A stretch of 64,000 nt of DNA, taken from IMG/VR virus record IMGVR_UViG_3300037722_001090, one strand, 5' to 3'. The notes under the pieces were generated by a model, which was given only the letters and a program-made list of their open reading frames with translations, did not search any database and was not told the DNA's origin. Both the position numbers and the translations under genes were made by a program. This document shows, piece by piece, positions 1 through 64,000 of the stretch. Source of the stretch: a virus. Its lineage: Duplodnaviria > Caudoviricetes. Within the stretch, counting starts at the first letter, position 1; every line of letters starts with the position of its first letter.

Positions 1-5
1 AACTT

Positions 6-78
6 TGGTACCGCTGCAGGGAGTTGATACCCCGATTTCCTAGTGGTGTACTAATGGTATTGCTTATACGACAGCGAT
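6..78 (-). tRNA. atypical tRNA-like gene (CCA end, non-canonical T loop, anticodon loop TACACCA)
   Basis: Acceptor ATCGCTG/CAGCGGT + A-CCA, D stem GTAT/ATAC; T loop TATCAAC lacks TTC; anticodon stem imperfect. Confidence 0.5.
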
Positions 79-84
79 AAATTT

Positions 85-162
85 TGGTGCCAGGTATCGG
101 AATTTAACCGTTTTTCGAAGACATAGGTAATGATCCTAATCCCCAGTGCTGCATAACCAGAC
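85..162 (-). tRNA. atypical tRNA-like gene (loop ATCATTA, CAT-like)
   Basis: Acceptor GTCTGGT/ACCTGGC + A-CCA, TAGG/CCTA stem around ATCATTA, short T arm CGG-TTAAATT-CCG. Confidence 0.45.
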
Positions 163-178
163 CCAACATGATTTCTTT

Positions 179-264
179 TGGTACCCGACCCCGGACTCGA
201 ACCGGGACGCCTTGCGGCATGGGGCCTAAACCCAACGGCTATACCATAGTTCGCCTAGCCGGGC
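179..264 (-). tRNA. tRNA-Leu(TAG)
   Basis: Full cloverleaf, long variable arm, loop TT-TAG-GC, GTTCGAGTC T arm, CCA encoded. Confidence 0.92.
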
Positions 265-271
265 ACATTGT

Positions 272-787
272 TTAACCATTATATCCTTTAAACCACTCAT
301 CAAGCTCAGGATCTTTATGTCTTTTAACTATAAACTCATAAAGCATAGGCTGATAAGGTTTATAACTTTTCTTGAAATAGCTCATTCCAGCTTCTTCAGG
401 TGTTCTATCTGCTTTTTTCTGATTACAATCATGACAAGCAGATGCTACATTGTCCCAGGTAGTCTTACCTCCCTTAGAGGAAGGAACTACGTGTTCAATT
501 TCAAGTTGTTTTATGGTCAATGATGCGCCACAATAAACACAGCGATAGCCATCTCTTTCAACCATATTTTCTTTGCTGAATCTTAGTCGCTTACCATATA
601 GCCCTTTAGCTAAATCAAACAGCTTTATCTTCTTTGGAACGAAGCTAGTCTCACGTATATTACTCAAGTCACCTTCGTAATCAACAAGAAAGGCTTTGCC
701 GTTTTCAATCATATGCTTAGCGCGTCTGGTTGAAACTTTATTGATGCATGCAAAGTCAGCGTTGAGTACTGAAACTGACCCTTTCAT
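272..787 (-). CDS. HNH endonuclease (McrA-like)
   Basis: RDGYRCVYCG...EHVVPSSKGGKTTWDNVASACHDCNQKK HNH motif. Confidence 0.9.
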   Translation of the reverse strand: MKGSVSVLNADFACINKVSTRRAKHMIENGKAFLVDYEGDLSNIRETSFVPKKIKLFDLAKGLYGKRLRFSKENMVERDGYRCVYCGASLTIKQLEIEHVVPSSKGGKTTWDNVASACHDCNQKKADRTPEEAGMSYFKKSYKPYQPMLYEFIVKRHKDPELDEWFKGYNG

Positions 788-821
788 AATACACACTAGA
801 CCTTTCTTTTTATTTTATTGT

Positions 822-899
822 TGGTGTGACCGAGGAGATTTGAACTCCCGTTCATTGATTCACAGTCAATGCGATTAGCCTAGCTATCTTACAGTCACC
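822..899 (-). tRNA. tRNA-His(GTG)
   Basis: Cloverleaf, loop CT-GTG-AA, extra 5' G, CCA encoded. Confidence 0.9.
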
Positions 900-903
900 A
901 CAT

Positions 904-986
904 TGCAGGTACATGGGGAATCGAACCCAAAAGTGAAGAGTTTTGGAGGCTCTTGCTAACCCAGCTAGCTTTACACTCACGCACCT
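904..986 (-). tRNA. tRNA-Trp(CCA), enlarged D region, no encoded CCA
   Basis: Loop CT-CCA-AA, T arm GGG-TTCGATT-CCC, acceptor AGGTGCG/TGTACCT, ends GCA. Confidence 0.75.
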
Positions 987-989
987 AAA

Positions 990-1400
990 ATCGAGCTAGT
1001 TTTGTACATCGGAAACTAGCAACCTTCTGCTTACTTATCGTGTAAGTGTCCCAGACAATAAACATACAAATAAAGGGCAGGGTTTTTACCTGCATCAATA
1101 GACAATCCTTTCTTAAGGGACTGACCCTCACTAAAGAAGGTTACATATTTATATGCTTATTTTCATATAATGAGTTCTCTCCACTCAATAAGTCAAGCCT
1201 TGAAGCTACATGCAAGTCGCTATGCTTCTTACATATACCTTACCGTCAATACGGAGTATGCCGGCTTTCACCACTTTAATCAATAATCCACTCTTGGCGT
1301 TCCTTCCAAGCGATATCTGTCAATTCAGATCTAAATGGTGCGCATTCATTTTTATGGTACTCTTAGAGGGCTCGTAAGCCAAAACCATGCTATTATTGTT
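990..1400 (-). ncRNA. candidate structured ncRNA
   Basis: About 400 nt with no credible ORF inside the tRNA cluster; serial hairpins (gctagttt/aaactagc, gcagg/cctgc, ccgt/acgg, cttgg/ccaag). Confidence 0.35.
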
Positions 1401-1423
1401 CAGCGTTTAGGAAATATTATTTT

Positions 1424-1469
1424 TGGTTGGGATAACTGGATTTGAACCAGTGACCCCCGAGTTATCAGC
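1424..1469 (-). pseudogene. 3' half of split tRNA-Ile(GAT)
   Basis: GCTGATAA loop, T arm ACTGG-TTCAAAT-CCAGT, TATCCCA-A-CCA; the matching 5' half lies at 2077-2096. Confidence 0.8.
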
Positions 1470-1472
1470 TTT

Positions 1473-1546
1473 TGGTACGCTCACTAAGAATTGAACTTAG
1501 ATGGTCCGGTTATCAGCCGAATCCTCTACCGTTGAGGTATGAGCGT
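1473..1546 (-). tRNA. tRNA-Ile(GAT)
   Basis: Cloverleaf, loop CT-GAT-AA, acceptor ACGCTCA/TGAGCGT, CCA. Confidence 0.88.
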
Positions 1547-1599
1547 ATAGTTTCGAATTTAGTTATTAACACTTATCACATATTGATAAGGAGTTAATA

Positions 1600-2085
1600 A
1601 TGAATTCATGCTTAAATTGTAGTAAAGAAACACTTAATCCAGTATTTTGTTCACGCTCATGTTCTGCTTCCTATGCTAATAAAATAAAGCCAAAACGTAA
1701 GAAAGAGGGTAAATGTGCAATCTGTAATGAAATAATCTCTGCTTCAAGGGCTTATTGTTCAGATATTTGTCGTGGTAAAGCTAGATCTATTGCCCGTAAA
1801 AATTCTAAAGCAAAAACGGGATATGAAAATATAAAAACCCACCGGCAAAAAGTCAAATTAAGAGCCGTACAATATAAAGGAGATAAATGTCAAATATGTA
1901 ATTATGATAAAACACCAGTTAATCTATCATTTCATCATTTAAATCCAGGTAAAAAAGATTTTAACCTTAGTGGTAATTATCACTTAACCTGGGAGACAAT
2001 ACAGGCTGAACTTGATAAATGTATTTTATTATGTATGAATTGTCATGGAGAAGTTCATGTAGGAATTATAAAAATTCCAGACTGA
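1600..2085 (+). CDS. HNH homing endonuclease with N-terminal Cys-rich zinc fingers
   Basis: CxxC...CSxxC repeats, then CQICNYDK...HHLNP...KCILLCMNCHGEVH; antisense to the tRNA cluster. Confidence 0.88.
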   Translation: MNSCLNCSKETLNPVFCSRSCSASYANKIKPKRKKEGKCAICNEIISASRAYCSDICRGKARSIARKNSKAKTGYENIKTHRQKVKLRAVQYKGDKCQICNYDKTPVNLSFHHLNPGKKDFNLSGNYHLTWETIQAELDKCILLCMNCHGEVHVGIIKIPD

Positions 2086-2096
2086 GCTATACCCCA
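2077..2096 (-). pseudogene. 5' half of split tRNA-Ile
   Basis: TGGGGTA-TA-GCTC-AGTCTGG; TGGGGTA pairs with TATCCCA of the 3' half at 1424-1469. Confidence 0.7.
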
Positions 2097-2102
2097 ATAA
2101 AC

Positions 2103-2170
2103 TGTGGAAGAACTGACGAGTCATCGTCAACAGGATATCACTTGCAACCCTACAGGAGGGAAATTCTTCC
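2103..2170 (-). tRNA. degenerate tRNA-like gene
   Basis: Perfect acceptor GGAAGAA/TTCTTCC, T-like arm TGACG/CGTCA, no canonical D/T loop consensus. Confidence 0.4.
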
Positions 2171-2218
2171 ATAACTTTTTTTTAACTGGAGCGGGTAATC
2201 GGGCTACCTGCTTTTTAT

Positions 2219-2293
2219 TAGAGCGGATGGTCGGGATCGAACCGACGACAAACAGTTTGGAAAACTGCAATTCTACCACTGAATTACACCCGC
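2219..2293 (-). tRNA. tRNA-Gly(TCC)
   Basis: Cloverleaf, loop TT-TCC-AA; ends CTA instead of CCA. Confidence 0.92.
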
Positions 2294-2308
2294 ATTGAAC
2301 TTTTTAAC

Positions 2309-2393
2309 TAGTGGGACGGATAGGACTCGAACCTATGAAACCCGAAGGTGGAAGATTTACAGTCTTCTGCAATTGCCACTATGCGACTGTCCC
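2309..2393 (-). tRNA. tRNA-Tyr(GTA)
   Basis: Cloverleaf with long variable arm, loop CT-GTA-AA; ends CTA. Confidence 0.92.
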
Positions 2394-2424
2394 ATGATGC
2401 CACCCATAGGTGGACTTTTATTTA

Positions 2425-2760
2425 TTGATTGGCCCCCTTCTGATCTAAAGAGCATTTAATCAAATCCGCTTGAACCAATCTTCTAGATATAATTGAGGAT
2501 TTTCTTTATAGACGTGAACTCATCCTCTGCAAACATGTCTTTCCGATAAGAGTGTAGGATTATTTTATCTTACGGGAGCTTACTCCGCTACTTCAATACC
2601 GCTAGGCTTCACCTGATTGCTTATGTCAGTCACGCCATCACCGCACATAAGGCGTGCGTCCCAGTTTCCTCTTATCTAGCAACTCAAGCCATAGACGCCT
2701 GATCCGTTCAGGTCAATTAAGAACACGATATCACAATCGGCCCTCTATGGGTTTCGTATT
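2425..2760 (-). ncRNA. candidate structured ncRNA
   Basis: About 330 nt ORF-free; helices GATAAGAG/CTCTTATC, CACGCC/GGCGTG, CCTGA/TCAGG, GGAG/CTCC. Confidence 0.4.
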
Positions 2761-2814
2761 TGGTGCCAGACCAGCTGCAACCATGAATCACAGCTCTCTC
2801 GAGATCCGTCTGGC
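2761..2814 (-). ncRNA. miniature tRNA-like RNA with CCA end
   Basis: Perfect 7-bp GCCAGAC/GTCTGGC + A-CCA, internal AGCTG/CAGCT stem, only 54 nt. Confidence 0.55.
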
Positions 2815-2830
2815 TTTTTGTTAAACTAAT

Positions 2831-2905
2831 TGTGGACCCTATCGGGCTCGAACCGATAACCTCCTAAGTGCAAGTCAGGTGCTCCCCCAGTTGAGCTAAG
2901 GGCCC
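2831..2905 (-). tRNA. tRNA-Ala(TGC)
   Basis: Cloverleaf, loop CT-TGC-AC, G3:T70 pair; CCA not encoded. Confidence 0.92.
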
Positions 2906-2916
2906 ATTGTAAAATT

Positions 2917-2990
2917 TGGTCGAAAGTGATGGACTTTAACCACCGGCCTCCTCCACCCAAGGAGGTGCCCCTTCACCGGGCCGACTTTCG
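2917..2990 (-). tRNA. atypical tRNA-Pro-like gene with 6-nt anticodon loop
   Basis: C1:G72, A73, CCA; stem CCTCC/GGAGG closes TTGGGT; T loop TTAAAGT. Confidence 0.65.
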
Positions 2991-2997
2991 AAATTTT

Positions 2998-3076
2998 TGG
3001 ATGCGGATGCTAGATTTGAACTAGCGATCTTTTGGTTATGAGCCAAATGGGATAGGCCAGACTTCCCCAATCCGCA
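2998..3076 (-). tRNA. tRNA-Met(CAT)
   Basis: Cloverleaf, loop CT-CAT-AA, CCA. Confidence 0.88.
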
Positions 3077-3102
3077 AAACCATGTAGTTTTTTTTATGAA
3101 AC

Positions 3103-3600
3103 TTAAGAAAGCAAGTTCATTGCTTTAACAAACTTTGAAGCTCCAATGATTTCAGCAGCATCATAAAAAGCATTTACTTCTTCCTGCGTTGCAATACGCA
3201 TATTCTCTTCAGTAAAATGAGGAAGATTATTGCCTACAGCACCACCAATATCGACAGCATTCTTGCCTTGATATACAGCAATAAGCTCTCCAATAGCATA
3301 GCTATGACTGTTAGTATTGTCAAGAAGAAGAATCATAGCACCTTTGGGTGCTCCAAGGACAGAAGGCAGCAAAATATCTTTGGATTTAGTAGTGATCTTT
3401 TCACCAATAAGTTCTCCTACAATACCAATAATATCTCTTTTGCCACCAGAGCAAAAGTTACCCGATCCATTGATAAGAGCTAGAAGCTTTTTAGCCTTCT
3501 CACTAGGCTCTTTCTCTTTTTCAGTATAAGCTTTTTCAAGAATAGCAGACAATTGCTTTGTTGCTTCTAGAGACATTGCTCTAAGTTCTTTCAGATCCAT
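3103..3600 (-). CDS. hypothetical protein
   Basis: ORF; start moved to MDLKEL, which has a purine-rich RBS. Confidence 0.7.
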   Translation of the reverse strand: MDLKELRAMSLEATKQLSAILEKAYTEKEKEPSEKAKKLLALINGSGNFCSGGKRDIIGIVGELIGEKITTKSKDILLPSVLGAPKGAMILLLDNTNSHSYAIGELIAVYQGKNAVDIGGAVGNNLPHFTEENMRIATQEEVNAFYDAAEIIGASKFVKAMNLLS

Positions 3601-3637
3601 TTTAAAATTTCCTAAAAAGTTGTTTAAAGATACGGTG

Positions 3638-3988
3638 TTACATTTCAGAAATAAAACAATGACCATCATGTTCAACGGCCACACGAGTAGCAGGACCTAA
3701 AAGGTCACTATATTTACGAAGCCATAAACTGATTGTTGGTTGTGCTACACCAGTACTGAGAACGGCATTATAAAGCTCCTTGAACTTAATGGGAGCAGAA
3801 AATCTCCCACTTCTTCCACGGCCTAAGCGATAGTTAGGTCCAGCAGCAGCTTCAAGCTCTTTCGCAATAATACGGCGGGCTTTATATCCATATTGAGCAC
3901 CATGTGTAGGTACTCCTGGGATTTCTGCTTGTTGACGAAATTTCACTGCACGACAATCATTAAGCGCTTGTAAAAATTCCTTAGTCAT
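3638..3988 (-). CDS. hypothetical protein
   Basis: ORF with GAGG RBS, co-oriented with neighbours. Confidence 0.65.
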   Translation of the reverse strand: MTKEFLQALNDCRAVKFRQQAEIPGVPTHGAQYGYKARRIIAKELEAAAGPNYRLGRGRSGRFSAPIKFKELYNAVLSTGVAQPTISLWLRKYSDLLGPATRVAVEHDGHCFISEM

Positions 3989-4010
3989 ACTAAAAATTCC
4001 TCAAAAATGT

Positions 4011-4085
4011 TGGCGGCATAGACCGGGATTGAACCGGCAACTTCCTATTCGACAGACAGGCACTCTACCATTGAGTTACTACGCC
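4011..4085 (-). tRNA. tRNA-Asp(GTC)
   Basis: Cloverleaf, loop CT-GTC-GA, G73, CCA. Confidence 0.92.
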
Positions 4086-4094
4086 AGTTAATTT

Positions 4095-4177
4095 TGGCTC
4101 TGAGAGTTGGATTTGAACCAACGACCTCGCTTTTTAAAGGCGGCCACCTACGCGCTCTACCACTGAGCTATCTCAGA
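4095..4177 (-). tRNA. atypical tRNA with about 10 extra nt in the anticodon arm (loop CTTTAAA, possible TTA anticodon)
   Basis: Perfect acceptor TCTGAGA/TCTCAGA, canonical D and T arms, G-CCA; anticodon arm distorted. Confidence 0.7.
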
Positions 4178-4191
4178 ACACTATTCAGTTT

Positions 4192-4270
4192 TGGTTACCA
4201 GGACCGGAGTTGCACCGATGACCACCTACCCGTGTAGATAAGTAGCTCTTTTACTGAGTCTTACCCGGCA
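4192..4270 (-). tRNA. atypical tRNA, 8-nt anticodon loop ATCTACAC (TAC- or CTA-like)
   Basis: Acceptor TGCCGGG/CCTGGTA, T loop TGCAACT, CCA. Confidence 0.6.
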
Positions 4271-4284
4271 ACATAATTTTTTAT

Positions 4285-4360
4285 TAGCAGTCGCACCGAG
4301 GATCGAACTCGGCTCTCAATCTTGAAAGGATTGCGTCCTGGCCTACTAGACGATGCAACC
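4285..4360 (-). tRNA. tRNA-Glu(TTC)
   Basis: Cloverleaf, loop CT-TTC-AA; ends CTA. Confidence 0.92.
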
Positions 4361-4375
4361 AAAAACCTTAAGTAA

Positions 4376-4453
4376 TGGAGCCCACTATCGGATTCGAACC
4401 GATGACCTACGGGTTACAAATCCGTTGCTCTGGCCGAACTGAGCTAAGCGGGC
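4376..4453 (-). tRNA. tRNA-Thr(TGT)
   Basis: Cloverleaf, loop TT-TGT-AA, CCA. Confidence 0.93.
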
Positions 4454-4460
4454 AATTAAT

Positions 4461-4534
4461 TGGTGGGCCTTATCAGACGTTACCCTGATCCAACTGCATG
4501 TACTGTGCAGCTGAGCAACTTACACTATCGTCCC
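4461..4534 (-). tRNA. degenerate tRNA-like gene
   Basis: CCA end, GCTGC/GCAGT stem with 9-nt loop, ATCAG/CTGAT T-like stem, weak acceptor. Confidence 0.4.
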
Positions 4535-4560
4535 ATATTAAATTTTTTATTACTACTTAT

Positions 4561-4652
4561 TGGCTCCCCAGAGTGGGCTCGAACCACTATACCGCTCTCG
4601 CGGAATACACTTGATTAACAGTCAAGCCTCTTACCAATTAGAGTACCGAGGA
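4561..4652 (-). tRNA. tRNA-Asn(GTT) with long variable arm
   Basis: Loop CT-GTT-AA, G73, CCA; extra CCGC-GAGA-GCGG hairpin in the variable region. Confidence 0.88.
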
Positions 4653-5189
4653 ATGGTATTTTTTATATCTTTTTCTTACAGCAGCTTCAGAAATATCTAG
4701 TATCTCTGAAATTTGTACATTAGTCATGGTCTTTTTTAGTTCTGTTAAATCTATTTTATCCCAATTGACTTTTCCTGATAGCTTAGCTGCACAATTATGA
4801 GAACAAGTTTTATTATACATTGGTTTTGAAGCACCACAAACAGGACACTCATTAATTTTAACAGTTATCATCTTGTATTCAGCATATTTTTCATTAAAAT
4901 ATTGTTTAACTTCAGGACTAGTTCTTATTCCTGAATGTATTTCGCAATGACAATTATGACATAAAAGAATACATTTTCTTAATTCTATAATAATTTTTTC
5001 CCAAGCCTTAGGATTACCTCTTATTGCTCCAAGAGTAAATTCTTTTTTACTAGGATCAAGATGGTGCAAAGCTAACGCGTCATTACACTTATCATATCCA
5101 CAACAAGAGCATTTACCTCCCATTGATAATACAATTCTTTCTTTTGTTTTTTTACGCCACTCTTTAACACGCTCAGAACCTTCACTCAT
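4638..5189 (-). CDS. HNH homing endonuclease with C-terminal zinc finger and HTH
   Basis: CSCCGYDK...HHLDP...KCILLCHNCHCEIH, then CPVCG...CSHNC and an HTH-like C-terminus; stop codon lies inside tRNA-Asn. Confidence 0.88.
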   Translation of the reverse strand: MSEGSERVKEWRKKTKERIVLSMGGKCSCCGYDKCNDALALHHLDPSKKEFTLGAIRGNPKAWEKIIIELRKCILLCHNCHCEIHSGIRTSPEVKQYFNEKYAEYKMITVKINECPVCGASKPMYNKTCSHNCAAKLSGKVNWDKIDLTELKKTMTNVQISEILDISEAAVRKRYKKYHSSVL

Positions 5190-5279
5190 AGAACCTCCAA
5201 CATAATTATTAACTATACATGTTAATAACTACATTATGGTTCTAAGAGTTTTACATTTTTAAAACGAGCACTGGGAGCT

Positions 5280-5334
5280 TGGTACTCTCTATCACGATCA
5301 AGTCGTGCTTCGCCTACCAGTTTTATCTAGTACT
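5280..5334 (-). ncRNA. miniature tRNA-like RNA candidate
   Basis: CCA end, CACGA/TCGTG hairpin, short terminal GTACT/AGTAC pairing. Confidence 0.3.
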
Positions 5335-5356
5335 TAGACTCATTTTAATAATTTAT

Positions 5357-5429
5357 TACCCAAGAACAAACGAAAACAGTGTTGGTTTCAATTCAAAGGT
5401 GAAGTAACTGTTTTCTAACACTATGGGTA
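5357..5429 (-). ncRNA. short Y-RNA-like hairpin RNA (paralogue of 6131-6284)
   Basis: TACCCA/TGGGTA and GAAAACAG/CTGTTTTC stems; shares TAGTGnTAGA...AGTTACTTC and TCG..TGTTCT with 6131-6284. Confidence 0.6.
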
Positions 5430-5448
5430 TATTTTTAACTTTTTCTTA

Positions 5449-5525
5449 TGGTCGGAATAGCAAGAATCGAACTTGCGACCTCTCCCTCCCAAGGGGAGCG
5501 CTCTACCAGGCTGAGCCATATTCCG
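5449..5525 (-). tRNA. tRNA-Pro(TGG)
   Basis: Cloverleaf, loop CT-TGG-GA, CCA. Confidence 0.93.
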
Positions 5526-6130
5526 AAAATATAATTAGTCTATACATGTTTGTCTTTTTAGGAGACTGGTTATAACCCAGTATAGTAGGTATCTGCCTAT
5601 TGACAGAATTTTGCCACACTAATTTAATACATTATTTAATTGTCAATGAACTTAATCAACACTACGAAATAGATTAGTTGAAAGCTTAATCATATCATTC
5701 GATATATTGATTTCAAATTTTTTAAAAAGAACAACTACAAAAATAGCAAAAATTAAACATAAATACCAAAACATAGCGTATCCTTAAATTAAAAAACCGC
5801 AGGGATTATCTCCGCTGCGGCTAAAATAAGAATATGTATTATATTACTTAAGTAGTTACGCAGCTAGTATTAGTTGCCCAGAGATTGCCTAGATTCTTAT
5901 TATCATGGCTAGCAAAGGCTGGTATAAATGGGCGCTCAATAATTTGATACACGGGTACATTCATCTCAAGAGGTTTAAGTCTTGAATTGCATGAATAGCA
6001 CGCTTGTGTTTGAGCTAAAGAGCAACAACAGATCATTTTACTAATACTTCCTTTTCAAAAATAGCACGACTTGTGTGCTTATGTTTGTTAATAACTGGTT
6101 ATGTTTTTTTACGGAAAACTTTATTTAAGA

Positions 6131-6284
6131 TGCTAGAGAACATGCGATAAGAGAGATGGCCGAAGCCGTTCATACCGGTGCGTTTACCAATTTCGCCACC
6201 CCTCCATAAAAGTGGAGGACGCAGGACTCGAACCTGCAAATATCCGGTCCCAATAGAAGTAACTCTTATCTATCACTACTAGCA
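6131..6284 (-). ncRNA. YrlA-like Y RNA (circularly permuted tRNA mimic)
   Basis: Order is T arm (GCAGG-TTCGAGT-CCTGC), loop-closed acceptor stem (TCCTCCA/TGGAGGG), D arm (TGGCGAAATTGGTAAACGC), carried on ACCGG/CCGGT, GATAAGAG/CTCTTATC and TGCTAG/CTAGCA stems; 1.2 kb downstream of Ro60. Confidence 0.82.
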
Positions 6285-6289
6285 ATCAA

Positions 6290-6652
6290 TTAATTTTTAC
6301 GATCGACTTTGACGAAGATCTCATTAGGTGCTTCAGGAAAGTATTTAAAAAGAGCAGGACAAAGCCATCCTTCAATTCCAATTACATCCTTAACAACACA
6401 GTCCGTAATAGTATACCAGTTGCCGCCCCACTCTTCGCGTGTACGAACGAGAGAGATTTGGCTACCAGGGAAATTACTAGCAGAGAAGGTAAGAGCAACA
6501 CCTTTCTCTGCTTCAGGAATATCACCAGTAAGTGCATCAATCATAAAATTGATTGCACCAACAAAAGGTTCACGAACAAGACCAACTTTGTCATCATCAA
6601 ACGCCCAGATGCCACCGTTCCTGTACGGATAGATAACCATCAGTGCATTCAT
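6290..6652 (-). CDS. DUF6717-like conserved phage protein
   Basis: IYPY...WAFDD...L.REPFV.G...GWLCPALFKYF pattern (recalled family). Confidence 0.7.
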   Translation of the reverse strand: MNALMVIYPYRNGGIWAFDDDKVGLVREPFVGAINFMIDALTGDIPEAEKGVALTFSASNFPGSQISLVRTREEWGGNWYTITDCVVKDVIGIEGWLCPALFKYFPEAPNEIFVKVDRKN

Positions 6653-6656
6653 ATGA

Positions 6657-7394
6657 TTAACGAGTCACAGCACGAATAGGAGTACGCAGCCAATCAGCTT
6701 CGCCACAGAAATCTGCAGCACGAGCCATAAGACCATTGAACTTATTGCCGAGGCCAGGATTAGTAATCTGGAACTCAAGCGTAAACGGCTTGAATCCAGC
6801 AGTAGGAAGGCTCACCTTCTGAACAACCATGCCATCGGGGGTAGTAGCAGAGCTAAGTACCGTAGCTACACCAGCACAACCGCACTGCGCATCAATGGCA
6901 GTAACAAGAGGTCCAAAAAGCCAGTCCTGACGATGATTAAATTCACGAGCAGCATGGTTAAAGGTATTTTTCAGCTTGTCAGCTACAGCTGCAGTACGAA
7001 GAGTGAATACAATGGAGTAGGGCTGAAAACCAGCAGCCACTTCATTAAGTGCAGTTTTAATAACACGAAGGCCATCAGCTGCAGCAATAACAGCACAAGT
7101 ATTGTCTTCGACAGTAGCGGCAGCAGTAGCAGGACCGGTAATACGAGCAGTAGCTTCAGCTGTGAAAAAGCGGAGAGTACGCTCGGCAGCAATAATGCGT
7201 CCAATGTTCTGAACCTTGCTGTAAGAACGGACATTGGTAAGATTAAGACGCTGAGCAACATCTTCAATTACCCAGTAATTGTCAGTTGAGCGCTTTCCAC
7301 CAGTAACGCGAGCGCCGGTTTCATCACGCACAACACATCTGTTACGAAGCTCTTGTTCAAATGCGGCAAGAGTAGGACGAATAACATCAGTCAT
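6657..7394 (-). CDS. hypothetical protein between Ro60 and the Y RNA
   Basis: ORF; start at MTDVIRP with AAGGA RBS. Confidence 0.75.
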   Translation of the reverse strand: MTDVIRPTLAAFEQELRNRCVVRDETGARVTGGKRSTDNYWVIEDVAQRLNLTNVRSYSKVQNIGRIIAAERTLRFFTAEATARITGPATAAATVEDNTCAVIAAADGLRVIKTALNEVAAGFQPYSIVFTLRTAAVADKLKNTFNHAAREFNHRQDWLFGPLVTAIDAQCGCAGVATVLSSATTPDGMVVQKVSLPTAGFKPFTLEFQITNPGLGNKFNGLMARAADFCGEADWLRTPIRAVTR

Positions 7395-7455
7395 TTTTGA
7401 TTCCTTTAAAATAGTTGTTTTAAAAAGGGGCCACACTATGTGACCCCACAGTTAA

Positions 7456-8883
7456 TTAAGCAGCATGAATAGCAAGAGACTTTTCATACTCACGAACATA
7501 GTCAATAGTTGCTTCAGAGAAGCCGTTGACATGAGTCCATTTGGAATTGTAGCCAACACCATTTTCATAGCTAGCAACATTGATAATATAGCCAAGCCCA
7601 TTAGGCTGTGCAATGCCAGTTTGGCTCTGTTCGTCAGTAAAGACGATGATACGGTCATACTTGCCATTAGTCTTGTTAATATACTCAACAGCACGATGAA
7701 GATCAGTACCGCCAAATCGCTGACTGTTCTTAATAGCCTCACGAAGAGCAAATCCACGACGAGGAGCAATCTGCTTAACGTCAGTAGAAAAGCTATAGAC
7801 ATCAACTTCTTCGCAAACTTCACGAGCAAGCATAGCAATGCCAAAGGCTGCATCCATACGAGTCATTTCGCTTTTGTCAGACATCTTAGCGCACATGGAA
7901 CCAGAGACGTCAACAAGAAGGATAGTCTTACCAGCAATCTTCTCTTGTACATCAAGACATTTCAGCATACCAGTTTCAAGAGCATCTTCATACTGAGGAG
8001 CATAGTTCGCAGCAGTAATGAAGCGATAAGGAAGAACACGTTCAGGGTTCATGCTACGAAGCGCATTCTTGATTAAGGCAGGATCAACGCCAGCTTCAGT
8101 CATTCCGCGCAAGTTACGAAGAAGTGCCAACGCACCAAGAAGATTTTTTTGCTCAGGATCAAGATTAGCATTCAGCATACGAGTGAACGTATCCTTTTTA
8201 TTCTCACCAGCGGACAGATTAGTTTCCCAGGTATCAGGAGTTGCAAGAGTGTCAGCTGCCAACTTTGCCCAGAGTGCAGCCTGAGCAGCATCCTTAGGTT
8301 TAGCGTGGCACAAGAATAGCACGTCGCGGAGCTTAATGGCACTGTTGCGATTGTATTTCGCAAGAGAATACTCATCAAACTTAGTGAACGCACGAGCAAG
8401 ACCCTTTTTCACGGAAGCTGCAATAGGAGTCTTCTTGAATACGCGCTCAGTAGTAAGCCGCATGCTGTCATAGTAGCCGTATCCTTTAGTAGCCTTTGTC
8501 TCAGTTTCCGTCCAATACATAGCAAGAAACTCAGCAAGCTCATCAGGACGCTGAATAACAGCCTCAAGAGCATCAGCGACAATATGACGATGAGTCGGAA
8601 TGCGAGCAGCCTCACGAACTAGCATGAGAGGGGCATGCCGCAGTTTAAAAGCAGTACGAGCCTCAAGCGCAAGAGCAGCAACAGTTTCCGGAGGAACAGT
8701 TGCTACCAAATTTTTGATACGCTCAGACACAGAAATACCATCTTCGTAAAAGTTATCCTCAAACAGAAGACAACCAAGAATAGTACGACGAAGCATCTCT
8801 TCGTTTTTTGCTACAACCACACTTGCGCCTGCATGATTGAGGGATCGGATAGCACGAGGTGCTGGTTTATTTGTTTTCGCCAT
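7456..8883 (-). CDS. rsr: Ro60/Rsr RNA-binding protein (TROVE + vWA)
   Basis: TROVE signature (LRHAPL, IQRPDELAEFLA, FDEYSLAKY, LRDVLFLCHAKP, ALLRNLR, VLPYRFITA) and vWA MIDAS DVSGS...FTDEQ. Confidence 0.95.
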   Translation of the reverse strand: MAKTNKPAPRAIRSLNHAGASVVVAKNEEMLRRTILGCLLFEDNFYEDGISVSERIKNLVATVPPETVAALALEARTAFKLRHAPLMLVREAARIPTHRHIVADALEAVIQRPDELAEFLAMYWTETETKATKGYGYYDSMRLTTERVFKKTPIAASVKKGLARAFTKFDEYSLAKYNRNSAIKLRDVLFLCHAKPKDAAQAALWAKLAADTLATPDTWETNLSAGENKKDTFTRMLNANLDPEQKNLLGALALLRNLRGMTEAGVDPALIKNALRSMNPERVLPYRFITAANYAPQYEDALETGMLKCLDVQEKIAGKTILLVDVSGSMCAKMSDKSEMTRMDAAFGIAMLAREVCEEVDVYSFSTDVKQIAPRRGFALREAIKNSQRFGGTDLHRAVEYINKTNGKYDRIIVFTDEQSQTGIAQPNGLGYIINVASYENGVGYNSKWTHVNGFSEATIDYVREYEKSLAIHAA

Positions 8884-8898
8884 CGGTATATTCCTTTA

Positions 8899-9081
8899 TT
8901 ATTTATTAATTAAAGCTTGTGTGAATAGAACTGCTTCATCATGACCAAAATCCTCTTTACGCAAAGCATTATATTGCTTACGTGTCATTTTTGCATTAAG
9001 GTCAAATATGGCATCACGTTCACATAGCAATTTAGCAGCTTGCTCTGTCTGGTCAATAATATGCTTAATATCGTTATTCAT
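8899..9081 (-). CDS. hypothetical protein
   Basis: Short ORF between rsr and the nucleotidyltransferase, AGGT RBS. Confidence 0.6.
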   Translation of the reverse strand: MNNDIKHIIDQTEQAAKLLCERDAIFDLNAKMTRKQYNALRKEDFGHDEAVLFTQALINK

Positions 9082-9094
9082 AATTACCTTTTTA

Positions 9095-10105
9095 CTAAAT
9101 GTTATTTAAGATTTCGCCAAATACTTCACGTTGGATAAGACGGACAAGCCAGTCTTCCCAGCGCTTACGATTTACTTCACTGGGATACTCAGAAATAGCA
9201 GTAAGCTTTTCACAAGTATCAATTAGAGATTCCATTAAGGGAAGAACTTCCGTTAAATAATCCATCTCTCCGTTTTTAATTTTTCGTAGCGTAGAGCCAC
9301 AGCTTAATGGATACTGTATAGTACCAACAGTCATTATGGAGATAAGCTGAAAAGCAGCACGAATAGCATGACTTATCGCTTTCCAATCAATACCTTCATT
9401 AGCTTCTGCCTTCTTAGCTCTAGCGCCATATTCATCATACTTCTTTTTTATGCCATCACGCATATATTCAAGAGTAACAGTTTCCTGAAACTTCTGACCA
9501 CATACTTGATACATACGATATTGGTTCTTATCTCCAGCATCAGGAGACAGTTTATGGATATGTTCACCGGCAGGCAAACAGTCCCAAGTACCATCTAGCT
9601 TAATGCTAATGTTACGATCCACAACAAAATCAAGAACCGCTTTCATTGCAATAAGACGAGAGCCTTTAACTCCATATTTAGCAGCTTGTGAGCGAGCATA
9701 TCCAATAAATGATTTTAATTCGCTTGTATAAAACTCTGATCTAGAAGCAGTCATCTCGTCCCAGATTACAGAAGTAGCAAATATTTTATCTTTAGGAATA
9801 TGCAACATATCAAGAGCAGCAGTATCGCCGTCCATAGCAAGTTTAAGGAAATAATTAAGAGAATAGAATTCAATATCTACATCATCTTTACTGTTCTTCC
9901 CATCTGTTTCTTTTGTCTTAAAATGAATAGATTTTGGATAAAGACCAAGATAAACTTCTCTTTTTGTAGGCATATAAATGCCTTTAAAGTCCCAGTCTGA
10001 ATCTTCAGTATTTGCACCATAAAGACGAGAGCCAAATACTCCAAACATTAAAACATTCAAGTTTCCTATTTCAGGAAACATTTTTAATACTTTTTGATAA
10101 TTCAT
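9095..10105 (-). CDS. RlaP/NrdC.11-like Pol-beta nucleotidyltransferase
   Basis: FGSRLYG.NTEDSDWDFKGIY motif, GYARSQAAKY, DWKAISHAIR. Confidence 0.88.
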   Translation of the reverse strand: MNYQKVLKMFPEIGNLNVLMFGVFGSRLYGANTEDSDWDFKGIYMPTKREVYLGLYPKSIHFKTKETDGKNSKDDVDIEFYSLNYFLKLAMDGDTAALDMLHIPKDKIFATSVIWDEMTASRSEFYTSELKSFIGYARSQAAKYGVKGSRLIAMKAVLDFVVDRNISIKLDGTWDCLPAGEHIHKLSPDAGDKNQYRMYQVCGQKFQETVTLEYMRDGIKKKYDEYGARAKKAEANEGIDWKAISHAIRAAFQLISIMTVGTIQYPLSCGSTLRKIKNGEMDYLTEVLPLMESLIDTCEKLTAISEYPSEVNRKRWEDWLVRLIQREVFGEILNNI

Positions 10106-10154
10106 ATATTCCTAACTAATATTTACTAGTTTAACAACCTTACTTTGATTACTG

Positions 10155-10295
10155 TCATGATAGATCGTCTGATTTAATTTGTTTTCTACAACCTTTTTTA
10201 CTTTGATCTTTCTTTTTATCAGGAACAGTAGTGTTAGGAGGTAGAATAACCCTAGGGGCAACCTTCTTCCATAAAGGTGTCTTATTGCATTTCAT
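10155..10295 (-). CDS. small basic hypothetical protein
   Basis: GGAG RBS before MKCNKT. Confidence 0.5.
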   Translation of the reverse strand: MKCNKTPLWKKVAPRVILPPNTTVPDKKKDQSKKGCRKQIKSDDLS

Positions 10296-10400
10296 GTTTA
10301 CATCTCCGACAAGCATGATATTTAGTAAGTTTGTATCCGTCAATAATATTGCCGGTAATTTCAAAATACCTATGTCCTAAAATTTTACAAATAAAACTAA

Positions 10401-10592
10401 TCATTTTGATTCTGTTCCATCAGGCATAGGGACATGAAGAGTATTAGAAAAGTGTTTAATATAATTCAGATAAAAAATAACCGAATCAAACTCTTCTTTC
10501 TTCAATGTAATACGATCAACAGGAATATCATTGCCGCTTTTAGCTTTCAACTGGATCGTATCTATCAGTGTATCAACTGCAATCATATTCAT
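10401..10592 (-). CDS. hypothetical protein
   Basis: ORF in tight operon spacing. Confidence 0.55.
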   Translation of the reverse strand: MNMIAVDTLIDTIQLKAKSGNDIPVDRITLKKEEFDSVIFYLNYIKHFSNTLHVPMPDGTESK

Positions 10593-10594
10593 TG

Positions 10595-10873
10595 TTAAGT
10601 TTCCTGTTTTATTAGTGGCTCATAAAGGAATTTTGTTTTACATCGCCTGCATTTCCATTCAGCAGGGACATTACTATATCCAATAAGTTGAATTTGCTCA
10701 TCGCCACACCTAGGACAATAAGGTGTATGATGACTAAGATGTTCACGCCTATCTGTCAACTCAAAAGTTTTTTCTAACCAACCAGGAGGTAAAGACCATT
10801 CTTCTTCATGATAAGTCTTATCGGATTGTTTCATTACTGCTCTCCAATAGGATTCAGTATTGTTATACGACAA
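10595..10873 (-). CDS. zinc-ribbon protein
   Basis: CPRCG...WKCRRC; true start may be downstream. Confidence 0.6.
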   Translation of the reverse strand: MSYNNTESYWRAVMKQSDKTYHEEEWSLPPGWLEKTFELTDRREHLSHHTPYCPRCGDEQIQLIGYSNVPAEWKCRRCKTKFLYEPLIKQET

Positions 10874-11115
10874 TTAAGCTTACCAAGTTTAGCAAAGTCA
10901 GAAAACCCAGCAGGAATTTCACCGTCTGTTTTCTTCCAATTCTTACGAGCTTGTCCTTTAGAAGGAAAGATACCAGAACAAACAAGAATATCAAACATAT
11001 CCCATTTAGAATCGATAGGAACTTGAACTACTTCTTCTTTAGGGCAACCAAAGAAAAGTTCACAATCACCTTCTTTTTCATTCCCATTTAAGATAAGAAA
11101 ATTAAATTCACTCAT
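10834..11115 (-). CDS. small protein with S4-like RNA-binding motif
   Basis: DILVCSGIFPSKGQARKNW resembles the S4 motif L...G...S.SEARR. Confidence 0.45.
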   Translation of the reverse strand: MSEFNFLILNGNEKEGDCELFFGCPKEEVVQVPIDSKWDMFDILVCSGIFPSKGQARKNWKKTDGEIPAGFSDFAKLGKLNCRITILNPIGEQ

Positions 11116-11116
11116 A

Positions 11117-11503
11117 TTATTTACACACTTTAAGCATTATAGACATAAAAAACCCTATAAACGCCATTGCACCAGAAGTGCTAAGAAGTAAAATAGGAAA
11201 GAAAACAAAAAATACATTACTAAAAAAATTTTGTTTTATATCAAAATCACGGAGAGAAATAGTTACTTTATCTCCTTCTTTGATTTGTGAAAGATATGAA
11301 TAAGAAATGTGTTGATCAATTCTCAGGCCATCACTAAATTCATAAACAGCAACAGGATGAGATGACTGTTTATATCCAGCAGGCTCGATATATAATTTTA
11401 CAATAGTTACATCTCTTGGTTTAAGTTTGTTATATTCCGGTAAATACATTAAAGAAAAACCTATAACAGTAACAATAAGCCAAACAATAAATATATTACG
11501 CAT
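11117..11503 (-). CDS. membrane protein
   Basis: N- and C-terminal hydrophobic helices. Confidence 0.65.
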   Translation of the reverse strand: MRNIFIVWLIVTVIGFSLMYLPEYNKLKPRDVTIVKLYIEPAGYKQSSHPVAVYEFSDGLRIDQHISYSYLSQIKEGDKVTISLRDFDIKQNFFSNVFFVFFPILLLSTSGAMAFIGFFMSIMLKVCK

Positions 11504-11599
11504 TACAAATGCTCCTTAATAGTTAATAGCAATACTTACAAGACAGTAAGTTCTCCTATTAAATATTAAAGACTGGGCCCTTCGGGGGCCCAGCCTTAA

Positions 11600-11800
11600 T
11601 TATATAAATCCTACAACACAGCCGATAGGAGCAACCAGAATACCAATACAGCGGATAACAAGTTCTCCAGTTATAGTTGAAAAATCAGAATTCATAACTT
11701 TCATTATGTTCCAAATCCAACCCCATGCACCAAGGCAAACTATAATCGAGAAGATAAGTTCAATGGTACTCAGTCCTTTTTCATTTTCGATCAAATTCAT
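11600..11800 (-). CDS. small membrane protein with prepilin-type N-terminus
   Basis: EKG^LSTIE then a hydrophobic stretch (G-1, E+5). Confidence 0.6.
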   Translation of the reverse strand: MNLIENEKGLSTIELIFSIIVCLGAWGWIWNIMKVMNSDFSTITGELVIRCIGILVAPIGCVVGFI

Positions 11801-11811
11801 AAGAGCTTCCT

Positions 11812-12453
11812 TTATTTGTGTTGAATCTTCCCTTGATTAAAAGGCCGTATGAAGTTCACTATATGTGACCACACACTTGCTTCATAATCGTTAGGGTCAT
11901 GATTCGGTCGCTTACGTACACCGCCCGCACCTCGATTATATGACAACACGGCTTTACCCCAACCACCAGGTCCTTTAAATTGATCCAGTTGCATTTTAAA
12001 ATAACGACTCGCTAGTCTTATATTAAAGCGATCATTAGTCAGTAGTGCAACTAGAAGTTCTTCGTCGTGATTGAATCGTCCAAGATCCGGATATTGTCTT
12101 AGTATCTCTTTCGCCGTATTAATTCGGATCTGGCAGATTCCATAAGACTTATCACCAAAGGCGCGTTTATCACCCTTTTTAAATCTTCCATTTGGATCAT
12201 TATAGGCATAGCGATCATCGCCAACAATTCCGCCTGGACTTGCAACTTTGGATCCACGTAAACTTTCCTGCCATAGAATTGACTGAATAGTTTCTGGGAA
12301 TCCGATACGAGTACCTTCCTCATATGCAATTACCAGAAGATTAGCTTGTCTTTCTGTCACAACACTAGGATACTCATGTGATGCACCAAAAGAGTTACCG
12401 ACCCATACGAGTAAGAGTATCAACATCCCACTCATTAGTATCAGTTTCTTCAT
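11812..12453 (-). CDS. lytic transglycosylase (SLT) with signal peptide
   Basis: WQES catalytic Glu, SYGICQI, FNIRLASRYF, AVLSYNRG. Confidence 0.85.
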   Translation of the reverse strand: MKKLILMSGMLILLLVWVGNSFGASHEYPSVVTERQANLLVIAYEEGTRIGFPETIQSILWQESLRGSKVASPGGIVGDDRYAYNDPNGRFKKGDKRAFGDKSYGICQIRINTAKEILRQYPDLGRFNHDEELLVALLTNDRFNIRLASRYFKMQLDQFKGPGGWGKAVLSYNRGAGGVRKRPNHDPNDYEASVWSHIVNFIRPFNQGKIQHK

Positions 12454-12655
12454 TAACTTCCCCTTCGCCAGTCATTTCCATAATAAGTTCTTGTTCAATT
12501 TCAATAGCTCGCAATTCAACAATGTCAAGATCAACAATATTAAATGCTTCGCAAATCTCTATAAAAGACTGAAGCATTGCCTTAGTCTTTACAAGTTCCA
12601 TTAATAGAAACTCCTGCATTTGTTTTAATTCGTTAACTGATATGTCCATAGTCAC
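12395..12655 (-). CDS. acidic hypothetical protein
   Basis: ORF, co-oriented. Confidence 0.55.
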   Translation of the reverse strand: MTMDISVNELKQMQEFLLMELVKTKAMLQSFIEICEAFNIVDLDIVELRAIEIEQELIMEMTGEGEVNEETDTNEWDVDTLTRMGR

Positions 12656-12791
12656 CTATTAAATCATTCTCCAAATATCAGCCATCGGTTTTCCGTTCCA
12701 CGAATGACCCATTTCGCTGAATCGGCCAAAAGAAATATCGATCTCATTTAGAGTCTCGAATTCTTTAATGACTGTGCATTCTTCTTCTTTA

Positions 12792-13376
12792 TCAGTGTTT
12801 AGTTTCTTTTCCATCATCAGGCTCCAAGCCTGAAGGGTTGTCAAGTTTTACAAGAAATTTTTGCATATAAGGAAACTCATTACCTTTAGATTTTAGTGCT
12901 GCCATTTCTGCAGCAATAGAACCTTTAAGCTTACTATGATGTTTTTCACCAGCAATTAAAATTGTACCAAGACTTCCATCAGAATTCAGTAGAAGCCATG
13001 CAATACAAAAATCTTTGCGTGACATATCACATGCATAACGAGCAACATTAAACAAGGTAGAAAGAGACTCATATAGCATAATCTGTTTAGTAAAACGGAC
13101 AGTCTCATTCAGGTCTTTACTAAGATATATATCCTTTACTTCTACATCTAGAAACTTAGCAACAGTTTCCGTTTCATATTTATCTGCATAGCTAGAACAA
13201 AAAACACCGTCAAACAAATTATCATCCGTAAGAATGATAGAGTTCATAACATTGTTAAAGTCTTTCATTTTTCGATTAACAACATTAGCAGTTTTTGCTA
13301 AGTTACTAGGATTACTAGAAACCTCTTCTTCTAGACTACACATTTCATTGTACATTCTTTGCGCTTCGGGGGTCAT
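12792..13376 (-). CDS. hypothetical protein
   Basis: 194-aa ORF with AAAGG RBS. Confidence 0.7.
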   Translation of the reverse strand: MTPEAQRMYNEMCSLEEEVSSNPSNLAKTANVVNRKMKDFNNVMNSIILTDDNLFDGVFCSSYADKYETETVAKFLDVEVKDIYLSKDLNETVRFTKQIMLYESLSTLFNVARYACDMSRKDFCIAWLLLNSDGSLGTILIAGEKHHSKLKGSIAAEMAALKSKGNEFPYMQKFLVKLDNPSGLEPDDGKETKH

Positions 13377-13761
13377 ATTTAACCTTTACGAAAGAATAGG
13401 CCTTTAATGAGATAATACCCAACAAAGGCAACACCCAGGGCCATAAAGACAAAGGCGAGTTTAAAAACGATATTGGCCAGAAAAAAACCAAGACCAACAA
13501 GTGCAATAAGACCAAACACAATACCAAGTTTAAAATTAGTCGGCATTTTACTTTCCTTTAATCCGAGAAGTTACAGTCAGTACAAGCAAGCATCCCTGAA
13601 GAAATTTCTTCAAGTTCACCAGTATTACAGACAGGACATTTTTTACCACTTTCAATCTTTGCTGCAGCACCATCTTCTACAATATCACGCTTACGACCAA
13701 AAAAACCTTCCATTGAATACCTCTGTATAAGAATTTTTAAAATACCCTAAGAATAGCATGA

Positions 13762-13944
13762 CTAATTATCAGCAAGTTTCCTGATAACGTCAGCAATAGA
13801 CAAGCCACTGATAGCATCAGCCCCAAAGCGTAAAAGTGCTTTTTCTCTAATTTCACCTTCAGTTAAACCATCAAGAAAATCAAGACCATTACAGATAGGA
13901 CTAATCACAACATCCATAGCTGCGCCTAAGAGTTTTCCAAACAT
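13762..13944 (-). CDS. hypothetical protein
   Basis: AAAGG RBS, 60 aa. Confidence 0.55.
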   Translation of the reverse strand: MFGKLLGAAMDVVISPICNGLDFLDGLTEGEIREKALLRFGADAISGLSIADVIRKLADN

Positions 13945-14076
13945 ATAAGTTAACCTTTTCTTAAAAAAAAGAGGGACTGCGTGCCATTACCTATACTGAC
14001 ATACTCGGTTTCCCGTCATTGTCATCATAAGTTAGACATACAATCCCTCTTGACCTTTTCAGTCTTTCACTGGGAA

Positions 14077-14286
14077 TTACTTGGGAGCAAGAATAGCAGC
14101 CTGTTCATTGCTGACCATGTATTTGTGGTTGTTTTTGAGGTAATCAATTGCACCCCAAGAAACAAGGCTGACCCTGGCTTCTTTGGTGATCTTGATAACC
14201 CTGGTACCAGCACCAATGGTAACACCAGAAACGCCTTTGAGTTTCTTCAGTGCATCAACAGCCTCATTATACTTCTGCTCTGCCAT
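14077..14286 (-). CDS. hypothetical protein
   Basis: AAGGA RBS, followed by a terminator-like region. Confidence 0.65.
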   Translation of the reverse strand: MAEQKYNEAVDALKKLKGVSGVTIGAGTRVIKITKEARVSLVSWGAIDYLKNNHKYMVSNEQAAILAPK

Positions 14287-14510
14287 TTTACATTCCTTTT
14301 AATGACGGGTTATTTTTCTTTAGTGGAAATTTCTTTCTCACCAACATAAAGTTCGTGAGCTTTTTCCTGAATCGTGTTAATTTTGCTTTTAACACTGACG
14401 AGCTTATCGGTTGTATATTCACAACCAAGATAAAACCCAAGCGTAAAAAACATCAAAGCAATGATAAGTGATTTCATTGTACGTCTCCTGAAGTTGATAC
14501 TTAAAAAAAT

Positions 14511-14653
14511 CTATTCACAGCGGATTTGCACCTATATCTATTGACTTATGTTCTCCTGTGTATCTCACAGTTAACATTACGCTAAGAATAGCAAAAGACT
14601 TCCTGCTGTCTCCTCCTTTAAAGGGAGGCGCTCTCCTACTAAGCTAGTGAATA
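14511..14653 (-). tRNA. tRNA (anticodon TTA) interrupted by a 72-nt insertion in the T arm
   Basis: Acceptor TATTCAC/GTGAATA, D GCTT/GAGC, CCTCC-CTTTAAA-GGAGG; T stem AGC|GG-TGCAAAT-CCGCT split by 14533-14604. Confidence 0.7.
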
Positions 14654-14836
14654 GAAAATCTGAGTTTATCCTACGGCTCCACATGCTATAACTCTAGGTT
14701 ACATGTTTCACTGCCGGTAAATGATAATTGCCACTAAGTCTCTTATCTCAGAATGGAAACGCAGCCGATCTCTATGTATCGGCTCGATTTTCTTGGCAAT
14801 AAAACAATTAAAATCTTTTTCATACTTCTTCTAAAA

Positions 14837-14895
14837 TGGAGCCGGGGCATGGGTGCTACCCATTACGGCAACTAGTATTTTATCCGATTCCCGGC
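14837..14895 (-). ncRNA. miniature tRNA-like RNA with CCA end
   Basis: GCCGGG/CCCGGC + T-CCA, ATGGG/CCCAT T-like hairpin, no D or anticodon arms. Confidence 0.5.
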
Positions 14896-15014
14896 ATAAA
14901 CGTATTTGATAATTCAAAGAATAGCTCGGAGACACGCATGTCATTCTCCCATTTCGCCATAGTTGCCCGATAGTTTTTAGCTGGACACTATTCTTTATTA
15001 ATACTGATTGGTCA

Positions 15015-15299
15015 CTTGCTCCTTAAAGCACACAAAACCAAGCTCATTTACTGTTCTTGTCGACAGAACAGATAGCCTCGTTTGTCTATGACAATTCTAA
15101 ATTACTAGCGTCACCATTAACCTATCCAAGAGGCGGTGTGGTTTTTGGTTGCGGGAAGAGCAGCTAGTTTATAATATAAACTCCCTCACTCTTATCCATG
15201 GATCTTGCTGCGCGCATTACACCTATAACCTGCTTGAGAGCAGGCTTCAAGGTCGCAACCAGTGACGGTAACTCAGCTTTGTGTGCTTTAAGCAGCAAG
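15015..15299 (-). ncRNA. candidate structured RNA closed by a 22-bp inverted repeat
   Basis: cttgctccttaaagcacacaaa (15015-36) vs tttgtgtgctttaagcagcaag (15278-99); nested cgtcac/gtgacg and tggttgcg/cgcaacca. Confidence 0.55.
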
Positions 15300-15454
15300 C
15301 GTCCACCTATTTCGTAGTTCAGTGGACGCTTACTACCTCTTCAGAGATCAAACAGTAGTCTTGATAGACTTATAACCATTTCCGGCCATTAGCAGGATGG
15401 TATCTATCGTGAAAGTCGTATAAATTTTCACTTAAAAAATGATCTTACTTGAGC

Positions 15455-15907
15455 TTAGAGCTCGAAGGTGCTCGGACGAAGACCGAGTTTGTTGCAAATT
15501 TCGCGAACAACCTTCTTTTCGTTGTCATCGAAATCGCCATCAGCTCCACCGATCAGGATGCCGACGCGGACAACCAGAGTGCGAGCTTCTTCGGGTGCGG
15601 CAACGATCTTGGCAATAGCCTTCATGGCCTCGTCACGGCCCATCGAAGTGTCGAGCTGGAAGATGCCGTCATATTTCTCGAAAGCTTTCTTGACAGCTTC
15701 GGGCGTATGCCCGGCCATGGTCGGATGATTCTGAACGAACTGGAGAGCTTTCAGCTTTTCCGAAGCATCGAACGAGCCATCAGCCCAACCGACCATCACG
15801 ACGGTAGCCATGGCAGCGTCGAAGATGTCGCCGGTCATGAATTTCTTTGCTTCACCGACAATTTGCCCAAGCATTTCTTTGAGCTTGGAAATAAATCCCC
15901 ATGCCAT
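15455..15907 (-). CDS. terB: TerB-family protein
   Basis: WADGSFDASEK...VGILIGGADGDFDDNEKKVVREIC..LGL. Confidence 0.92.
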   Translation of the reverse strand: MAWGFISKLKEMLGQIVGEAKKFMTGDIFDAAMATVVMVGWADGSFDASEKLKALQFVQNHPTMAGHTPEAVKKAFEKYDGIFQLDTSMGRDEAMKAIAKIVAAPEEARTLVVRVGILIGGADGDFDDNEKKVVREICNKLGLRPSTFEL

Positions 15908-15956
15908 AATCTGTACTCCTTTGTTGGTTGTTTAAAAAAGAATTAACTAAAAAGCT

Positions 15957-17077
15957 CCAGCTTTGCACTGGTAAGTCGGGGCCTTAACTTAATACAATAG
16001 GCTTCTCCATATGCATTAACCAGTTTTCTCGAAATAAAATTAGCTGATTTCACAGGCAGCCGTACTAGGCTCTTTAAATAATTCCCGTTTCTTCACTTAG
16101 CCGGATAATTATACGGCACCAATAATTCGATAACCACAATAGGTATACATACTTCAGTCTTTGTCTAACCATCGTTGTTCCTGCCACCACTAGCTTACGG
16201 TTCTCAGATGGATTGCAAGAAAGATTTTAGGTGGATATCTCCCATATGCAATGACTAGACTCCTCTCACGAACGTCTTATTTGAGTATTATTAGACGTTA
16301 TCTTGCTCCTTATCACCGAACACAGCAGCAGCTTTATTATACCGTCCTCAATAGTGAGGGTTTCAGTGGCGCTGAACTAATCAACTGTGAACCAATTACG
16401 ACAATAAGGCAACGTTTCTCAACTCGACAAGATTTGGGGCCTTAGAATTTTGTATCTAGATAAATCAAGCGCTCTTCAGCATACCCCTTTTCAGTTACTT
16501 GGTTTATTGTCCCAAGCAAGTATACACCGCGTCATTGATTCCATATCCACGTCAGGACTTAGGAGTGCTTTTCGCACTAATCTATTACAGTCTCCCACAC
16601 TTTTTAGTTAAACTAAAAATATAAATACACTAGGTCAAAGGGAACGGCTACCTAGTATTGCCCGTCAAAGATATTTAGGCTCTATGATATACCCCTATTT
16701 GAAATCATAGACAGTCCATTGATCTTACGCTCAGTGTCAAGGACAAATTAAGCCAGATTTTCATCACTGTCCATTCAGTCACAGTCAACTCGTTAGTTAG
16801 TCGGACGTCTGTCATAGCTGGATACCAAATAAGACATCAATACTCGCCAGACAAAGTAAAGATGAATACTTACTCTTAAAAGCACCTTATTCCTATATTC
16901 GGTACAATCCTAAGACATTATCCCTCAAGTGGCCGGTTTATCCACGCTTCCCAGGTCATTCGTTATTGGAAGTATCCACTAGGATTGAGTAAGCACCAGT
17001 TGTTAGTCGGGAGATTGCACCATATCAGGCTACCCATAAATTTCTGCGAATTACAGCAGCAGGGACTAACAAGCTGG
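15957..17077 (-). ncRNA. candidate 1.1-kb large structured ncRNA
   Basis: No sense-strand ORF of 60 aa or more; ends CCAGCTT/AAGCTGG are complementary; many hairpins, including GTGC-GAAAA-GCAC. Confidence 0.5.
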
Positions 17078-18043
17078 TTAGTTGCTTGGTTTTTCAGGCC
17101 AAGCAAGGCTGGCAAGAACTCCACCAGTCAGCAGGGCGCCAACAATGGCGAGTGATGCCAGAGCAGAAATGTGAAACAGGTTAAAGGTACCAAAAATCAT
17201 CTTGGCACCGATAAAAACGAGTATGAAAATGATAGCCGTTTCCAAGTGACAGAGATAGCGCTTAGCGGCTGTCAGAAGAAAATACATGGACCGTAGTCCA
17301 AGAATGGCAAAGATGTTCGAGGTATAGACCAGGAACGGTTCACGAGTAACAGCGATAACAGCAGGTACGCTATCAAACGCAAACATAACATCACTTACTT
17401 CCAGACAAACAAGGCAGAGAAACAATGGTGTCACAGTCCATTTGCCGGAAACGTGAGTCAAAAAATTGTGTCCATCGAGATATGGATGAACCGGAAAGAT
17501 CTTTTTGGTCCACCGCACAACAGCATGGTTTGTATAGTCAATTTCCTCATCATCATCAGATGAAGAAGACGATTTCCACATTGCATAAGCCGTATAAAGC
17601 ACGATTACGCCAAATGCAAGAAGAACCCACTCACTCATGAGTGCGAGACTAGTACCAAGCCCGATAAACAAAAAACGCAACACCAGTGCTCCGATAATAC
17701 CATAGTACAGAACACGATGCTGATAGGCGTCTTTAACGCCAAAGGAGGCAAAGATTGCCATGAAGACAAACAAATTGTCAACTGCAAGGCTTTTCTCAAG
17801 CAGATATCCAGCAAGAAAAAGTGAAGACTTTTCCATGCCATGAAACACACCGAGATAGCCAGCAAAGGCAAGAGATACGGCAATCCAAATACCAGACCAG
17901 ATTGCAGCATTCTTAACACTGATAGGCTTGTCATCACCATGCGCCTTAAGATCGACGATCAACGCAGTAACGATAACAATTGCAAAAATAGCAACACTCC
18001 AGAGAGAGTAGCCACCAACAACACTCGCCAAATAGGCTTGCAT
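17078..18043 (-). CDS. terC: TerC/Alx-family integral membrane protein
   Basis: YLLEKSLAVDNLFVF, QHRVLYYGIIGALVLR, DVMFAFDSVPAVIAVT, VYTSNIFAILGLRSMYF. Confidence 0.95.
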   Translation of the reverse strand: MQAYLASVVGGYSLWSVAIFAIVIVTALIVDLKAHGDDKPISVKNAAIWSGIWIAVSLAFAGYLGVFHGMEKSSLFLAGYLLEKSLAVDNLFVFMAIFASFGVKDAYQHRVLYYGIIGALVLRFLFIGLGTSLALMSEWVLLAFGVIVLYTAYAMWKSSSSSDDDEEIDYTNHAVVRWTKKIFPVHPYLDGHNFLTHVSGKWTVTPLFLCLVCLEVSDVMFAFDSVPAVIAVTREPFLVYTSNIFAILGLRSMYFLLTAAKRYLCHLETAIIFILVFIGAKMIFGTFNLFHISALASLAIVGALLTGGVLASLAWPEKPSN

Positions 18044-18103
18044 CTGTGATTGTACCTTTCTAAAGAACTAGGGGCCCGTAGGCCCCCAGTAACTGTGCCG
18101 GGA

Positions 18104-18502
18104 TTAAATACCCAGCTCGACCATTTTGGACACGAGAGCGGCGTCCATGGAGACGGCGTTGGCCTTGATACCGGCGAGAAGAGCCCGCTCAACATCATCG
18201 ACCTGGCCATCGCTCATGATGGCTTTGATCAGATAGGACGCTTCGGCGGCATCCACGACACCGGGGGTTTTTTCGTCGTTGAGGCAGAAGGACGTGCCGG
18301 CCTTGACAACCAGGGAAGTGAACTCGGGGCATTTGGTTTTGGCGGACTCGTTCAGGTCGAAGAGGAAATCCATTTCCTCCTGATCGATCTTGCCATCGGC
18401 GAAGATGATGTCGCTGATTTTGGTGACTTCTTCGGCGTCAATTGCGCCATCGGCGAGGATGAGGGCTTTCAGTTCTTTGAGATCCATTTTTTTGTTCTCC
18501 AT
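18104..18502 (-). CDS. TerB-like protein
   Basis: LADGAIDAEE...FADGKIDQEE..FLFDL...SDGQVDDVER acidic repeats. Confidence 0.75.
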   Translation of the reverse strand: MENKKMDLKELKALILADGAIDAEEVTKISDIIFADGKIDQEEMDFLFDLNESAKTKCPEFTSLVVKAGTSFCLNDEKTPGVVDAAEASYLIKAIMSDGQVDDVERALLAGIKANAVSMDAALVSKMVELGI

Positions 18503-18543
18503 GTAAGAGGTTATTGATCGAATGGCTCATTGGCCACAATAAA

Positions 18544-18711
18544 CTACTGTGCGTTGATGCGAGACTGGATTTTGGCGCGTTGTTTTGCAGCGCCGATGCC
18601 CACACCGAGACGGCGGTCCAGATCAGCAAGCTGTTGCTGAGGAGTGAGGGAGTTCCATGCATTATTTCTTTCCACGGCTTCCCGTTTCTTCAAGCTTTCA
18701 TTATGCAGCAT
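18544..18711 (-). CDS. small conserved phage protein
   Basis: GGAG RBS before MLHNES; LTPQQQLADLDRRLG pattern. Confidence 0.6.
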   Translation of the reverse strand: MLHNESLKKREAVERNNAWNSLTPQQQLADLDRRLGVGIGAAKQRAKIQSRINAQ

Positions 18712-18826
18712 AATACTCCTTTTTGATGTTGATGGTTTAAAAAATCCACATATTTGAAATAAACCAAAAAGCACAAGCAAAGATAGTAAGAATAGTCTTC
18801 ATTTTAACTCCAAGATAGCATGATCA

Positions 18827-20236
18827 CTAATCTCCGGATGAAGCACCATCTCTACCTTCAGCGCCAATAGCATATCTTTTAGTAAACCCGATTAACTCAT
18901 CAACAGTGTTGTGGTTTGGGTTCATAGTGACATGTTCAAGCAGTGCCTTCAGTATTTCTCCGATAAGTGGTCCACGTTTCTTACCAACAATTGCCATAAC
19001 ATCATGGCCATTAATAGCAAGATCCTTCACTGATAGCGGATCTCCTGCTTCAATAATAGCAAGACATCGTGCTCTAAATTTAAAGAAATCCTCCATATTA
19101 AATGGAGGTCGACTTGAAACTGAATCTGCAAACTGAAGGCAGAACAGATTTTCAAGATTGTCAACACCTACTCGGCGGATGAACTTACGTGCACCACTAT
19201 CAGGCATTGTATGATGTCGGTTCATATGTTCACGAATGATAATACAAACCCGATCCCGAAGATGGCACGGATAATTTAACCGATCCTGCCCAAGAATAGC
19301 AAATGCCATTGTCTCACTCTTCAATTGATGCATATAGTAATGACCAACACCATCATCACCAAAGCTTTGAGTGTGTACCTTACCGATATCATGTAACAGA
19401 CCACCTAAACGCTGTTCTATTACCTTATCAGTCATCTCCATTGCACGGAGAGAATGCTCAAGAAGATCCCATCTGTGATGAGGATTCTTTTGATCATACT
19501 TGTACATAGCAGCAACTTCAGGAAGGATCTCCTTACAGAGCCCTGTCTTAAGAAGCAAGCGCATGCCTTCAGCACAATGATCAGAAAGTAATATTTGATC
19601 GAGTTCCATGCGAATAGCATCACCAGAACAATGCGTAACTAGGCTTGCATGATCACAGAGCGCATCGAAGGTCACTTTATCAATGCTAAATTGCTTTGTA
19701 GTCGCCTGCCTTACTGCTCGCATCATACGTAGCTTATCTTGCTTGAATCGATCTGCTGGGTTACCAATAGCACGAATGACTTTTTTCTCACAGTCATCTA
19801 TGCCACCAACCCAGTCCAGTATTACACCTTCAATGTCCATAAATAGCCCATTGACAGTAAAATCCCTACGAATAACATCGTCATAAGGATTGAGTGAAAA
19901 CGTTACAGCTTCTGGCCTACGACCATCGCCTTCTTCGCTATCTAGCCTGAATGTTGTAACTTCACACTCCTGCGTAACAGCAAGGCGAATAGTAATAGTA
20001 CCATACTTACCACCAGTGTCATATGCGAGATTGCCAAACATATTCATGACTTCTTTTGGAGTTGCACTTGTAGCAACATCCCAGTCATGAGGCTCAAGAT
20101 TAAGCAGAAGGTCACGAATAGCACCTCCTGCCACAAAAGCAAGATGATCTTGTTTGTGAAGATGTTCAAGAATAGCACGTACATGACTTGGTATTAAAGA
20201 TGGGTTTATTTGCATCATATCTGGTTCAGGAATCAT
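18827..20236 (-). CDS. cca: CCA-adding tRNA nucleotidyltransferase with HD domain
   Basis: GGAIRD...DWDVAT, VTTFR, RRDFTVNG, DKLRMMRAVR, LLHDIGK. Confidence 0.93.
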   Translation of the reverse strand: MIPEPDMMQINPSLIPSHVRAILEHLHKQDHLAFVAGGAIRDLLLNLEPHDWDVATSATPKEVMNMFGNLAYDTGGKYGTITIRLAVTQECEVTTFRLDSEEGDGRRPEAVTFSLNPYDDVIRRDFTVNGLFMDIEGVILDWVGGIDDCEKKVIRAIGNPADRFKQDKLRMMRAVRQATTKQFSIDKVTFDALCDHASLVTHCSGDAIRMELDQILLSDHCAEGMRLLLKTGLCKEILPEVAAMYKYDQKNPHHRWDLLEHSLRAMEMTDKVIEQRLGGLLHDIGKVHTQSFGDDGVGHYYMHQLKSETMAFAILGQDRLNYPCHLRDRVCIIIREHMNRHHTMPDSGARKFIRRVGVDNLENLFCLQFADSVSSRPPFNMEDFFKFRARCLAIIEAGDPLSVKDLAINGHDVMAIVGKKRGPLIGEILKALLEHVTMNPNHNTVDELIGFTKRYAIGAEGRDGASSGD

Positions 20237-20670
20237 CAGTTTTTCTTCCTTAATGGCAAAACTTTAGCATCAGCTTCGCCAAGATCAAATGGCCACTGAT
20301 CTCTTGATGTTATACTAAGCATTGAAAGGCATTTTCTTGCTACACGAAGCCAGTATCCCTCTTCTGTCTCCCAAGAAGTAGCACGATCTGCAAGCTTAGA
20401 ACCGGCCTTCCAAGTATTCCTTGGATGAATATCACTAACAAACTCGATAAACATACGATCATCAGAGCAGGCAGCAATGTGAGTATAAGTCATCTCAAGA
20501 AGCTTGACGACAATACATTCATCTTCAAGATGCTCAGCACTTACTGCACACCACTGACTATGAATCTGTTTCAGGTCGTCAAAGATGTTTTCAGACCGAT
20601 GATAGTGACCCTTGGCATACAGATAGTAATGACGCAAAGGGTTGAGCTTACTCGTATCCATAAAAATCAT
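20236..20670 (-). CDS. hypothetical protein
   Basis: ORF abutting the cca start (translational coupling). Confidence 0.7.
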   Translation of the reverse strand: MIFMDTSKLNPLRHYYLYAKGHYHRSENIFDDLKQIHSQWCAVSAEHLEDECIVVKLLEMTYTHIAACSDDRMFIEFVSDIHPRNTWKAGSKLADRATSWETEEGYWLRVARKCLSMLSITSRDQWPFDLGEADAKVLPLRKKN

Positions 20671-21385
20671 CTCCTAGCTTAATAATTGAATTATACAAGC
20701 CAATGAATTTCGAATGCATTTGACAGTCTACATGCATATGCCCATGGTACCATTTTTTAAAACGTAAAACTTGTGACATATCGCGTAAGTGCAAAGATAC
20801 AAAATCTATATCTGCCTTACTATGATGTGACAGTCCTAGATAATAATCAAGAATATGCTCAGGAGCCGTATGTGAAATAACATAATCAACACTTTCGTGT
20901 TTCATAATGTTCTTCCATGCAAGATCAAGCTCCTCTGCGCTAGGATATTCCCTAGCCCACCATCCCTTATTACCTGATTTCTTTTCAAACGCTAACCTAT
21001 TTTCTTTATCGATTGAAAGTCCACCACCAAAGGTGAATATACGATCACCGTTAATAGTATAAATACGACCACGACGAAGATGAAGAACTGATTCACGAAC
21101 CACGCCAACATCAGAACCGTAACGCTCTTCAGTTGGTAAGGCATCTAGCAAATCATAGTTTTCATGATTACCATCGATATAAAGCAATGTAAATGGCAAG
21201 TCATTCATCCAGTCCAGCCACCATTTCTCTGATCTATCATTACACCACAGCCACCCGAAATCTCCTGCTATTATAACAGTATCTTTCTTCGTAAAGCCTT
21301 TGCCATGGTGAAACTTAGATCCTAACTTTTGTGTATCCTGGACAATACCATGTGTATCACCAGTAATCATATTGATACCATTCAT
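20648..21385 (-). CDS. calcineurin-like metallophosphoesterase
   Basis: GDTHG, GDFG, DGNHEN, SHTAP, HGHMH motifs. Confidence 0.92.
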   Translation of the reverse strand: MNGINMITGDTHGIVQDTQKLGSKFHHGKGFTKKDTVIIAGDFGWLWCNDRSEKWWLDWMNDLPFTLLYIDGNHENYDLLDALPTEERYGSDVGVVRESVLHLRRGRIYTINGDRIFTFGGGLSIDKENRLAFEKKSGNKGWWAREYPSAEELDLAWKNIMKHESVDYVISHTAPEHILDYYLGLSHHSKADIDFVSLHLRDMSQVLRFKKWYHGHMHVDCQMHSKFIGLYNSIIKLGDDFYGYE

Positions 21386-21401
21386 GGTAATCTCCTAAAA
21401 T

Positions 21402-21531
21402 TGGGAGGGGGAGGTAGGAATCGAACCTACAATCTCAGCCTTTACATGTTCTCAACGCATGTGGGATACTACTAGGCACTCATGATTACCTATTTTCACC
21501 AGCTGGGCTTTACCAATTAAGCTACTCCCCC
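21402..21531 (-). tRNA. tRNA with about 60 nt inserted in the anticodon loop
   Basis: GGGGGAG/CTCCCCC acceptor, GCTT-AATTGGTA-AAGC D arm, GTAGG-TTCGATT-CCTAC T arm; CAGCT/GGCTG stem encloses about 60 nt. Confidence 0.75.
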
Positions 21532-21563
21532 ATAAATGTACGGGGTCCGAAGACCCCTTTTTT

Positions 21564-21704
21564 TTAAAGCCCGAAATCAAACCTGTCATCGATATGCTCA
21601 ACTTCAGCAACCTGCTTATCCAAAGAGAGCCTCTCTTTAGTATCACGAACAGCTGCTTTGATATGATCCTCAGTTTCACCATCGATTCCAAAAGACGTTT
21701 GCAT
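21564..21704 (-). CDS. 46-aa hypothetical protein (below ORF-track cutoff)
   Basis: AGGAGG RBS, MQTSFGIDGETEDHIK... Confidence 0.6.
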   Translation of the reverse strand: MQTSFGIDGETEDHIKAAVRDTKERLSLDKQVAEVEHIDDRFDFGL

Positions 21705-21764
21705 GCCAACCTCCTTGTAAAGTTGATCTTCCGGGAGTGGAAGCCGAACAAGAATAGCAAGAGC

Positions 21765-21902
21765 TTAACTTGTGAGAAATTTCAGAAGCGCACAGATAAG
21801 CAGATACGCAATATATCCTCCAAAACTCAAAAAGCAGAGAACAACGATCACAATGATCAGTTCAATGATAGTATAGCCTTTTTCGCTTTTAACAAGATCC
21901 AT
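21765..21902 (-). CDS. 45-aa type IV pilin-like peptide (below ORF-track cutoff)
   Basis: AGGAG RBS; MDLVKSEKG^YTIIELIIVIVVLCFL... class III signal-peptide pattern. Confidence 0.7.
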   Translation of the reverse strand: MDLVKSEKGYTIIELIIVIVVLCFLSFGGYIAYLLICALLKFLTS

Positions 21903-22042
21903 CTTTAATCTCCTTAAAGAAACATGATTGTTACATCTTCGCCACTAAGCTCTTCCTCGATTATTGATTTAACGATAGAAAAATCACCACCAGCAAGTCC
22001 GCAGTCACTAGTTATTAACATGCATACACTGGAGGTGTTAAT

Positions 22043-22816
22043 ATGACAACATTTATTTATGCATTAAAAGATCCTCTTACTGATAAAGTTAGATATATTG
22101 GGAAGTCCAATAATCCAAAATTAAGATATTATGCTCACTTATCTCATGCTAAAAAAACAAGAAACAAAACTCATAGAGATTCATGGATTATTTCTTTACT
22201 TAATCAAAATCTTAAACCAATTTTATTTGTAATAGAGGAAACTACAGATGAGCTTTGGAAAGAACGTGAACGTTATTACATTTCTCGATATTCAAATTTA
22301 ACTAATCATACTATTGGTGGCGAAGGAGCAGAAGGATTTAAGCATAGTAAAGAAACAAGAATTTTATTCTCTAAAATTAGAACTGGTTCACGAAATTCTT
22401 TCTATGGTAAATCACATACAAAAGAAGCTAAAGAGCTATTTTCTAAAAACAGAGTAGGCAAACGACTTGGAGCTGAGAATTCTTTTTATGGAAAGGGACA
22501 CACAAAAGAAACCAAGCAAAAACTTTCAGAAATAGGGTATAAAAGATGGACAGAAGGAAGTATACACTTACCGCCAGTAATGAAAGGAGAAAATAATTAT
22601 TTTTCATTACATAGAATTTTTATATCCCCAAACGGAGAAATATATAACGTTTATACATTTAGGAAATTTTGCAAAGAGCATGATCTTTCTGATATGATAT
22701 GTAGGGAAAATATTAATAAAGGTAAGATATTTTTAATATCTTCTGAATTATATCAAAAAACAAAATCAAAAAGAAAATGTAATAATTGTATTGGATGGGA
22801 AATTATAGAACCATAA
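22043..22816 (+). CDS. GIY-YIG homing endonuclease with NUMOD3 repeats
   Basis: FIYALKDP...RYIGKS, YISRY..LTN...GGEG, HSKETR/HTKEAK/HTKETK repeats, NSFYGK. Confidence 0.9.
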   Translation: MTTFIYALKDPLTDKVRYIGKSNNPKLRYYAHLSHAKKTRNKTHRDSWIISLLNQNLKPILFVIEETTDELWKERERYYISRYSNLTNHTIGGEGAEGFKHSKETRILFSKIRTGSRNSFYGKSHTKEAKELFSKNRVGKRLGAENSFYGKGHTKETKQKLSEIGYKRWTEGSIHLPPVMKGENNYFSLHRIFISPNGEIYNVYTFRKFCKEHDLSDMICRENINKGKIFLISSELYQKTKSKRKCNNCIGWEIIEP

Positions 22817-22926
22817 TAGTAATGTTTTCATTTCCTTGTTTCATTTTAATACTCATATATTCTCCTATTTTTATTTCTAGTATTTAATAATACACTTAAT
22901 AATAACTATTAAGTGCACTAAAAGTA

Positions 22927-23469
22927 CTAGACAGGAAGGTGATGATCGGCCATGAGATTGCAGACTTCATCTTTGAGATTGACAATCTCAAAATTCTGAA
23001 GAATATCGAAGAATGATTCGATCTCTTCAATACTTGCCAGCCGAAGATTGGCGTGTTCTGTCTCGTCGAGATAGGTATGTTTGCCATACGCCAACAATAT
23101 TTCAGCATCACCATCTCTGTGATCCGAAACATACATGCAGACCTTGGCATTGCAATTACATTCGGTATTATACAGGTCATCGAAAGAGAAAAGAGTTCCA
23201 TATTCATATGGAAACTTCTTCTTCTCTTTCTTTTTGGTGCCACTAACCGAAATCGGCATACCAGTCACGACAGTCAGGAGATCTGCAACATCCTGTCTTG
23301 CTCCGGAGCAAAGATTGCTCATTCCGCAAATGGCATCACCAATAGCAACAGCCAAAAGCTGGTGTTCATCAGCTTTAATCATAACCTCTTCAGGCTCAGA
23401 AGCTTTCACCCTTGCAGCATGAGTAACCTTCATGCCAGTCTCTTTAAGAAATTTTTGATCGATACTCAT
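22927..23469 (-). CDS. hypothetical protein
   Basis: GGAG RBS, 180 aa. Confidence 0.7.
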   Translation of the reverse strand: MSIDQKFLKETGMKVTHAARVKASEPEEVMIKADEHQLLAVAIGDAICGMSNLCSGARQDVADLLTVVTGMPISVSGTKKKEKKKFPYEYGTLFSFDDLYNTECNCNAKVCMYVSDHRDGDAEILLAYGKHTYLDETEHANLRLASIEEIESFFDILQNFEIVNLKDEVCNLMADHHLPV

Positions 23470-23481
23470 TGTATCTTCTCC

Positions 23482-23838
23482 TTAGTTAGTGTTACTAGCC
23501 TTAATAATCAATATGGGGCACCAATTAGGCACAGGTTTCATGTCACGAGCACCTTCAACATATCCCATAATTTTTTTTCTACCAATATCCGTATGTATAC
23601 AGAAATGATCTGTTGCATACCCAGCATTAGGAGTGGCCTGTTCATTTTCAAATGGACAAGAAAATCTTCCTCCATAGTTACGCCCATCAATAGATGTGCA
23701 CGTAACACGAGTGATTACTGTTGCTGTAGCTTCAATTATCTTTTCTTTCATTAGCATATGCTCCTGGGCAAAAGAGGAATTCACGAGCAGGACAGCCTTT
23801 ATCGTGATCAGATTGTTCAATAGAGCACTCTTCTCCAC
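23482..23838 (-). CDS. Cys-rich hypothetical protein
   Basis: ORF, co-oriented. Confidence 0.55.
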   Translation of the reverse strand: MEKSALLNNLITIKAVLLVNSSFAQEHMLMKEKIIEATATVITRVTCTSIDGRNYGGRFSCPFENEQATPNAGYATDHFCIHTDIGRKKIMGYVEGARDMKPVPNWCPILIIKASNTN

Positions 23839-24129
23839 ACGTACAAAGCTTCTCTACTGTATCTTCAATGTAGCGTTTCATTAATCCCATTTTATACCTC
23901 CTATTCAATCCATTTCATTATTAAATGAAAAAGAGAATCTGCGAATAGTGTTGCACCAACTATAAACACTATACCCTCATGGGATGTTTTTTTATAATAA
24001 CTAACACCTATAAAGGCAAGTATTACACAGACAATAATGATAATGATTTCATGTAACGGCATATATTAACTCCTTTTCAATTTAAACACTTAAGATACCA
24101 CTCTGTTAATAGAGTAGTATATTAAACAT

Positions 24130-24393
24130 TTAAGAAGGAGTACTGAGTCCATACTGCAATTCGAGCAGCTTATTATCAGCAACAGGATCACAGGTAATGT
24201 TAAGGCTTTCGCTCATGCCATGGCAATAACCTGTACCATTATCAATGGTAACAAATCCAGCGCTTGTCACAACTTTCCAAGGACTAGCTCCACGGCTTCT
24301 TCTATTAATAGAAGCAACTTCTTTATGAATGATTGACATGGGGAACAAGAGCATTTCGCACTTGTCGAATACGATATATTTAACTCGCTTCAT
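24130..24393 (-). CDS. hypothetical protein
   Basis: Start at MKRVKY, coupled to the upstream gene. Confidence 0.55.
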   Translation of the reverse strand: MKRVKYIVFDKCEMLLFPMSIIHKEVASINRRSRGASPWKVVTSAGFVTIDNGTGYCHGMSESLNITCDPVADNKLLELQYGLSTPS

Positions 24394-24893
24394 CTGGAAT
24401 CCCTTTCTATTGCTGGGCACTGCTGTAAGCGGTAACACCGGCAACCAAGATGATTACTATCTTTTGTCCAATAATAACATTGAAGACAATCATTCTTAAC
24501 AAGTGAGTTTGCACGCAATGTACGCAATTCATCCAAAGCATGTAAGCAGTGATGAAAATTACCAGCATCAGTGAATGCACGACGATGATCTCTATCGTAT
24601 TTTACATCATACTTCTTAAACCATTCTTCAATCATTAGATGATCAACAAGCTGAGAACACCCATGATAGAAGCCAACTCGAACGTTATCGATATAAAACC
24701 AGGACACTGAAATAACCACAGAACGATCATTAACATGACCAACAGTTATATTTAGCCCTGTAAGAATTTGCTTCCAGACATAATCTTTATGAAACTTAGC
24801 CCATAACTCATGTCTTGAGAATGAGTCAGCTTCAACCCAGAATTGAGTATTGGTAAAGCATTCTTCACCCGAATACGGATCTGTTATTTGCAT
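24390..24893 (-). CDS. hypothetical protein
   Basis: AAGGA RBS, 167 aa. Confidence 0.7.
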   Translation of the reverse strand: MQITDPYSGEECFTNTQFWVEADSFSRHELWAKFHKDYVWKQILTGLNITVGHVNDRSVVISVSWFYIDNVRVGFYHGCSQLVDHLMIEEWFKKYDVKYDRDHRRAFTDAGNFHHCLHALDELRTLRANSLVKNDCLQCYYWTKDSNHLGCRCYRLQQCPAIERDSR

Positions 24894-24897
24894 AGCA

Positions 24898-25254
24898 TTA
24901 TCCTTTTATTGACTGAAAAGCTTGCTTTCTTGCAGCAGCAGCCATGGCATCATCAGCTGCCTTTTTCAGGTAATCCTTGTAGTTGTCTTCGATATACTGC
25001 TCGAGAAACAACTTTGCTTCGGCAGAGAGAAGAGCACTGTCTACCGCGTCGGTTACCATGTCATTAAGCATGCCAGCATCAGGATCGACGGTCCAACCAC
25101 GATCCTTATTAGACTGTCTTTCACGCTTTGACATGGAGTAAAGACGGAGAGTATTATGAATTACCTCCATGCCAGTATCCGAAAGCTTCCTGAATGCGAG
25201 CTTTGTAAGCTCATCTTTAACTTTTGTGAAATCGATATCAAGACGAACGCTCAT
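24898..25254 (-). CDS. hypothetical protein
   Basis: AAGGAG RBS. Confidence 0.7.
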   Translation of the reverse strand: MSVRLDIDFTKVKDELTKLAFRKLSDTGMEVIHNTLRLYSMSKRERQSNKDRGWTVDPDAGMLNDMVTDAVDSALLSAEAKLFLEQYIEDNYKDYLKKAADDAMAAAARKQAFQSIKG

Positions 25255-25263
25255 AACTACTCC

Positions 25264-25572
25264 TTATAGTTTTTTACCAAGCTTCTCATCAAGCTCTTTG
25301 TGGAAATCAGCAAACATCTTATCGATAGTTGCTGCTCCATCAATCATAACCCGAATAAGAGGATCGATAGTTTTGTCAGAAGAACTATCTACTGCTTCTT
25401 CCAAAGGACAGAATTCCGGGAAGCTCAAGTAGTTATTGCAAGTCTTCTCCTCATCAGGCACGCCAGCAAGAGCATCATGCATACATACGTCAAGTCGACG
25501 AAAACGCTCTTCACGACAATAAGGACATGTATCACTACATGCCTCAATTTCAACAACTCTCTTACTTGCCAT
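25264..25572 (-). CDS. Cys-rich hypothetical protein
   Basis: AGGAG RBS; C..CPYC...C...C..FPEFCPL. Confidence 0.65.
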   Translation of the reverse strand: MASKRVVEIEACSDTCPYCREERFRRLDVCMHDALAGVPDEEKTCNNYLSFPEFCPLEEAVDSSSDKTIDPLIRVMIDGAATIDKMFADFHKELDEKLGKKL

Positions 25573-25577
25573 ATAAG

Positions 25578-25760
25578 CTACTCCTTTACAGGCAATCGAC
25601 GAAGTCGATTCTTACAGTTATCAAGACACTCAAGAGCATATTCATCTTGAGTATTCTTATCACCAACACCATTCTTACGGAGAGTATGGATAATATCACC
25701 AATCTCCATAACAATAAGCTCAAGCTCAGTCTTACCCTCGAGCCTCTTAAGTAAGCCCAT
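25578..25760 (-). CDS. hypothetical protein
   Basis: AAGGAG RBS. Confidence 0.6.
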   Translation of the reverse strand: MGLLKRLEGKTELELIVMEIGDIIHTLRKNGVGDKNTQDEYALECLDNCKNRLRRLPVKE

Positions 25761-25764
25761 TCAA

Positions 25765-26025
25765 CTACTCCTTATCAGAGCAAGGAATTAAAGGCAATGC
25801 ACTCTCAGGGATAAAGACAATGTCTCCACCCTTAGCTTCAACATACACGCCTTTACCTTCAACTCGAAGAACAGAACGCATCATCATGTTATCAATACGA
25901 GCTACATTATGTATATCCATAACTTTCCCGAAAAGAATACTCAACATAAAGCCAAGTGCAACGATAAGAACAGCAATAGCTGCAGAGATACCAACCGCAG
26001 CAAAAATCTCTTCAGATCTTTCCAT
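25765..26025 (-). CDS. membrane protein
   Basis: GGAAGG RBS, one TM helix. Confidence 0.6.
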   Translation of the reverse strand: MERSEEIFAAVGISAAIAVLIVALGFMLSILFGKVMDIHNVARIDNMMMRSVLRVEGKGVYVEAKGGDIVFIPESALPLIPCSDKE

Positions 26026-26254
26026 ATATAACTACCTTCCACTCCTGTTAGCAGAATGACATTCTTTGCATGAGCTATAATCAACTATGTGCTTGAATCG
26101 ATCATAGTTATACATAGCACAGCAAACAAAGAAGATAACTCCGCAAATCAAAACAACTCCTTCAAACGTTTTCACCTAGTCAATCCTTTCTTAAGAATAA
26201 AAACAAGAAAGAATACGGTAGCCTGAAACAGGCCGGCAAGGAGAAGAGTAAGAC

Positions 26255-26659
26255 TCACGATTCCTCACTATTAATAGATACAATATCAATACGATACGTA
26301 TCAAACAGTTTAGGCCTACAAGGAGGTAATCCTAATTCGCGCATCTGATGATTCATTAAACGAACATCATCCTCACCATTAGTAAATCCCCAAGTAGGAC
26401 AAAATGTCCCATAACTCAAGTACAACTCACCATCATTGCAATAAGTAGAAGGAACAAGATTGAGTTTAACAATGCATTTTTTCTCACAATCATGTGAAGA
26501 AAGAATACCTGATACTATCCAGGAAGCACTGATACACATTGTAAACTTCAATTTATTATTTAAATCGTATACTTGCACATAACTACGACTTATAACATTG
26601 AATATGAATTCTAATTCAATAGTTTCCATACCAAGTATACGAAAGATAAAACTTAACAA
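26255..26659 (-). CDS. paralogous family member 1
   Basis: C-terminal LGLPPCRPKLFDTYRI, shared with the next two ORFs. Confidence 0.7.
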   Translation of the reverse strand: MLSFIFRILGMETIELEFIFNVISRSYVQVYDLNNKLKFTMCISASWIVSGILSSHDCEKKCIVKLNLVPSTYCNDGELYLSYGTFCPTWGFTNGEDDVRLMNHQMRELGLPPCRPKLFDTYRIDIVSINSEES

Positions 26660-26683
26660 AATATACTCCTTTGAATAGGCGAT

Positions 26684-27097
26684 TTATAATTCAACGGCTA
26701 CAGCTTCAATCAAGTATGTGTTGAACATGAAAGGCTTTTTAATTGGCAGTCCAAGAGCTTCCATTTGATGGTCTGCAACACAAGTGCTCAGAGAGCCACG
26801 AATAAGACTCCATCCATCGAAATTATTTGCCCAGCAGATATAGGTAGCAGTTTTACTCTTGGGTGTAAAAGCATGCGGTATCACCTTAAGCTTGACAGCA
26901 TAATCTTCCTTACACGTAACATGCCCTACATGTCCTATATGCAAAAAGAAAATCTTACATGCAGTAGAACACATACCAAACATAAAACGAAAAGATGAAT
27001 CATGCACGGTAATATTATGTATGTTTCGAATCTTAAACCCAAGATCACATACAATGGGCTTAACACAAAAAAGCCACGACAAAGTCATATTAAACAT
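26684..27097 (-). CDS. paralogous family member 2
   Basis: AAGGAG RBS before MFNMTLSW; LGLPIKKPFMFNTYLI. Confidence 0.7.
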   Translation of the reverse strand: MFNMTLSWLFCVKPIVCDLGFKIRNIHNITVHDSSFRFMFGMCSTACKIFFLHIGHVGHVTCKEDYAVKLKVIPHAFTPKSKTATYICWANNFDGWSLIRGSLSTCVADHQMEALGLPIKKPFMFNTYLIEAVAVEL

Positions 27098-27137
27098 AGA
27101 AGAACAAAGCTCCTTAAATTCAAACAGCAATAACAGC

Positions 27138-27554
27138 TTACTCAGCCTCAGCAGTCTCCATATCCAAACCTTCAATCAGGTACACCTTATTTAACAAAGG
27201 TGCACACTTAGGCAAACCAAGAGCCTTAGCTTGAGATTTCAAGATAAGAGTCTCATCATAACCGTCAGTAAGACACCAGCGGTCACGCTTACTATCCCAA
27301 TATATATACGCACCCTCAACAGTAACAGGCTTACGCACAGAAGGAGTAAGAGTAAACATAACGTTCAGAAGATCACTACCCTTATGCCATTGAGGAAGAG
27401 CTCTACGGATAATACGAGCAGCTACAGCACAAGCATGGAACAGATATTCTCCACCAGCACTGTAAACGTCAACATGAGAATAATACCTCATATCAAACCC
27501 AAACTCGCAACCAATAGGCTTAACACCAAACCAAGACAACACTTTATCAAACAT
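27138..27554 (-). CDS. paralogous family member 3
   Basis: AAGGAG RBS before MFDKVLSW; LGLPKCAPLLNKVYLI. Confidence 0.7.
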   Translation of the reverse strand: MFDKVLSWFGVKPIGCEFGFDMRYYSHVDVYSAGGEYLFHACAVAARIIRRALPQWHKGSDLLNVMFTLTPSVRKPVTVEGAYIYWDSKRDRWCLTDGYDETLILKSQAKALGLPKCAPLLNKVYLIEGLDMETAEAE

Positions 27555-27639
27555 AAAAGACAAGCTCCTTATAAGTAGAAGAACAAACAAAAATAGACCC
27601 AAAGACTAGCACGATATGTAGATTACGTAAGAGGAGACG

Positions 27640-27682
27640 AGAATAGCATGAGAGGGAGAGAGTAGAACCATCGAGAATAGCA
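27640..27682 (-). promoter_or_regulatory. tandem TGCTATTCT motifs (extended -10-like promoter candidates)
   Basis: Copies at 27640-48 and 27674-82; the 16-mer TGCTATTCTCGATGGT recurs exactly at 32438-53. Confidence 0.5.
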
Positions 27683-27799
27683 TATGGGGTTTATGTACAG
27701 GTTATAAGGGTTTAGTGGGCAGAGTAGAGATTGAATAGAGAATGAGTAGATAACATACACAGTTATATATAGACAAAATAAGAATAAAATGTCTGTAAA

Positions 27800-28420
27800 G
27801 CCGCAAAGCGACTGAGTTTCCGTATTAAAATGTTTCCGTTTCCGTACTATAAGAACCAAAAATATAAAAAAGTACTGTAAGTATACGTACTATAAACATT
27901 AATTATTCATTTAAATTAAAATTAATATGTTTCCGTTATTAAAATAACATATATTAAGATAACTATTAAAATTGGAATAAGTGGAAGAAGGAGGAATAGT
28001 CCCTTTCTCCATACTATTTCTCTCAAAATAATAGCTCTTTATTAACATGTTTCCGTCAATAAGTTAAACATTAAGTAAATACTGAGTAAATTACTTACTC
28101 ACTATGTACTTTACGTACTTTACACACTTACGTTCTTCTAGTCTTATTCATTTAGTTAATCTAAATTTTAATTAATACTTGTCTTACACTTTCAAATTGG
28201 ATTTTTTGAACAGATACTTTACGTCAATAGACGTAAGAGTCTTACAGGAGGGAATTACATGAACGAGGGTTTTAAAACATTTCATCTTTACTCTCCTTGA
28301 TAATACAATAATAAATTAAAAGAAATAGATCAAAAATAGCAAAAGCTTTACTTATAATTATTTATTTCTATTTAAACAAGACTAGGCATTTTTTCTTACT
28401 TACGCCAACAAGTTTTATTA
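27800..28420. repeat. AT-rich non-coding region with five GTTTCCGT repeats (candidate replication origin)
   Basis: GTTTCCGT at 27816, 27832, 27838, 27929, 28049; TACTTTAC repeats; very AT-rich; no credible ORF. Confidence 0.5.
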
Positions 28421-28517
28421 ATTTGTGTGTTGTAAGTCTAATACAAAAAAGGGGGAGAGGTTTTACCCTCTCCCAATTCTAAGGAGGTGTGTAGGTTTTA
28501 CGTGTTTCTCTTGTTGT

Positions 28518-28916
28518 TCATTTTTCTTTTTTGGTTTCGATGTCGTTGTCGGTTTTGTGGCTGGCGTTGATTGCCTCGCGGATATCGTGTTCAGACATGC
28601 CGGTACGTTCGACGATGCTTTTGACCAGGGCTTCGGTTTCTTCAGCGTGGCTGGCGATAGCGTTGAGACGTTGGTTCATGTCACGCATTTCGCCGTCACG
28701 TTTGATGTTGTCGAAGCCGTCGCCGATGGCATGAAGAGTATTGCGGGTTCTGCGGGCAACACGTTCGGTCAGGCCTTTGGAGAAGGCGGCAATGGTGCCG
28801 ATGGATTTTTTGGTGTCTTTAATCGAGACGGCGTCTTCGAAGTCTTTGGTCAGGTCGGCGAGACGTTTTTGGAGTTCACGAATCTTTTTTGTTTCGTTGG
28901 TTTCGGGAGTTGCCAT
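28518..28916 (-). CDS. GC-rich coiled-coil hypothetical protein
   Basis: AAGGAG RBS, terminator downstream at about 28445-28475. Confidence 0.75.
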   Translation of the reverse strand: MATPETNETKKIRELQKRLADLTKDFEDAVSIKDTKKSIGTIAAFSKGLTERVARRTRNTLHAIGDGFDNIKRDGEMRDMNQRLNAIASHAEETEALVKSIVERTGMSEHDIREAINASHKTDNDIETKKEK

Positions 28917-29054
28917 GATTGTTCTCCTTTAGGTAAATGATTGGTATAATGAAGATTGTGAATAATACTGCTATGAAAGAAAGGAAAGCAAGGTAATATT
29001 GTTGTGTAAAAAGATGTACAATGATAGATCCTATTCCTAGTATTAGAAGTTGGA

Positions 29055-29246
29055 TCATACTTTTTTCCTTTTCATGAGTCCGAAGAGAGTCCATCCTAAC
29101 CAGACTGTGAATCCGAAAGGTAGTAAGAAAGCAATGTGTCCGAAAATGCTTAAAATGAATGAGATCCAAATATATACTGGACCACAAATGAGATAAGCAA
29201 CAAAGAGTGTACCGATGAAAGTAAATACTTGTTTGAATTTTTTCAT
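29055..29246 (-). CDS. membrane protein
   Basis: GAGG RBS, hydrophobic. Confidence 0.6.
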   Translation of the reverse strand: MKKFKQVFTFIGTLFVAYLICGPVYIWISFILSIFGHIAFLLPFGFTVWLGWTLFGLMKRKKV

Positions 29247-29255
29247 GGTAACCTC

Positions 29256-29573
29256 TTAGTGATAAACTGGTTTACTTGTGAACATGTTAATACATTTCTT
29301 TTTAGTCCACATGTATACCATTAAAAGACTTGAACTTCCAAAGCAAGCAAACATAAGTACGAATGTACCGATGCCTGCTGTAACGGTTCCTGATGCTTGA
29401 TTTATAATTCTATTGCCAAGGAAGGTTATTATGATATCAAGGGCAATAATACGCCATTTTTTATTGAGTACCCATGTTTTAATCCAACTGGGCAAATAGA
29501 CGAGGAAGTAACCGAACCATAGAGCCCACAATCCTAGGCCCCATATTGCACCTACAATTGCTAGATCTTGCAT
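29256..29573 (-). CDS. membrane protein
   Basis: AGGAG RBS, three hydrophobic segments. Confidence 0.65.
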   Translation of the reverse strand: MQDLAIVGAIWGLGLWALWFGYFLVYLPSWIKTWVLNKKWRIIALDIIITFLGNRIINQASGTVTAGIGTFVLMFACFGSSSLLMVYMWTKKKCINMFTSKPVYH

Positions 29574-29575
29574 GG

Positions 29576-29860
29576 TTAGTCTCCTATATTTTTAAGTTCG
29601 TTGTATGATTTTTCACCGAGTGCATCTATTAATCGTTTTTTACTTAACTTAAACCTATTGTTCTCATTCATGTTGATTTTGATTTTTTTATCGAGATCAT
29701 CACGAATCTTTTTCATTATGATTGTTTCTTTATCTTTAGCTTTTGTATCTGAGCAGTTGGCAAGTACTAATTGTTCAAAGAGTTGATGGCTGACGTACAT
29801 TAGTCCTATTGCTCCGAAGATACATATAGTGACTATGAATATAACGTATAACATAGGCAT
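29576..29860 (-). CDS. membrane-anchored hypothetical protein
   Basis: AGGAG RBS. Confidence 0.6.
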   Translation of the reverse strand: MPMLYVIFIVTICIFGAIGLMYVSHQLFEQLVLANCSDTKAKDKETIIMKKIRDDLDKKIKINMNENNRFKLSKKRLIDALGEKSYNELKNIGD

Positions 29861-30052
29861 CTCCTGTTTAAAAAAAGTGAGGGGATTGTATACTGGCCAT
29901 TATTAAATGGACCATTTCGCGCTAACCTTTCAGCCGCTAAGCCTATAGTTAGTTCCCCTCATGCTTCTGCCTGTTGCCCTATCCTCTGTGGAATCGGGCT
30001 TCATCCCCCCAGGTGTCTCAAAGGATTATGTTTATCTTCTCAAGAATAGCAA

Positions 30053-30394
30053 TCAAGGTTTGATATGGGGTTCCATTGCTTTTCTGAGAATGATACTGAA
30101 GATGTTGTCTTCGATGCGTTCGCAATACCAGTCGAGGAAAGACTGTGCTTCATTGTATGCAATGAGGGCGGGTACGTTAATGCTCCAAGCGAGTTTGATG
30201 CTGTCTTCAGTAACAATAAGTGCGCGTGGGGTAATTCTTTTTTTTACGGTGCTTATGTTCATGGCGATGAGAAGCCATTCGCTGAATGTTTTGAAACTGA
30301 TGTTGTGTCTGGTGCACCACAGTGTGATTTCTGTGGTAAGATCAACGGTGGTTTTTCCGTTAATGGTAGTGATTCCGAAATTACTTTTACTCAT
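30053..30394 (-). CDS. hypothetical protein
   Basis: AGGAG RBS. Confidence 0.65.
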   Translation of the reverse strand: MSKSNFGITTINGKTTVDLTTEITLWCTRHNISFKTFSEWLLIAMNISTVKKRITPRALIVTEDSIKLAWSINVPALIAYNEAQSFLDWYCERIEDNIFSIILRKAMEPHIKP

Positions 30395-30442
30395 TCTTAT
30401 CTCCTTAAGAGAGATGGTAAAAGTCTCTCCCGGTTATTATTG

Positions 30443-30856
30443 TCAGTCGATGGTTGCGCCGAGTTTTTTGTTCTCGAGCTTTTCCATGAAAGCGTGAATT
30501 TTGGTGGCACATTCGATGCCGGCGTCGGTGAGTGCGATCATGGCGTTGGGAATTTGTTCGAGGATTTCAACACCATGTTTGGAGAGTTCCATATACTCTC
30601 CTTCTTCGTAGGTTGATTCGCTGGCCACTTCCTTGATATCGACACTGATATGGGAAGAGCCGATTTCCTTGGCAACTTCTTTGGTGGGAGTGAAATTGAT
30701 GGTGATGCCACCGAATTTGGTTACGATTTTCATACCTGTTGCTCCTTGTAGTTTGGAGTTAAGTGTTTTTGTAATAATGTAGGTAATCAGTTGAACATTT
30801 TGTTTGAAGTACCAGATGGATATATTAAATAAAAATTTATTGATTTGTTTTTTCAT
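30443..30856 (-). CDS. hypothetical protein
   Basis: AGGAG RBS; alternative start at 30733. Confidence 0.6.
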   Translation of the reverse strand: MKKQINKFLFNISIWYFKQNVQLITYIITKTLNSKLQGATGMKIVTKFGGITINFTPTKEVAKEIGSSHISVDIKEVASESTYEEGEYMELSKHGVEILEQIPNAMIALTDAGIECATKIHAFMEKLENKKLGATID

Positions 30857-30868
30857 TGGTGGTGTCTC

Positions 30869-31189
30869 CTATTTTTTTGTTTTGTGGAGACTTTTCCCAT
30901 GTTTTTTAGTTATGTCTTCTTCGAACATGAATTCCATGTAGGCATGTTTTCCTACAAGTTTTTTAAATCTCCACTTAGTTAGTGGTTTGCTTTTTTTGAG
31001 TAGTTTTTGTATTTCTTCTTCGTAATATAGTGTTTCTTTAATATGGAATTTAATGCTACTGAAATCTTTGTGTCTATAAATAGCACGAGTTCCAGTATAT
31101 ATAACCATGCCCATAAGAAAGAATGTTGAGAAAATGGTTGGGTATCCGCCGATGAAAGCCATCCATTCATAGAATGATAGTCCAAACAT
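30869..31189 (-). CDS. membrane protein
   Basis: AAGGA RBS, one TM helix. Confidence 0.6.
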   Translation of the reverse strand: MFGLSFYEWMAFIGGYPTIFSTFFLMGMVIYTGTRAIYRHKDFSSIKFHIKETLYYEEEIQKLLKKSKPLTKWRFKKLVGKHAYMEFMFEEDITKKHGKSLHKTKK

Positions 31190-31344
31190 GATGAGTTCCT
31201 TTTAAAAGAGAGGTTCCTTGGGCATCTTTATTGAACCATGGTGGTCCATTGTGCCTAGTCATTGAGAGTGCGGAGACGCTCAAGCTTACACGCATTCAGT
31301 AAAGTTTTGTAGCCCAAGGATACCATGAAAACTGTGTGTAATAT

Positions 31345-31989
31345 TTATATGTTTTGTCGCTTGTGAGGTTGATTGTAATCTTCATGTGATAGGATTTTTC
31401 TTGGTTCAACGGATCTTCCTTCAATGCGTTTGCAGAGGAGTCTCCATTTTCTGCCAAGAGGGATACTGATGATGTCATGGTTGTGACGTAGGGCTTTCCC
31501 TCCGAGCTTGCCGTAACATTCACCTTCATTCATTTTTTGTATGATGGTGGCTGCCATTTCGACAATGTCGATGGGTATACCTTTTGTATCAATTTTGATA
31601 CTAGCAATTAACTTGTCTTCTTTTTTCTTTCTTTTTTTCGGTACTTTTTCTTCTGTAACATGAACAACTTCTGCTTCAACCGTTGGTACGATTAAATCTT
31701 CTGGATATAATTCTTTCCAGGCAGCGTCAATTACATCGAAACCTTTGTTTGTAATGAGCCAGTTGTTTCTTTTGATCTCTTCGAGGAGTCTCGCTACTTC
31801 AAGTGCACGAAATGCGGTGTGTAGTCTTGAGTATCCCCAGTTGAGAATTTTTTTGATTTTGTATTTTGTTATTGGTTCACTCATGTTGATACATAGAGCG
31901 AATACCATTGTTTCATCTCTTGAAGGAATGACACTTGTTGCTTCGAGAATGTGGAACTGTAGAACTTCTAGAGGTTTCATGTAAACCAC
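31345..31989 (-). CDS. winged-HTH protein fused to a ParE/RelE-like domain
   Basis: N-terminal wHTH-like segment ending W.IT.KG; C-terminal GKAL...IISIPLGRKWRLL...LSHEDYN. Confidence 0.6.
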   Translation of the reverse strand: MVYMKPLEVLQFHILEATSVIPSRDETMVFALCINMSEPITKYKIKKILNWGYSRLHTAFRALEVARLLEEIKRNNWLITNKGFDVIDAAWKELYPEDLIVPTVEAEVVHVTEEKVPKKRKKKEDKLIASIKIDTKGIPIDIVEMAATIIQKMNEGECYGKLGGKALRHNHDIISIPLGRKWRLLCKRIEGRSVEPRKILSHEDYNQPHKRQNI

Positions 31990-32249
31990 CTTTCACTTCC
32001 TTTAACGAATCCTCGTATCCAGAGTTTAGTTAGAATACCTGATTTACGCATAATTACATGAGCTGCCATCATGTTATACTCATACATGACAAACAACTTA
32101 CGTAACATACGATACTCACGATGACTATAGATCCAATTAAAGAACACAAGTGCAAGAATAGCAAGTATGTTCCAGAACCAGAACTCGCTGAATATATGTA
32201 AGTAAGGATTTATATATGCAACGGCTTTATCGAACCATTCTCTAAACAT
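31977..32249 (-). CDS. membrane protein
   Basis: AAGGAG RBS. Confidence 0.6.
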   Translation of the reverse strand: MFREWFDKAVAYINPYLHIFSEFWFWNILAILALVFFNWIYSHREYRMLRKLFVMYEYNMMAAHVIMRKSGILTKLWIRGFVKGSERWFT

Positions 32250-32258
32250 GGCATCTCC

Positions 32259-32411
32259 TTAAATAGTTATCCATCCAGCTGCTTGAGCTTTAGCACCCAA
32301 GAAGGCAAAGACAGTTCCTTCAACAGTCAGGTGCAGTAAGTAACCGACAAGCACCCACATTGCCGTAGCAAGTTTGTGATGTCTGCGCATGAAGCGTCTG
32401 AAGTTTTGCAT
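32259..32411 (-). CDS. small membrane peptide
   Basis: AGGAGG RBS before MQNFRRF. Confidence 0.55.
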   Translation of the reverse strand: MQNFRRFMRRHHKLATAMWVLVGYLLHLTVEGTVFAFLGAKAQAAGWITI

Positions 32412-32496
32412 ATAGTGCCTCCTGCATAGGTTAAGGGACCATCGAGAATAGCAAGTGAATAAAAAAATAGGGGACCCGAAGATCCCCCATTCTTGT

Positions 32497-33066
32497 TTAC
32501 TTCTGCAGCTTGGCCGCTTCTTCCGCCTGCTTGCGGAGCGCGAATGCCGAGAGGCCGCCTTCTTCGCCGGTACCAGCGGTGGTCGACTCATCTTCGAGCC
32601 GGTTCGTGGTTTTGGCCTTGGGCTGCTTCAAACAGCTCAGGTCGATGTCTTCCGGGGCGATGAACGAGGGGAGCGTGGCAGCACTGCCTTTGAACCGATC
32701 GAGCAGCGTGCATTTGCTGTACTCCTGATACTCCACGACGTATTCGCCGCCGGTAGCCGTTTCGCCCCGGTATTCGCCGTGTTTTTCCGACTTGAACGCG
32801 AAGGCAATGCGGTCGCCCTCCAAAACCGACAGCCAGGCCTTGTCACGGGCATTTTCGAGCGATCCGTAGATCACGGCACGATTGCCCGAAGCCAGACCGA
32901 CGTTGACGATGAAGTCACTGCCGGATTTTTCGTTCCCACGGAGATCTGTTTTGCTGATCCGGGCGACTTCTTCGTCCAGGACCAAACAGATTTTCCCACG
33001 CGCTCCGGAGAGCAACTCGGTGAGTTCTTTGGTGAACTGTTTCTTTTCCATAACGTACTCCTTCAA
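32497..33066 (-). CDS. GC-rich hypothetical protein
   Basis: 189-aa ORF, terminator downstream at about 32458-32490. Confidence 0.75.
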   Translation of the reverse strand: MKEYVMEKKQFTKELTELLSGARGKICLVLDEEVARISKTDLRGNEKSGSDFIVNVGLASGNRAVIYGSLENARDKAWLSVLEGDRIAFAFKSEKHGEYRGETATGGEYVVEYQEYSKCTLLDRFKGSAATLPSFIAPEDIDLSCLKQPKAKTTNRLEDESTTAGTGEEGGLSAFALRKQAEEAAKLQK

Positions 33067-33084
33067 AAAGTGTAAAAAGGTTCA

Positions 33085-33174
33085 AGAATAGCACGTACTC
33101 ACACACCCATAGTGTAAGTCAGTAGCTCTTTTTTCTCATAGATAGCACAGGACACGCACTCTCGTAGATAGCAC
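33085..33174 (-). promoter_or_regulatory. cluster of GTGCTAT motifs upstream of a gene
   Basis: GTGCTATTCT at 33085-94 and GTGCTATCTA at 33139-48 and 33165-74. Confidence 0.45.
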
Positions 33175-33384
33175 GAATCTACGCATACGTACACTGTATT
33201 AGATATATAGACCTTAGGCCCTTCGTGTGATACCAGGCCCGTCGTAAGTGTAGAAGCGTCAAGGCTTCAATAGCTATACTCTGCTTGCTGGCTCCAGGTC
33301 AACGGTGGAGCACCATACCGTACAGCTCGCATTATATAGCTAATAAAAAAAGGGAGCCCGTTAGGACCCCCTTTTAATTACATA

Positions 33385-33654
33385 CTAATACCTACGCCAA
33401 TAACAACCCTCACCTATTGATATTCCATGAGACGTTGGCCCACAATAATGACCATCAGTAATAGACGAAGCTCTACTCCCTGTAGGAAGAGGATCCTTAC
33501 CAACTAAGAACTTATTCATTCTTAGTCTACCAATCTCCTTATCAATAGCGTTCATTCTATTCTTCACCTTCTGTCTATCTTCTTTACTGATGGGACGACC
33601 AAGTCTTAATTCAAGATCAGCACTCTCCATAAACAACGCATCTACTCTGTGCAT
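33385..33654 (-). CDS. hypothetical protein
   Basis: ORF directly downstream of the RNAP gene, terminator after it. Confidence 0.6.
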   Translation of the reverse strand: MHRVDALFMESADLELRLGRPISKEDRQKVKNRMNAIDKEIGRLRMNKFLVGKDPLPTGSRASSITDGHYCGPTSHGISIGEGCYWRRY

Positions 33655-33710
33655 GATATAAACCTTTCTAGGCAGTTTAACGACATGCCCAGGTCAGTAA
33701 GAGTTAACTA

Positions 33711-36700
33711 TTAGAGATCGCCTTCACCCTGAGCCATGATACGATCCATGTACTCAGTAGCCTCACGCTCGATACGTTTACGGATATTCTCCGCCACAGC
33801 AATCTCAACATCCTTAATGTACGGATTGTCAGGATTCACACGCTTAGCAAGAGGAATGATGAACTTATCCGCATCGAACAGCCAGAACAAGCTGCCAGGC
33901 TTACTGGTAATCTTATCCGCACCAGTATCCCTGTCCTGACCAGACCAAGTGCCGAAAGACTGAACACCAATCGACAACATGAGCTGCTCCTTAAACTCAT
34001 CCATGAAGAAGCGATAATCAGGCTTACCGAAATACTTCTTACAAGCAAACTCAGCAATGATATCAATGTAACCGCGATAATCATTGGCAAGTGCAGCCCA
34101 GGCAATACGACGAGCCCTCTTGTCCACAATGAGAGACTTGTCATCCTGCAGAATCCTGGAATGCAGAGAATACCCCTCAATGATGGTACCATAAAGATTA
34201 CCACCATTAATGAGCAGGCTAGTAGCATTCAATACGAACTGAGGAGTCCAAGGAAGCTCAGCTTTGAGCTGCCTGAATTCACTATGAAGTGCTACCTTCT
34301 TTGCCCATTCAGTACGACAAAGATTACGCATATCAGTACTGTCCGAATGACGAGTAGTACAACTCACATCACGCAGAACATTAAGGACATGGCGGTAAGG
34401 GTTATATTCACTGCACTTGATATCCTGCAACTTACGGATAATCGCCTTCATGCAAAGATGCGGAATACCCTTAACGCTACTGTTCCCTCCATCCTTACGG
34501 AGAGCGCAGTAATCCTGAGGAGCAGAACGCAGCGGCATAACACGGCCATTAACACCATAAAGGCGAGTAATGGTTGCTGCAGCATCTTCCTCAGCAGAAA
34601 TGTCATGATGCTTCATGCCATCAATTGCAAGCTGGACAATCTCACCCATATGCATGATCTGAGCAGGAGTGAGAGGAGTACCATTCCACCAATTCTCGAA
34701 GATGATCTGCCGAGACAGGTTATCCAGAGAGCCAGTATCAATAGCACTCTGAGCAATAGCCAAGTAAGCCCTATAGGTCTGAGTGACAAATGCTTCTTCA
34801 CTCATAAGGCCTTTGGCTTTAGCCTTCTTCTCCTTAACAGGAGGGAGAGGACGCTCAGTTACAGGGAATGCGATGTCAGGATGAGGGAATACAATACAAG
34901 TATCCCCATCGACATCACCGAACATAGTCCAGAGAGCCCTTGCGCTAAGCTCAATGCAATCCGTAGTACCATTCAACTTGTGATGATGAAACTCCATGAA
35001 GTTACCATCACCAACAACCGGATTACGACCAATGTTCCATTTAGTATCGGGCCCAAGAAGCTTCGTGAACTTCTTCTTGCTGGGACCGTTGAACATATAG
35101 ACCTTCTCATTAGTCTCCAGAAAATGCTTATACTCGAGCAGGTCAAGCTCTTCATTAACCTCCAAGTAGAAGGCCAAATCAGACAGCCGCACCTTATACA
35201 CATTCTGGATCAAGTAAGTCCAAATACGAGCCATCATAACAGTAATGCGACTCGTATACATAGGAACACGCCAATCACCAAGCTCTTCGTCATATTTAGT
35301 GAAGAGGAAAGCCTTAAGTGGCTCACTAATAGCATCGTCCATAGTGGCTTCAGCATCCGACTTCAAGATACTGAGATAGCCACTAGCCTTACCTGCCAAT
35401 GCATCAACTACGATCTGCGCATTAGGAATCGCAGTCTCCACAATACGAGACACAAGCTCACTGTCCAAACGAACAGACTGAACACCAAGCGACGACTTTC
35501 CATCACTAACCTTGATTGCAACAATACGCAATGCAGGTTTCTCAGGAGTAATGGGAATAAGCACGATATCACCATGCTTGAGCCGGCCCTTCTGCGTTTT
35601 AAAGTTACCAAGACCCATGATAGCATCCTGATCCTCAAGATTGAAGCCATACTCTTCAACCTTCTCCTCATACCTGTTCACATGAAACATACACTTGCCC
35701 TTGAAGCTAGGCATCACATCACCAACCTTGAATTGGTAGATAGAAGGATTGGTCACGGCCAACTCAGCCATTACCTTAACATCAGCCTCATCAAATACAT
35801 GATAGCTCCTCGCCTGAGCATTTCCGTTAACACGCTCCTCTTTAGGAGGCTTAGGCACAGTCACTTCCTTGCCAGCAGTAACTGCAGCATTATACTCCTC
35901 CATCTGCTTAGCAAACCTCTTAAGCTCACTGACAGGAGTGTACCACATGCTAAGACAAGTAAGCATGTTACCATCGTTAAGAGGGTGTCCGCCCCAACCA
36001 GTCATATGTTCGGTGCGAGGAGTGTGACCAACAATCTCATCATTAATAACGCGCACACGAAGATACTGAGCATTCTCCGTACTTGCGATCTGATAAGGAT
36101 TGGGCGTCATGAACGTACCAGTAGGCTTAAACGGATTGTCATGATTACGAGGATCGTCACCCATCAACTCTGTCCAATCCTCAAGATATGCCTTACCAAG
36201 CAAAGGTTCACTCTTCTTAGCATTACCAAGTACGTGCTTGGCTTCACTAGCGGCTACATCCTGCATACGCTTGAAGATCTTAACCCTGTTGTTAGAGTCG
36301 TGCTCTTCAATAGACATAGGGATAACCTTGCCTCCCTTGCACCACTCATAGAATGGCGAGTTCGAGGCAATCTCAATCATGGCATCAGTACCATTAATGA
36401 CAAAGTCCGTACCGATAACCACCTCCTTTTGTACCGGATCACCATGCTCATCAATGCCTGCTTGCGTTTCAGTGATCTCAATCACCGCACCAGTATAGAC
36501 AATGCCCTTAACTTTCTCAAGCGTAGGGCTAAGTCCATGCAACCTGATCTTCGGATCATTCTCCGAGACAGGGTTAACTGCACCACTATACTCTTTAGGC
36601 TTAGTGGCGATAAGGCTGAGCTTCCTGTTCTTCATGGCATCTCCCTTGTTGTGGGCCTCCAGTTTGTCTTTGAACAGTTGCACCTGCTCTTTAACGGTGC

Positions 36701-37322
36701 CCTGTTTGACGAAGGCCGAAATTTCAATCTCTTTGAATCCAGCCAATTTGAGAATCTGCTGGTCCGACTTACCCCTGATGAGTGCTTCGGTTGCGCGACG
36801 GGCCTTTCTTCCCTGAGCAACAAACATGTCCTGAATGATCCTGTTCATATCTGCCAATTTGTCATTGCGCTCCACCTTGGAACGGACATCTTTGAGCTGG
36901 AACTCATAAATAGAGTTAACCAACTCCATGCCTTCGAGCTTTCTGAACTCAGACCGATGCATACCGATCTTATAGGCAATGAGACGTAAGTCGTCATCGC
37001 CACCCTCTTTGTTGAGGATGTTGATCAGCGTGGTCTTGTTCTTGAACCCTTCCGGATCCTCGAATTCCTCAGGCAGCAGAGAACGGCTCATGAACTCATA
37101 AATCACGATGCGCAGACGATCAGCAGTTGCCGCATTGTACGTGGTGTACAAAGGAACGCCGAGGTCCTTCGCGATCTCCTTGAGGGCAGTGATACCCTTT
37201 TCATCAAGACCCTTCTTCTTGATGATGACTTTAATCTGCGTCTGGTTCATGTGTACCTCCTTGTGGTTAGATTTCTTGCCATTAACGCCATTGCCATTGG
37301 TGTTACCGTTGTGCTGTGTCAT
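33711..37322 (-). CDS. single-subunit two-barrel (DPBB) RNA polymerase, YonO/cellular-RdRP-like
   Basis: GRNP...IEL...GDVDGD (34902-34919), matching beta' R.P...ADFDGD; plus NDG, AQAR, FKGK, QLAIDGMKH in RdRP order; GGAGG RBS before MTQHNG. Confidence 0.85.
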   Translation of the reverse strand: MTQHNGNTNGNGVNGKKSNHKEVHMNQTQIKVIIKKKGLDEKGITALKEIAKDLGVPLYTTYNAATADRLRIVIYEFMSRSLLPEEFEDPEGFKNKTTLINILNKEGGDDDLRLIAYKIGMHRSEFRKLEGMELVNSIYEFQLKDVRSKVERNDKLADMNRIIQDMFVAQGRKARRATEALIRGKSDQQILKLAGFKEIEISAFVKQGTVKEQVQLFKDKLEAHNKGDAMKNRKLSLIATKPKEYSGAVNPVSENDPKIRLHGLSPTLEKVKGIVYTGAVIEITETQAGIDEHGDPVQKEVVIGTDFVINGTDAMIEIASNSPFYEWCKGGKVIPMSIEEHDSNNRVKIFKRMQDVAASEAKHVLGNAKKSEPLLGKAYLEDWTELMGDDPRNHDNPFKPTGTFMTPNPYQIASTENAQYLRVRVINDEIVGHTPRTEHMTGWGGHPLNDGNMLTCLSMWYTPVSELKRFAKQMEEYNAAVTAGKEVTVPKPPKEERVNGNAQARSYHVFDEADVKVMAELAVTNPSIYQFKVGDVMPSFKGKCMFHVNRYEEKVEEYGFNLEDQDAIMGLGNFKTQKGRLKHGDIVLIPITPEKPALRIVAIKVSDGKSSLGVQSVRLDSELVSRIVETAIPNAQIVVDALAGKASGYLSILKSDAEATMDDAISEPLKAFLFTKYDEELGDWRVPMYTSRITVMMARIWTYLIQNVYKVRLSDLAFYLEVNEELDLLEYKHFLETNEKVYMFNGPSKKKFTKLLGPDTKWNIGRNPVVGDGNFMEFHHHKLNGTTDCIELSARALWTMFGDVDGDTCIVFPHPDIAFPVTERPLPPVKEKKAKAKGLMSEEAFVTQTYRAYLAIAQSAIDTGSLDNLSRQIIFENWWNGTPLTPAQIMHMGEIVQLAIDGMKHHDISAEEDAAATITRLYGVNGRVMPLRSAPQDYCALRKDGGNSSVKGIPHLCMKAIIRKLQDIKCSEYNPYRHVLNVLRDVSCTTRHSDSTDMRNLCRTEWAKKVALHSEFRQLKAELPWTPQFVLNATSLLINGGNLYGTIIEGYSLHSRILQDDKSLIVDKRARRIAWAALANDYRGYIDIIAEFACKKYFGKPDYRFFMDEFKEQLMLSIGVQSFGTWSGQDRDTGADKITSKPGSLFWLFDADKFIIPLAKRVNPDNPYIKDVEIAVAENIRKRIEREATEYMDRIMAQGEGDL

Positions 37323-37401
37323 AGACACCTCCAAAGAATGAATATGCGATATGCATACTACGTTAAAAAAAAGGGCAGACCCGAAGGCCCACCCTTTAAT
37401 T

Positions 37402-37617
37402 TTACTTCTTCAGCATTTGTCTTTGCAGATCAATACCGATCTGTGCTGCAAGATCGAAGTATTGGATCATCCTAGCATACCTATGCATATGCCTTTCATA
37501 TCCTTCCTTGTCGCCAATCTGAAGCGACAGCAATGCTGCTTCCAGATGAATCCTGGCATTCCTATGGTACCAGATGCCAATTCTAATGTACCGCCTCTTC
37601 TTCTTATGGTTCTTCAT
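37402..37617 (-). CDS. small basic protein
   Basis: AAGGAG RBS, terminator downstream at 37364-37397. Confidence 0.6.
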   Translation of the reverse strand: MKNHKKKRRYIRIGIWYHRNARIHLEAALLSLQIGDKEGYERHMHRYARMIQYFDLAAQIGIDLQRQMLKK

Positions 37618-37867
37618 GACAAGCTCCTTTCTCTTCATCAAGGCGAGTATAAATCTCAATCACTGTCAATCTAGACTGACCAGTGATAGCCATAGCGTAC
37701 AATACACTATAGCCGTTTTCATAACACTGCTCCACACTCATTTGCATAAGACCTCCTTTCATAATGCGAATAAGCCCCTGACTACACTTAGGACACAGAT
37801 CGTCCGCGACATCATACGTATTAAGTTCCATCACACTATAACACGTACTGCAAACAAACTTAGCCAT
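37604..37867 (-). CDS. zinc-ribbon protein
   Basis: AGGAG RBS; CSTC...CPKC. Confidence 0.65.
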   Translation of the reverse strand: MAKFVCSTCYSVMELNTYDVADDLCPKCSQGLIRIMKGGLMQMSVEQCYENGYSVLYAMAITGQSRLTVIEIYTRLDEEKGACHEEP

Positions 37868-38030
37868 CACACCACTCCTTTCTTCCCCTACACCCACTAT
37901 AAAACCTACACTTGTTTCTTTTGCACATACGCTTATTCCTCCTCTTCCTCTTCGTGGCAGCACTCACAGGTAAAGCCAGTAATCTCACCAATACACCAGT
38001 ATTTATCTTCTTCACACAGTTAGTTAATTG

Positions 38031-38174
38031 TTAGATCCAGCTGTTAAAGGTAGCAGTAGCAGCACTACTACCCATTTTAAGCGACAAGTAACGCACAGCT
38101 TGCACATTACTAATGGCTCCAGCTTTGAATAGCAACTGGACACGGAAGATACGACGGCCTGCATGCTTGCCCAT
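38031..38174 (-). CDS. 47-aa hypothetical protein
   Basis: AAGGAG RBS, MGKHAGRRIFRVQ... Confidence 0.55.
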   Translation of the reverse strand: MGKHAGRRIFRVQLLFKAGAISNVQAVRYLSLKMGSSAATATFNSWI

Positions 38175-38325
38175 ACTCACACTCCTTTCAGTTCAGGTAC
38201 AAATACAATAGCCATCCAGAACGACACCCACACTAATGCAACAATAGTCATGGCTCTTCTCCTTAGATATATGTGCATAATTGCACCTAATAAAAAAAGG
38301 GGCTAAAGAACAGCCCCTTTAATTA

Positions 38326-38583
38326 CTACCCGATCATTCTAAGTCCTCTAGCGTGAGGAACAATCTTGACAGTCGCACTTTCATACTTGCCAAGGACCTC
38401 ATACAGCTCCTCCAGATGATCGAAATCACCCTTAAGAGTACGATTAATTACCTTTTTGCAAGCCCCATCCTTAGCAAGGCTTCTCCAAGAGGAAGTTATC
38501 CTTCTTTCCAGTTGCCCAATCTTCTGATCAAGGATATTGAGCTCGTCTTCAACAACCATTTTGTTCGCTGCGATAACCATCAT
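38326..38583 (-). CDS. hypothetical protein
   Basis: GGAGG RBS, own terminator at 38291-38320. Confidence 0.65.
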   Translation of the reverse strand: MMVIAANKMVVEDELNILDQKIGQLERRITSSWRSLAKDGACKKVINRTLKGDFDHLEELYEVLGKYESATVKIVPHARGLRMIG

Positions 38584-38663
38584 GTTACACCTCCAAGGAA
38601 TTTGATATCACCGATATGGCGATATACCTATTAAAAAAAAAGGGACCCGAAGGCCCCTTGATT

Positions 38664-38873
38664 TTATATAACTCTTAGCATCATCACATAAGTGCCTCCA
38701 ATTACATTATAGTTTTTAATAACTATATTTACCTCTTCGCATAACTTTAATTCCCTTTTGACCTTTTCGCCTAATATAATACCATCATATTTAGCACCAA
38801 AATCTACAACAACATAAGCACCAGTCTGCACAACAACACCTCTCTTTACAGCACCTAACATAACTACCTCCAA
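38664..38873 (-). CDS. hypothetical protein (OB-like)
   Basis: Own terminator at 38633-38660; beta-rich, VDFGAKYDGII resembles the S1 motif. Confidence 0.5.
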   Translation of the reverse strand: MEVVMLGAVKRGVVVQTGAYVVVDFGAKYDGIILGEKVKRELKLCEEVNIVIKNYNVIGGTYVMMLRVI

Positions 38874-39176
38874 GTATAAGAATTAAACTTACGCACACAT
38901 ACTATATATGTACATATCTAATAAAAAAGGGCCTATTGTAGCGCCCCACATTATTACTTGTACTGAGTATCGCGATAATGCTTCCAAGTACGAAGATCAT
39001 GATTATAATTATGATTTACGCGCAGACGACGCACACGCACTTGAAGTGCCTCTTTACGTAAATTCCAACCACCACATACTGGACAAGTATGAGCCATAAT
39101 AGTTCTCCTTGTTATGGTACATTATTGTACCTAATAAAAAAGCGGGGCAATATGCACCCCGCCTCTATATAACCCC

Positions 39177-39350
39177 CTATGCCATGCATCTACCAGCATA
39201 GAGCTGCATGAAGACATCTCTCGGCATGAGATCTCCGCCTATGTATGTGCCCATATCTTGCACTATGCATGCCTCAGGTAGGAAGGCCTCTGCAGCCTCC
39301 CTATCGCATCTCTCGATAGCTTCTTCAATGGACCTACAGATGATAGTCAT
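39177..39350 (-). CDS. 57-aa hypothetical protein
   Basis: AAGGAG RBS, own terminator at 39134-39163. Confidence 0.55.
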   Translation of the reverse strand: MTIICRSIEEAIERCDREAAEAFLPEACIVQDMGTYIGGDLMPRDVFMQLYAGRCMA

Positions 39351-39575
39351 GGTATCTCTCCTTTAGTTAATGGTTAATAGTTAGATATATAGGCATAGTG
39401 CGACAAGCACCATACCCACAACGAACGGGTACAACTCTTGGGCCATGATACGCCCCTTCCCAACCTTACTCTTACCCTGATACATACGCATAGTACACCT
39501 CCACTATATAGGCATGATTGCCTAATAAAAAAAACGGGGGTTATTAGCCCCCGCCTCTATATAAGCCCCTTAGTA

Positions 39576-39854
39576 CTACATGCTTATTAGGTTCTCGCGT
39601 AAACAGCCTAACCTACATGCTGCTTGATATAGTAATCCTCTATCTACAAGATCACTAACCTTCTCCAATTCAAACATACATCCAGTAATAGCCAGCTTAT
39701 ATACTGGTCTAATCTTAGTAGCACCACTTAAGGACACACAATACATGGTACTGTTATCGCCCTTATATGCACACCTACTGTGCCTATTAACCTCATCACT
39801 AAGAACAACAAACTCGCCTACTACATTGTCATATGTTACGCTCAACATTGTCAT
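39576..39854 (-). CDS. hypothetical protein (first gene of the left arm)
   Basis: GGGAG RBS, own terminator at 39525-39553. Confidence 0.6.
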   Translation of the reverse strand: MTMLSVTYDNVVGEFVVLSDEVNRHSRCAYKGDNSTMYCVSLSGATKIRPVYKLAITGCMFELEKVSDLVDRGLLYQAACRLGCLRENLISM

Positions 39855-40270
39855 GATGATTCTCCCTGTTAATTGTTAGAAGTCGACCCCGGGGTTGCAA
39901 ATAGTCCATACCGACCTACATCTATATACCTACAGTCCTTTAATCACTCCAGCCCATTTCAATCTCATATCTAGGCTTTTTAGATCATCACTTCACTCCA
40001 GCCCATTTCAAATCCACTATAGACTTAAGCTTTTTACTCCACTCCTTTACACGAAACCTTTAATAAGACTTTTCCTTATTAAAACTTTCCCCATATTCGA
40101 TGCCGGGGTCTGTGACAAAAATCTTTTCCATTTTCCCCTATACGTTTCCCTCATATAGGACCAAAGTCATTTTGATTTCATATTTGACCTTTCTAATATG
40201 CACACTTAGCCTATTTCCCTTATTAACATACTGTACATAGATATGTACTTATTTTTTTTAGGAGAACATA

Positions 40271-40912
40271 ATGTCAACATTATACAATGCAGCTACAAAT
40301 AAAATCCCATCTCTTACATCGCCAGAACTTCCAAAAGAAGAAGCACTTAACAGTGTAGGTCCTTGGAAGCAAATCAAGGTCGTAACATTGCAAGATAATG
40401 AACTATCTGTTTCAGGTGCAATTTTACCAGAGAAAGCTTCAGACTTAAAAATACATCTTAAATATGCAAACGATGGTAGCACTAATAATGTTTGGCCATA
40501 TCTAAAGATAAATGAAGGAGTTCCTGGAGATACTATTGAGATAGTAGACCCAAAACACTGGGATCAAATACGCTGTAGTGGATCTTTATGGGATCCAGCA
40601 GGCGTTAAGACAGCGTGGAGCCAGACATCTGATGAGCTTCTTCCATCAGATAATTTACAAGGATATGAAGTAGACATTATTGTTTCTGCTGAACTGGGAA
40701 GAATATACGTTCATGGATTCGGTACTTTATGGAAATATTTAGCAGGCGAATATATTCCATACAAAGTAAATATTTACGGAGAAGATTACGTCAATACCCT
40801 ATATCCTATTTCACTAGATAGTATTTCTAAGTTTGGTATATATAATTGGGAAAACTCAACAGTCAATCTGCATGCTTGTGAACAAATTTCTGCCTGGTAT
40901 AAACCACAATAA
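40271..40912 (+). CDS. hypothetical protein
   Basis: AGGAG RBS, terminator at 40925-40947. Confidence 0.75.
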   Translation: MSTLYNAATNKIPSLTSPELPKEEALNSVGPWKQIKVVTLQDNELSVSGAILPEKASDLKIHLKYANDGSTNNVWPYLKINEGVPGDTIEIVDPKHWDQIRCSGSLWDPAGVKTAWSQTSDELLPSDNLQGYEVDIIVSAELGRIYVHGFGTLWKYLAGEYIPYKVNIYGEDYVNTLYPISLDSISKFGIYNWENSTVNLHACEQISAWYKPQ

Positions 40913-41230
40913 AATTAAACATGAAGGCCCTCTTCGGAGGGCTTTTTACAGAAACACAATGCCTTTTATATACCATTTAGAGCCCCATACTTAACCCACA
41001 ATCGCACTTCTCCCCATACATGACACATTATATAGATACGACATAAATACAAATAGTTACCTCTTAACCTTTTCCTCTTTCCCTACTTCCTTACTACTAA
41101 GCTCGAACTAACAATAAGCCACCTATATTAGAGTATTTAACTAACCGACATGCTCATTCTTCGTTAATAACACATAGTAAAAGCTAGTTACATACTAGCT
41201 ATTAACTTAAGAGAGGACAATGGAGGAATA

Positions 41231-41848
41231 ATGACATCACCACTTATGCGTCCTATGTATAAGCATATGGACAGAACCACAGCTACACCATCACTAGTAC
41301 TAGATTATAGGCTTGACAATCCTGGTTATTTTGGAGCATCAGAAATCTCTACGGAATTTCGAAATAACTTTGCTTGCGATTGGCAGAAGAAATTAGAGAT
41401 AAAAGGTAAGACATTGGATGATGTTATCTTAATTATCGGTTTCGATGCAACAGGTTTTGTTACAGCAACATATGGTACAGAAGGTTCACGAATTGATATT
41501 AAATATCCAATTACTGCCATTACAGTCAAAGGCGTAGATAGTAACATGTTATCATATACAGTTCCTGGAATAGACCTGTATGATAGCGTTAATAATCCTA
41601 CTGGACGTGAAATTGTTGTTAACTTCTATGACCCAGACGATAATGGGCCAGCCTGGTTTGACACAGACCTTATTGTTACTGGACCAGATACATTCGACAT
41701 GGCAGTAAGTCATAGCCATGGAGCAGTAGATGGAACTATAGTTCCTGTTGATGAAACCCATTATATGCATATTGATGGTTTCTGGAATAATATATGGCAA
41801 TTAACTTCACTTGGAGCAACTAAAATTATTGCGCTTTATGTAGCTTAA
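41231..41848 (+). CDS. hypothetical (possibly virion) protein
   Basis: GGAGG RBS, terminator at 41858-41885. Confidence 0.75.
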   Translation: MTSPLMRPMYKHMDRTTATPSLVLDYRLDNPGYFGASEISTEFRNNFACDWQKKLEIKGKTLDDVILIIGFDATGFVTATYGTEGSRIDIKYPITAITVKGVDSNMLSYTVPGIDLYDSVNNPTGREIVVNFYDPDDNGPAWFDTDLIVTGPDTFDMAVSHSHGAVDGTIVPVDETHYMHIDGFWNNIWQLTSLGATKIIALYVA

Positions 41849-42000
41849 AAACACATTAGGCCTCTCTTAATCGGGAGGCTTTTTTGTATCTAAAATCTAT
41901 ACCAGCTTTTCATAATATATTTATTTAAGGGAACGTGTAACAGTAGTTATTAACATAAAGGACAGTATCGTTACTGCCTATAAACATTGGAGTATATAAT

Positions 42001-42162
42001 ATGAGCAATAAGAAGATAGCTAAAAAAACAGTAGATATTCCTAGTGATCTATTTGAAAAGATTATGACTTATTCACATGAGAATAAGATATATAAGTTTA
42101 GTCCTGCAGTTATTCAATTAATTGAAATTGCACTAAAGAGCCTTGAGGAAGGAGATGGATAA
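42001..42162 (+). CDS. 53-aa ribbon-helix-helix DNA-binding protein (below ORF-track cutoff)
   Basis: GGAG RBS; KKTVDIPSDLFEKI...FSPAVIQLIEIAL; stop overlaps the next ATG. Confidence 0.65.
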   Translation: MSNKKIAKKTVDIPSDLFEKIMTYSHENKIYKFSPAVIQLIEIALKSLEEGDG

Positions 42163-42581
42163 TGGAAATGGAAACTATTGATGCACTAAGCTTCGATAAA
42201 GAAATGTCTTATGATAGAGTTGTAGGATGTACATTTAAGGACTATAAAGGTGAAATATGGGACCTTAACCATTCTCTAATTAGATCGCCTGTTTCTGTCA
42301 TCGACAATAAGCTTACTATTAGCTTAGATATTAAGAATGGTATCGACAACCTTATATCTTTTGCTACACAAAAAATGAGAATGAGAGACAAAGATAATGA
42401 ACTAGAGATCGCAATGAGTAATGATCAGTTATCTCTATGTTTCTTTAACTTTAAATGTATCTCTCAAACTAGTATTGGAATCCACGATGGTACTATAGAT
42501 CTTACATTTGATATTGGAAGATTTACTACTACAGTACAAAGCAATTATTCAGAAACAGAATATGTAAAGAAAAGAGACTAG
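42162..42581 (+). CDS. hypothetical protein
   Basis: Translationally coupled ORF. Confidence 0.7.
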   Translation: MEMETIDALSFDKEMSYDRVVGCTFKDYKGEIWDLNHSLIRSPVSVIDNKLTISLDIKNGIDNLISFATQKMRMRDKDNELEIAMSNDQLSLCFFNFKCISQTSIGIHDGTIDLTFDIGRFTTTVQSNYSETEYVKKRD

Positions 42582-42599
42582 ACATGAAAGGAGACTACC

Positions 42600-42899
42600 A
42601 TGAACCCGACAGGTCAAATTATAACCTACAGAAAAAAGAGACTGTTTGGTCTTATAGTCTCAAACCTACTAGCAATAAGGTACGATAGAGATAATTTTAT
42701 TGTGCTTGATAATGATGGAAAGCCGTATAAAGAAAAAGCCTCTACTTTACAGGATAGCATTGAAACATCTTACACTGTAAGATCTGGCATGTTTAAGTTA
42801 ATGCAAGGCAGAAGATTCTTAGAAAAAGCTATATTTAATAGCGAAACATGGGATAAAGATAAGTTTCTCCGGGCTTATCTTAATATTGTAGGAGAATAA
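42600..42899 (+). CDS. hypothetical protein
   Basis: AAGGAG RBS. Confidence 0.7.
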   Translation: MNPTGQIITYRKKRLFGLIVSNLLAIRYDRDNFIVLDNDGKPYKEKASTLQDSIETSYTVRSGMFKLMQGRRFLEKAIFNSETWDKDKFLRAYLNIVGE

Positions 42900-42909
42900 G
42901 GGTAGATTT

Positions 42910-43686
42910 ATGAGTGACAAATTTAAAGACATCGCTGCGCCAGCAGGCTCGTTAGCTGATGTTATGCATGAACTAAAAGTAATTAATGCTCCTAAAGGGA
43001 TTGATCGAATTAGAAATGTTCTTGCAATGAGAATGAATCAGTATTCAAACATAAATCTTACACCTAGTGAAGTAAGAAACATTGCTACTTCGTTTGCTAA
43101 TATAGAGACGGGATCATCTACAAATCTTGTAGTTATATGTAGTAAAAAAGGGTGCTTATATAAAGGTAGATGTGCTTTATTTGTTGCAGATAAGGCTCCT
43201 GAAGGTAAAGAATGTTTACATGAAAATAAGGTTCTTATGGATGCTATGGACCGATATATTGAATCTCTAGAGATAGAGACTGACAATTATGCTGAAATGG
43301 TAATGGTTAACCAGTTAGTTGAATATGAGCTTATTGAGTTCAGGTGTAATACGATCTTATCTTATGACCATCAGAATATGAAGATGGAGATAGTAGTAGG
43401 CGTAGATGATAATGGCCAATTAGTTACTAAAGAAGACATTTCTCATGCCTTACAGATTAAACTGCAGATATTTAAAAATAAAATGGTACTTCTACAAGAA
43501 CTAACAGCTACTCGTAAAGAGATTTATAAGAAGCAAGCCGCTCTTAAAGAAGGTAAAGATGGACCTACTAAGGTTATTTCCGGAATGAAAGCTCAGCTTG
43601 AGAAGATGAAGAGAGACGCTGTAAATGCAGAAGAAGTTCATTATGAACTTAATGCTTTGGCAGATGATGATTTAATAAATGAGTAA
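42910..43686 (+). CDS. putative terminase small subunit
   Basis: Helical/coiled-coil protein upstream of TerL; positional inference. Confidence 0.4.
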   Translation: MSDKFKDIAAPAGSLADVMHELKVINAPKGIDRIRNVLAMRMNQYSNINLTPSEVRNIATSFANIETGSSTNLVVICSKKGCLYKGRCALFVADKAPEGKECLHENKVLMDAMDRYIESLEIETDNYAEMVMVNQLVEYELIEFRCNTILSYDHQNMKMEIVVGVDDNGQLVTKEDISHALQIKLQIFKNKMVLLQELTATRKEIYKKQAALKEGKDGPTKVISGMKAQLEKMKRDAVNAEEVHYELNALADDDLINE

Positions 43687-43712
43687 GATAATTAAACTTA
43701 AAGGAACAAATA

Positions 43713-44720
43713 ATGAAATACACTGAAGACCAGTTAACTGAACTCTTTAATAAAGTATGCAATGAGAACGTCTTATTTACAATGAGCGACGAAGAAGGAT
43801 ATATTGGTAATGTACTCGACTTATCTTTAGTAAAATACCCTACAGACCCTAAAGCTATACTTAAAGAAACTGTTTTGCCAGATAACTTTGAAGATTCCCT
43901 TATGGAAGAAGAAAGGCTTAGTGAAGACCAGTTAGATGCTATTATTCATCAATTAGATGGTCATTATAAGTGTAGTGGAAATATCTATAAAAGTGAGAGT
44001 GATGATGAGAAATATGTGGTCATTAATGATCTACATATTCCTTTCCATAGGAAAGAAGTAATCGAAGCTCTTGAGAAGGCATATGGAAATAAGGGGTACA
44101 ATTTAGTGCTTGGCGGCGATATTCTTGACTGCTACGACATATCTACTTTTCCTAAGGCTTATGCTGTAGGACTAGGAACAGAAATTAAGACTGCTAAAGA
44201 ATATATTAAGCGCTGGTCTGGCTTATTCAAAAAAGTCTTTGTAGTATCTGGTAACCATGAAGGCAGGCTAGCCTCTTACTTACGCAAAAGAATCTCTCCT
44301 GAGGTCGTACAGTTCCTTCCAGACGATATTTTAGAGAACATTGTAAACGATTTGAAGCTAGATAACATTAAGTATGTACCTGGAGATACATATAACTGGT
44401 TTGTACAGATTGATAATGTAATTATATGTCACCCTAAAAGCTTTGCTAAATCATCTTTAGGTACTGCTGCTCGAGTACAAGAGTTCTTTACTACAAGAGG
44501 ATTTACTGCAGATGTCTTTATTGTTGCTCATACACACAAGCTAGGACAAGCTATTAGGAACGGTGGAACTATTGTAGAGTCTGGATCACTATGCATGCCT
44601 CAAGACTATGCAATGGATGGTAAAGTCTCTTATACGCCTGAAGCTTCTGGATTTGTAGTATTTAAGTCTAGAAACAACAAAGTAGGGTTCAATGACGTAA
44701 GACTTCATTACGTAGGATAA
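43713..44720 (+). CDS. calcineurin-like metallophosphoesterase
   Basis: NDLHIP, GGDILD, GNHE, CHP, AHTH motifs. Confidence 0.9.
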   Translation: MKYTEDQLTELFNKVCNENVLFTMSDEEGYIGNVLDLSLVKYPTDPKAILKETVLPDNFEDSLMEEERLSEDQLDAIIHQLDGHYKCSGNIYKSESDDEKYVVINDLHIPFHRKEVIEALEKAYGNKGYNLVLGGDILDCYDISTFPKAYAVGLGTEIKTAKEYIKRWSGLFKKVFVVSGNHEGRLASYLRKRISPEVVQFLPDDILENIVNDLKLDNIKYVPGDTYNWFVQIDNVIICHPKSFAKSSLGTAARVQEFFTTRGFTADVFIVAHTHKLGQAIRNGGTIVESGSLCMPQDYAMDGKVSYTPEASGFVVFKSRNNKVGFNDVRLHYVG

Positions 44721-44723
44721 TAT

Positions 44724-44966
44724 ATGATAGATTTTAATACACTATCTAAAGCAATGGATCTTCGGAAGAAGCGCGAAGAAAAAGAACAACTATTAGAGCC
44801 CAAGGTGTTTTTAGAGACACATGGAAGGACATATGACTATTTTGTAGATAAATCTTTCTTTAATGTACTAGATTTACTAGATACTATAGAAGTATATGAT
44901 AAAGATGTAGATTTTAGTGAAGCTACATTCGCAATGACTGTAGTCGAAATGCTTAAGGAGGAATAA
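44724..44966 (+). CDS. hypothetical protein
   Basis: Operonic ORF. Confidence 0.65.
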   Translation: MIDFNTLSKAMDLRKKREEKEQLLEPKVFLETHGRTYDYFVDKSFFNVLDLLDTIEVYDKDVDFSEATFAMTVVEMLKEE

Positions 44967-44967
44967 T

Positions 44968-45654
44968 ATGCGAGCAGTTTTACCAGTTAAGGGAGACCTA
45001 ACTAAAGCAAAAGTATATAGAAATATGTTCCAAGGTTTTGGTTTAAGTAGATATTTTGCCTTATCATCTATAATTGCAACCGCAGCTACCGCTGGTAATA
45101 CAGCAGTACAGTTTGCTCAAGATGCATCTTCTGGTAGCGAGAATACGTTTGAAAACCTAGGCTATGGAGTTGGTGGCGTTGCAATGGAAGCAGGTTTTGC
45201 TATGTCTGCCATGCAGGTTGCACGTGATCAATGGAAGCAAAACACTACACCAAGTAGAACTATGTATGAGGCTACTAGATCTAAGAATTCAATATACTTA
45301 GCACCAGATGAAAAACTTGGTGGTAAATGGAGAGCACCTAAAGGCACAAAGATGCAAAAAGGATCCTATAATGCTGCAACAGGAGAATTCTTTAAGCATG
45401 GATGGAAAAAAGATATACTATTTGCAGGAGCAGCTATAGGGGCAGGAATGGCTGTATCATGGGCTGCTTCTACTGCTGGTAGAATGGTAGATAACCATAC
45501 AAAAGATGTTAAGTCTAGGTCACAGCTTAACTATGATACTCGTTTCTTTAATACGCAAATGTATGATCAAATGGCATATCAGCAGGCAGGACAATCAATG
45601 GGTGACTATAGTGACCGAATAGTTAGTGTAGCAAGAATTTATCACAAGACGTAA
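44968..45654 (+). CDS. Ala/Gly-rich protein with hydrophobic segments
   Basis: GAAIGAGMAVSWAA etc. Confidence 0.7.
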   Translation: MRAVLPVKGDLTKAKVYRNMFQGFGLSRYFALSSIIATAATAGNTAVQFAQDASSGSENTFENLGYGVGGVAMEAGFAMSAMQVARDQWKQNTTPSRTMYEATRSKNSIYLAPDEKLGGKWRAPKGTKMQKGSYNAATGEFFKHGWKKDILFAGAAIGAGMAVSWAASTAGRMVDNHTKDVKSRSQLNYDTRFFNTQMYDQMAYQQAGQSMGDYSDRIVSVARIYHKT

Positions 45655-45668
45655 CTTAGGAGAAGATA

Positions 45669-46415
45669 ATGGCATATATTCCAAAGAAATTTGCTCCAGG
45701 TGCTGTAAGCGCATTTAATGAAAATAGAGCGGTATTTAAAGGTATGGGCATTAACGACATGTCCCAATTAAATGCAAAATATTTCTCACACGTAAAACCA
45801 GTTAAAGAAAATACCGGAGCTATAGGTGCAGACAGATTACTAAATATTATTAATGGATCATCGCATACTAATGCATCTGGTGCGGCATCAACAGTAGCTC
45901 CAGTTAATGCACCTCGCGTAAATAAGTTTCTAGGCGATAAAGCTAAGAATGTTACAGGCCCAAGGTCACTTGGTGGCTATGCAAGATTAGCTAAGTCAGC
46001 TTTTGGTAAAAGCTTTAAAGGCGGCACTAGTGCAACTCCATTCAATAGTGCATTTACAGGACGCGTATGGATGGGTGCTGCAGCAGGGGCAATAGGTTCA
46101 ATGACGTACTCGGCTGCTGGCATGGGAGTTGGTCGAGAATACTCAGAAGGAAATGGAGTTATTAAGTCTGCCGCTAGAGGAGCAATGCTTGGTGCTACAT
46201 TTGGAGCGATGGGTGTAATGGGTAAAACTATTAGTAATAGCCCACAACTTAGAAAAGCTGGCTATGGCTCAGTTGGTGCAGCCGGTAGAATGACTAGAAG
46301 CTGGGCTGATAGTAGTGTTATGTCTGGAATGATGTATGGATATATTGGACTTACATCTGGTCAGTCTTCATTTACATCTGCAGTAAATAAAGTGAATAAA
46401 AGCGGGAACTATTAA
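45669..46415 (+). CDS. Gly/Ala-rich basic protein with glycine-zipper segments
   Basis: GAAAGAIG, GAMLGATFGAMG. Confidence 0.7.
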   Translation: MAYIPKKFAPGAVSAFNENRAVFKGMGINDMSQLNAKYFSHVKPVKENTGAIGADRLLNIINGSSHTNASGAASTVAPVNAPRVNKFLGDKAKNVTGPRSLGGYARLAKSAFGKSFKGGTSATPFNSAFTGRVWMGAAAGAIGSMTYSAAGMGVGREYSEGNGVIKSAARGAMLGATFGAMGVMGKTISNSPQLRKAGYGSVGAAGRMTRSWADSSVMSGMMYGYIGLTSGQSSFTSAVNKVNKSGNY

Positions 46416-46417
46416 TT

Positions 46418-48247
46418 ATGAGATTAGACCATCCCAGATTTAAAGATCCTCAATGCCAAGCATGTATCGCTAGAGCTAAGAAGAAATATGGTAAGTTTGC
46501 TATACCATGTAGTGGTATAACTATCGATAAGGACGTTGCTTTTGCTATTAAGAATGGTATGTCTGAAGAAGACGCTAGATATATGTACGACCCTTCTTAT
46601 TTCTTTAAAGAAAGTTATAGATCTGAAGCCAGAGAGTATCAGATACCAATATTAAGGTGTACTAGCCGAAACTTAGTAGCAAGACAATGTAGGCAGACAG
46701 GTAAGACACTAGCTTTTGTAAATAAGATCCTACATTATGTAGGTACTAATGATGATAAGACAGTTCTTATTATTACTCCGCAAGAGAAGCAGATTAAAAA
46801 AATCTGGGATGAGTATATTTTCCGTGATGGTATTGACAAAAATAAAAAATTAAAAGACTCAGTAGTTAGTAAAAGAGAGAAACCATACTATCAAGTAACT
46901 TTTGATAATGGATCTAGAATCTTGCTAATGATCGCCGGCCCAGGTGTCCGTGGACAGACTGCTGACTGGATTTATATTGATGAAGCTGCAATAGTACCAA
47001 ATGATACACTAAAAGATATTTTAATGACAATTGCATCTAGAGGTGATGATGCTACTATCCTTCTAACCTCCACACCTAAAGGTAGAGGTAATGTGTTTTA
47101 TGATGCATGTAAAGAAGATCCATCATTTAATGAGTATCACGTATCAATTGACGATGTACCTGAAATGCATGGACAGATATCTAGATTTAAGAAGCTATTA
47201 GGTGAAACAGGATATATACAAGAAGCACTTGCTGAATTTCCTGCTACCTCAGGTGGTCCATTTAACTTAAATGGTATTACCTTAGCTAAAGATGAGTACG
47301 AATATGAAGACTGCTTTAGAGAACCGGGGTTAATTTACTTTGGTGGCGTAGACTGGAACGGACCAGGTATTGGTACGTATTTCTACATAATTGCATTTGA
47401 TCCTAATCGTACAACACTTAAAATAGTAGACAAGCAAGTAGTTGCTTCTGCTAACTGGAATAGTACAGTAGCAAAGAATTGTTTAATTGAACTTAATAGG
47501 AAATGGGAACCAAAGCACTGGATGTGTGACTACGGATATTCTCAATCACTAATTGAAGAGATTAGACGATACTCAATGCAAGTACAGGCACCAAAAGGAC
47601 ACCCAGATCTAGTAATTAAGCATATTATAGAGACTGTTGCCTTCGGATCAACACTATTAGTAGAGGATCCATTTACTAAAGAAGAAGTTAAGAAAACAGC
47701 AAGGTCATTCATAGTATCACAGGTTGCAAGACTATTTGAACCAAGAGGTGCTGAAGGTGAAGAATGGGTACCATTACGCTTCTCAGCTAGTGATAGTGAG
47801 CTAATTAAATCACTAGAAGTATATAAGTTGTTGCAGATTACTACTACAGGACAAGATAAGTACGGAATAGACCCAAAAGATGGAGTAGAAGACCATGCAG
47901 TTGACGCCTTTATTCTTGCTTGTTATGGTGTAATAAAGTACTATAATGAGTTATTTAAAAGAATAATATATGCATCTGTAGGCTTTAATGCAGAGTCTAT
48001 TTTAGTGCCTCCTCCAGAACCTGAACATGATAATAAAATCATAGCAGGAGGAATCATTTTATTAACAGATAATAGTCCAGAACTGATATACTTGGATGAT
48101 AGTAAAATTAAAGATCCAACTGAAATTAGAGAAATAATTATCTCTAGAACATTTTCAAAGAGCATGAAAAAAAGGTGCTATACCCAAGGAAACTTTTCTG
48201 GTATTATGAAGGGTAGAGGCGGATTAGTTAGAAGAACTAATTTCTAA
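46418..48247 (+). CDS. terL: terminase large subunit
   Basis: CRQTGKT Walker A, PGVRGQTAD.IYIDEAA Walker B, STPKG, GVDWN nuclease, DHAVDA. Confidence 0.93.
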   Translation: MRLDHPRFKDPQCQACIARAKKKYGKFAIPCSGITIDKDVAFAIKNGMSEEDARYMYDPSYFFKESYRSEAREYQIPILRCTSRNLVARQCRQTGKTLAFVNKILHYVGTNDDKTVLIITPQEKQIKKIWDEYIFRDGIDKNKKLKDSVVSKREKPYYQVTFDNGSRILLMIAGPGVRGQTADWIYIDEAAIVPNDTLKDILMTIASRGDDATILLTSTPKGRGNVFYDACKEDPSFNEYHVSIDDVPEMHGQISRFKKLLGETGYIQEALAEFPATSGGPFNLNGITLAKDEYEYEDCFREPGLIYFGGVDWNGPGIGTYFYIIAFDPNRTTLKIVDKQVVASANWNSTVAKNCLIELNRKWEPKHWMCDYGYSQSLIEEIRRYSMQVQAPKGHPDLVIKHIIETVAFGSTLLVEDPFTKEEVKKTARSFIVSQVARLFEPRGAEGEEWVPLRFSASDSELIKSLEVYKLLQITTTGQDKYGIDPKDGVEDHAVDAFILACYGVIKYYNELFKRIIYASVGFNAESILVPPPEPEHDNKIIAGGIILLTDNSPELIYLDDSKIKDPTEIREIIISRTFSKSMKKRCYTQGNFSGIMKGRGGLVRRTNF

Positions 48248-48260
48248 GGAAGAGGTTATA

Positions 48261-49283
48261 ATGAGTACACTTGAACTGTATCAGGAACAAGTACCATTCT
48301 CAAACAAGAGACTGGACAGAAAGATTAGCGCTAATAACGCATACACAAACCCGGTAGTAATACCATTCGCATTTGATTTTACATCTGCGCTTAATACTCT
48401 AGAATGTGTTATTTATGTTAAAAACACATCTCTTGAATATAGATATGAGAATATTGTAGTATCTTTAATCGAAGACGAAGGAAATGGTACGTTGCCAGCA
48501 CATGCAACTATTTCTGATAGTACAATCGTATTACTTGATCAACTAATAACAGATACTATATCTGATACAATTATACCATTAGGCAATATAGACGCTTTTT
48601 TTTATACATCTAAGTTCATTGACCTAGGTGGAGTATTAGATGTCGGTAGAAATAATATTTTAGTTAAGCATATATCAGATGTATTCTGGAGCATTATAGG
48701 TAAATATACTTCAGTATCCTATTTCGATGGAATCGCCACGTCATATACATATGGTCCTGGGTATCCTTCAGTTTTAAACACATTGAATTCTATCGATATG
48801 CAAGCAGTGAATAGTCAATTAACTATAAAAGCTATTGCTCCAGGAAGACTTGTGCTTTCTGAGAATGGAGAAGGTAGAACTAATATAACTATTAATGACA
48901 CAGTCGTAACAGCATCTTACCCTGATCATCAAGTAGGTTTAAATTACGGTGAGTCAGCTATTCTTATTAGTGACCCTGAAGTGTCACAGAACGGATATTA
49001 CGATAGCTATAAGCCTATTAATAGCGATAATACTAAACTAGACGTAAGATTTAGTTATGGATATGACGAAATAAGCAGTGTTGAGTGGGAATCTAAAGGA
49101 AATGCTCTTATTATACCTTATATTGGGAAAGGACCTGTAGATGGAGCACTAACTGGTACCCCTGATACAGCATACCACCCAATAAGAATGCGCATTACAT
49201 GGAAAGACAGAACAGAGCTTTTTACGGTAAGAGATTACTTTATTGATGTATCTTATCAGAGCAAACTAGATATTGGAGCTTAA
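48261..49283 (+). CDS. putative virion structural protein
   Basis: Beta-rich, in the morphogenesis operon. Confidence 0.6.
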   Translation: MSTLELYQEQVPFSNKRLDRKISANNAYTNPVVIPFAFDFTSALNTLECVIYVKNTSLEYRYENIVVSLIEDEGNGTLPAHATISDSTIVLLDQLITDTISDTIIPLGNIDAFFYTSKFIDLGGVLDVGRNNILVKHISDVFWSIIGKYTSVSYFDGIATSYTYGPGYPSVLNTLNSIDMQAVNSQLTIKAIAPGRLVLSENGEGRTNITINDTVVTASYPDHQVGLNYGESAILISDPEVSQNGYYDSYKPINSDNTKLDVRFSYGYDEISSVEWESKGNALIIPYIGKGPVDGALTGTPDTAYHPIRMRITWKDRTELFTVRDYFIDVSYQSKLDIGA

Positions 49284-49285
49284 TA

Positions 49286-49663
49286 ATGAGTCAGTTCAAT
49301 AGACAGTCAGTAGACTATAGGCCAAAACCTATTACATCTGCAGATATATCACTACTTAAAAATCCTGTATCTAAATCAATGGAGTCATCAGTTGCTATTG
49401 CAAAGAAATTCATTAAGCACTTAGATGCAGTTAAGGAATATAGAGATAGAATTGATGCAGTTAACTATCTAATTGATCAAGCAGAGCAACTTGCAGGTAA
49501 TGTGAGAATTGATGTTAAGGATGAGTCTATTCAGACTGCCATTAAGGCACTTGGTGGATCAGGCAAGTATATTGATTTTGACTTATTTAAAAAAGCTGTA
49601 GAGGTCATGGATACTGCCTATGCAGAGCTAGCACTTATAGAGTTTACGGGAGTAAGAAAATGA
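49286..49663 (+). CDS. hypothetical protein
   Basis: Operonic ORF. Confidence 0.7.
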   Translation: MSQFNRQSVDYRPKPITSADISLLKNPVSKSMESSVAIAKKFIKHLDAVKEYRDRIDAVNYLIDQAEQLAGNVRIDVKDESIQTAIKALGGSGKYIDFDLFKKAVEVMDTAYAELALIEFTGVRK

Positions 49664-50031
49664 GTATAGATATGGCCAGTGCAACACAGTCAGCTACAGC
49701 TCTTCTTGCCAATAGTAGTCTTGCAGGAAGTGCACCAGGCATACCAAGTAAGGCTAGTTGGCGTACACAGATTATTGGTGCATATGACTTAATGTTTCCT
49801 AGTATGCATTTAGATATACCTACGAGAGATGAGGTATTAGTAGCAATTCAAAGTACAATATCTGTACATCATGCTACTACTCCACATTTTGGCTCAGGTA
49901 GCTTCCCTGGTGGCGCAACAAATGCAATACCAACTATTATAAGCCCAGTAACAGCACCTGGTGGCCCTGCTCTTGTAAGGGCTATAGGTGATAATGTTAT
50001 GACTAGCGGATATGGAATAGGAGGCATCTAA
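49660..50031 (+). CDS. hypothetical protein
   Basis: Operonic ORF. Confidence 0.7.
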   Translation: MSIDMASATQSATALLANSSLAGSAPGIPSKASWRTQIIGAYDLMFPSMHLDIPTRDEVLVAIQSTISVHHATTPHFGSGSFPGGATNAIPTIISPVTAPGGPALVRAIGDNVMTSGYGIGGI

Positions 50032-50219
50032 TGTTAAGCGAAAAGGTAATTAGTGCAAAAAAGGTAATGGAACACTATATTGACAAGATGCATGACATGG
50101 GAACAAAAGAATCTGTTTTTTCTGCTCAATATGCTAATTTACATGTATTACGATTTAGAATTCAGAGTGTTTTAAATTCACTAGAGAGTTATAATCTAGA
50201 GGTTAAAGTTAATGAGTAA
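50031..50219 (+). CDS. hypothetical protein
   Basis: Coupled ORF. Confidence 0.6.
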   Translation: MLSEKVISAKKVMEHYIDKMHDMGTKESVFSAQYANLHVLRFRIQSVLNSLESYNLEVKVNE

Positions 50220-51783
50220 TATATCAGACTTTACAAGTAAACAATCCTATACAACCGTATTAGATCAAATAAGCGGTGGATGGAATATTGACTTAATAAT
50301 TAATGAAAACAATCTAGAGCTAAGAGATGCTACAGCTCAGTTTAGTGGTACTGATGAAAGAGCTAGCTTAAAAGTAGTTGAGGTTACAGGCACAGATAGT
50401 ACTGGTAGAGAAATAATTAGAGATGCTGCATTCCCTGCCTCAGGGATAACAACTGCAATTAGAGAGGCAGCAGGATCAATAGACAGTACAGTTGTAAGCA
50501 TGCTAACTAAGGAAGATGGCTTTATTCAAGTAGTAAATGCTCCTAGAGTTGAGGTTAAGTCTTATTTAGCTGCAACGACAATTGCATTAGACAGTATGTT
50601 AGATATTGGTAAAGAATTTGATGATCTAATTAAAGATAATGTAATTATGCAGCAATTCCATATAAAAGGCTCTGATATTCTTTGTTCTTTATTTTGTGTT
50701 ATAGTAAGTCAATTAGAATGTGAAACAAGAAACAATTTATATAAAAGTATTAACAGTACTCAAAATAGACTATATGGTCTTGAAAAAATGGCAGCTGCAA
50801 CCAATGAATATGTTAATACTGCAAATTCGACACTTGTAGGCTTAGACACAATAGCTTTTGCAACAAAACAATTATTTACAAGCAATCCTATTAATACAGT
50901 ATTTGGCCAGCAAGATACAGGAATAAGTGCCTTAGCAGGAGGTGCGATACTAGCATCAGCCAAGAATAGTATAGAAAATATTACAGTAGTTTTTGAAAAT
51001 TGCATCAAAGTAATCAATAGCGGTAAGATATCTGGTAGCTTAAATGTAAGTAGTAGTATTTGGGACCTAGCTAAGAATATTATATTTGCCTTACAATCAC
51101 AAGCAGTACAACTAGCAGATGAGACACTTAGTAAAGTAATTGACCCTATAGAAGAGCAAATTAAGGACTGGGTGCCAACAGAATGTGGAACTAGGGGTTA
51201 TGCTTGGCAATTCTTTAAAAAGATAATAGACGGACTATCTAGAGAGAAACAATGGATACTACAGCAAATACAAGATCTATTTACTTCTGGTACAGATTTT
51301 GCTGATAACCATCGTAATTTTACAGCAGGGTCTATGAGCATACTAGAGATAGAGGCATTTTTACTAGCTTTGAAAATGATTTCTTTTAGATTTGGAGATT
51401 TAGCTATAGCATGCGGAATTCAGCCATGTAGTGAAGATGCATTAACGGCACAAGGAACAAGAGTTGCACAGGCGATTAAGACGGGGAATACTACATCTTC
51501 TCCTCCTCTTGGATCATTATCCGTAATTAACACTATACCTACTAGACAAAACACAACAAATATTGATGAGATTGCAGATTCTTTTGCAGGAATCATAGAC
51601 TTAAGTAAAGATAATGTGATAGTTGATAAAAATTCTATATCGACCGTATACTCTTTAGGTAATATGCCTGTAAAAATTAAAGAACTTATGGACCTGAATT
51701 CTCTTGGATCAAATTATGGCGTTTTCGATGATGGCAATGAGACAAAAGTAGTATATACATTTAATCGCATGTGCGGAGTATAA
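50212..51783 (+). CDS. putative virion protein
   Basis: 523 aa, directly upstream of the portal. Confidence 0.6.
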   Translation: MSNISDFTSKQSYTTVLDQISGGWNIDLIINENNLELRDATAQFSGTDERASLKVVEVTGTDSTGREIIRDAAFPASGITTAIREAAGSIDSTVVSMLTKEDGFIQVVNAPRVEVKSYLAATTIALDSMLDIGKEFDDLIKDNVIMQQFHIKGSDILCSLFCVIVSQLECETRNNLYKSINSTQNRLYGLEKMAAATNEYVNTANSTLVGLDTIAFATKQLFTSNPINTVFGQQDTGISALAGGAILASAKNSIENITVVFENCIKVINSGKISGSLNVSSSIWDLAKNIIFALQSQAVQLADETLSKVIDPIEEQIKDWVPTECGTRGYAWQFFKKIIDGLSREKQWILQQIQDLFTSGTDFADNHRNFTAGSMSILEIEAFLLALKMISFRFGDLAIACGIQPCSEDALTAQGTRVAQAIKTGNTTSSPPLGSLSVINTIPTRQNTTNIDEIADSFAGIIDLSKDNVIVDKNSISTVYSLGNMPVKIKELMDLNSLGSNYGVFDDGNETKVVYTFNRMCGV

Positions 51784-53966
51784 TAATGAATGGACTAAAT
51801 ATAAGCCCTACAAGACAGCAATTCAGAACAGCTTCTAGATTTCTTAATTTAGTAGATGAGACTAAATCAATTGTCCCTGTAACAGGTGCAGCTGTGATGG
51901 TATCTAGATTAGCTAAGAACATTAAAACAATAAAAGCACCAGTAACTAGATTCTTTGAATCTCCCTCACAAATACATAGCCCCATAGCTGCTGAATATGA
52001 CTTAATTTCAGTATTTAAACTATTGAAATACGAGCCTTACTTTTTAAAGTCAGCACAAAAAAAACAAGGACTTCTTGTTAAGTCCGGCTTCGCTATCAGT
52101 AGTGATAGCGATAAGGTTAAGGAGTATTTTGATTCAAGATTTAAATACATGTTTCTTCAAACTGGCAAGTCATTAAGAGAGATTATACACCAACTAGCAT
52201 ATTATTTAATTGTATGTAGTAATGCATTCTTAGTTAAGGTAAGAGACAAAGATTTTGAACATGCTCAGTCATATAGTCTAGATGGACGAGAAATGCATCC
52301 TGTTGTAGGACTATTTCTGGCTCATCCAACAAGCATGAAGCCTAGGTTTAAGACCGTTAAGACTAAAAAGAACTATATGCTTGTTATAGATAAATGGGTT
52401 CATTTTAACTCTAGAGGAGAAGTAGCAGAGTTTGATCCAAAAGATGTTGCTCACTTTACTTTATATAAAGAGGACGGCATGATATTTGGAATGCCTGAAG
52501 TACATCCAGTTATTGACGACATTAGAACCTTAAGAAAAATTGAAGAGGACGTACAGCTACTAATATATAGAGACTTATTTCCTATTATACATTATACAAT
52601 TGAAAACCCTGTATCTATAGACCATAAAAACGGTGAGACAGAACTTGATAGAGCAAGGTATGATATGGAAAAGATCATACAAGATGGCGGAATTGCAACT
52701 GATGCTAGACATGAAATTAAGTTTGTAGGTAATGAACATAAGGGTATTGATGCTAAACCTTACTTAGAATACTTCCAGTCACGTGTATTTACTGGATTAG
52801 GAGTATCTATGGCAGACATGGGTATGGGACAAGACATTAGCGGATCTACAGCATCATCTATGTCTAAGCAACTAACAGACGCAGTAAGGTATGTACAACA
52901 GGAACTTGCTCAGCAGTTTAACGAAATGGTTCTAACTGAAATGGCATTACAGTCACCTTTCGGTATAGATATTATGCGAGATGAAGAAATTCCTACTCTT
53001 GAGTTTAATGAAACTGACATTGAATGGAAGATTAGACAAGAAAACCATGAAGCTGATCTTTTTACTAAGAACGTTATTACTATTGACGAAGCAAGATATA
53101 AGCTTGGCAAGAATGAGTTATCAGACGAACAACTTAAGCGCACATATCAGGGTCTTGTTGGTCAGATGGAAATTGATCAACAAACAGAATCTGGTGAGCA
53201 TATGGCTAAGGTTTCTGCTTCTGCAGCTCCACAAACAGTTAAGACGTCTACTGGTGGCACCAAGGTAATTAAAGGAGTGCAACCATCAGGGACTTGGAAC
53301 AATCCTACATCTACCGGTATCAATAAAGGAAAGAGTGCTGCAGATAGAGATCCTATTAAGTCAGCTAAGTCTAACTCTAATATAGTTAAGTCAGTTAGAG
53401 ATGCCGAAGATGGCATTTCAACACAAGATATGTTCCGAGAGGCTATTGGCTCTATTTTATCTAATGAGAATAAGAGCAAGAAGAAGTTAGACTTAATATT
53501 TGCAACAAAAGCTGTATATGACTCCATTAAGAGCGATATGGTGGACTCATTTCATGAAGGAGTACGTACAGCAATGAGTGACATGAAGTCTATACTTACA
53601 GATAATTACAAGCCAGATATGCATATAGCTCATAATATATTTGAGAAGATTGACAGATTACGCGATCAGATCGTTGATAAGCTTAGTAAGAATCATGATT
53701 ACCTTAACATTGCTGCTGCTCGTGTAGCCTCTGCTGAAAAGACAGAGAAAACTAGAGCATATAATTACGGATATATGCTTACTTGCGTTAATAACAATAA
53801 GAATGAGTTTGTAATCTACTCTGAATACGAAGACGTTGCACTTGATAGCATAGAACATATTGGTAGAGAAGTTACTATAGATAAGAAGATAGTGCTTAGT
53901 GCTATTCCTCCATTTAGATCAAATTCCAGATTAAAGCTTAAAATTAAGGAGACGGTAAATGTCTGA
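51771..53966 (+). CDS. portal protein
   Basis: DVAHFTL...FGMPEVHPVIDD, F.GLGVS...MG pattern; position between terL and protease/capsid. Confidence 0.8.
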   Translation: MRSIIMNGLNISPTRQQFRTASRFLNLVDETKSIVPVTGAAVMVSRLAKNIKTIKAPVTRFFESPSQIHSPIAAEYDLISVFKLLKYEPYFLKSAQKKQGLLVKSGFAISSDSDKVKEYFDSRFKYMFLQTGKSLREIIHQLAYYLIVCSNAFLVKVRDKDFEHAQSYSLDGREMHPVVGLFLAHPTSMKPRFKTVKTKKNYMLVIDKWVHFNSRGEVAEFDPKDVAHFTLYKEDGMIFGMPEVHPVIDDIRTLRKIEEDVQLLIYRDLFPIIHYTIENPVSIDHKNGETELDRARYDMEKIIQDGGIATDARHEIKFVGNEHKGIDAKPYLEYFQSRVFTGLGVSMADMGMGQDISGSTASSMSKQLTDAVRYVQQELAQQFNEMVLTEMALQSPFGIDIMRDEEIPTLEFNETDIEWKIRQENHEADLFTKNVITIDEARYKLGKNELSDEQLKRTYQGLVGQMEIDQQTESGEHMAKVSASAAPQTVKTSTGGTKVIKGVQPSGTWNNPTSTGINKGKSAADRDPIKSAKSNSNIVKSVRDAEDGISTQDMFREAIGSILSNENKSKKKLDLIFATKAVYDSIKSDMVDSFHEGVRTAMSDMKSILTDNYKPDMHIAHNIFEKIDRLRDQIVDKLSKNHDYLNIAAARVASAEKTEKTRAYNYGYMLTCVNNNKNEFVIYSEYEDVALDSIEHIGREVTIDKKIVLSAIPPFRSNSRLKLKIKETVNV

Positions 53967-54327
53967 AAAGAAGAAGCGTGTAAGTAAAAAATTAAAAGAA
54001 TCTCAACCAGAAGAGGTAGTTATTGCACTAGAATCTACTGAGATGCTTGTACTTGACGAAGTTGTCGTAGTAGAAGAGGAAGTAATTGCTGAAGCTATTG
54101 AGTCTCTAGTTATTACTGAGCCTGAAGTTATTATTTCTACTATTAAAGAGACAGTACAAAGAGTATTTAGCAGAGGAGATGTTGTTACATTAAAAGATCT
54201 TCAGGGACACTTTGTAGGGCTTAATGGTAAAAGTGCAAGAATCCTTGCAATTAAAGACAATGCAGTTACGGTATCATCTAATGGACGTAGATATGCTGTG
54301 TCTAAAGTTAATTTAGAGGTTAAGTAA
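53959..54327 (+). CDS. hypothetical protein with acidic N-terminus and SH3/KOW-like C-terminus
   Basis: FSRGDVVTL...GKSARILAI. Confidence 0.6.
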   Translation: MSEKKKRVSKKLKESQPEEVVIALESTEMLVLDEVVVVEEEVIAEAIESLVITEPEVIISTIKETVQRVFSRGDVVTLKDLQGHFVGLNGKSARILAIKDNAVTVSSNGRRYAVSKVNLEVK

Positions 54328-56330
54328 TGATACTAAGTAAGGATGCGATTGTACTATTTGAGCAATATCAGATAAACCTAACAGAATCCGTCCTTATTAA
54401 GATGGAAGATGCAATTAGGAAAGATCATGAACTGATCTTAACTATTGATGCTAGTCATTATGGTTTCCGTAACAACAATGGTACTGTTTATCGTCACGAC
54501 ACCATGATGAATGATGTGCAGTCTTTTGTATATCCTTCACCAAAACCCATTATCGAAAGACATAGGCCTGAAACATCGGCAATATTTGGTAATGTTATTG
54601 CTGCAGACTACAAACTTACCAAGTATCATAGTGATCTTTTATTAGATATTGATCTTGACGGACTAACCACTAACGAGTATATTGAGATGTGTAAGGATGA
54701 TATTCTTCCTCTTCAAAAAAGAGATAAGAAATTTAATGGACTTGCATATGTTCAAGTAATTGGTAAGCTAACTCACAAAGACGGAATACAAAAAGTACTT
54801 GATGGAGAGTTCCTTAGTGTATCTATTGGAGCTGCACCTAAAAGACTTATATGCTCTGAATGCTTACAGGATCAAGTACAAGGTATTTGTGAGCACTTTG
54901 TACATAAAGTAAGTGGTAGATTTATGCTTGCTGAATCTATTGAATATGAAGAGTTGTCATTTGTACCTAGACCAGCAGATCCTTTTGGTCGGGTTGTAAG
55001 AATCCATGATGGATTAATGGAAACACAGACTGTTGAACATGATATTAATATTTTAAATTCAGATATTGATGTAATGTATATCAAAGACTTCTTTAAAGAA
55101 GCCGAAGGTAAAACAATCGTATGTGTAGATAATATCTGCACAATAATTAACGAGGAGGAACAAGAAATGAAGAGAAAGAACCTTTCTCTTGCTGACGAGT
55201 TCTCTGCCGAGATCCTTAAGGTAGCACTTGAGAATGTTAAGCTTGAAGATGAAGAAAAGGATGTACTAGAGGAACTAAAACTTACTGATGATGTTGATGA
55301 GTGGACTTCTATGAAGTTTGCTATCGTTCAAAAGACTCAGGATGGTGAAGTTCGTCGCTTCCCACTTCATACCAAAACTAGCGTTCAGGCAGGACTAGCA
55401 CTTATCGACAAGGCAGAAGATCTAACTGAAGCAGAAATGAAAAAGGCAGTTTCTAAACTAGGTAAAGCAGCTAAGAAATTTGGCATTGAACTTGCAGACG
55501 AAACTACAGAAACACAAGAAACTACAGAAGAAGTAGTTGTAGATAAGGTAGCAGATACCGATTCCACCACTGAGGAGAGCACAGATGCTAGCGGGGGCTC
55601 AAAGCTTGATGCTCTCTTGGATGAATTGAAAGCTGAGCTTGTAAAAGAGCCAGTTGAAAACCTAGAAGACTCTGTTCCTGATCCTGCAAACCCTAAAAAA
55701 GATGCAGTAACTAGAATTTTTGACCTACTTAAATGGTATTCAGTTGATCAAGCTGTTGCAGCAAAATCTCTTAACTCTGGTATTTCTAGTTTTCTAGAAG
55801 AAGCAGGTAAGGAAGCAATCAGCAAAGGTCAGTATGACGAACTACAAGTTAAAGCATCAGGACTTGAAGACAGTGTTAAGTCACTAGAAGATGGCAAGGC
55901 TGATCTTGAAACTAAGTTCACGGAACTTACTAGTGAGGTAGAATCTTTAAGAGATGAATGTGAAATCCTAGAAGAAGCTAATAAAGATCTTAACTTTGAA
56001 CTACGTGCACATCTAGTAGATGAATTAGTAGCTAATAAGATCTCTCTTGGTATTCTTGAAGATGCAGAAGTTGAAACTACTAAAGCTGAACTTGCAAGAA
56101 TGCCTTACAGTGCAATTAAAATGCAAGTAGGTGATTCACGTAAACTTACAGCAAAACTTAAAGGTACAGTTAATAACACAATAGGTATCAAAACAGTAAC
56201 AGACCCCACACTTCAGGACCAAGATAATTCGGATAAAGGACAGTCGCCCACTGTTCTTAAAGATGAAGAAGCACCTAGGTTGTCTGAAGAACAAATAGCA
56301 AAAGGCATTGCTCGTCTCTTTTCGAGATAA
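54327..56330 (+). CDS. prohead protease fused to acidic coiled-coil scaffold
   Basis: IIERH, FLSVSIG, EELSFVPRPAD; coiled-coil C-terminus; between portal and capsid. Confidence 0.75.
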   Translation: MILSKDAIVLFEQYQINLTESVLIKMEDAIRKDHELILTIDASHYGFRNNNGTVYRHDTMMNDVQSFVYPSPKPIIERHRPETSAIFGNVIAADYKLTKYHSDLLLDIDLDGLTTNEYIEMCKDDILPLQKRDKKFNGLAYVQVIGKLTHKDGIQKVLDGEFLSVSIGAAPKRLICSECLQDQVQGICEHFVHKVSGRFMLAESIEYEELSFVPRPADPFGRVVRIHDGLMETQTVEHDINILNSDIDVMYIKDFFKEAEGKTIVCVDNICTIINEEEQEMKRKNLSLADEFSAEILKVALENVKLEDEEKDVLEELKLTDDVDEWTSMKFAIVQKTQDGEVRRFPLHTKTSVQAGLALIDKAEDLTEAEMKKAVSKLGKAAKKFGIELADETTETQETTEEVVVDKVADTDSTTEESTDASGGSKLDALLDELKAELVKEPVENLEDSVPDPANPKKDAVTRIFDLLKWYSVDQAVAAKSLNSGISSFLEEAGKEAISKGQYDELQVKASGLEDSVKSLEDGKADLETKFTELTSEVESLRDECEILEEANKDLNFELRAHLVDELVANKISLGILEDAEVETTKAELARMPYSAIKMQVGDSRKLTAKLKGTVNNTIGIKTVTDPTLQDQDNSDKGQSPTVLKDEEAPRLSEEQIAKGIARLFSR

Positions 56331-56358
56331 GCATAAATTTAACGGAGGTTAAATCACA

Positions 56359-57543
56359 ATGAGTGTAAATGGACAAAACTACTTTGCAAATATGGTCGCA
56401 GCACCCCAGATTCTTCAGGGCGCTCCTTCTTATAATGTAGAAGTTTCTGAGGGACAAACCCCTCCTGGTGAGTTTTATCCTGCTCAATACCTACCAATCG
56501 TACAAGATGAAGAGCGTATTGCAGGATCTGGCTTTGTACTTATGCCAGGTAAAGTTGTTGCTTATGATAGCAACAAGCGTCTTATCCCTGCTGGTCTAGG
56601 ACAAGACTTCACAAACGAGGTTGCATTAGCAACTTCTGGCGTGATTAAATATGGTGCACTTGACACCAAGCATGGCGTTGTTGCTCCTGATAATGCATAT
56701 GCACAAGCTGACGACTTTGTAGCTCCTGCTATGATCGCTGCTGGAATTACAGTAACCAACCCTGTTGGTATTATGCGCTATGCCGCACTAATGGCTCCAG
56801 GATCTAACCCTTCTAACCCTACCACATTCACTAAGCATGCTTATGATACAGGTGGAGCTAGAGCATATAGCCGTTGGTGCTATATTCAGGTTCCTGTTGT
56901 TGAGATTAATACTCGCCGTGAGGCTTGTGTTGTTGGAGATAACAAACATCGTATGCGTCTATATGCAGACGAATCTGCTACAAAAATCGCAATTCTTGAT
57001 GCAGGTAATCTAGCTGTTGCTACCTGTGTTCGTGTAGCTAGCCTTAATGGAGTTGATGGAGTAGCTGGAGATCCTACTTTCTTTACTGTTCAGGGTCGTA
57101 CCGTTCTATTTAACGGTGTTCTTCCTGCTGACTGGAAAGTTGAGTATGAGCCTAAAGTTGATCTTCCTTTTACTTGTATTAAGTATGCAGGCGGATCTGA
57201 TCCTGTTACCACATATGACAGTGCTATCCTAAACCCTAACACCGTTCTTCTTGGACAAGATGTTTGTTTTGATATTGAATCAAACTTCAAAATTCAAGGT
57301 GCAACTATCGACGCTAACGGATATAACATGACCGTTGGTCGTATTCTTGACTACAAGAATGGATCTAATGACGACCTTAAGCTTGTACGTACCTATTTCC
57401 GTGACTCCGGTCTATGGCAAGAACAGCCTGGTTCGGCTACAGACGGACGTAATACTCAGCTAAGCATTGTTAACGCTCCTAAGTGGATCGCAAGAATCGC
57501 TGTGAACTTTGAATCTAGCTTTAGCAAACTACCTACAGCATAA
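56359..57543 (+). CDS. putative capsid decoration/minor head protein
   Basis: Immediately upstream of the MCP; positional. Confidence 0.55.
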   Translation: MSVNGQNYFANMVAAPQILQGAPSYNVEVSEGQTPPGEFYPAQYLPIVQDEERIAGSGFVLMPGKVVAYDSNKRLIPAGLGQDFTNEVALATSGVIKYGALDTKHGVVAPDNAYAQADDFVAPAMIAAGITVTNPVGIMRYAALMAPGSNPSNPTTFTKHAYDTGGARAYSRWCYIQVPVVEINTRREACVVGDNKHRMRLYADESATKIAILDAGNLAVATCVRVASLNGVDGVAGDPTFFTVQGRTVLFNGVLPADWKVEYEPKVDLPFTCIKYAGGSDPVTTYDSAILNPNTVLLGQDVCFDIESNFKIQGATIDANGYNMTVGRILDYKNGSNDDLKLVRTYFRDSGLWQEQPGSATDGRNTQLSIVNAPKWIARIAVNFESSFSKLPTA

Positions 57544-57573
57544 GCAGTAGAAATTTAATGGAGGAATAAACAA

Positions 57574-58779
57574 ATGAATTTAGCAGCAAAACTACTACAG
57601 TTTGCAAAAGCTAATAAACTGATTGACTCAGAGACAAACATGAAGGGCGACATTAAACTTCGTGACATTCTTAATAAAGAAGATCTGTCACGTCTTGTCC
57701 CAATCGCAATCTCTGAAGTTGTAAGAGAAGCATCTGAATTTGAGCTTCTAGCTACCAAACTGTTTAAGAAAATTAACCAAAAAGAAGGTATCTATATTCA
57801 GCTACCTGCAATCGGCGCAATGGATACCATTGAAGAAGTTGCACCTGGCGCTGAGTACGGCACCGAAGAAATCACCCTTGGTGGTGGACAGGCTATTCGT
57901 GTTGACATCCGTAAATACGGTATCAAGCTTGCTCTTACTGAGGAAATGGTTGAACAGTCCCAGTGGGATGTTATCGGTGAATGGCTCAAAGCAGCTGGTA
58001 AGGCTTTCGCCCGTAAGAAAAACTGGATTCAGTTCCAGATGTTTGAAAGACAGGGACTAACCCTTGTTGACAACAAAAACCCTAACCATACTGTTCTTGG
58101 TCGTCCTCTTTCTGGTAAAGATGGCGTGGGTAACTTCAACTATTCGTTCACTGCAGAAGACTTCTTTGATATCTATGCTGCAATGCTTCAAGAAGGATTC
58201 GCTCCTGATGTAGTTGTTGTTCATCCTATGACCTGGGCAATCTGGGTTAAAGACCCTATCCTTCGTGCGTTTGCTATGACCAATGCTTCCGGTCCTATGT
58301 TTAACCAGTATGAAATGGGTAGTGTTAATCGTGAGCAGTACTTCGGTGGTCTTGGTAAATCTACCGGTGGAGCTGAACTAGGTGAAGATATGGCACCTGA
58401 CTATAAAGGTCGCCCTATTCTTCCTCCTTACCTTAATGTTCCTCTGAGCATTCTGGTATCGAAACAAGTTCCTTTTGATCCAGTTAATAAGCTTACCAGC
58501 ATGTATTTTGTAAATACTGAAAATGCTGGAGCTATTGTACAGGGCGAGGAAATCAACCATCACTCTTGGGCAGATCCCGAGCGTGACATCCAGATGATCA
58601 AACTTCGTGAGAAGTATGGTATCTCGATGCTTAACGAAGGTCGCGGAGTTGGAGTTGTTAAAAACATTCCTATCGTACCTAACCGTTGGGTTGATGGTCA
58701 GGTTCAGCCTACAATGGCAGTAGATGCTAACTCGAAGATGTTCCCTGAGGACATGACTGCTGCTGACGCAATGGTTTAA
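57574..58779 (+). CDS. major capsid protein (HK97-type)
   Basis: EVAPGAEY, IRKYGIKLALTEEM...QWDVI, PD.VVVHP.TW; strong codon bias; strong terminator follows. Confidence 0.9.
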   Translation: MNLAAKLLQFAKANKLIDSETNMKGDIKLRDILNKEDLSRLVPIAISEVVREASEFELLATKLFKKINQKEGIYIQLPAIGAMDTIEEVAPGAEYGTEEITLGGGQAIRVDIRKYGIKLALTEEMVEQSQWDVIGEWLKAAGKAFARKKNWIQFQMFERQGLTLVDNKNPNHTVLGRPLSGKDGVGNFNYSFTAEDFFDIYAAMLQEGFAPDVVVVHPMTWAIWVKDPILRAFAMTNASGPMFNQYEMGSVNREQYFGGLGKSTGGAELGEDMAPDYKGRPILPPYLNVPLSILVSKQVPFDPVNKLTSMYFVNTENAGAIVQGEEINHHSWADPERDIQMIKLREKYGISMLNEGRGVGVVKNIPIVPNRWVDGQVQPTMAVDANSKMFPEDMTAADAMV

Positions 58780-58806
58780 GTCGTTAATGGTTAGTTAGCA
58801 ATATAA

Positions 58807-58847
58807 AGAAAGGGTAGTCAGAGAAATCTGGCTACCCTTTTCTTTTT
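58807..58847 (+). terminator. intrinsic terminator after the capsid gene
   Basis: agaaagggtagtcaga-gaaa-tctggctaccctttct plus T run. Confidence 0.8.
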
Positions 58848-58894
58848 CTCTACAAGCCGTTAATAACAACTATCAAATATATATTCGAGGTTTT

Positions 58895-59233
58895 ATGGTA
58901 TTTACAGTTAACATCAAATGGCTTTCGTTTAAGCAAAATATTTCTAGCTTAAATCTCTTACTAAAAGATCAAATATCTACATACGCAATACTTCGCTACG
59001 CGCATGACATCCCAACTAGTGCATATAAACAGTCAATGAATCTGCTACTGGCAAATACTGATCAACTTTCTTATAAGAAACTAAAGACTCTTGTCGAAAA
59101 GTATGGTAAGGTTAATAATGTTGGCATCTTTATGAGCGATGAGCTAGAAGAGACAATTGACGTACACGTAGGTTTTAACCCAAACAGCGACATCATTATT
59201 AAAGATGGCGTATCAATGACAATGGAGTTCTAG
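58895..59233 (+). CDS. hypothetical protein
   Basis: GAGG RBS. Confidence 0.65.
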   Translation: MVFTVNIKWLSFKQNISSLNLLLKDQISTYAILRYAHDIPTSAYKQSMNLLLANTDQLSYKKLKTLVEKYGKVNNVGIFMSDELEETIDVHVGFNPNSDIIIKDGVSMTMEF

Positions 59234-59234
59234 T

Positions 59235-60263
59235 ATGGCGCTACATATTATATCAGCAGATCCTTATGATCTACAACAAAGCGTAGTAACAGACTCAAAA
59301 GTAGTTATTAGATTTGATGGTCCTATTGATCCATTTACAGTAAGTAATGGACTTAGTTTATATACACCATCCCCCGGACTTTGGACTGGACCAGATCTAG
59401 CAATACTAGATACCAAATACGCTGACGTTTTAGATGTGACACAAGAGTATACATATTTTCAGTACTCATACACAATAGACAATTACGTTAATGATGGTGG
59501 AGCTACCATTACTAATGGTCAGTTAACAGTTACCCCACTATTACCTTTCTTACCAGATAGAGATTATTATTTTGCAATCTATCCAGGTAATGATGCTAGT
59601 AGATATATATCTAAGCAAACATTTTCAGAGCCAGTATATACATTAGATCAGGCATCAACATCTCTAAATACAATATCAGTAAACTCAGCTTTTAGTGGCG
59701 ATGTAGCTGGAACATATAGTCTTGTAGTTACAGATGTAAATGGTACAGTAATAGGGATATCATCCACACTAAATGGGGTCACAGATTATCGAAGTGTCGA
59801 TATATCAAGTAATGTATTATTAGATTTAACAAAAATCAAACTATCCTTTAGTAGTCTTGATATAAATGGAGATCCTGTTATTTGGACAGTACTAGATCAA
59901 GTTGAGATTGATGTATTTCCAGCAGAAGGTATAGATGTTATAGCTAAAAATAAGTTTACTACTACGCATGTAGCACAAGGAAATTTTCCAAGTTCCACTA
60001 AGATCAACACACTTAGCAGTATAGGTAAAGACGCATCAACACTTAGGTTAATTAGCTCTATACCTGCTAATTTAACTTTAAATAATGTACGATATAATCC
60101 GATAACACTTAAGTTTAATCAAAACATAGATGCTATACAAGATATTGCTAGTAGAATTATGGTTAAAAGAAGAGATATGAATACTGGTGTCGTAAGAGCA
60201 GTTAAGTACTACTATAAGATTACCGACTCTACGGTAAAGCTTTATCTTACATCGCTCCAGTAA
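59235..60263 (+). CDS. virion protein with Ig-like repeats
   Basis: DPYDLQQSV...VVIRFDGPIDP...LTVTP..P...YY and PANLTLNN...ITLKFNQNID. Confidence 0.6.
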   Translation: MALHIISADPYDLQQSVVTDSKVVIRFDGPIDPFTVSNGLSLYTPSPGLWTGPDLAILDTKYADVLDVTQEYTYFQYSYTIDNYVNDGGATITNGQLTVTPLLPFLPDRDYYFAIYPGNDASRYISKQTFSEPVYTLDQASTSLNTISVNSAFSGDVAGTYSLVVTDVNGTVIGISSTLNGVTDYRSVDISSNVLLDLTKIKLSFSSLDINGDPVIWTVLDQVEIDVFPAEGIDVIAKNKFTTTHVAQGNFPSSTKINTLSSIGKDASTLRLISSIPANLTLNNVRYNPITLKFNQNIDAIQDIASRIMVKRRDMNTGVVRAVKYYYKITDSTVKLYLTSLQ

Positions 60264-60277
60264 AAGAAGGGGGTAGT

Positions 60278-60481
60278 ATGGCGAAGAAGGAAGATAAGTG
60301 GATTCAGAAGGCTATTAAGAAGCCTGGAGCACTAAGAAAGACTGCCGAGCGTCATGGCGCACTAAAGAATGGTATTGATCCAGCATGGCTTGATAAAGCA
60401 GCTTCTGGTGAAGGAGTAAGTAAGAAAACTGCTCAGCGAGCACGTTTAGCTAAAACACTAAAAAAAGTAAGGAGAAAGTAA
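60278..60481 (+). CDS. small basic phage protein
   Basis: WIQKAIKKPGALR...RARLAKTLKK, K/R-rich. Confidence 0.75.
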   Translation: MAKKEDKWIQKAIKKPGALRKTAERHGALKNGIDPAWLDKAASGEGVSKKTAQRARLAKTLKKVRRK

Positions 60482-60482
60482 C

Positions 60483-60623
60483 ATGGCATCGAAAGGTAAA
60501 GCAATGAGCGGTACTGTTCCTACTAAGAAGACTGGTAAGCCTTCTACTAAAGGATCTAAGACTGCAGTAGCGAATACAAGCAAGAAGTCTTTCCCATCAA
60601 AAGGGCGTAAGACTAGTAAGTAA
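60483..60623 (+). CDS. 46-aa Lys/Ser/Thr-rich basic peptide
   Basis: MASKGKAMSGTVPTKKTGK..., AGGAG upstream. Confidence 0.55.
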   Translation: MASKGKAMSGTVPTKKTGKPSTKGSKTAVANTSKKSFPSKGRKTSK

Positions 60624-60669
60624 TTTTTAGGGCTGTGAAAACAGCCCGCACAGCTTATAGGAGATACAA

Positions 60670-61902
60670 ATGGCAAGATTAACATTACCGAGAGTAGCAC
60701 CACCATCCATTGGTGCAACTATGCATGTCTATGCAGCAGGAACTGAAAATGAAGTTCAGCTATACAGTGATAGTGCATTTACTGTACCAGTAGCGCAACC
60801 TGTTACTTTAGGCATTAGTAATATAGATTTCTATACTAATGGAAATGTTAGAGTAGATATTAAGTTTATAGATACCATTTATAATGGTGGGTTTACTCTT
60901 ATTCCCGACCAGATTTTATTTGACTATAATGAAGCAATAGACCAAGGCCTATCTACTACAGACTCGCCTACATTCAACAATCTAACACTAACTAATGGCT
61001 ACCTAGGACATAAGATACAATCTAACAGCATCGATTTAAATGATAAGGCTAAGATTAACTTTATTGATTTTGATGTGGCAGAAGGTGCTGATGTTATTAA
61101 TGTGACTCCAAAAGGAGTTGGTACTTTTAATATTATCGAAATAAGCCCATCTGCTGGTCAAGTTGTATATACTGATACTAGATTTATTCCCGGTGTATAT
61201 GAGGTATTAATAGATGGGGCGCAAGTAGAACCATCTGCAATTGATACTTCTATTATAGGACAATTTACTCTGCTAGTAGATCCATCCTATATTACCTCTG
61301 ATAAGACAATACTTGTAAGAATATATACAAAAATTATAACATTAACTGAAGCAGAAATACGATTAGAATATATAGCATCACAGGGACAAACAGATTTCGT
61401 TAATTCTAATATTTTAGCTAATAAATGTAAAGTATCAGTTAATGGTAATATATTACCTACATCCGATTATATTGCAATCGATGGCACTCTAACTATATTT
61501 GATGGACTTAATCTTAATGATGAAGTATCTATTTTTGTTTTAACTGGAGAAGTTGCTAGTATTGAAGACTTAAAAGTAAGTGGTGTTAGAAGTGAATTAA
61601 TATCTTATTCTGCCAATGATACTCAAAATATATTGATTGATTATAGGAATGGTAACGTACTAATTAATTTTACTGCTGATATGGTTACATATAATGTATC
61701 GCCTGTTAATGGACCAGTCGGAGAAGAAGTAGAAATTATAGTATATGCTAAAAGTATTGGTAGTGCTTGGATTCCACAATGGTCAAATATATTATGGGAA
61801 AATGCTACTGAGCCTACTTTAGATGCTGACCTAACATATATAATCTGGTTAGGATGGAATGGAAGTCAATGGCTAGGTAAATTAGCAGGAGGGCCGTTCT
61901 AA
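60670..61902 (+). CDS. virion structural/tail-associated protein
   Basis: DQGLSTTDSPTFNNLTL tail-fibre-type motif, SQGQTDF...VSVNG..L...DY repeats. Confidence 0.65.
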   Translation: MARLTLPRVAPPSIGATMHVYAAGTENEVQLYSDSAFTVPVAQPVTLGISNIDFYTNGNVRVDIKFIDTIYNGGFTLIPDQILFDYNEAIDQGLSTTDSPTFNNLTLTNGYLGHKIQSNSIDLNDKAKINFIDFDVAEGADVINVTPKGVGTFNIIEISPSAGQVVYTDTRFIPGVYEVLIDGAQVEPSAIDTSIIGQFTLLVDPSYITSDKTILVRIYTKIITLTEAEIRLEYIASQGQTDFVNSNILANKCKVSVNGNILPTSDYIAIDGTLTIFDGLNLNDEVSIFVLTGEVASIEDLKVSGVRSELISYSANDTQNILIDYRNGNVLINFTADMVTYNVSPVNGPVGEEVEIIVYAKSIGSAWIPQWSNILWENATEPTLDADLTYIIWLGWNGSQWLGKLAGGPF

Positions 61903-62534
61903 TGTCTTTACTTAATACTAGAAGTGGAATTAATATACATGATACAGGACCAGTAATAGCAACTCCTAAAACATATGCATCATTTGATCCTGAATTTACA
62001 CCTGAACAATTTACTTTATATAATGATAACTATAGCATATCAACAGATACGGCTTCATGGAATACAGCATATCTTAAAAATGTACCAATTTCAGGAATGT
62101 GGGCGATGGAGGTAACACCACACCAGACACTACAGTCATTTTACCCACATAGAGGATATTTTATGGGGATATCGGCGTTTAAAACCCTCTCAACATATAT
62201 AGGTGGGTTTTTCTATTCTACAGGATATATACCATATTTAGGTAGGCAGTATCTCAATAATACATATCAGGCAAACTACTGGAAAATAAATATAACACCA
62301 AATATTCCTATACTTATGGTTATAGATTTTGATTATACTCGAATAGGGATACAGCAAGGCACTGAATTAAGGTGGAGTAATACTAATAATACTTTATGTA
62401 AATATGTTGGATTAAGCCTTTATGATATACAAGATGGAATATTCCAATTAACAATAAATACAGGACAGCAGCCTTTTTCACCAGAGAATAAAACATTATT
62501 ACCAGAAGGGTGTAATGAGGGATTATGGATTTAA
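61902..62534 (+). CDS. SPRY-like domain virion protein
   Basis: FDP..T...FTLYNDN......W.......SGMWAMEV. Confidence 0.5.
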   Translation: MSLLNTRSGINIHDTGPVIATPKTYASFDPEFTPEQFTLYNDNYSISTDTASWNTAYLKNVPISGMWAMEVTPHQTLQSFYPHRGYFMGISAFKTLSTYIGGFFYSTGYIPYLGRQYLNNTYQANYWKINITPNIPILMVIDFDYTRIGIQQGTELRWSNTNNTLCKYVGLSLYDIQDGIFQLTINTGQQPFSPENKTLLPEGCNEGLWI

Positions 62535-62561
62535 TAAGATATTTAAAGGATATATATATAA

Positions 62562-62984
62562 ATGGGTATTTTAAATAGACTAAATAAAAGAGGAACCGTA
62601 GCTGAATTTCTCTCTAATATAACTGAAAATAGATGGTTCTCCCCTTCTATTATGACCTCGTGGATACGTACTGTATTATCAACCCATACTGAACTTGGAA
62701 CAGTTGGAGCTACTGCTATTCTTGATATGGGTGGTGCTTATTCAAAAAGCTTTTCTGTTACGTTACCAGAAGCAACTGACGTGTCATTTAGTATTATAAA
62801 TACACCAGTAGGGATTAGAAGTGATGTGCTTATCATATTAACTTCTGGAGCGACCCTTGGTGTTTTAGATGTAACAGGATTCAATGGCTGGACAGATCCC
62901 AATCCATCAGTAGTAACTGAATATAGCTTATTAACAATTGATGATGGTGCTACTTGGGAGGTTGTTAGTCGTGAACGAGCGTAG
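62562..62984 (+). CDS. putative virion protein
   Basis: YSLLTIDDGATW motif, structural context. Confidence 0.6.
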   Translation: MGILNRLNKRGTVAEFLSNITENRWFSPSIMTSWIRTVLSTHTELGTVGATAILDMGGAYSKSFSVTLPEATDVSFSIINTPVGIRSDVLIILTSGATLGVLDVTGFNGWTDPNPSVVTEYSLLTIDDGATWEVVSRERA

Positions 62985-62986
62985 AT

Positions 62987-63727
62987 ATGAATAACAGACG
63001 CAGAGCATTATATACAGCCAGAACACAGCCAAAATTTCTTTTTAGAGGCGATTGGACAAATGCTGTTGATCGCGCACTAGTGTCTGGGGAGACACTAACA
63101 ACTAATTCGGATGGAATTTTTGATGGATATGCTACTATAAGAGAGAGTAATGCCAATACATTAAATATTCAAAGTGGATTTGTGAAATGGATTTTTAATA
63201 CTACCTCTAATACAGATATGGCAGGTATTTATAGTCAATTTGTACCTATGATTAATGGACTTGGGTTTTTTTGTGATGTATCCCCATATCAAATGCAACC
63301 TAATGATGGTTTGCGTTTCTTGATTCAAAATACTTCATCTTTTGATATTAATTCTCCTACTAATGTATGGTGTGCTTTATATAATGGCAATGGTGGTAAA
63401 AAACTAACAGTATCAGGAACTAATCAACTAACACAACATTTATTTGAATATGCAGCTTTACATTTAGAAAGAATTCAAATAGGTATAATTGTAACCACTA
63501 CACTATATTATTTTTTTGTTAAAATTCCTTCAGTTGCACCAACATGGACTTTAAGTGCAACCCTCCCGGTTATTACATTAATGGGAAGTGTTAGATTATG
63601 TATTACTCATTACACAGGAGCTAACCAGCTTTATAAAGCAAGTATTCCAGATTATGATTATACAAATCAAGTAGTTGGTGCAACTCTCGGTGATAGTGGG
63701 TTTGTATTTCCATATATAGATTATTAA
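62987..63727 (+). CDS. putative virion protein (beta-rich)
   Basis: Structural context. Confidence 0.6.
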   Translation: MNNRRRALYTARTQPKFLFRGDWTNAVDRALVSGETLTTNSDGIFDGYATIRESNANTLNIQSGFVKWIFNTTSNTDMAGIYSQFVPMINGLGFFCDVSPYQMQPNDGLRFLIQNTSSFDINSPTNVWCALYNGNGGKKLTVSGTNQLTQHLFEYAALHLERIQIGIIVTTTLYYFFVKIPSVAPTWTLSATLPVITLMGSVRLCITHYTGANQLYKASIPDYDYTNQVVGATLGDSGFVFPYIDY

Positions 63728-63788
63728 CAATATATCACCCAATTGATAGTATCAGAATTAATATGTCATAATATACAAGGAGACTCAT

Positions 63789-64000
63789 ATGAGCTACCCA
63801 CTTTTTTCAAGAATAGAAAATAACATAATCACAACTCCATCTAGACTACCATTAAAATATGAATATATTGTAGATGGAGTAACAAGAACAGCAAGCAACT
63901 TTAGAGCATTAGAATCTAGACCAGCAGATGCAGTTAAGTATGGATTTTACGAATATGTAACACCTGCTTATGATACAGTAACACAAAAGCTAGATGGATT
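63789..64000 (+). CDS. partial ORF running off the window
   Basis: AGGAG RBS, MSYPLFSRIENN..., no stop before the window end. Confidence 0.6.
   Translation, partial: MSYPLFSRIENNIITTPSRLPLKYEYIVDGVTRTASNFRALESRPADAVKYGFYEYVTPAYDTVTQKLDG

Follow-up and report, generated by a model that had tools for sequence, protein, structure and literature searches.

The leftward arm of the phage DNA analysed here encodes a single-chain two-barrel RNA polymerase of 1203 residues, whose overall type is already known and whose newness lies in its sequence family. The enzyme is predicted to be catalytically intact, early and non-virion, and it would probably transcribe the rest of this arm. By analogy with gp64 of phage P23-45 and with YonO, it appears to be a DNA-dependent transcriptase. 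No relatives of the cellular transcription enzyme are simpler than the single-chain two-barrel RNA polymerases; to our knowledge only few of them have been studied, namely YonO, gp64, gp96, the crAss-like gp66, and QDE-1 together with the RDRs.

The gene and its sequence family

The ~1200-aa open reading frame that had been proposed from the sequence alone is a real gene. Its ATG (37322) is preceded at a distance of 5 nt by a GGAGG ribosome-binding site (37328-37332), and the identical 1203-aa product with this start was called by independent gene callers on at least five metagenomic contigs. The mechanical ORF (33711..37334, minus strand) counts 1207 aa from a TTG; all residue numbers refer to this longer protein (P0001) and are lower by 4 in the ATG-start protein. 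A 942-aa ORF on the antisense strand (34161-36989) was rejected as a gene and is regarded as a codon-aligned shadow, because TTA, CTA and TCA are nearly absent from the polymerase gene (1, 0 and 0 in 1204 codons) and because the antisense frame is fragmented in the relative L001. The carrier is an uncultured sediment phage with a genome of ~205 kb, of which the window, i.e. the whole analysed stretch of 64,000 nucleotides, covers a part only.

The protein has no match in Pfam, PHROGs, the PDB sequences or the cultured phages of INPHARED. Neither a tblastn nor a megablast search of 50,697 phage records returned a match, and scanning IMG/VR and the contigs of JGI metagenomes and GTDB genomes for patterns confirmed no relatives, the family profile A2 being too divergent for such a scan. 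About 33 metagenomic homologues were detected, none of them named; a profile search in a word-indexed set of 5.8 billion proteins gave the same three close homologues and nothing further. The family alignment comprises 25 sequences with 20-47% identity to the query. Pfam Rpb1 and Rpb2 domains were not detected in the polymerase, and the Pfam RdRP domain (PF05183) matched neither the window protein (E up to 1) nor any of the 25 family members (E up to 0.01). The nearest feature neighbours in the ESM Atlas, taken as a lead only, are phage clusters with Pfam RdRP (PF05183), one of them also with Rho_N. The claim of a new lineage is tempered by these neighbours and stands as far as the missing database matches carry it: judged against Pfam, PHROGs, PDB sequences and INPHARED, the family appears new at the sequence level. 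The string GDVDGD is absent from the searched supplements of PMC10770324, a paper that describes 23 families.

Profile comparison gives weak signals, all at the catalytic motifs. The beta-prime subunits of AR9 and phiKZ rank 1-3 of 177,635 PDB sequences with a weak E of 0.07-0.4, and hhalign pairs the family profile weakly with gp64 (E 7e-4, probability 26%) and gp96 (E 2.9e-3). For YonO, the 25-sequence profile yields E 0.68 and a probability of 0.1%, that is, no profile homology and a likeness of fold only.

Fold and domain architecture

An AlphaFold (AF2) model of residues 240-1207 (pLDDT 88.7, pTM 0.83) was compared with PDB, BFVD, AlphaFold DB and ESM Atlas. Over ~900-1000 columns it matches single-chain two-barrel RNA polymerases only, followed by the large subunits of multisubunit enzymes. 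Foldseek against the PDB gave QDE-1 (E 2.4e-11 over 997 columns), RDR2 (1e-9), P23-45 gp64 (1.4e-8), P74-26 gp62 (1.9e-8) and phi14:2 gp66 (1.8e-6), after which the beta-prime/Rpb1 chains rank, and YonO matches with its residues 92-838 (E 1.3e-9). A shape search in the Atlas recovered a cyanobacterial YonO-like cluster (TM 0.52/0.67) as well as a cluster of Rpb2_6+Rpb1_2 fusions that aligns to model residues 30-749. Whole-chain TM-scores are just 0.4-0.5 and the identity to any known enzyme is at most 13%. The sequence-only reading had named YonO, phi14:2 gp66 and QDE-1 for comparison; all three match nearly the whole model, and these near-whole-chain fold matches support the proposed relationship of a single-chain two-barrel polymerase to YonO and the eukaryotic RdRPs.

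Both double-psi beta-barrels (DPBB) on which this assignment depends were found in the model (Table 1), the beta-like barrel B preceding the beta-prime-like barrel A in the chain. Barrel B, folded alone, reaches a pLDDT of 87. It was recovered by VIA alone, with the B barrels of gp66, gp62, RDR2 and QDE-1 on ranks 1-4, the classical DPBB folds next, and an alignment that spans QDE-1 698-787. Foldseek with barrel B alone gave no match at E < 1, and an HMM profile of the barrel had no match among the PDB sequences. For barrel A, VIA matched RNA polymerase large subunits and isolated DPBB domains to model residues 474-592. The two long helices behind it (model residues 607-644 and 651-666) are paired by hhalign with gp64 residues 369-421, including A-V-D-x-x-K, and form a candidate bridge-helix region. 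The alignment with QDE-1 covers model residues 29-947 and the one with RDR2 33-929, while that of the shorter gp62 ends at model residue 752.

Table 1. Coordinates of the polymerase gene, its domains and motifs, and neighbouring features in the window.
Feature	Residues	Position	Strand	Remark
RNA polymerase gene		33711..37322	minus	1203 codons plus stop, ATG start
Rho_N / helix-extension-helix-like repeats	35-102	37029..37232	minus	inside variable N-terminal region 1-245
DPBB B (beta/Rpb2-like)	~445-610	35505..36002	minus	D454, R509, K545, K579 invariant
DG	454-455	35970-35975	minus	
Q.R	507-509	35808-35816	minus	
K545 in KGK	545	35700-35702	minus	
K579	579	35598-35600	minus	
DPBB A (beta-prime/Rpb1-like)	~716-829	34848..35189	minus	R770-N-P772 and metal-binding loop
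R-N-P	770-772	35019-35027	minus	
Catalytic metal-binding loop DVDGD	807-811	34902-34916	minus	
Two long helices after barrel A	846-908	34611..34799	minus	G868, I904, K908 invariant
AIDGMK	903-908	within 34611-34667	minus	
C-terminal region, mostly helical	909-1207	33714..34610	minus	QDE-1/RDR-like
Upstream cassette		37343..37397	minus	intrinsic terminator 37370-37397, then 5-bp hairpin 37343-37357
Co-transcribed 89-aa ORF		33385-33654	minus	cassette end, 33348..33654
Terminator closing polymerase cassette		33348-33375	minus	
First TGCTATTCT(Y)G copy		33085..33093	minus	candidate promoter, 33 nt before the ATG of the following gene
TGCTATTCTTG site		within 33000-33150		
Terminase		46418-48247		opposite strand to polymerase gene, 9 kb away
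Capsid		57574-58779		far from polymerase gene

Catalytic motifs

The motifs DG, Q.R, KG, R.P, DVDGD and AID..K are present in the order claimed for them and coincide with columns that are invariant among the 25 family members: D454, G455, Q507, R509, K545, K579, L730 and P772, and further D807, D809, G810, D811, G868, I904 and K908. Since the invariant columns match the motifs noted beforehand at only 20-47% identity, the motif set, as judged from the alignment, is far beyond chance, and the invariance of the catalytic residues points to selection on catalysis. Two details have to be worded more narrowly. The loop reads DVDGD instead of DFDGD in the window protein, as described, which is the trait of a sub-family: of the 25 sequences, 8 have V as the middle residue, 8 have F, 4 have Y and 5 have another residue, and in some members NADFDGD or NADYDGD is found, as in bacterial beta-prime. 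The R.P motif is present with an invariant proline, but its arginine is found in 21 of the 25 members only.

R-N-P aligns to the RNP of AR9, phiKZ and gp96, and the DxDGD loop to DYDGD and DFDGD of AR9 and phiKZ beta-prime. In the superfamily, the Asp triad is preceded by an R-x-P at a distance of ~35 residues (R446/P448 in Rpb1), and the universal residues of barrel B are D837, K979 and K987 in Rpb2 and D709, R738 and K743 in QDE-1 (PMC2919709). Here D454, R509 and K545 follow each other in this order within barrel B, giving one Asp and two basic residues, and the spacing of R509 and K545 is 8-10 residues in most family members, as for K979/K987 of Rpb2. These three positions may correspond residue by residue to those of QDE-1 and Rpb2; with P772, D807, D809 and D811 they make up an invariant set that matches the universal residues given in PMC2919709.

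The N-terminus is the variable part of the family. Its match to Rho_N is weak (E 0.012); the only non-polymerase proteins matching the repeats are P0026 and P0029, both Rho_N repeat proteins (E 1e-18). In two relatives the N-terminus carries a cpYpsA SLOG domain, which in one replaces the Rho_N-like repeats and in the other precedes them. The repeats would probably add nucleic-acid binding.

Genome layout and transcription signals

As had been stated from the gene layout, no other large gene of the leftward arm precedes that of the polymerase. Six terminator-plus-hairpin mini-cassettes open this arm, and the polymerase gene occupies the sixth; its hairpin stands 10 nt before the ribosome-binding site, and the same succession of terminator, TTATTAG, hairpin and ribosome-binding site also heads the five mini-genes upstream. 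For the 89-aa ORF at the end of the cassette neither a family nor a homologue in L001 could be detected, so it was dropped as a candidate cofactor. Behind the terminator that closes the cassette lies a gap of 247 nt; its folding does not exceed that of shuffled sequences (z -0.29), so that we claim no ncRNA in it.

An 11-base motif, TGCTAWTCTYG, was found only downstream of the polymerase gene. Exact copies of TGCTATTCT number 14 on the minus strand, where they span positions 3539 to 33093, several of them 30-45 nt before a ribosome-binding site and ATG and about 5 of the 14 within ORFs; the chance of finding no copy in the 7 kb upstream is ~6% for this window alone. The relative L001 has three copies, all downstream of its polymerase gene (0.38 expected). 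In L011, all three copies of the variant TGCTAATCT lie downstream of the polymerase gene, whose upstream side holds all four TTATTAG-hairpin cassettes, one of them directly before it. Both signal classes recur in two phages with polymerases ~45% identical; the more distant relative L012 carries neither. No recurrent motif stood out in the late arm, and a scan with the sigma-70 consensus found promoter-like sites no commoner than in shuffled sequences. Because TGCTATTCT also conforms to an extended -10 element (TG-n-TA---T), it could be read by the host RNA polymerase.

The layout mirrors that of P23-45, in which divergent arms carry small pre-early genes followed by the non-virion polymerase gp64 on one side, and terminase, capsid and the tape-measure virion polymerase on the other (PMC10770324). 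In the window, too, the polymerase lies behind small pre-early genes and in the arm opposite to the structural genes. Once made, it would take over transcription of the remaining leftward (early/middle) arm, starting most likely at the TGCTAWTCTYG sites, which we infer to be promoters. The hairpin cassettes that express the polymerase gene itself would probably be read by another enzyme, for which a polymerase co-injected with the DNA or that of the host is a candidate. A rather doubtful extension is that the polymerase reads TGCTAWTCTYG unaided and that a second, tail-delivered two-barrel RNA polymerase reads the hairpin cassettes, giving a host-independent early-to-middle cascade.

Other explanations

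Early production is also compatible with a role in phage replication, in which certain phage RNA polymerases act, and no primase was recognised among the scanned window genes. We consider this role unlikely: the window is a part of a ~205 kb genome, so that replication genes may lie elsewhere, and fourteen dispersed motif copies before genes suit promoters better than origins.

Somewhat less probable still is that the enzyme copies or amplifies phage or host RNAs as an RNA-dependent RNA polymerase of the QDE-1 or RDR kind. The top whole-chain matches, QDE-1 and plant RDR2, are RNA-dependent, and the phage, which encodes Ro60/TROVE, RlaP and a CCA-adding enzyme, invests in RNA biology. However, the template is not determined by the fold, QDE-1 uses DNA too (PMC9508822), and the characterised phage members of the fold are DNA-dependent: YonO (PMC5467207), gp64 and gp96 (PMC10770324), and gp66. 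The gene position and the promoter-like motif downstream likewise suit a transcriptase. As eukaryotic RNAi polymerases, QDE-1 and RDR2 (PDB 7Y7T, 2J7N, 7W84) share 11-12% identity with the window protein, which differs from them in being viral, in its transcription-type context and in having no PF05183 match.

A polymerase that is carried in the virion and injected at the start of infection, as are crAss-like gp66 and the N4 vRNAP, is quite improbable, although gp66 and gp96 have the same fold. Such virion polymerases sit in the structural or tail module as giant virion proteins; phi14:2 gp66 (PDB 6VR4, crAss-like), for instance, is a virion protein of 2180 aa whose gene lies among the structural ones. 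The window gene lies in the early arm in an early-type cassette of its own, far from terminase and capsid, and in its product the clamp and C-terminal regions are complete, whereas both are missing from the injected gp96 (PMC10770324). Finally, the extreme divergence from known enzymes might suggest a polymerase-derived protein with a structural or regulatory role and no polymerisation, which is very hard to reconcile with a full catalytic residue set that is invariant across homologues at 20-47% identity to the query.

Comparison with known enzymes and significance

We thus favour an early DNA-dependent transcriptase. Its closest counterparts in layout, P23-45 gp64 and P74-26 gp62 (PDB 8F72, 8F5M; PMC10770324), have 616 aa against 1203 aa here; the window protein has, in addition, a Rho_N-like extension at its N-terminus and a large C-terminal region that resembles QDE-1, shares at most 13% identity with them, and comes from an unrelated host and habitat (sediment and soil metagenomes). 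YonO of the Bacillus prophage SPbeta (O31945; PMC5467207) is likewise phage-encoded and single-chain with an Asp triad, but it transcribes the late genes of a temperate phage, whereas the gene described here belongs to an early cassette, in a genome that is large and apparently of the lytic type. In contrast to multisubunit RNA polymerase beta/beta-prime and its fused single-chain derivatives (the AR9 and phiKZ non-virion polymerases and the Rpb2_6+Rpb1_2 fusions), the protein has no recognisable extra conserved modules of cellular RNA polymerases.

As the family escapes searches with Pfam, PHROGs and PDB sequences, phages carrying it are at present taken to lack a polymerase of their own. The arrangement known from P23-45, with the polymerase behind pre-early genes, extends beyond Thermus phages. 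Two conserved signal classes are separated by position, hairpin cassettes upstream and TGCTAWTCTYG downstream of the polymerase gene, and together with a protein of 1203 residues they make promoter specificity directly testable in vitro. If the host-independent cascade were true, a ~205-kb sediment phage would run a cascade made wholly of single-chain two-barrel enzymes, in which the N-terminal modules (Rho_N-type, or the SLOG ligand-sensor of relatives) would tune promoter use or, alternatively, couple transcription to a nucleotide signal. The full-length likeness to QDE-1 and the RDRs is a further observation bearing on the origin of eukaryotic RNAi polymerases from phages.

Gene and genome context

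The window comes from a large phage genome whose two divergent arms meet near 39.9-40.3 kb. The polymerase is encoded in the leftward arm by one long ORF, which follows some 2.5 kb occupied by ORFs of 36-119 aa. This ORF extends mechanically to a TTG (P0001, the 1207-aa form used here for residue numbers), and the sequence-only reading had placed the start at the ATG at 37322. The latter is right, as GGAGG lies 5 nt upstream of this ATG and the 1203-aa product is recorded with an identical sequence on several metagenomic contigs of up to 205,327 bp, every one from sediment or soil. A second in-frame ATG, likewise with GGAGG 5 nt upstream, might give rise to a shorter isoform that lacks the Asn/Gly-rich first 24 residues. 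Two contigs of related phages, L001 and L011, end (position 1) 2.5-2.9 kb upstream of their polymerase genes, which suggests that the genome physically ends close to where the arms diverge. However, contigs from the phage of the window continue through this region.

Coordinates of features in the window and in contigs of related phages
Feature	Position	Strand	Remark
Polymerase ORF, mechanical	33711-37334	minus	ORF listing, translation
Polymerase gene from ATG	33711-37322	minus	1203 aa
Second in-frame ATG	37248-37262	minus	residue 29 of P0001
Arm divergence point	39855-40270
Strong intrinsic terminators	39558, 39163, 38659, 38320, 37397		between divergence point and polymerase gene
Terminator-like hairpin and T-run	near 38950		between divergence point and polymerase gene
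Strong terminator	33375		after polymerase gene and an 89-aa ORF
Six mini-cassettes	37343-39560	minus
Four mini-cassettes, L011	440-2500	plus
TGCTAWTCTYG, 14 exact copies	3539-33093	minus
Two near-copies, TGCTATCTAYGAG	around 33140-33170
TGCTATTCT, three copies, L001	7339, 11753, 11800
TGCTAATCT, three copies, L011	7421, 8036, 10683
942-aa ORF	34161-36989	plus	opposite polymerase gene
SLOG domain, L001	2895-3340		circularly permuted YpsA-type
Terminase gene	46418-48247		rightward arm
Major capsid protein gene	57574-58779		rightward arm
Ro60/TROVE, RlaP nucleotidyltransferase, CCA-adding enzyme, TerC, 14 tRNA genes			leftward arm
Rfam tRNA, 126-nt span	21406-21531	minus	51 bits, full model; none from ARAGORN
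Two tRNA-like genes (ARAGORN)	2917-2990, 4095-4177		abnormal anticodon loops
214-aa early-arm protein	31345-31989	minus	C-terminal ParE-like toxin domain, E 1.7e-19

The tRNA gene detected by Rfam may be interrupted by an insertion of about 55 nt. On the strand opposite to the polymerase gene, the 942-aa ORF is codon-aligned with it. This ORF exists because the polymerase gene almost never uses TTA, CTA and TCA (1, 0 and 0 times among 1204 codons); it is broken up in L001, and we therefore reject it as a gene and regard it as a shadow ORF. Late genes use these codons freely, with 17, 12 and 12 occurrences in the 610-codon terminase gene. This strong early/late codon split may be related to the tRNAs of the phage.

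Sequence family and catalytic residues

Neither Pfam nor PHROGs contains a match to the polymerase, and PDB sequences and a set of 50,697 phage records gave none either. When 1.84 billion representatives were searched exhaustively with HMMER, 33 homologues reached E < 1e-3 (21 of these < 1e-10), all of them unnamed metagenomic proteins, mostly of 900-1360 aa. At the level of sequence, this is a new, unannotated family of an already known enzyme kind, and in this sense the earlier assumption of a probable new lineage holds.

The alignment of 25 family members (20-47% identity to the query) has invariant columns at D454, G455, Q507, R509, K545, K579, L730, P772, D807, D809, G810, D811, G868, I904 and K908. 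The motifs DG, Q.R, K(G), R.P...DxDGD and AID..K, previously recognised from the sequence alone, match these columns in the proposed order; the Pro of R.P is invariant, whereas its Arg (R770) is present in 21 of the 25 members. DVDGD in place of DFDGD or DLDGD is characteristic of the closest sub-family but not of the family as a whole, where V and F each occupy the middle position in 8 members, Y in 4 and other residues in 5; some carry NADFDGD or NADYDGD, like bacterial beta-prime. Seven of the eight residues universal in two-barrel polymerases (PMC2919709) have invariant candidates (D454, R509, K545, P772, D807, D809, D811), with R770 as candidate for the eighth. In most members R509 and K545 are separated by 8-10 residues, which is the spacing of K979 and K987 in Rpb2; in the sub-family of the window about 28 additional residues are inserted here.

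Sequence links to known polymerases are weak and coincide exactly with the catalytic motifs. For the family profile, the top three of 177,635 PDB sequences are beta-prime subunits of AR9 and phiKZ (E 0.07-0.4), and hhalign connects the profile to P23-45 gp64 from DxDGD to an A-V-D-x-x-K helix (E 7e-4, a weak link) and to gp96 on RNPV.G.G...DFDGDT (E 2.9e-3). By sequence, the polymerase falls outside both the YonO family (hhalign: nothing, E 0.68) and Pfam RdRP.

Predicted fold and terminal regions

An AlphaFold2 model of residues 240-1207, built with the family alignment, reached pLDDT 88.7 and pTM 0.83. Foldseek against the PDB retrieved QDE-1 (E 2.4e-11, 997 columns), RDR2, P23-45 gp64 (1.4e-8), P74-26 gp62 and phi14:2 gp66 (1.8e-6), with large subunits of multisubunit RNA polymerases only below these. 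Among Swiss-Prot models, RDRs and YonO (E 1.3e-9, over YonO 92-838) were found. Searches of BFVD gave phage two-barrel polymerases, those of AlphaFold DB clusters RdRPs and uncharacterised proteins, and the ESM Atlas shape search a cyanobacterial YonO-like cluster (TM 0.52/0.67) and a fused Rpb2_6+Rpb1_2 cluster whose alignment spans both barrels. The upstream barrel was also folded alone (residues 445-640, pLDDT 87). With it Foldseek detected nothing; VIA ranked RNA polymerase B barrels first, followed by the classical double-psi folds of CDC48-N, VAT-N, designed barrels, formate-dehydrogenase barrels and expansins. Both double-psi beta-barrels, whose absence would have contradicted the original assignment, are thus present in the predicted structure. 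QDE-1 and RDR2 also align over the last 300 residues, which reach past the end of the shorter gp62.

Residues 1-245 vary across the family. Within them, only Rho_N repeat proteins match residues 35-102; this stretch itself has a weak Rho_N hit and fits helix-extension-helix nucleic-acid-binding repeats. The nearest ESM Atlas feature neighbours are phage clusters with Pfam RdRP, one also with Rho_N, so the architecture is not unique. Two relatives carry an N-terminal cpYpsA SLOG domain, P0005 in place of the repeats and P0003 (residues 5-147) ahead of them. SPbeta, which encodes YonO, likewise has a YpsA-like gene, although a separate one (yoqJ); a recurring association of SLOG and polymerase may exist.

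Conserved signals around the gene

Between the divergence point and the polymerase gene, small cassettes follow one order: terminator T-run, TTATTAG, short hairpin, about 10 nt, then RBS and ATG. The hairpins have 4-8 bp, with stem sequences that vary between copies and a conserved A/T-rich loop. The polymerase gene is the last cassette of the window series, with AACGTAG as the TTATTAG equivalent. In L011 all four cassettes are upstream of the polymerase gene, the last immediately before it, and the syntenic L001 has the same hairpin sequence type before the gene pair ending in the polymerase. This layout recalls the hairpin promoters of the N4 virion RNA polymerase; alternatively, the hairpins may serve to stabilise mRNA 5' ends.

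A second motif, TGCTATTCT followed by YG (TGCTAWTCTYG), starts downstream of the polymerase gene. On the minus strand it is lacking in the 7 kb upstream of 33093, and the plus strand of the window holds one copy. Several copies lie 30-45 nt before RBS and ATG, one immediately after a terminator, and about 5 of the 14 inside ORFs. In all three related phages the motif occurs on the transcribed strand only downstream of the polymerase gene, sometimes in tandem pairs 34-47 nt apart; three copies were found in L001 (0.38 expected) and three of the variant TGCTAATCT in L011. Across phages whose polymerases share only 42-47% identity, both signal classes keep their positions. Since TGCTAWTCTYG resembles an extended -10 element, its recognition by the host polymerase remains a serious alternative.

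Proposed role

The layout of the window, with divergent arms and the polymerase after small early genes, is that of Thermus phage P23-45. There, a tape-measure-fused virion RNA polymerase reads AT-rich promoters of pre-early genes, one of which encodes the non-virion two-barrel enzyme gp64, and gp64 in turn uses another class of promoters for the early and middle genes (PMC10770324). We read the polymerase studied here as a non-virion DNA-dependent RNA polymerase taking over the leftward arm. The analysis shows its fold and catalytic residues; the DNA template and the assignment of TGCTAWTCTYG are what we infer. Once made, the enzyme would transcribe this arm from DNA, with TGCTAWTCTYG as its putative promoter class. 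Its predicted fold is closest to QDE-1 and RDRs, whereas its mode of action is presumed, by analogy, to be like that of gp64 and YonO. For biochemical testing, the practical value lies in the compactness of the enzyme and in the two conserved classes of candidate signals.

Follow-up and report, generated by a model that had tools for sequence, protein, structure and literature searches.

The present data support a model in which a large phage would have its early, pre-polymerase arm split into six short transcription units by composite terminator/restart modules, resembling the promoter-early stem-loop (PeSL) elements of T4-like phages, with the hairpin of each module serving as the 5'-proximal stem-loop of an early mRNA, a reading to which we assign a probability of roughly 45%. 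The window, the whole 64,000-nucleotide stretch of DNA that was analysed, comes from an uncultured sediment phage. On its minus strand lies an array of six hairpins, each preceded by a strong rho-independent terminator and each standing ahead of a GGAG(G) ribosome site, and the order of parts observed in the modules is intrinsic terminator, T5-9, ATTAG(G), hairpin and Shine-Dalgarno (SD) sequence. The original prediction had described a T-run, a small inverted repeat and a ribosome-binding site in succession, an order that holds for all six array modules; the five minus-strand hairpins that it had located are all present, and one further hairpin, that of module 3, had been overlooked. The T-runs of the array end at 39527, 39136, 38923, 38633, 38292 and 37365, and the modules, together with a related terminator beyond the RNA polymerase (RNAP) operon, are as follows.

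39498-39558, minus strand: module 1; terminator stem 39530-39558, T8 39527-39534, ATTAGG 39521-39526, SD 39498-39502; hairpin TAGGCA-ATCA-TGCCTA 39509-39524, containing AGGCAATCATGCCT at 39510-39523
39105-39163, minus strand: module 2; terminator, T6 39136-39141, ATTAGG, SD; hairpin GGTACA-ATAA-TGTACC 39116-39131, equal to GGTACAATAATGTACC
38866-38950, minus strand: module 3; terminator, T6 38923-38928, ATTAGA, a longer leader, SD; hairpin formed by the palindrome ATATGTACATAT 38906-38917
38590-38659, minus strand: module 4; terminator 38640-38659, T9 38633-38641, AATAGG, SD; hairpin ATATCGCC-ATATC-GGTGATAT 38605-38625, with one G·T pair, on the sense strand only
38259-38320, minus strand: module 5; terminator 38296-38320, T7 38292-38298, ATTAGG, SD; hairpin GTGCA-ATTA-TGCAC 38273-38286, equal to GTGCAATTATGCAC
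37328-37397, minus strand: module 6, immediately before the RNAP gene; terminator 37370-37397, T8 37365-37372, AACGTAG, SD; hairpin AGTATGC-ATATC-GCATATT 37341-37359, with the core ATGC-ATATC-GCAT 37344-37356
33320-33375, minus strand: terminator after the RNAP operon; T7 and ATTAGC, with a weak hairpin only, and no ORF in the next ~290 nt

A motif search in relatives, which had been proposed with the original prediction, recovered 13 further modules in seven related metagenomic phages. Across the resulting 19 modules in 8 phages, T5-9 followed by ATTAG(G) is the sole sequence in common, at a fixed position, and ATTAG(G), which had been under-reported, is the most conserved element (13 of the 19 modules). 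It stands right after the T-run in four of the six array modules (39534, 39141, 38928 and 38298) as well as at 33351, and the AATAGG at 38641 is one mismatch away from ATTAGG; TTTTTATTAG has five minus-strand copies in the window, confined to 33349-39531. Conservation of the T-run/ATTAG(G) extends to phages whose RNAPs share just 21-43% identity (L003, with four occurrences, L006, L009 and L011), and L001, L003, L004, L005, L006 and L009 have counterparts of module 6, with differing stems, in front of their RNAP genes. It is improbable that ATTAG(G) and the downstream hairpin form an extended termination signal instead, serving as a pause or release element for the terminator of the early-arm polymerase and not for the next unit. 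Such a function would agree with the occurrence of ATTAG after early-arm terminators only (39534 to 33351) and not after other terminators in the window, with its presence past the RNAP operon, in front of ~290 nt that contain no ORF, and with the conserved 26-nt motif borne by the virion-RNAP terminators of P23-45 (PMC10770324). However, an RNA hairpin past the U-tract would not yet be transcribed at release, the distance from hairpin to next SD is constrained, and in L008 an ATTTAGG precedes the RNAP gene where a terminator is absent.

The pattern is not a product of chance. All T-run-to-SD segments in the window fold better than their own shuffles (p 0.000-0.022), and the minimum free energies of the 19 modules add up to -151 kcal/mol, where shuffles reach -50 +/- 7. 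Upstream of their SD, 85 other genes of the window have no such hairpins, the mean for the 30 nt there being -2.2 vs -5.95 for the modules (Mann-Whitney p 0.0009). Among the 19 modules, stems measure 4-10 bp and begin 1-8 nt past the T-run; loops span 3-9 nt, mostly 4-7 (4-7 nt in 17 of 18 hairpins), and are AT-rich with an A-T closing pair; and the gap from the hairpin end to the SD, which is left unpaired, is 1-15 nt, mostly 5-15. The proposal that the stems vary with compensation while the loops are kept was borne out, as in an alignment that was itself anchored on the hairpins, a point to be borne in mind with these figures, 92.6% of stem cells are paired vs 74.6% in shuffles, five of six pairs are altered on both sides, and the covariation score is 0.59 vs 0.26 shuffled, a score reached by 0 of 500 shuffles. 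Since the hairpins covary, they are under selection, and covariation of stems whose sequence is otherwise free argues for a structure and not for a protein operator.

A bias toward the sense strand was also observed. G·U pairs, which are possible on that strand only, are used by 8 of the 19 hairpins, the summed energy weakens to -125 when the antisense strand is folded, and the template-strand fold of the hairpin at 38605-38625 is weak (-2.3, z -0.7). Among bacterial and phage mRNAs, 5'-terminal stabilising stem-loops are found, for example, in the ompA leader and in T7 phi10 transcripts, and the present hairpins are like these in being short, in lying upstream of an open SD, in occurring once per transcript and in having a free stem sequence, whereas their conserved apex and fixed position relative to the preceding terminator are unlike them. 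Many apices follow YA-ATNN-TR (A8, T10 and T13 are invariant in alignment A5), the loop-closing pair is A-T in nine of nine class A hairpins with the AT-rich loop kept, and the loop centre lies 10.5-12.5 nt from the T-run, nearly fixed regardless of stem length. Conservation of the apex goes beyond the needs of a generic stabiliser and thus hints at recognition by a protein or polymerase, and the near-fixed loop-to-T-run distance would agree with a linear, bipartite signal in the DNA as well.

An N4-type promoter code read by the adjacent RNAP was the interpretation that the original prediction had put first, and the identity of that polymerase, whose gene and downstream motifs are listed here, bears directly upon it.

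33711-37322, minus strand: two-barrel RNA polymerase, a single chain of 1203 aa with the catalytic loop GDVDGD
33083-33175, minus strand: three tandem TGCTAT-type motifs preceding the first gene past the RNAP operon, namely TGCTATCTA twice, followed by TGCTATTCTTG at 33083-33093

Judged from its predicted model (pLDDT 89.8), the 1203-aa protein is a genuine two-barrel RNAP, with DxDGD and the fold of QDE-1 and Thermus-phage gp64 (YonO-like), and is not of T7/N4 type; Foldseek matches the model, at probability 1.0, to QDE-1 (E 7e-9), P74-26 gp62 (3e-8) and phi14:2 gp66 (4e-6). The residues GDVDGD, K538 and K572 are invariant across 27 homologues, the RNAP profile aligns with the beta' NADFDGD loop, and no second DxDGD protein occurs within the 64-kb window. 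Searches of Pfam, PHROGs, PDB (by sequence) and INPHARED (tblastn/blastn) gave no match to the RNAP, and IMG/VR and JGI metagenome scans for its relatives confirmed no locus. Downstream of the RNAP, TGCTATTCTTG has 34 matches vs about 2 expected and marks genes in that region only, and the motifs at 33083-33175 are the start of this second, putative promoter class.

An N4-style structured DNA promoter is quite unlikely, then, whether the small hairpin or the GC terminator-like hairpin with its T-run ruler were the element extruded, and whether the adjacent two-barrel RNAP or an injected virion RNAP were to read it. The modules do share with the virion-RNAP promoters of N4 (Schitoviridae) a small hairpin, a partly conserved apex and a place among the early genes of an RNAP-carrying phage, and the succession of GC hairpin and T-run recalls the N4 hairpin with its A/T ruler, a template-A run before +1 (PMC4496689). 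The invariant A-T closing pair and loop AT, together with the fixed loop-ATTAG distance, suggest specific recognition, and class A hairpins folded as DNA are equally stable on either strand (-4.3 to -5.1 kcal/mol); the module 3 hairpin folded as DNA does no better than shuffles. However, N4 hairpins have a 3-nt G/A loop, a G:C closing pair and a conserved -11 purine, -10G and -8G (PMC4496689), hallmarks that are absent here, where stems run to 4-10 bp against 5-7 bp in N4 and loops are longer and AT-rich (ATNN or ATATC) with an A-T closing pair. Pairing in N4 is on the template strand, whereas here the overall bias is to the sense strand, several stems carrying template-strand mismatches and class A hairpins being symmetric, and the hairpin here abuts the SD, such that a start a few nt past it would leave 0-10 nt before the SD. 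The cognate enzyme of N4 is a T7-like single-subunit virion RNAP, a family to which the neighbouring two-barrel RNAP does not belong, and the genes after the RNAP carry the different motif noted above. In addition, the RNAP gene itself sits behind module 6, so that this module must act before the adjacent RNAP exists. These points count against the adjacent RNAP as reader, and the other option raised in the original prediction, that of 5' stabilising or processing hairpins, is preferred because it fits the polymerase type, the module before the RNAP, the separate motif after it, the loops, the sense-strand G·T pairing and the proximity of the SD.

The placement of the modules relative to the genes is consistent with a role at transcript boundaries, the arm being organised as follows.

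39855-40270, no strand assigned: divergent intergenic region, separating the minus-strand early arm from the plus-strand arm
39576-39854, minus strand: first early ORF, 92 aa, an ORFan
39177-39491, minus strand: unit 2, two ORFs of 36 aa and 57 aa, terminator and hairpin absent between them
38954-39097, minus strand: unit 3 ORF, 47 aa, CxxC
38664-38861, minus strand: unit 4 ORF, 65 aa
38326-38583, minus strand: unit 5 ORF, 85 aa
37402-38251, minus strand: unit 6, about five tight small ORFs of 24, 47, 22-51, 87 and 71 aa, internal terminators and hairpins absent

Each transcription unit has a single hairpin, and none separates genes that share a unit. The array ORFs are ORFans, a status typical of early genes that was counted in favour of the composite-module reading. 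No array match was found in Pfam, PHROGs, PDB (by sequence) or INPHARED (tblastn/blastn), ten ORFs in and near the array, scanned against PHROGs, gave just two borderline matches, to unknown families, and Rfam at E <= 1 gave no match over 32400-40400; L003 encodes a homologue of the 87-aa zinc-ribbon ORF of unit 6.

From the divergent region to the RNAP gene, six strong terminators follow one another (dG -9 to -17, 6-9 T), and since read-through alone would starve the RNAP gene, each unit would need a restart. In the composite module, for which we infer the polymerase, the stabilising function and the place where transcription begins, the unit boundary is a terminator whose T-run enters ATTAG(G), with the stem-loop 1-8 nt on and the SD thereafter. 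The T-run/ATTAG(G) would provide the restart signal, possibly as a promoter or initiator, short and AT-rich, that overlaps the tail of the terminator, and transcription may start at or near the A/G of ATTAGG, a cleavage site being the less likely option. Each early mRNA would then carry the hairpin, folded as RNA, at its very 5' end, where the hairpin could both shield the message from 5'-end-dependent decay and hold the ribosome site open. As the modules are needed before the adjacent RNAP is made, the polymerase that reads them would have to be that of the host or a virion RNAP delivered by injection.

Alternatively, though on the unlikely side, the modules may be processing sites that have no local promoter: early RNA from one or more upstream promoters would leak through the terminators, and a host endoribonuclease of the RNase E/Y type would cut the single-stranded AU-rich UUUUUAUUAG between the two hairpins, so that the upstream RNA keeps the terminator hairpin at its 3' end and the downstream one a protective hairpin at its 5' end. 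RNase III processing between the early genes of T7 provides a comparison. A sense-strand hairpin present once per unit, an AU-rich single-stranded linker between structures and the absence of recognisable promoter hexamers from the modules could all be accommodated by processing, but expression of the RNAP would demand substantial read-through of all six strong terminators, and the conservation of ATTAG is stricter than the known preferences of RNase E/Y demand.

For a composite module that terminates one unit and restarts the next, the PeSL elements of T4-like phages (PMC2839356, PMC4122927) offer a likeness, as these are short terminator stem-loop modules, many per arm, between small ORFan early genes, and are recombination points at which close relatives differ by cassette replacement. 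A cassette swap at terminators was observed here in a related strain from run X9, a divergence that rests on low-depth contigs of one run: two cassettes are replaced, with breakpoints at 38655 (module 4 terminator) and 39157 (module 2 terminator), and the new terminator again continues into T7-ATTA. Cassette replacement with breakpoints inside terminators is behaviour described for PeSL cassettes (PMC4122927). The repeated modules may double as homology patches for gene-cassette swapping, as T4 PeSL elements do. An integron attC array was also considered and rejected, as ATTAGGC resembles GTTRRRY, yet no complementary inverse core (RYYYAAC) flanks the cassettes, and the strain breakpoints fall inside terminators and not at ATTAGG. 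Unlike the T4 elements, the modules have no recognisable sigma-70 early promoter, and it is the T-run, ATTAG(G) and a second, covarying hairpin that are conserved, in a phage group that is unrelated and encodes two-barrel RNAPs.

It is hardly probable that hidden host sigma-70-type early promoters, in true PeSL style, drive the units with the hairpin merely incidental. An arm of small early ORFs, every one with its own terminator and restart, does match the T4 PeSL architecture (PMC4122927), and TA-rich hexamers (TATATA, TATATC) follow several hairpins; however, a consistent -35 is absent, spacing is variable, T at -7 is missing from the hexamers, which would put +1 within the SD, and the hairpins covary. 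No sigma-70-like -35/-10 pair fitting the modules was found, and any host-RNAP promoter would therefore be unconventional. TATATAG as a promoter was discarded, having five minus-strand copies in the array but 16 vs 18 expected window-wide, a variable position and a +1 in the SD, as was a pseudoknot of ATTAG with a terminator loop (CTAATAA), which was found in one module only.

A further scenario, itself unlikely, would make the T-run/ATTAGG and covarying hairpin a structured early promoter for a tail-delivered two-barrel virion RNAP, with the AT-rich motif and the fixed-distance apex setting initiation on freshly injected DNA. A precedent counted in favour of the composite-module reading is P23-45, in which a virion RNAP fused to the tape measure protein (TMP) transcribes the pre-early genes, including the gene for the non-virion two-barrel RNAP (gp64, nvRNAP), from a short AT-rich motif, and the nvRNAP promoters are used subsequently (PMC10770324). 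The adjacent RNAP here likewise has the gp62/gp64 fold, its gene is the last in a block of small early genes that have an AT-rich signal in common as well as special terminators, and a different motif marks the genes after it; the motifs are, however, unrelated in sequence, and the P23-45 promoters are described without a hairpin element. The early promoters of jumbo-phage virion RNAPs, another precedent for the composite module, are AT-rich motifs of about 10 nt (PMC7598289), to which, as to those of P23-45, the conserved AT-rich T5-9 and ATTAG ahead of early units can be likened. The promoter of YonO is still undefined in PMC5467207.

Three separate signal classes can be distinguished in the phage clade: one, T-run/ATTAGG with hairpin, belongs to the pre-polymerase arm, a second, TGCTATTCTTG, follows the polymerase gene, and the third, GTTAWTAACA, lies on the late arm. 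As promoters and transcript architecture are undescribed for almost all phage single-chain two-barrel RNAPs, a clade with classes so cleanly separated is of value, and the early modules are short enough to be easily tested in vitro. Should they be promoter-plus-stabiliser units, they would constitute compact, portable terminator/restart parts and would explain the shuffling of early ORFan cassettes. A hairpin read as DNA would extend promoter-structure recognition beyond the T7/N4 polymerase family, and reading by a tail-delivered two-barrel RNAP would make this the first promoter of any two-barrel (multisubunit-like) RNAP to depend on structure, a convergent counterpart of N4.

Points counted against the composite-module reading are the conserved apex, the fixed loop distance, the DNA-stable class A hairpins and the first early gene (39854), which is without a clear T-run/ATTAGG module. 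A scan of IMG/VR for the pattern TTTTTATTAGG plus loop motif returned 117 loci, which were judged to be chance occurrences because none had two or more terminator-linked copies. The divergent region ahead of the first early gene contains two 19-nt direct repeats (TTGAAATGGGCTGGAGTGA) and, at about 40050-40080, a weaker module-like element made up of TTTTAATAAGG and the hairpin AATAAG/CTTATT. Also within this region, a conserved TTGCAACCCCGGGG precedes the first early gene, and TGCAACCCCGG lies in front of the first array gene in L003 and L011 too.

Reading the minus strand of 37000-40300, together with a terminator scan, resolves the array of small genes into six transcription units (SD-guided gene calls), each with between one and about five small ORFs, and shows six strong rho-independent terminators (dG -9 to -17; 6-9 T residues) whose T-runs end at 39527, 39136, 38923, 38633, 38292 and 37365. 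Immediately after the T-run stands ATTAGG (three times) or ATTAGA, AATAGG or AACGTAG (once each); a small inverted repeat begins 3-8 nt past the T-run, and GGAG(G) and a start codon follow, in the order of T-run, repeat and ribosome-binding site that the original prediction had described. The five hairpins it had named all lie exactly where it placed them, and a sixth is added here:

38906-38917, minus strand: sixth hairpin, ATATGTACATAT

Each unit has one hairpin, directly 3' of the terminator and 1-15 nt (mostly 5-15) ahead of the SD, with none between genes within a unit; that it forms part of an extended terminator is very improbable. The model that we favor, at a probability of roughly 45%, is a composite terminator/restart module with a 5' mRNA hairpin, in which T-run plus ATTAG(G) would signal re-initiation, or cleavage, at each unit boundary, and the hairpin would act as RNA at the mRNA 5' end rather than as a DNA promoter. 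A restart signal is needed because six terminators lie between the divergent region and the RNA polymerase (RNAP) gene, and T-run plus ATTAG(G) is the sole sequence shared by the modules that is able to direct re-initiation or cleavage. It is unlikely that the modules serve processing only, and hidden host promoters are the least probable account, as no sigma-70 -35/-10 pair fits the array modules.

Folding statistics bear on the hairpin. Every T-run-to-SD segment of the window beats its shuffles (p 0.000-0.022); the summed energy of 19 modules, relatives included, is -151 kcal/mol vs. -50 +/- 7 in shuffles, and the mean is -5.95 vs. -2.2 for the 30 nt ahead of the SD of 85 other window genes (p 0.0009). 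When nine class A hairpins are aligned, 92.6% of cells are paired, against 74.6% in shuffles and 26-46% with slid partners, in an alignment anchored on the hairpins and thus biased toward structure. Within this hairpin-anchored alignment, both sides have changed in five of six stem pairs while the closing A-T pair and loop AT are invariant, which bears out the proposed stem compensation around a kept loop.

The adjacent 1203-aa protein has no sequence match in Pfam, PHROG or PDB. GDVDGD and two lysines are invariant in 27 homologs, the family profile places the GDVDGD loop, in a weak alignment, opposite NADFDGD of the beta' subunits of phiKZ, vaccinia and AR9, and an AlphaFold model of residues 403-1003 (pLDDT 89.8) finds, by Foldseek, QDE-1 (E 7e-9), the RNAPs P74-26 gp62 and P32 gp64 of Thermus phages (3e-8 to 1e-7), crAss-like phi14:2 gp66 (4e-6) and P23-45 gp96 (4e-3). 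The protein is thus a genuine single-chain two-barrel RNAP rather than one of the T7/N4 type, and no other DxDGD protein is encoded in the window. Some homologs (P0002 of contig L001, P0004 of L004) carry an N-terminal cpYpsA SLOG domain (PF12694), five further family members have Rho_N-like domains (PF07498), and in the window RNAP, around residues 26-150, lie two Rho_N/SAP-like helix repeats that match many short proteins as well. A stop-free antisense ORF in register with the gene probably stems from codon avoidance, the early arm being richer in GC (46%) than the late arm (34-38%):

34161-36989, plus strand: antisense ORF of 942 aa

The original prediction read the hairpins as a possible N4-like code for this RNAP, a reading that the results do not support. 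Such a structured DNA promoter would be favored by the sequence-conserved hairpin apex, its fixed distance from ATTAG, and the equal stability of class A hairpins as DNA on both strands; however, on the template strand the 38605-38625 hairpin is weak as DNA, and G·U pairs that form on the sense strand only are found in 8 of 19 hairpins, so that we judge it distinctly unlikely. An RNA-level hairpin is more likely, because of these sense-only pairs and a summed energy of -151 on the sense strand vs. -125 on the antisense, because loops and closing pairs depart from the N4 rules, and because with a start few nucleotides downstream of the hairpin, as N4 has (PMC4496689), hardly any leader would remain ahead of the SD. 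In addition, a module also precedes the RNAP gene, and this module must then act before the RNAP exists. The other original suggestion, a 5' stabilizing or processing hairpin, is therefore favored as part of the composite module, given the sense-only pairs and short distance to the SD, although the conserved apex speaks against it. Early promoters of phage virion RNAPs are as a rule short AT-rich motifs (PMC7598289), and in P23-45 the virion RNAP transcribes the pre-early genes, that of the two-barrel RNAP gp64 among them (PMC10770324).

Only three close RNAP homologs occur among 5.8 billion clusters, with about 35 family representatives in a 1.8-billion-protein library. On the contigs of these homologs the architecture recurs, so that the observation is confirmed and generalized to relatives: L003 has four modules (T6-8, ATTAGG, hairpin), one directly ahead of the RNAP gene, L005 has ATTGGG...CCCAAT, L006 T8 plus ATTAGG, L009 T7 plus ATTAGA and GGAGC/GCTCC, and L011 three or four modules; in L001 and L004 a hairpin of other sequence precedes the RNAP gene. 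In 11 modules the loop center is 10.5-12.5 nt away from the T-run, irrespective of stem length. Since identity between these RNAPs and the window enzyme is only 21-43%, T-run plus ATTAG and hairpin presence are conserved far beyond neutral expectation, while stems vary freely. When contigs of four runs were compared with the array, a related strain in run X9 (low-depth contigs of a single run) departed from the window sequence at 39157 and at 38655; each point falls inside a terminator, and 38655-39157 comprises two cassettes. T7-ATTA also stands behind the alternative terminator, and T-run lengths vary. This agrees with what PeSL terminator/promoter cassettes do in T4-like phages (PMC4122927).

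A second signal, TGCTATTCTTG, was picked out by k-mer counting, with 34 matches at up to one mismatch vs. 2.15 +/- 1.3 expected. Twenty-eight are on the minus strand (3537-33093), all downstream of the RNAP gene, and none falls inside the module array:

33083-33093, minus strand: TGCTATTCTTG copy
32443-32453, minus strand: TGCTATTCTTG copy
28331-28341, minus strand: TGCTATTCTTG copy
21749-21759, minus strand: TGCTATTCTTG copy

Several copies lie 25-45 nt ahead of start codons, three in tandem open the region directly past the RNAP operon, and in L001, as well as in L003 with the sequence TGCTAATCTTG, the element again follows the RNAP gene. It may serve the two-barrel RNAP as promoter, or belong to a host-RNAP extended -10 class, because it resembles TGnTAnnnT; under either reading it is a better candidate than the hairpins for what changes after RNAP synthesis. 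About 290 nt past the RNAP-operon terminator are free of ORFs and contain CCGTTGACCTGGAGCC in the window and repeated GTGACC(T/C)...GGGC elements in relatives (three near-identical 21-mers in L005), which could be ncRNA or iteron-like protein-binding repeats:

33095-33345, minus strand: ORF-free region of the window
L005:3283-3450: repeat region
L003:7128-7200: repeat region
L004:4243-4300: repeat region
L001:7048-7120: repeat region

Quasi-palindromes of the form (T)AGTTATTAACA / GTTAWTAAC recur (+1560, +22009, +41944, -5231 and others), one just ahead of the plus-strand gene at 42001, and are a candidate third (late) signal class.

The source is a large, uncultured phage of sediment or soil metagenomes, matching no INPHARED phage at nucleotide or protein level, with RNA-repair-type genes; transcription diverges at about 40.2 kb, and the array begins the minus-strand arm:

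179-5525: tRNA array
from about 46 kb, plus strand: terminase, portal and major head genes

The first early-arm gene has no T-run/ATTAGG module; ahead of it, in three phages, is a small GC hairpin, TGCAACCCCGG(N)GGGG:

39885-39905, minus strand: GC hairpin of the window
L003:45-60: GC hairpin
L011:1580-1600: GC hairpin

The divergent region holds two 19-nt direct repeats, each opening a mini-ORF (MGWSEVMI, MGWSD), with GGAATTGG repeats as the L011 equivalent; possible roles are as leader peptides, as an origin or packaging site, or as a landing site for a polymerase:

39950-40025, minus strand: direct repeats TTGAAATGGGCTGGAGTGA

In L001 (112.9 kb) the early array lies at the extreme contig end (record end = locus position 1), with the RNAP gene 2.9 kb downstream; this placement of the array is compatible with an early arm at the physical genome end that is first to enter the cell.
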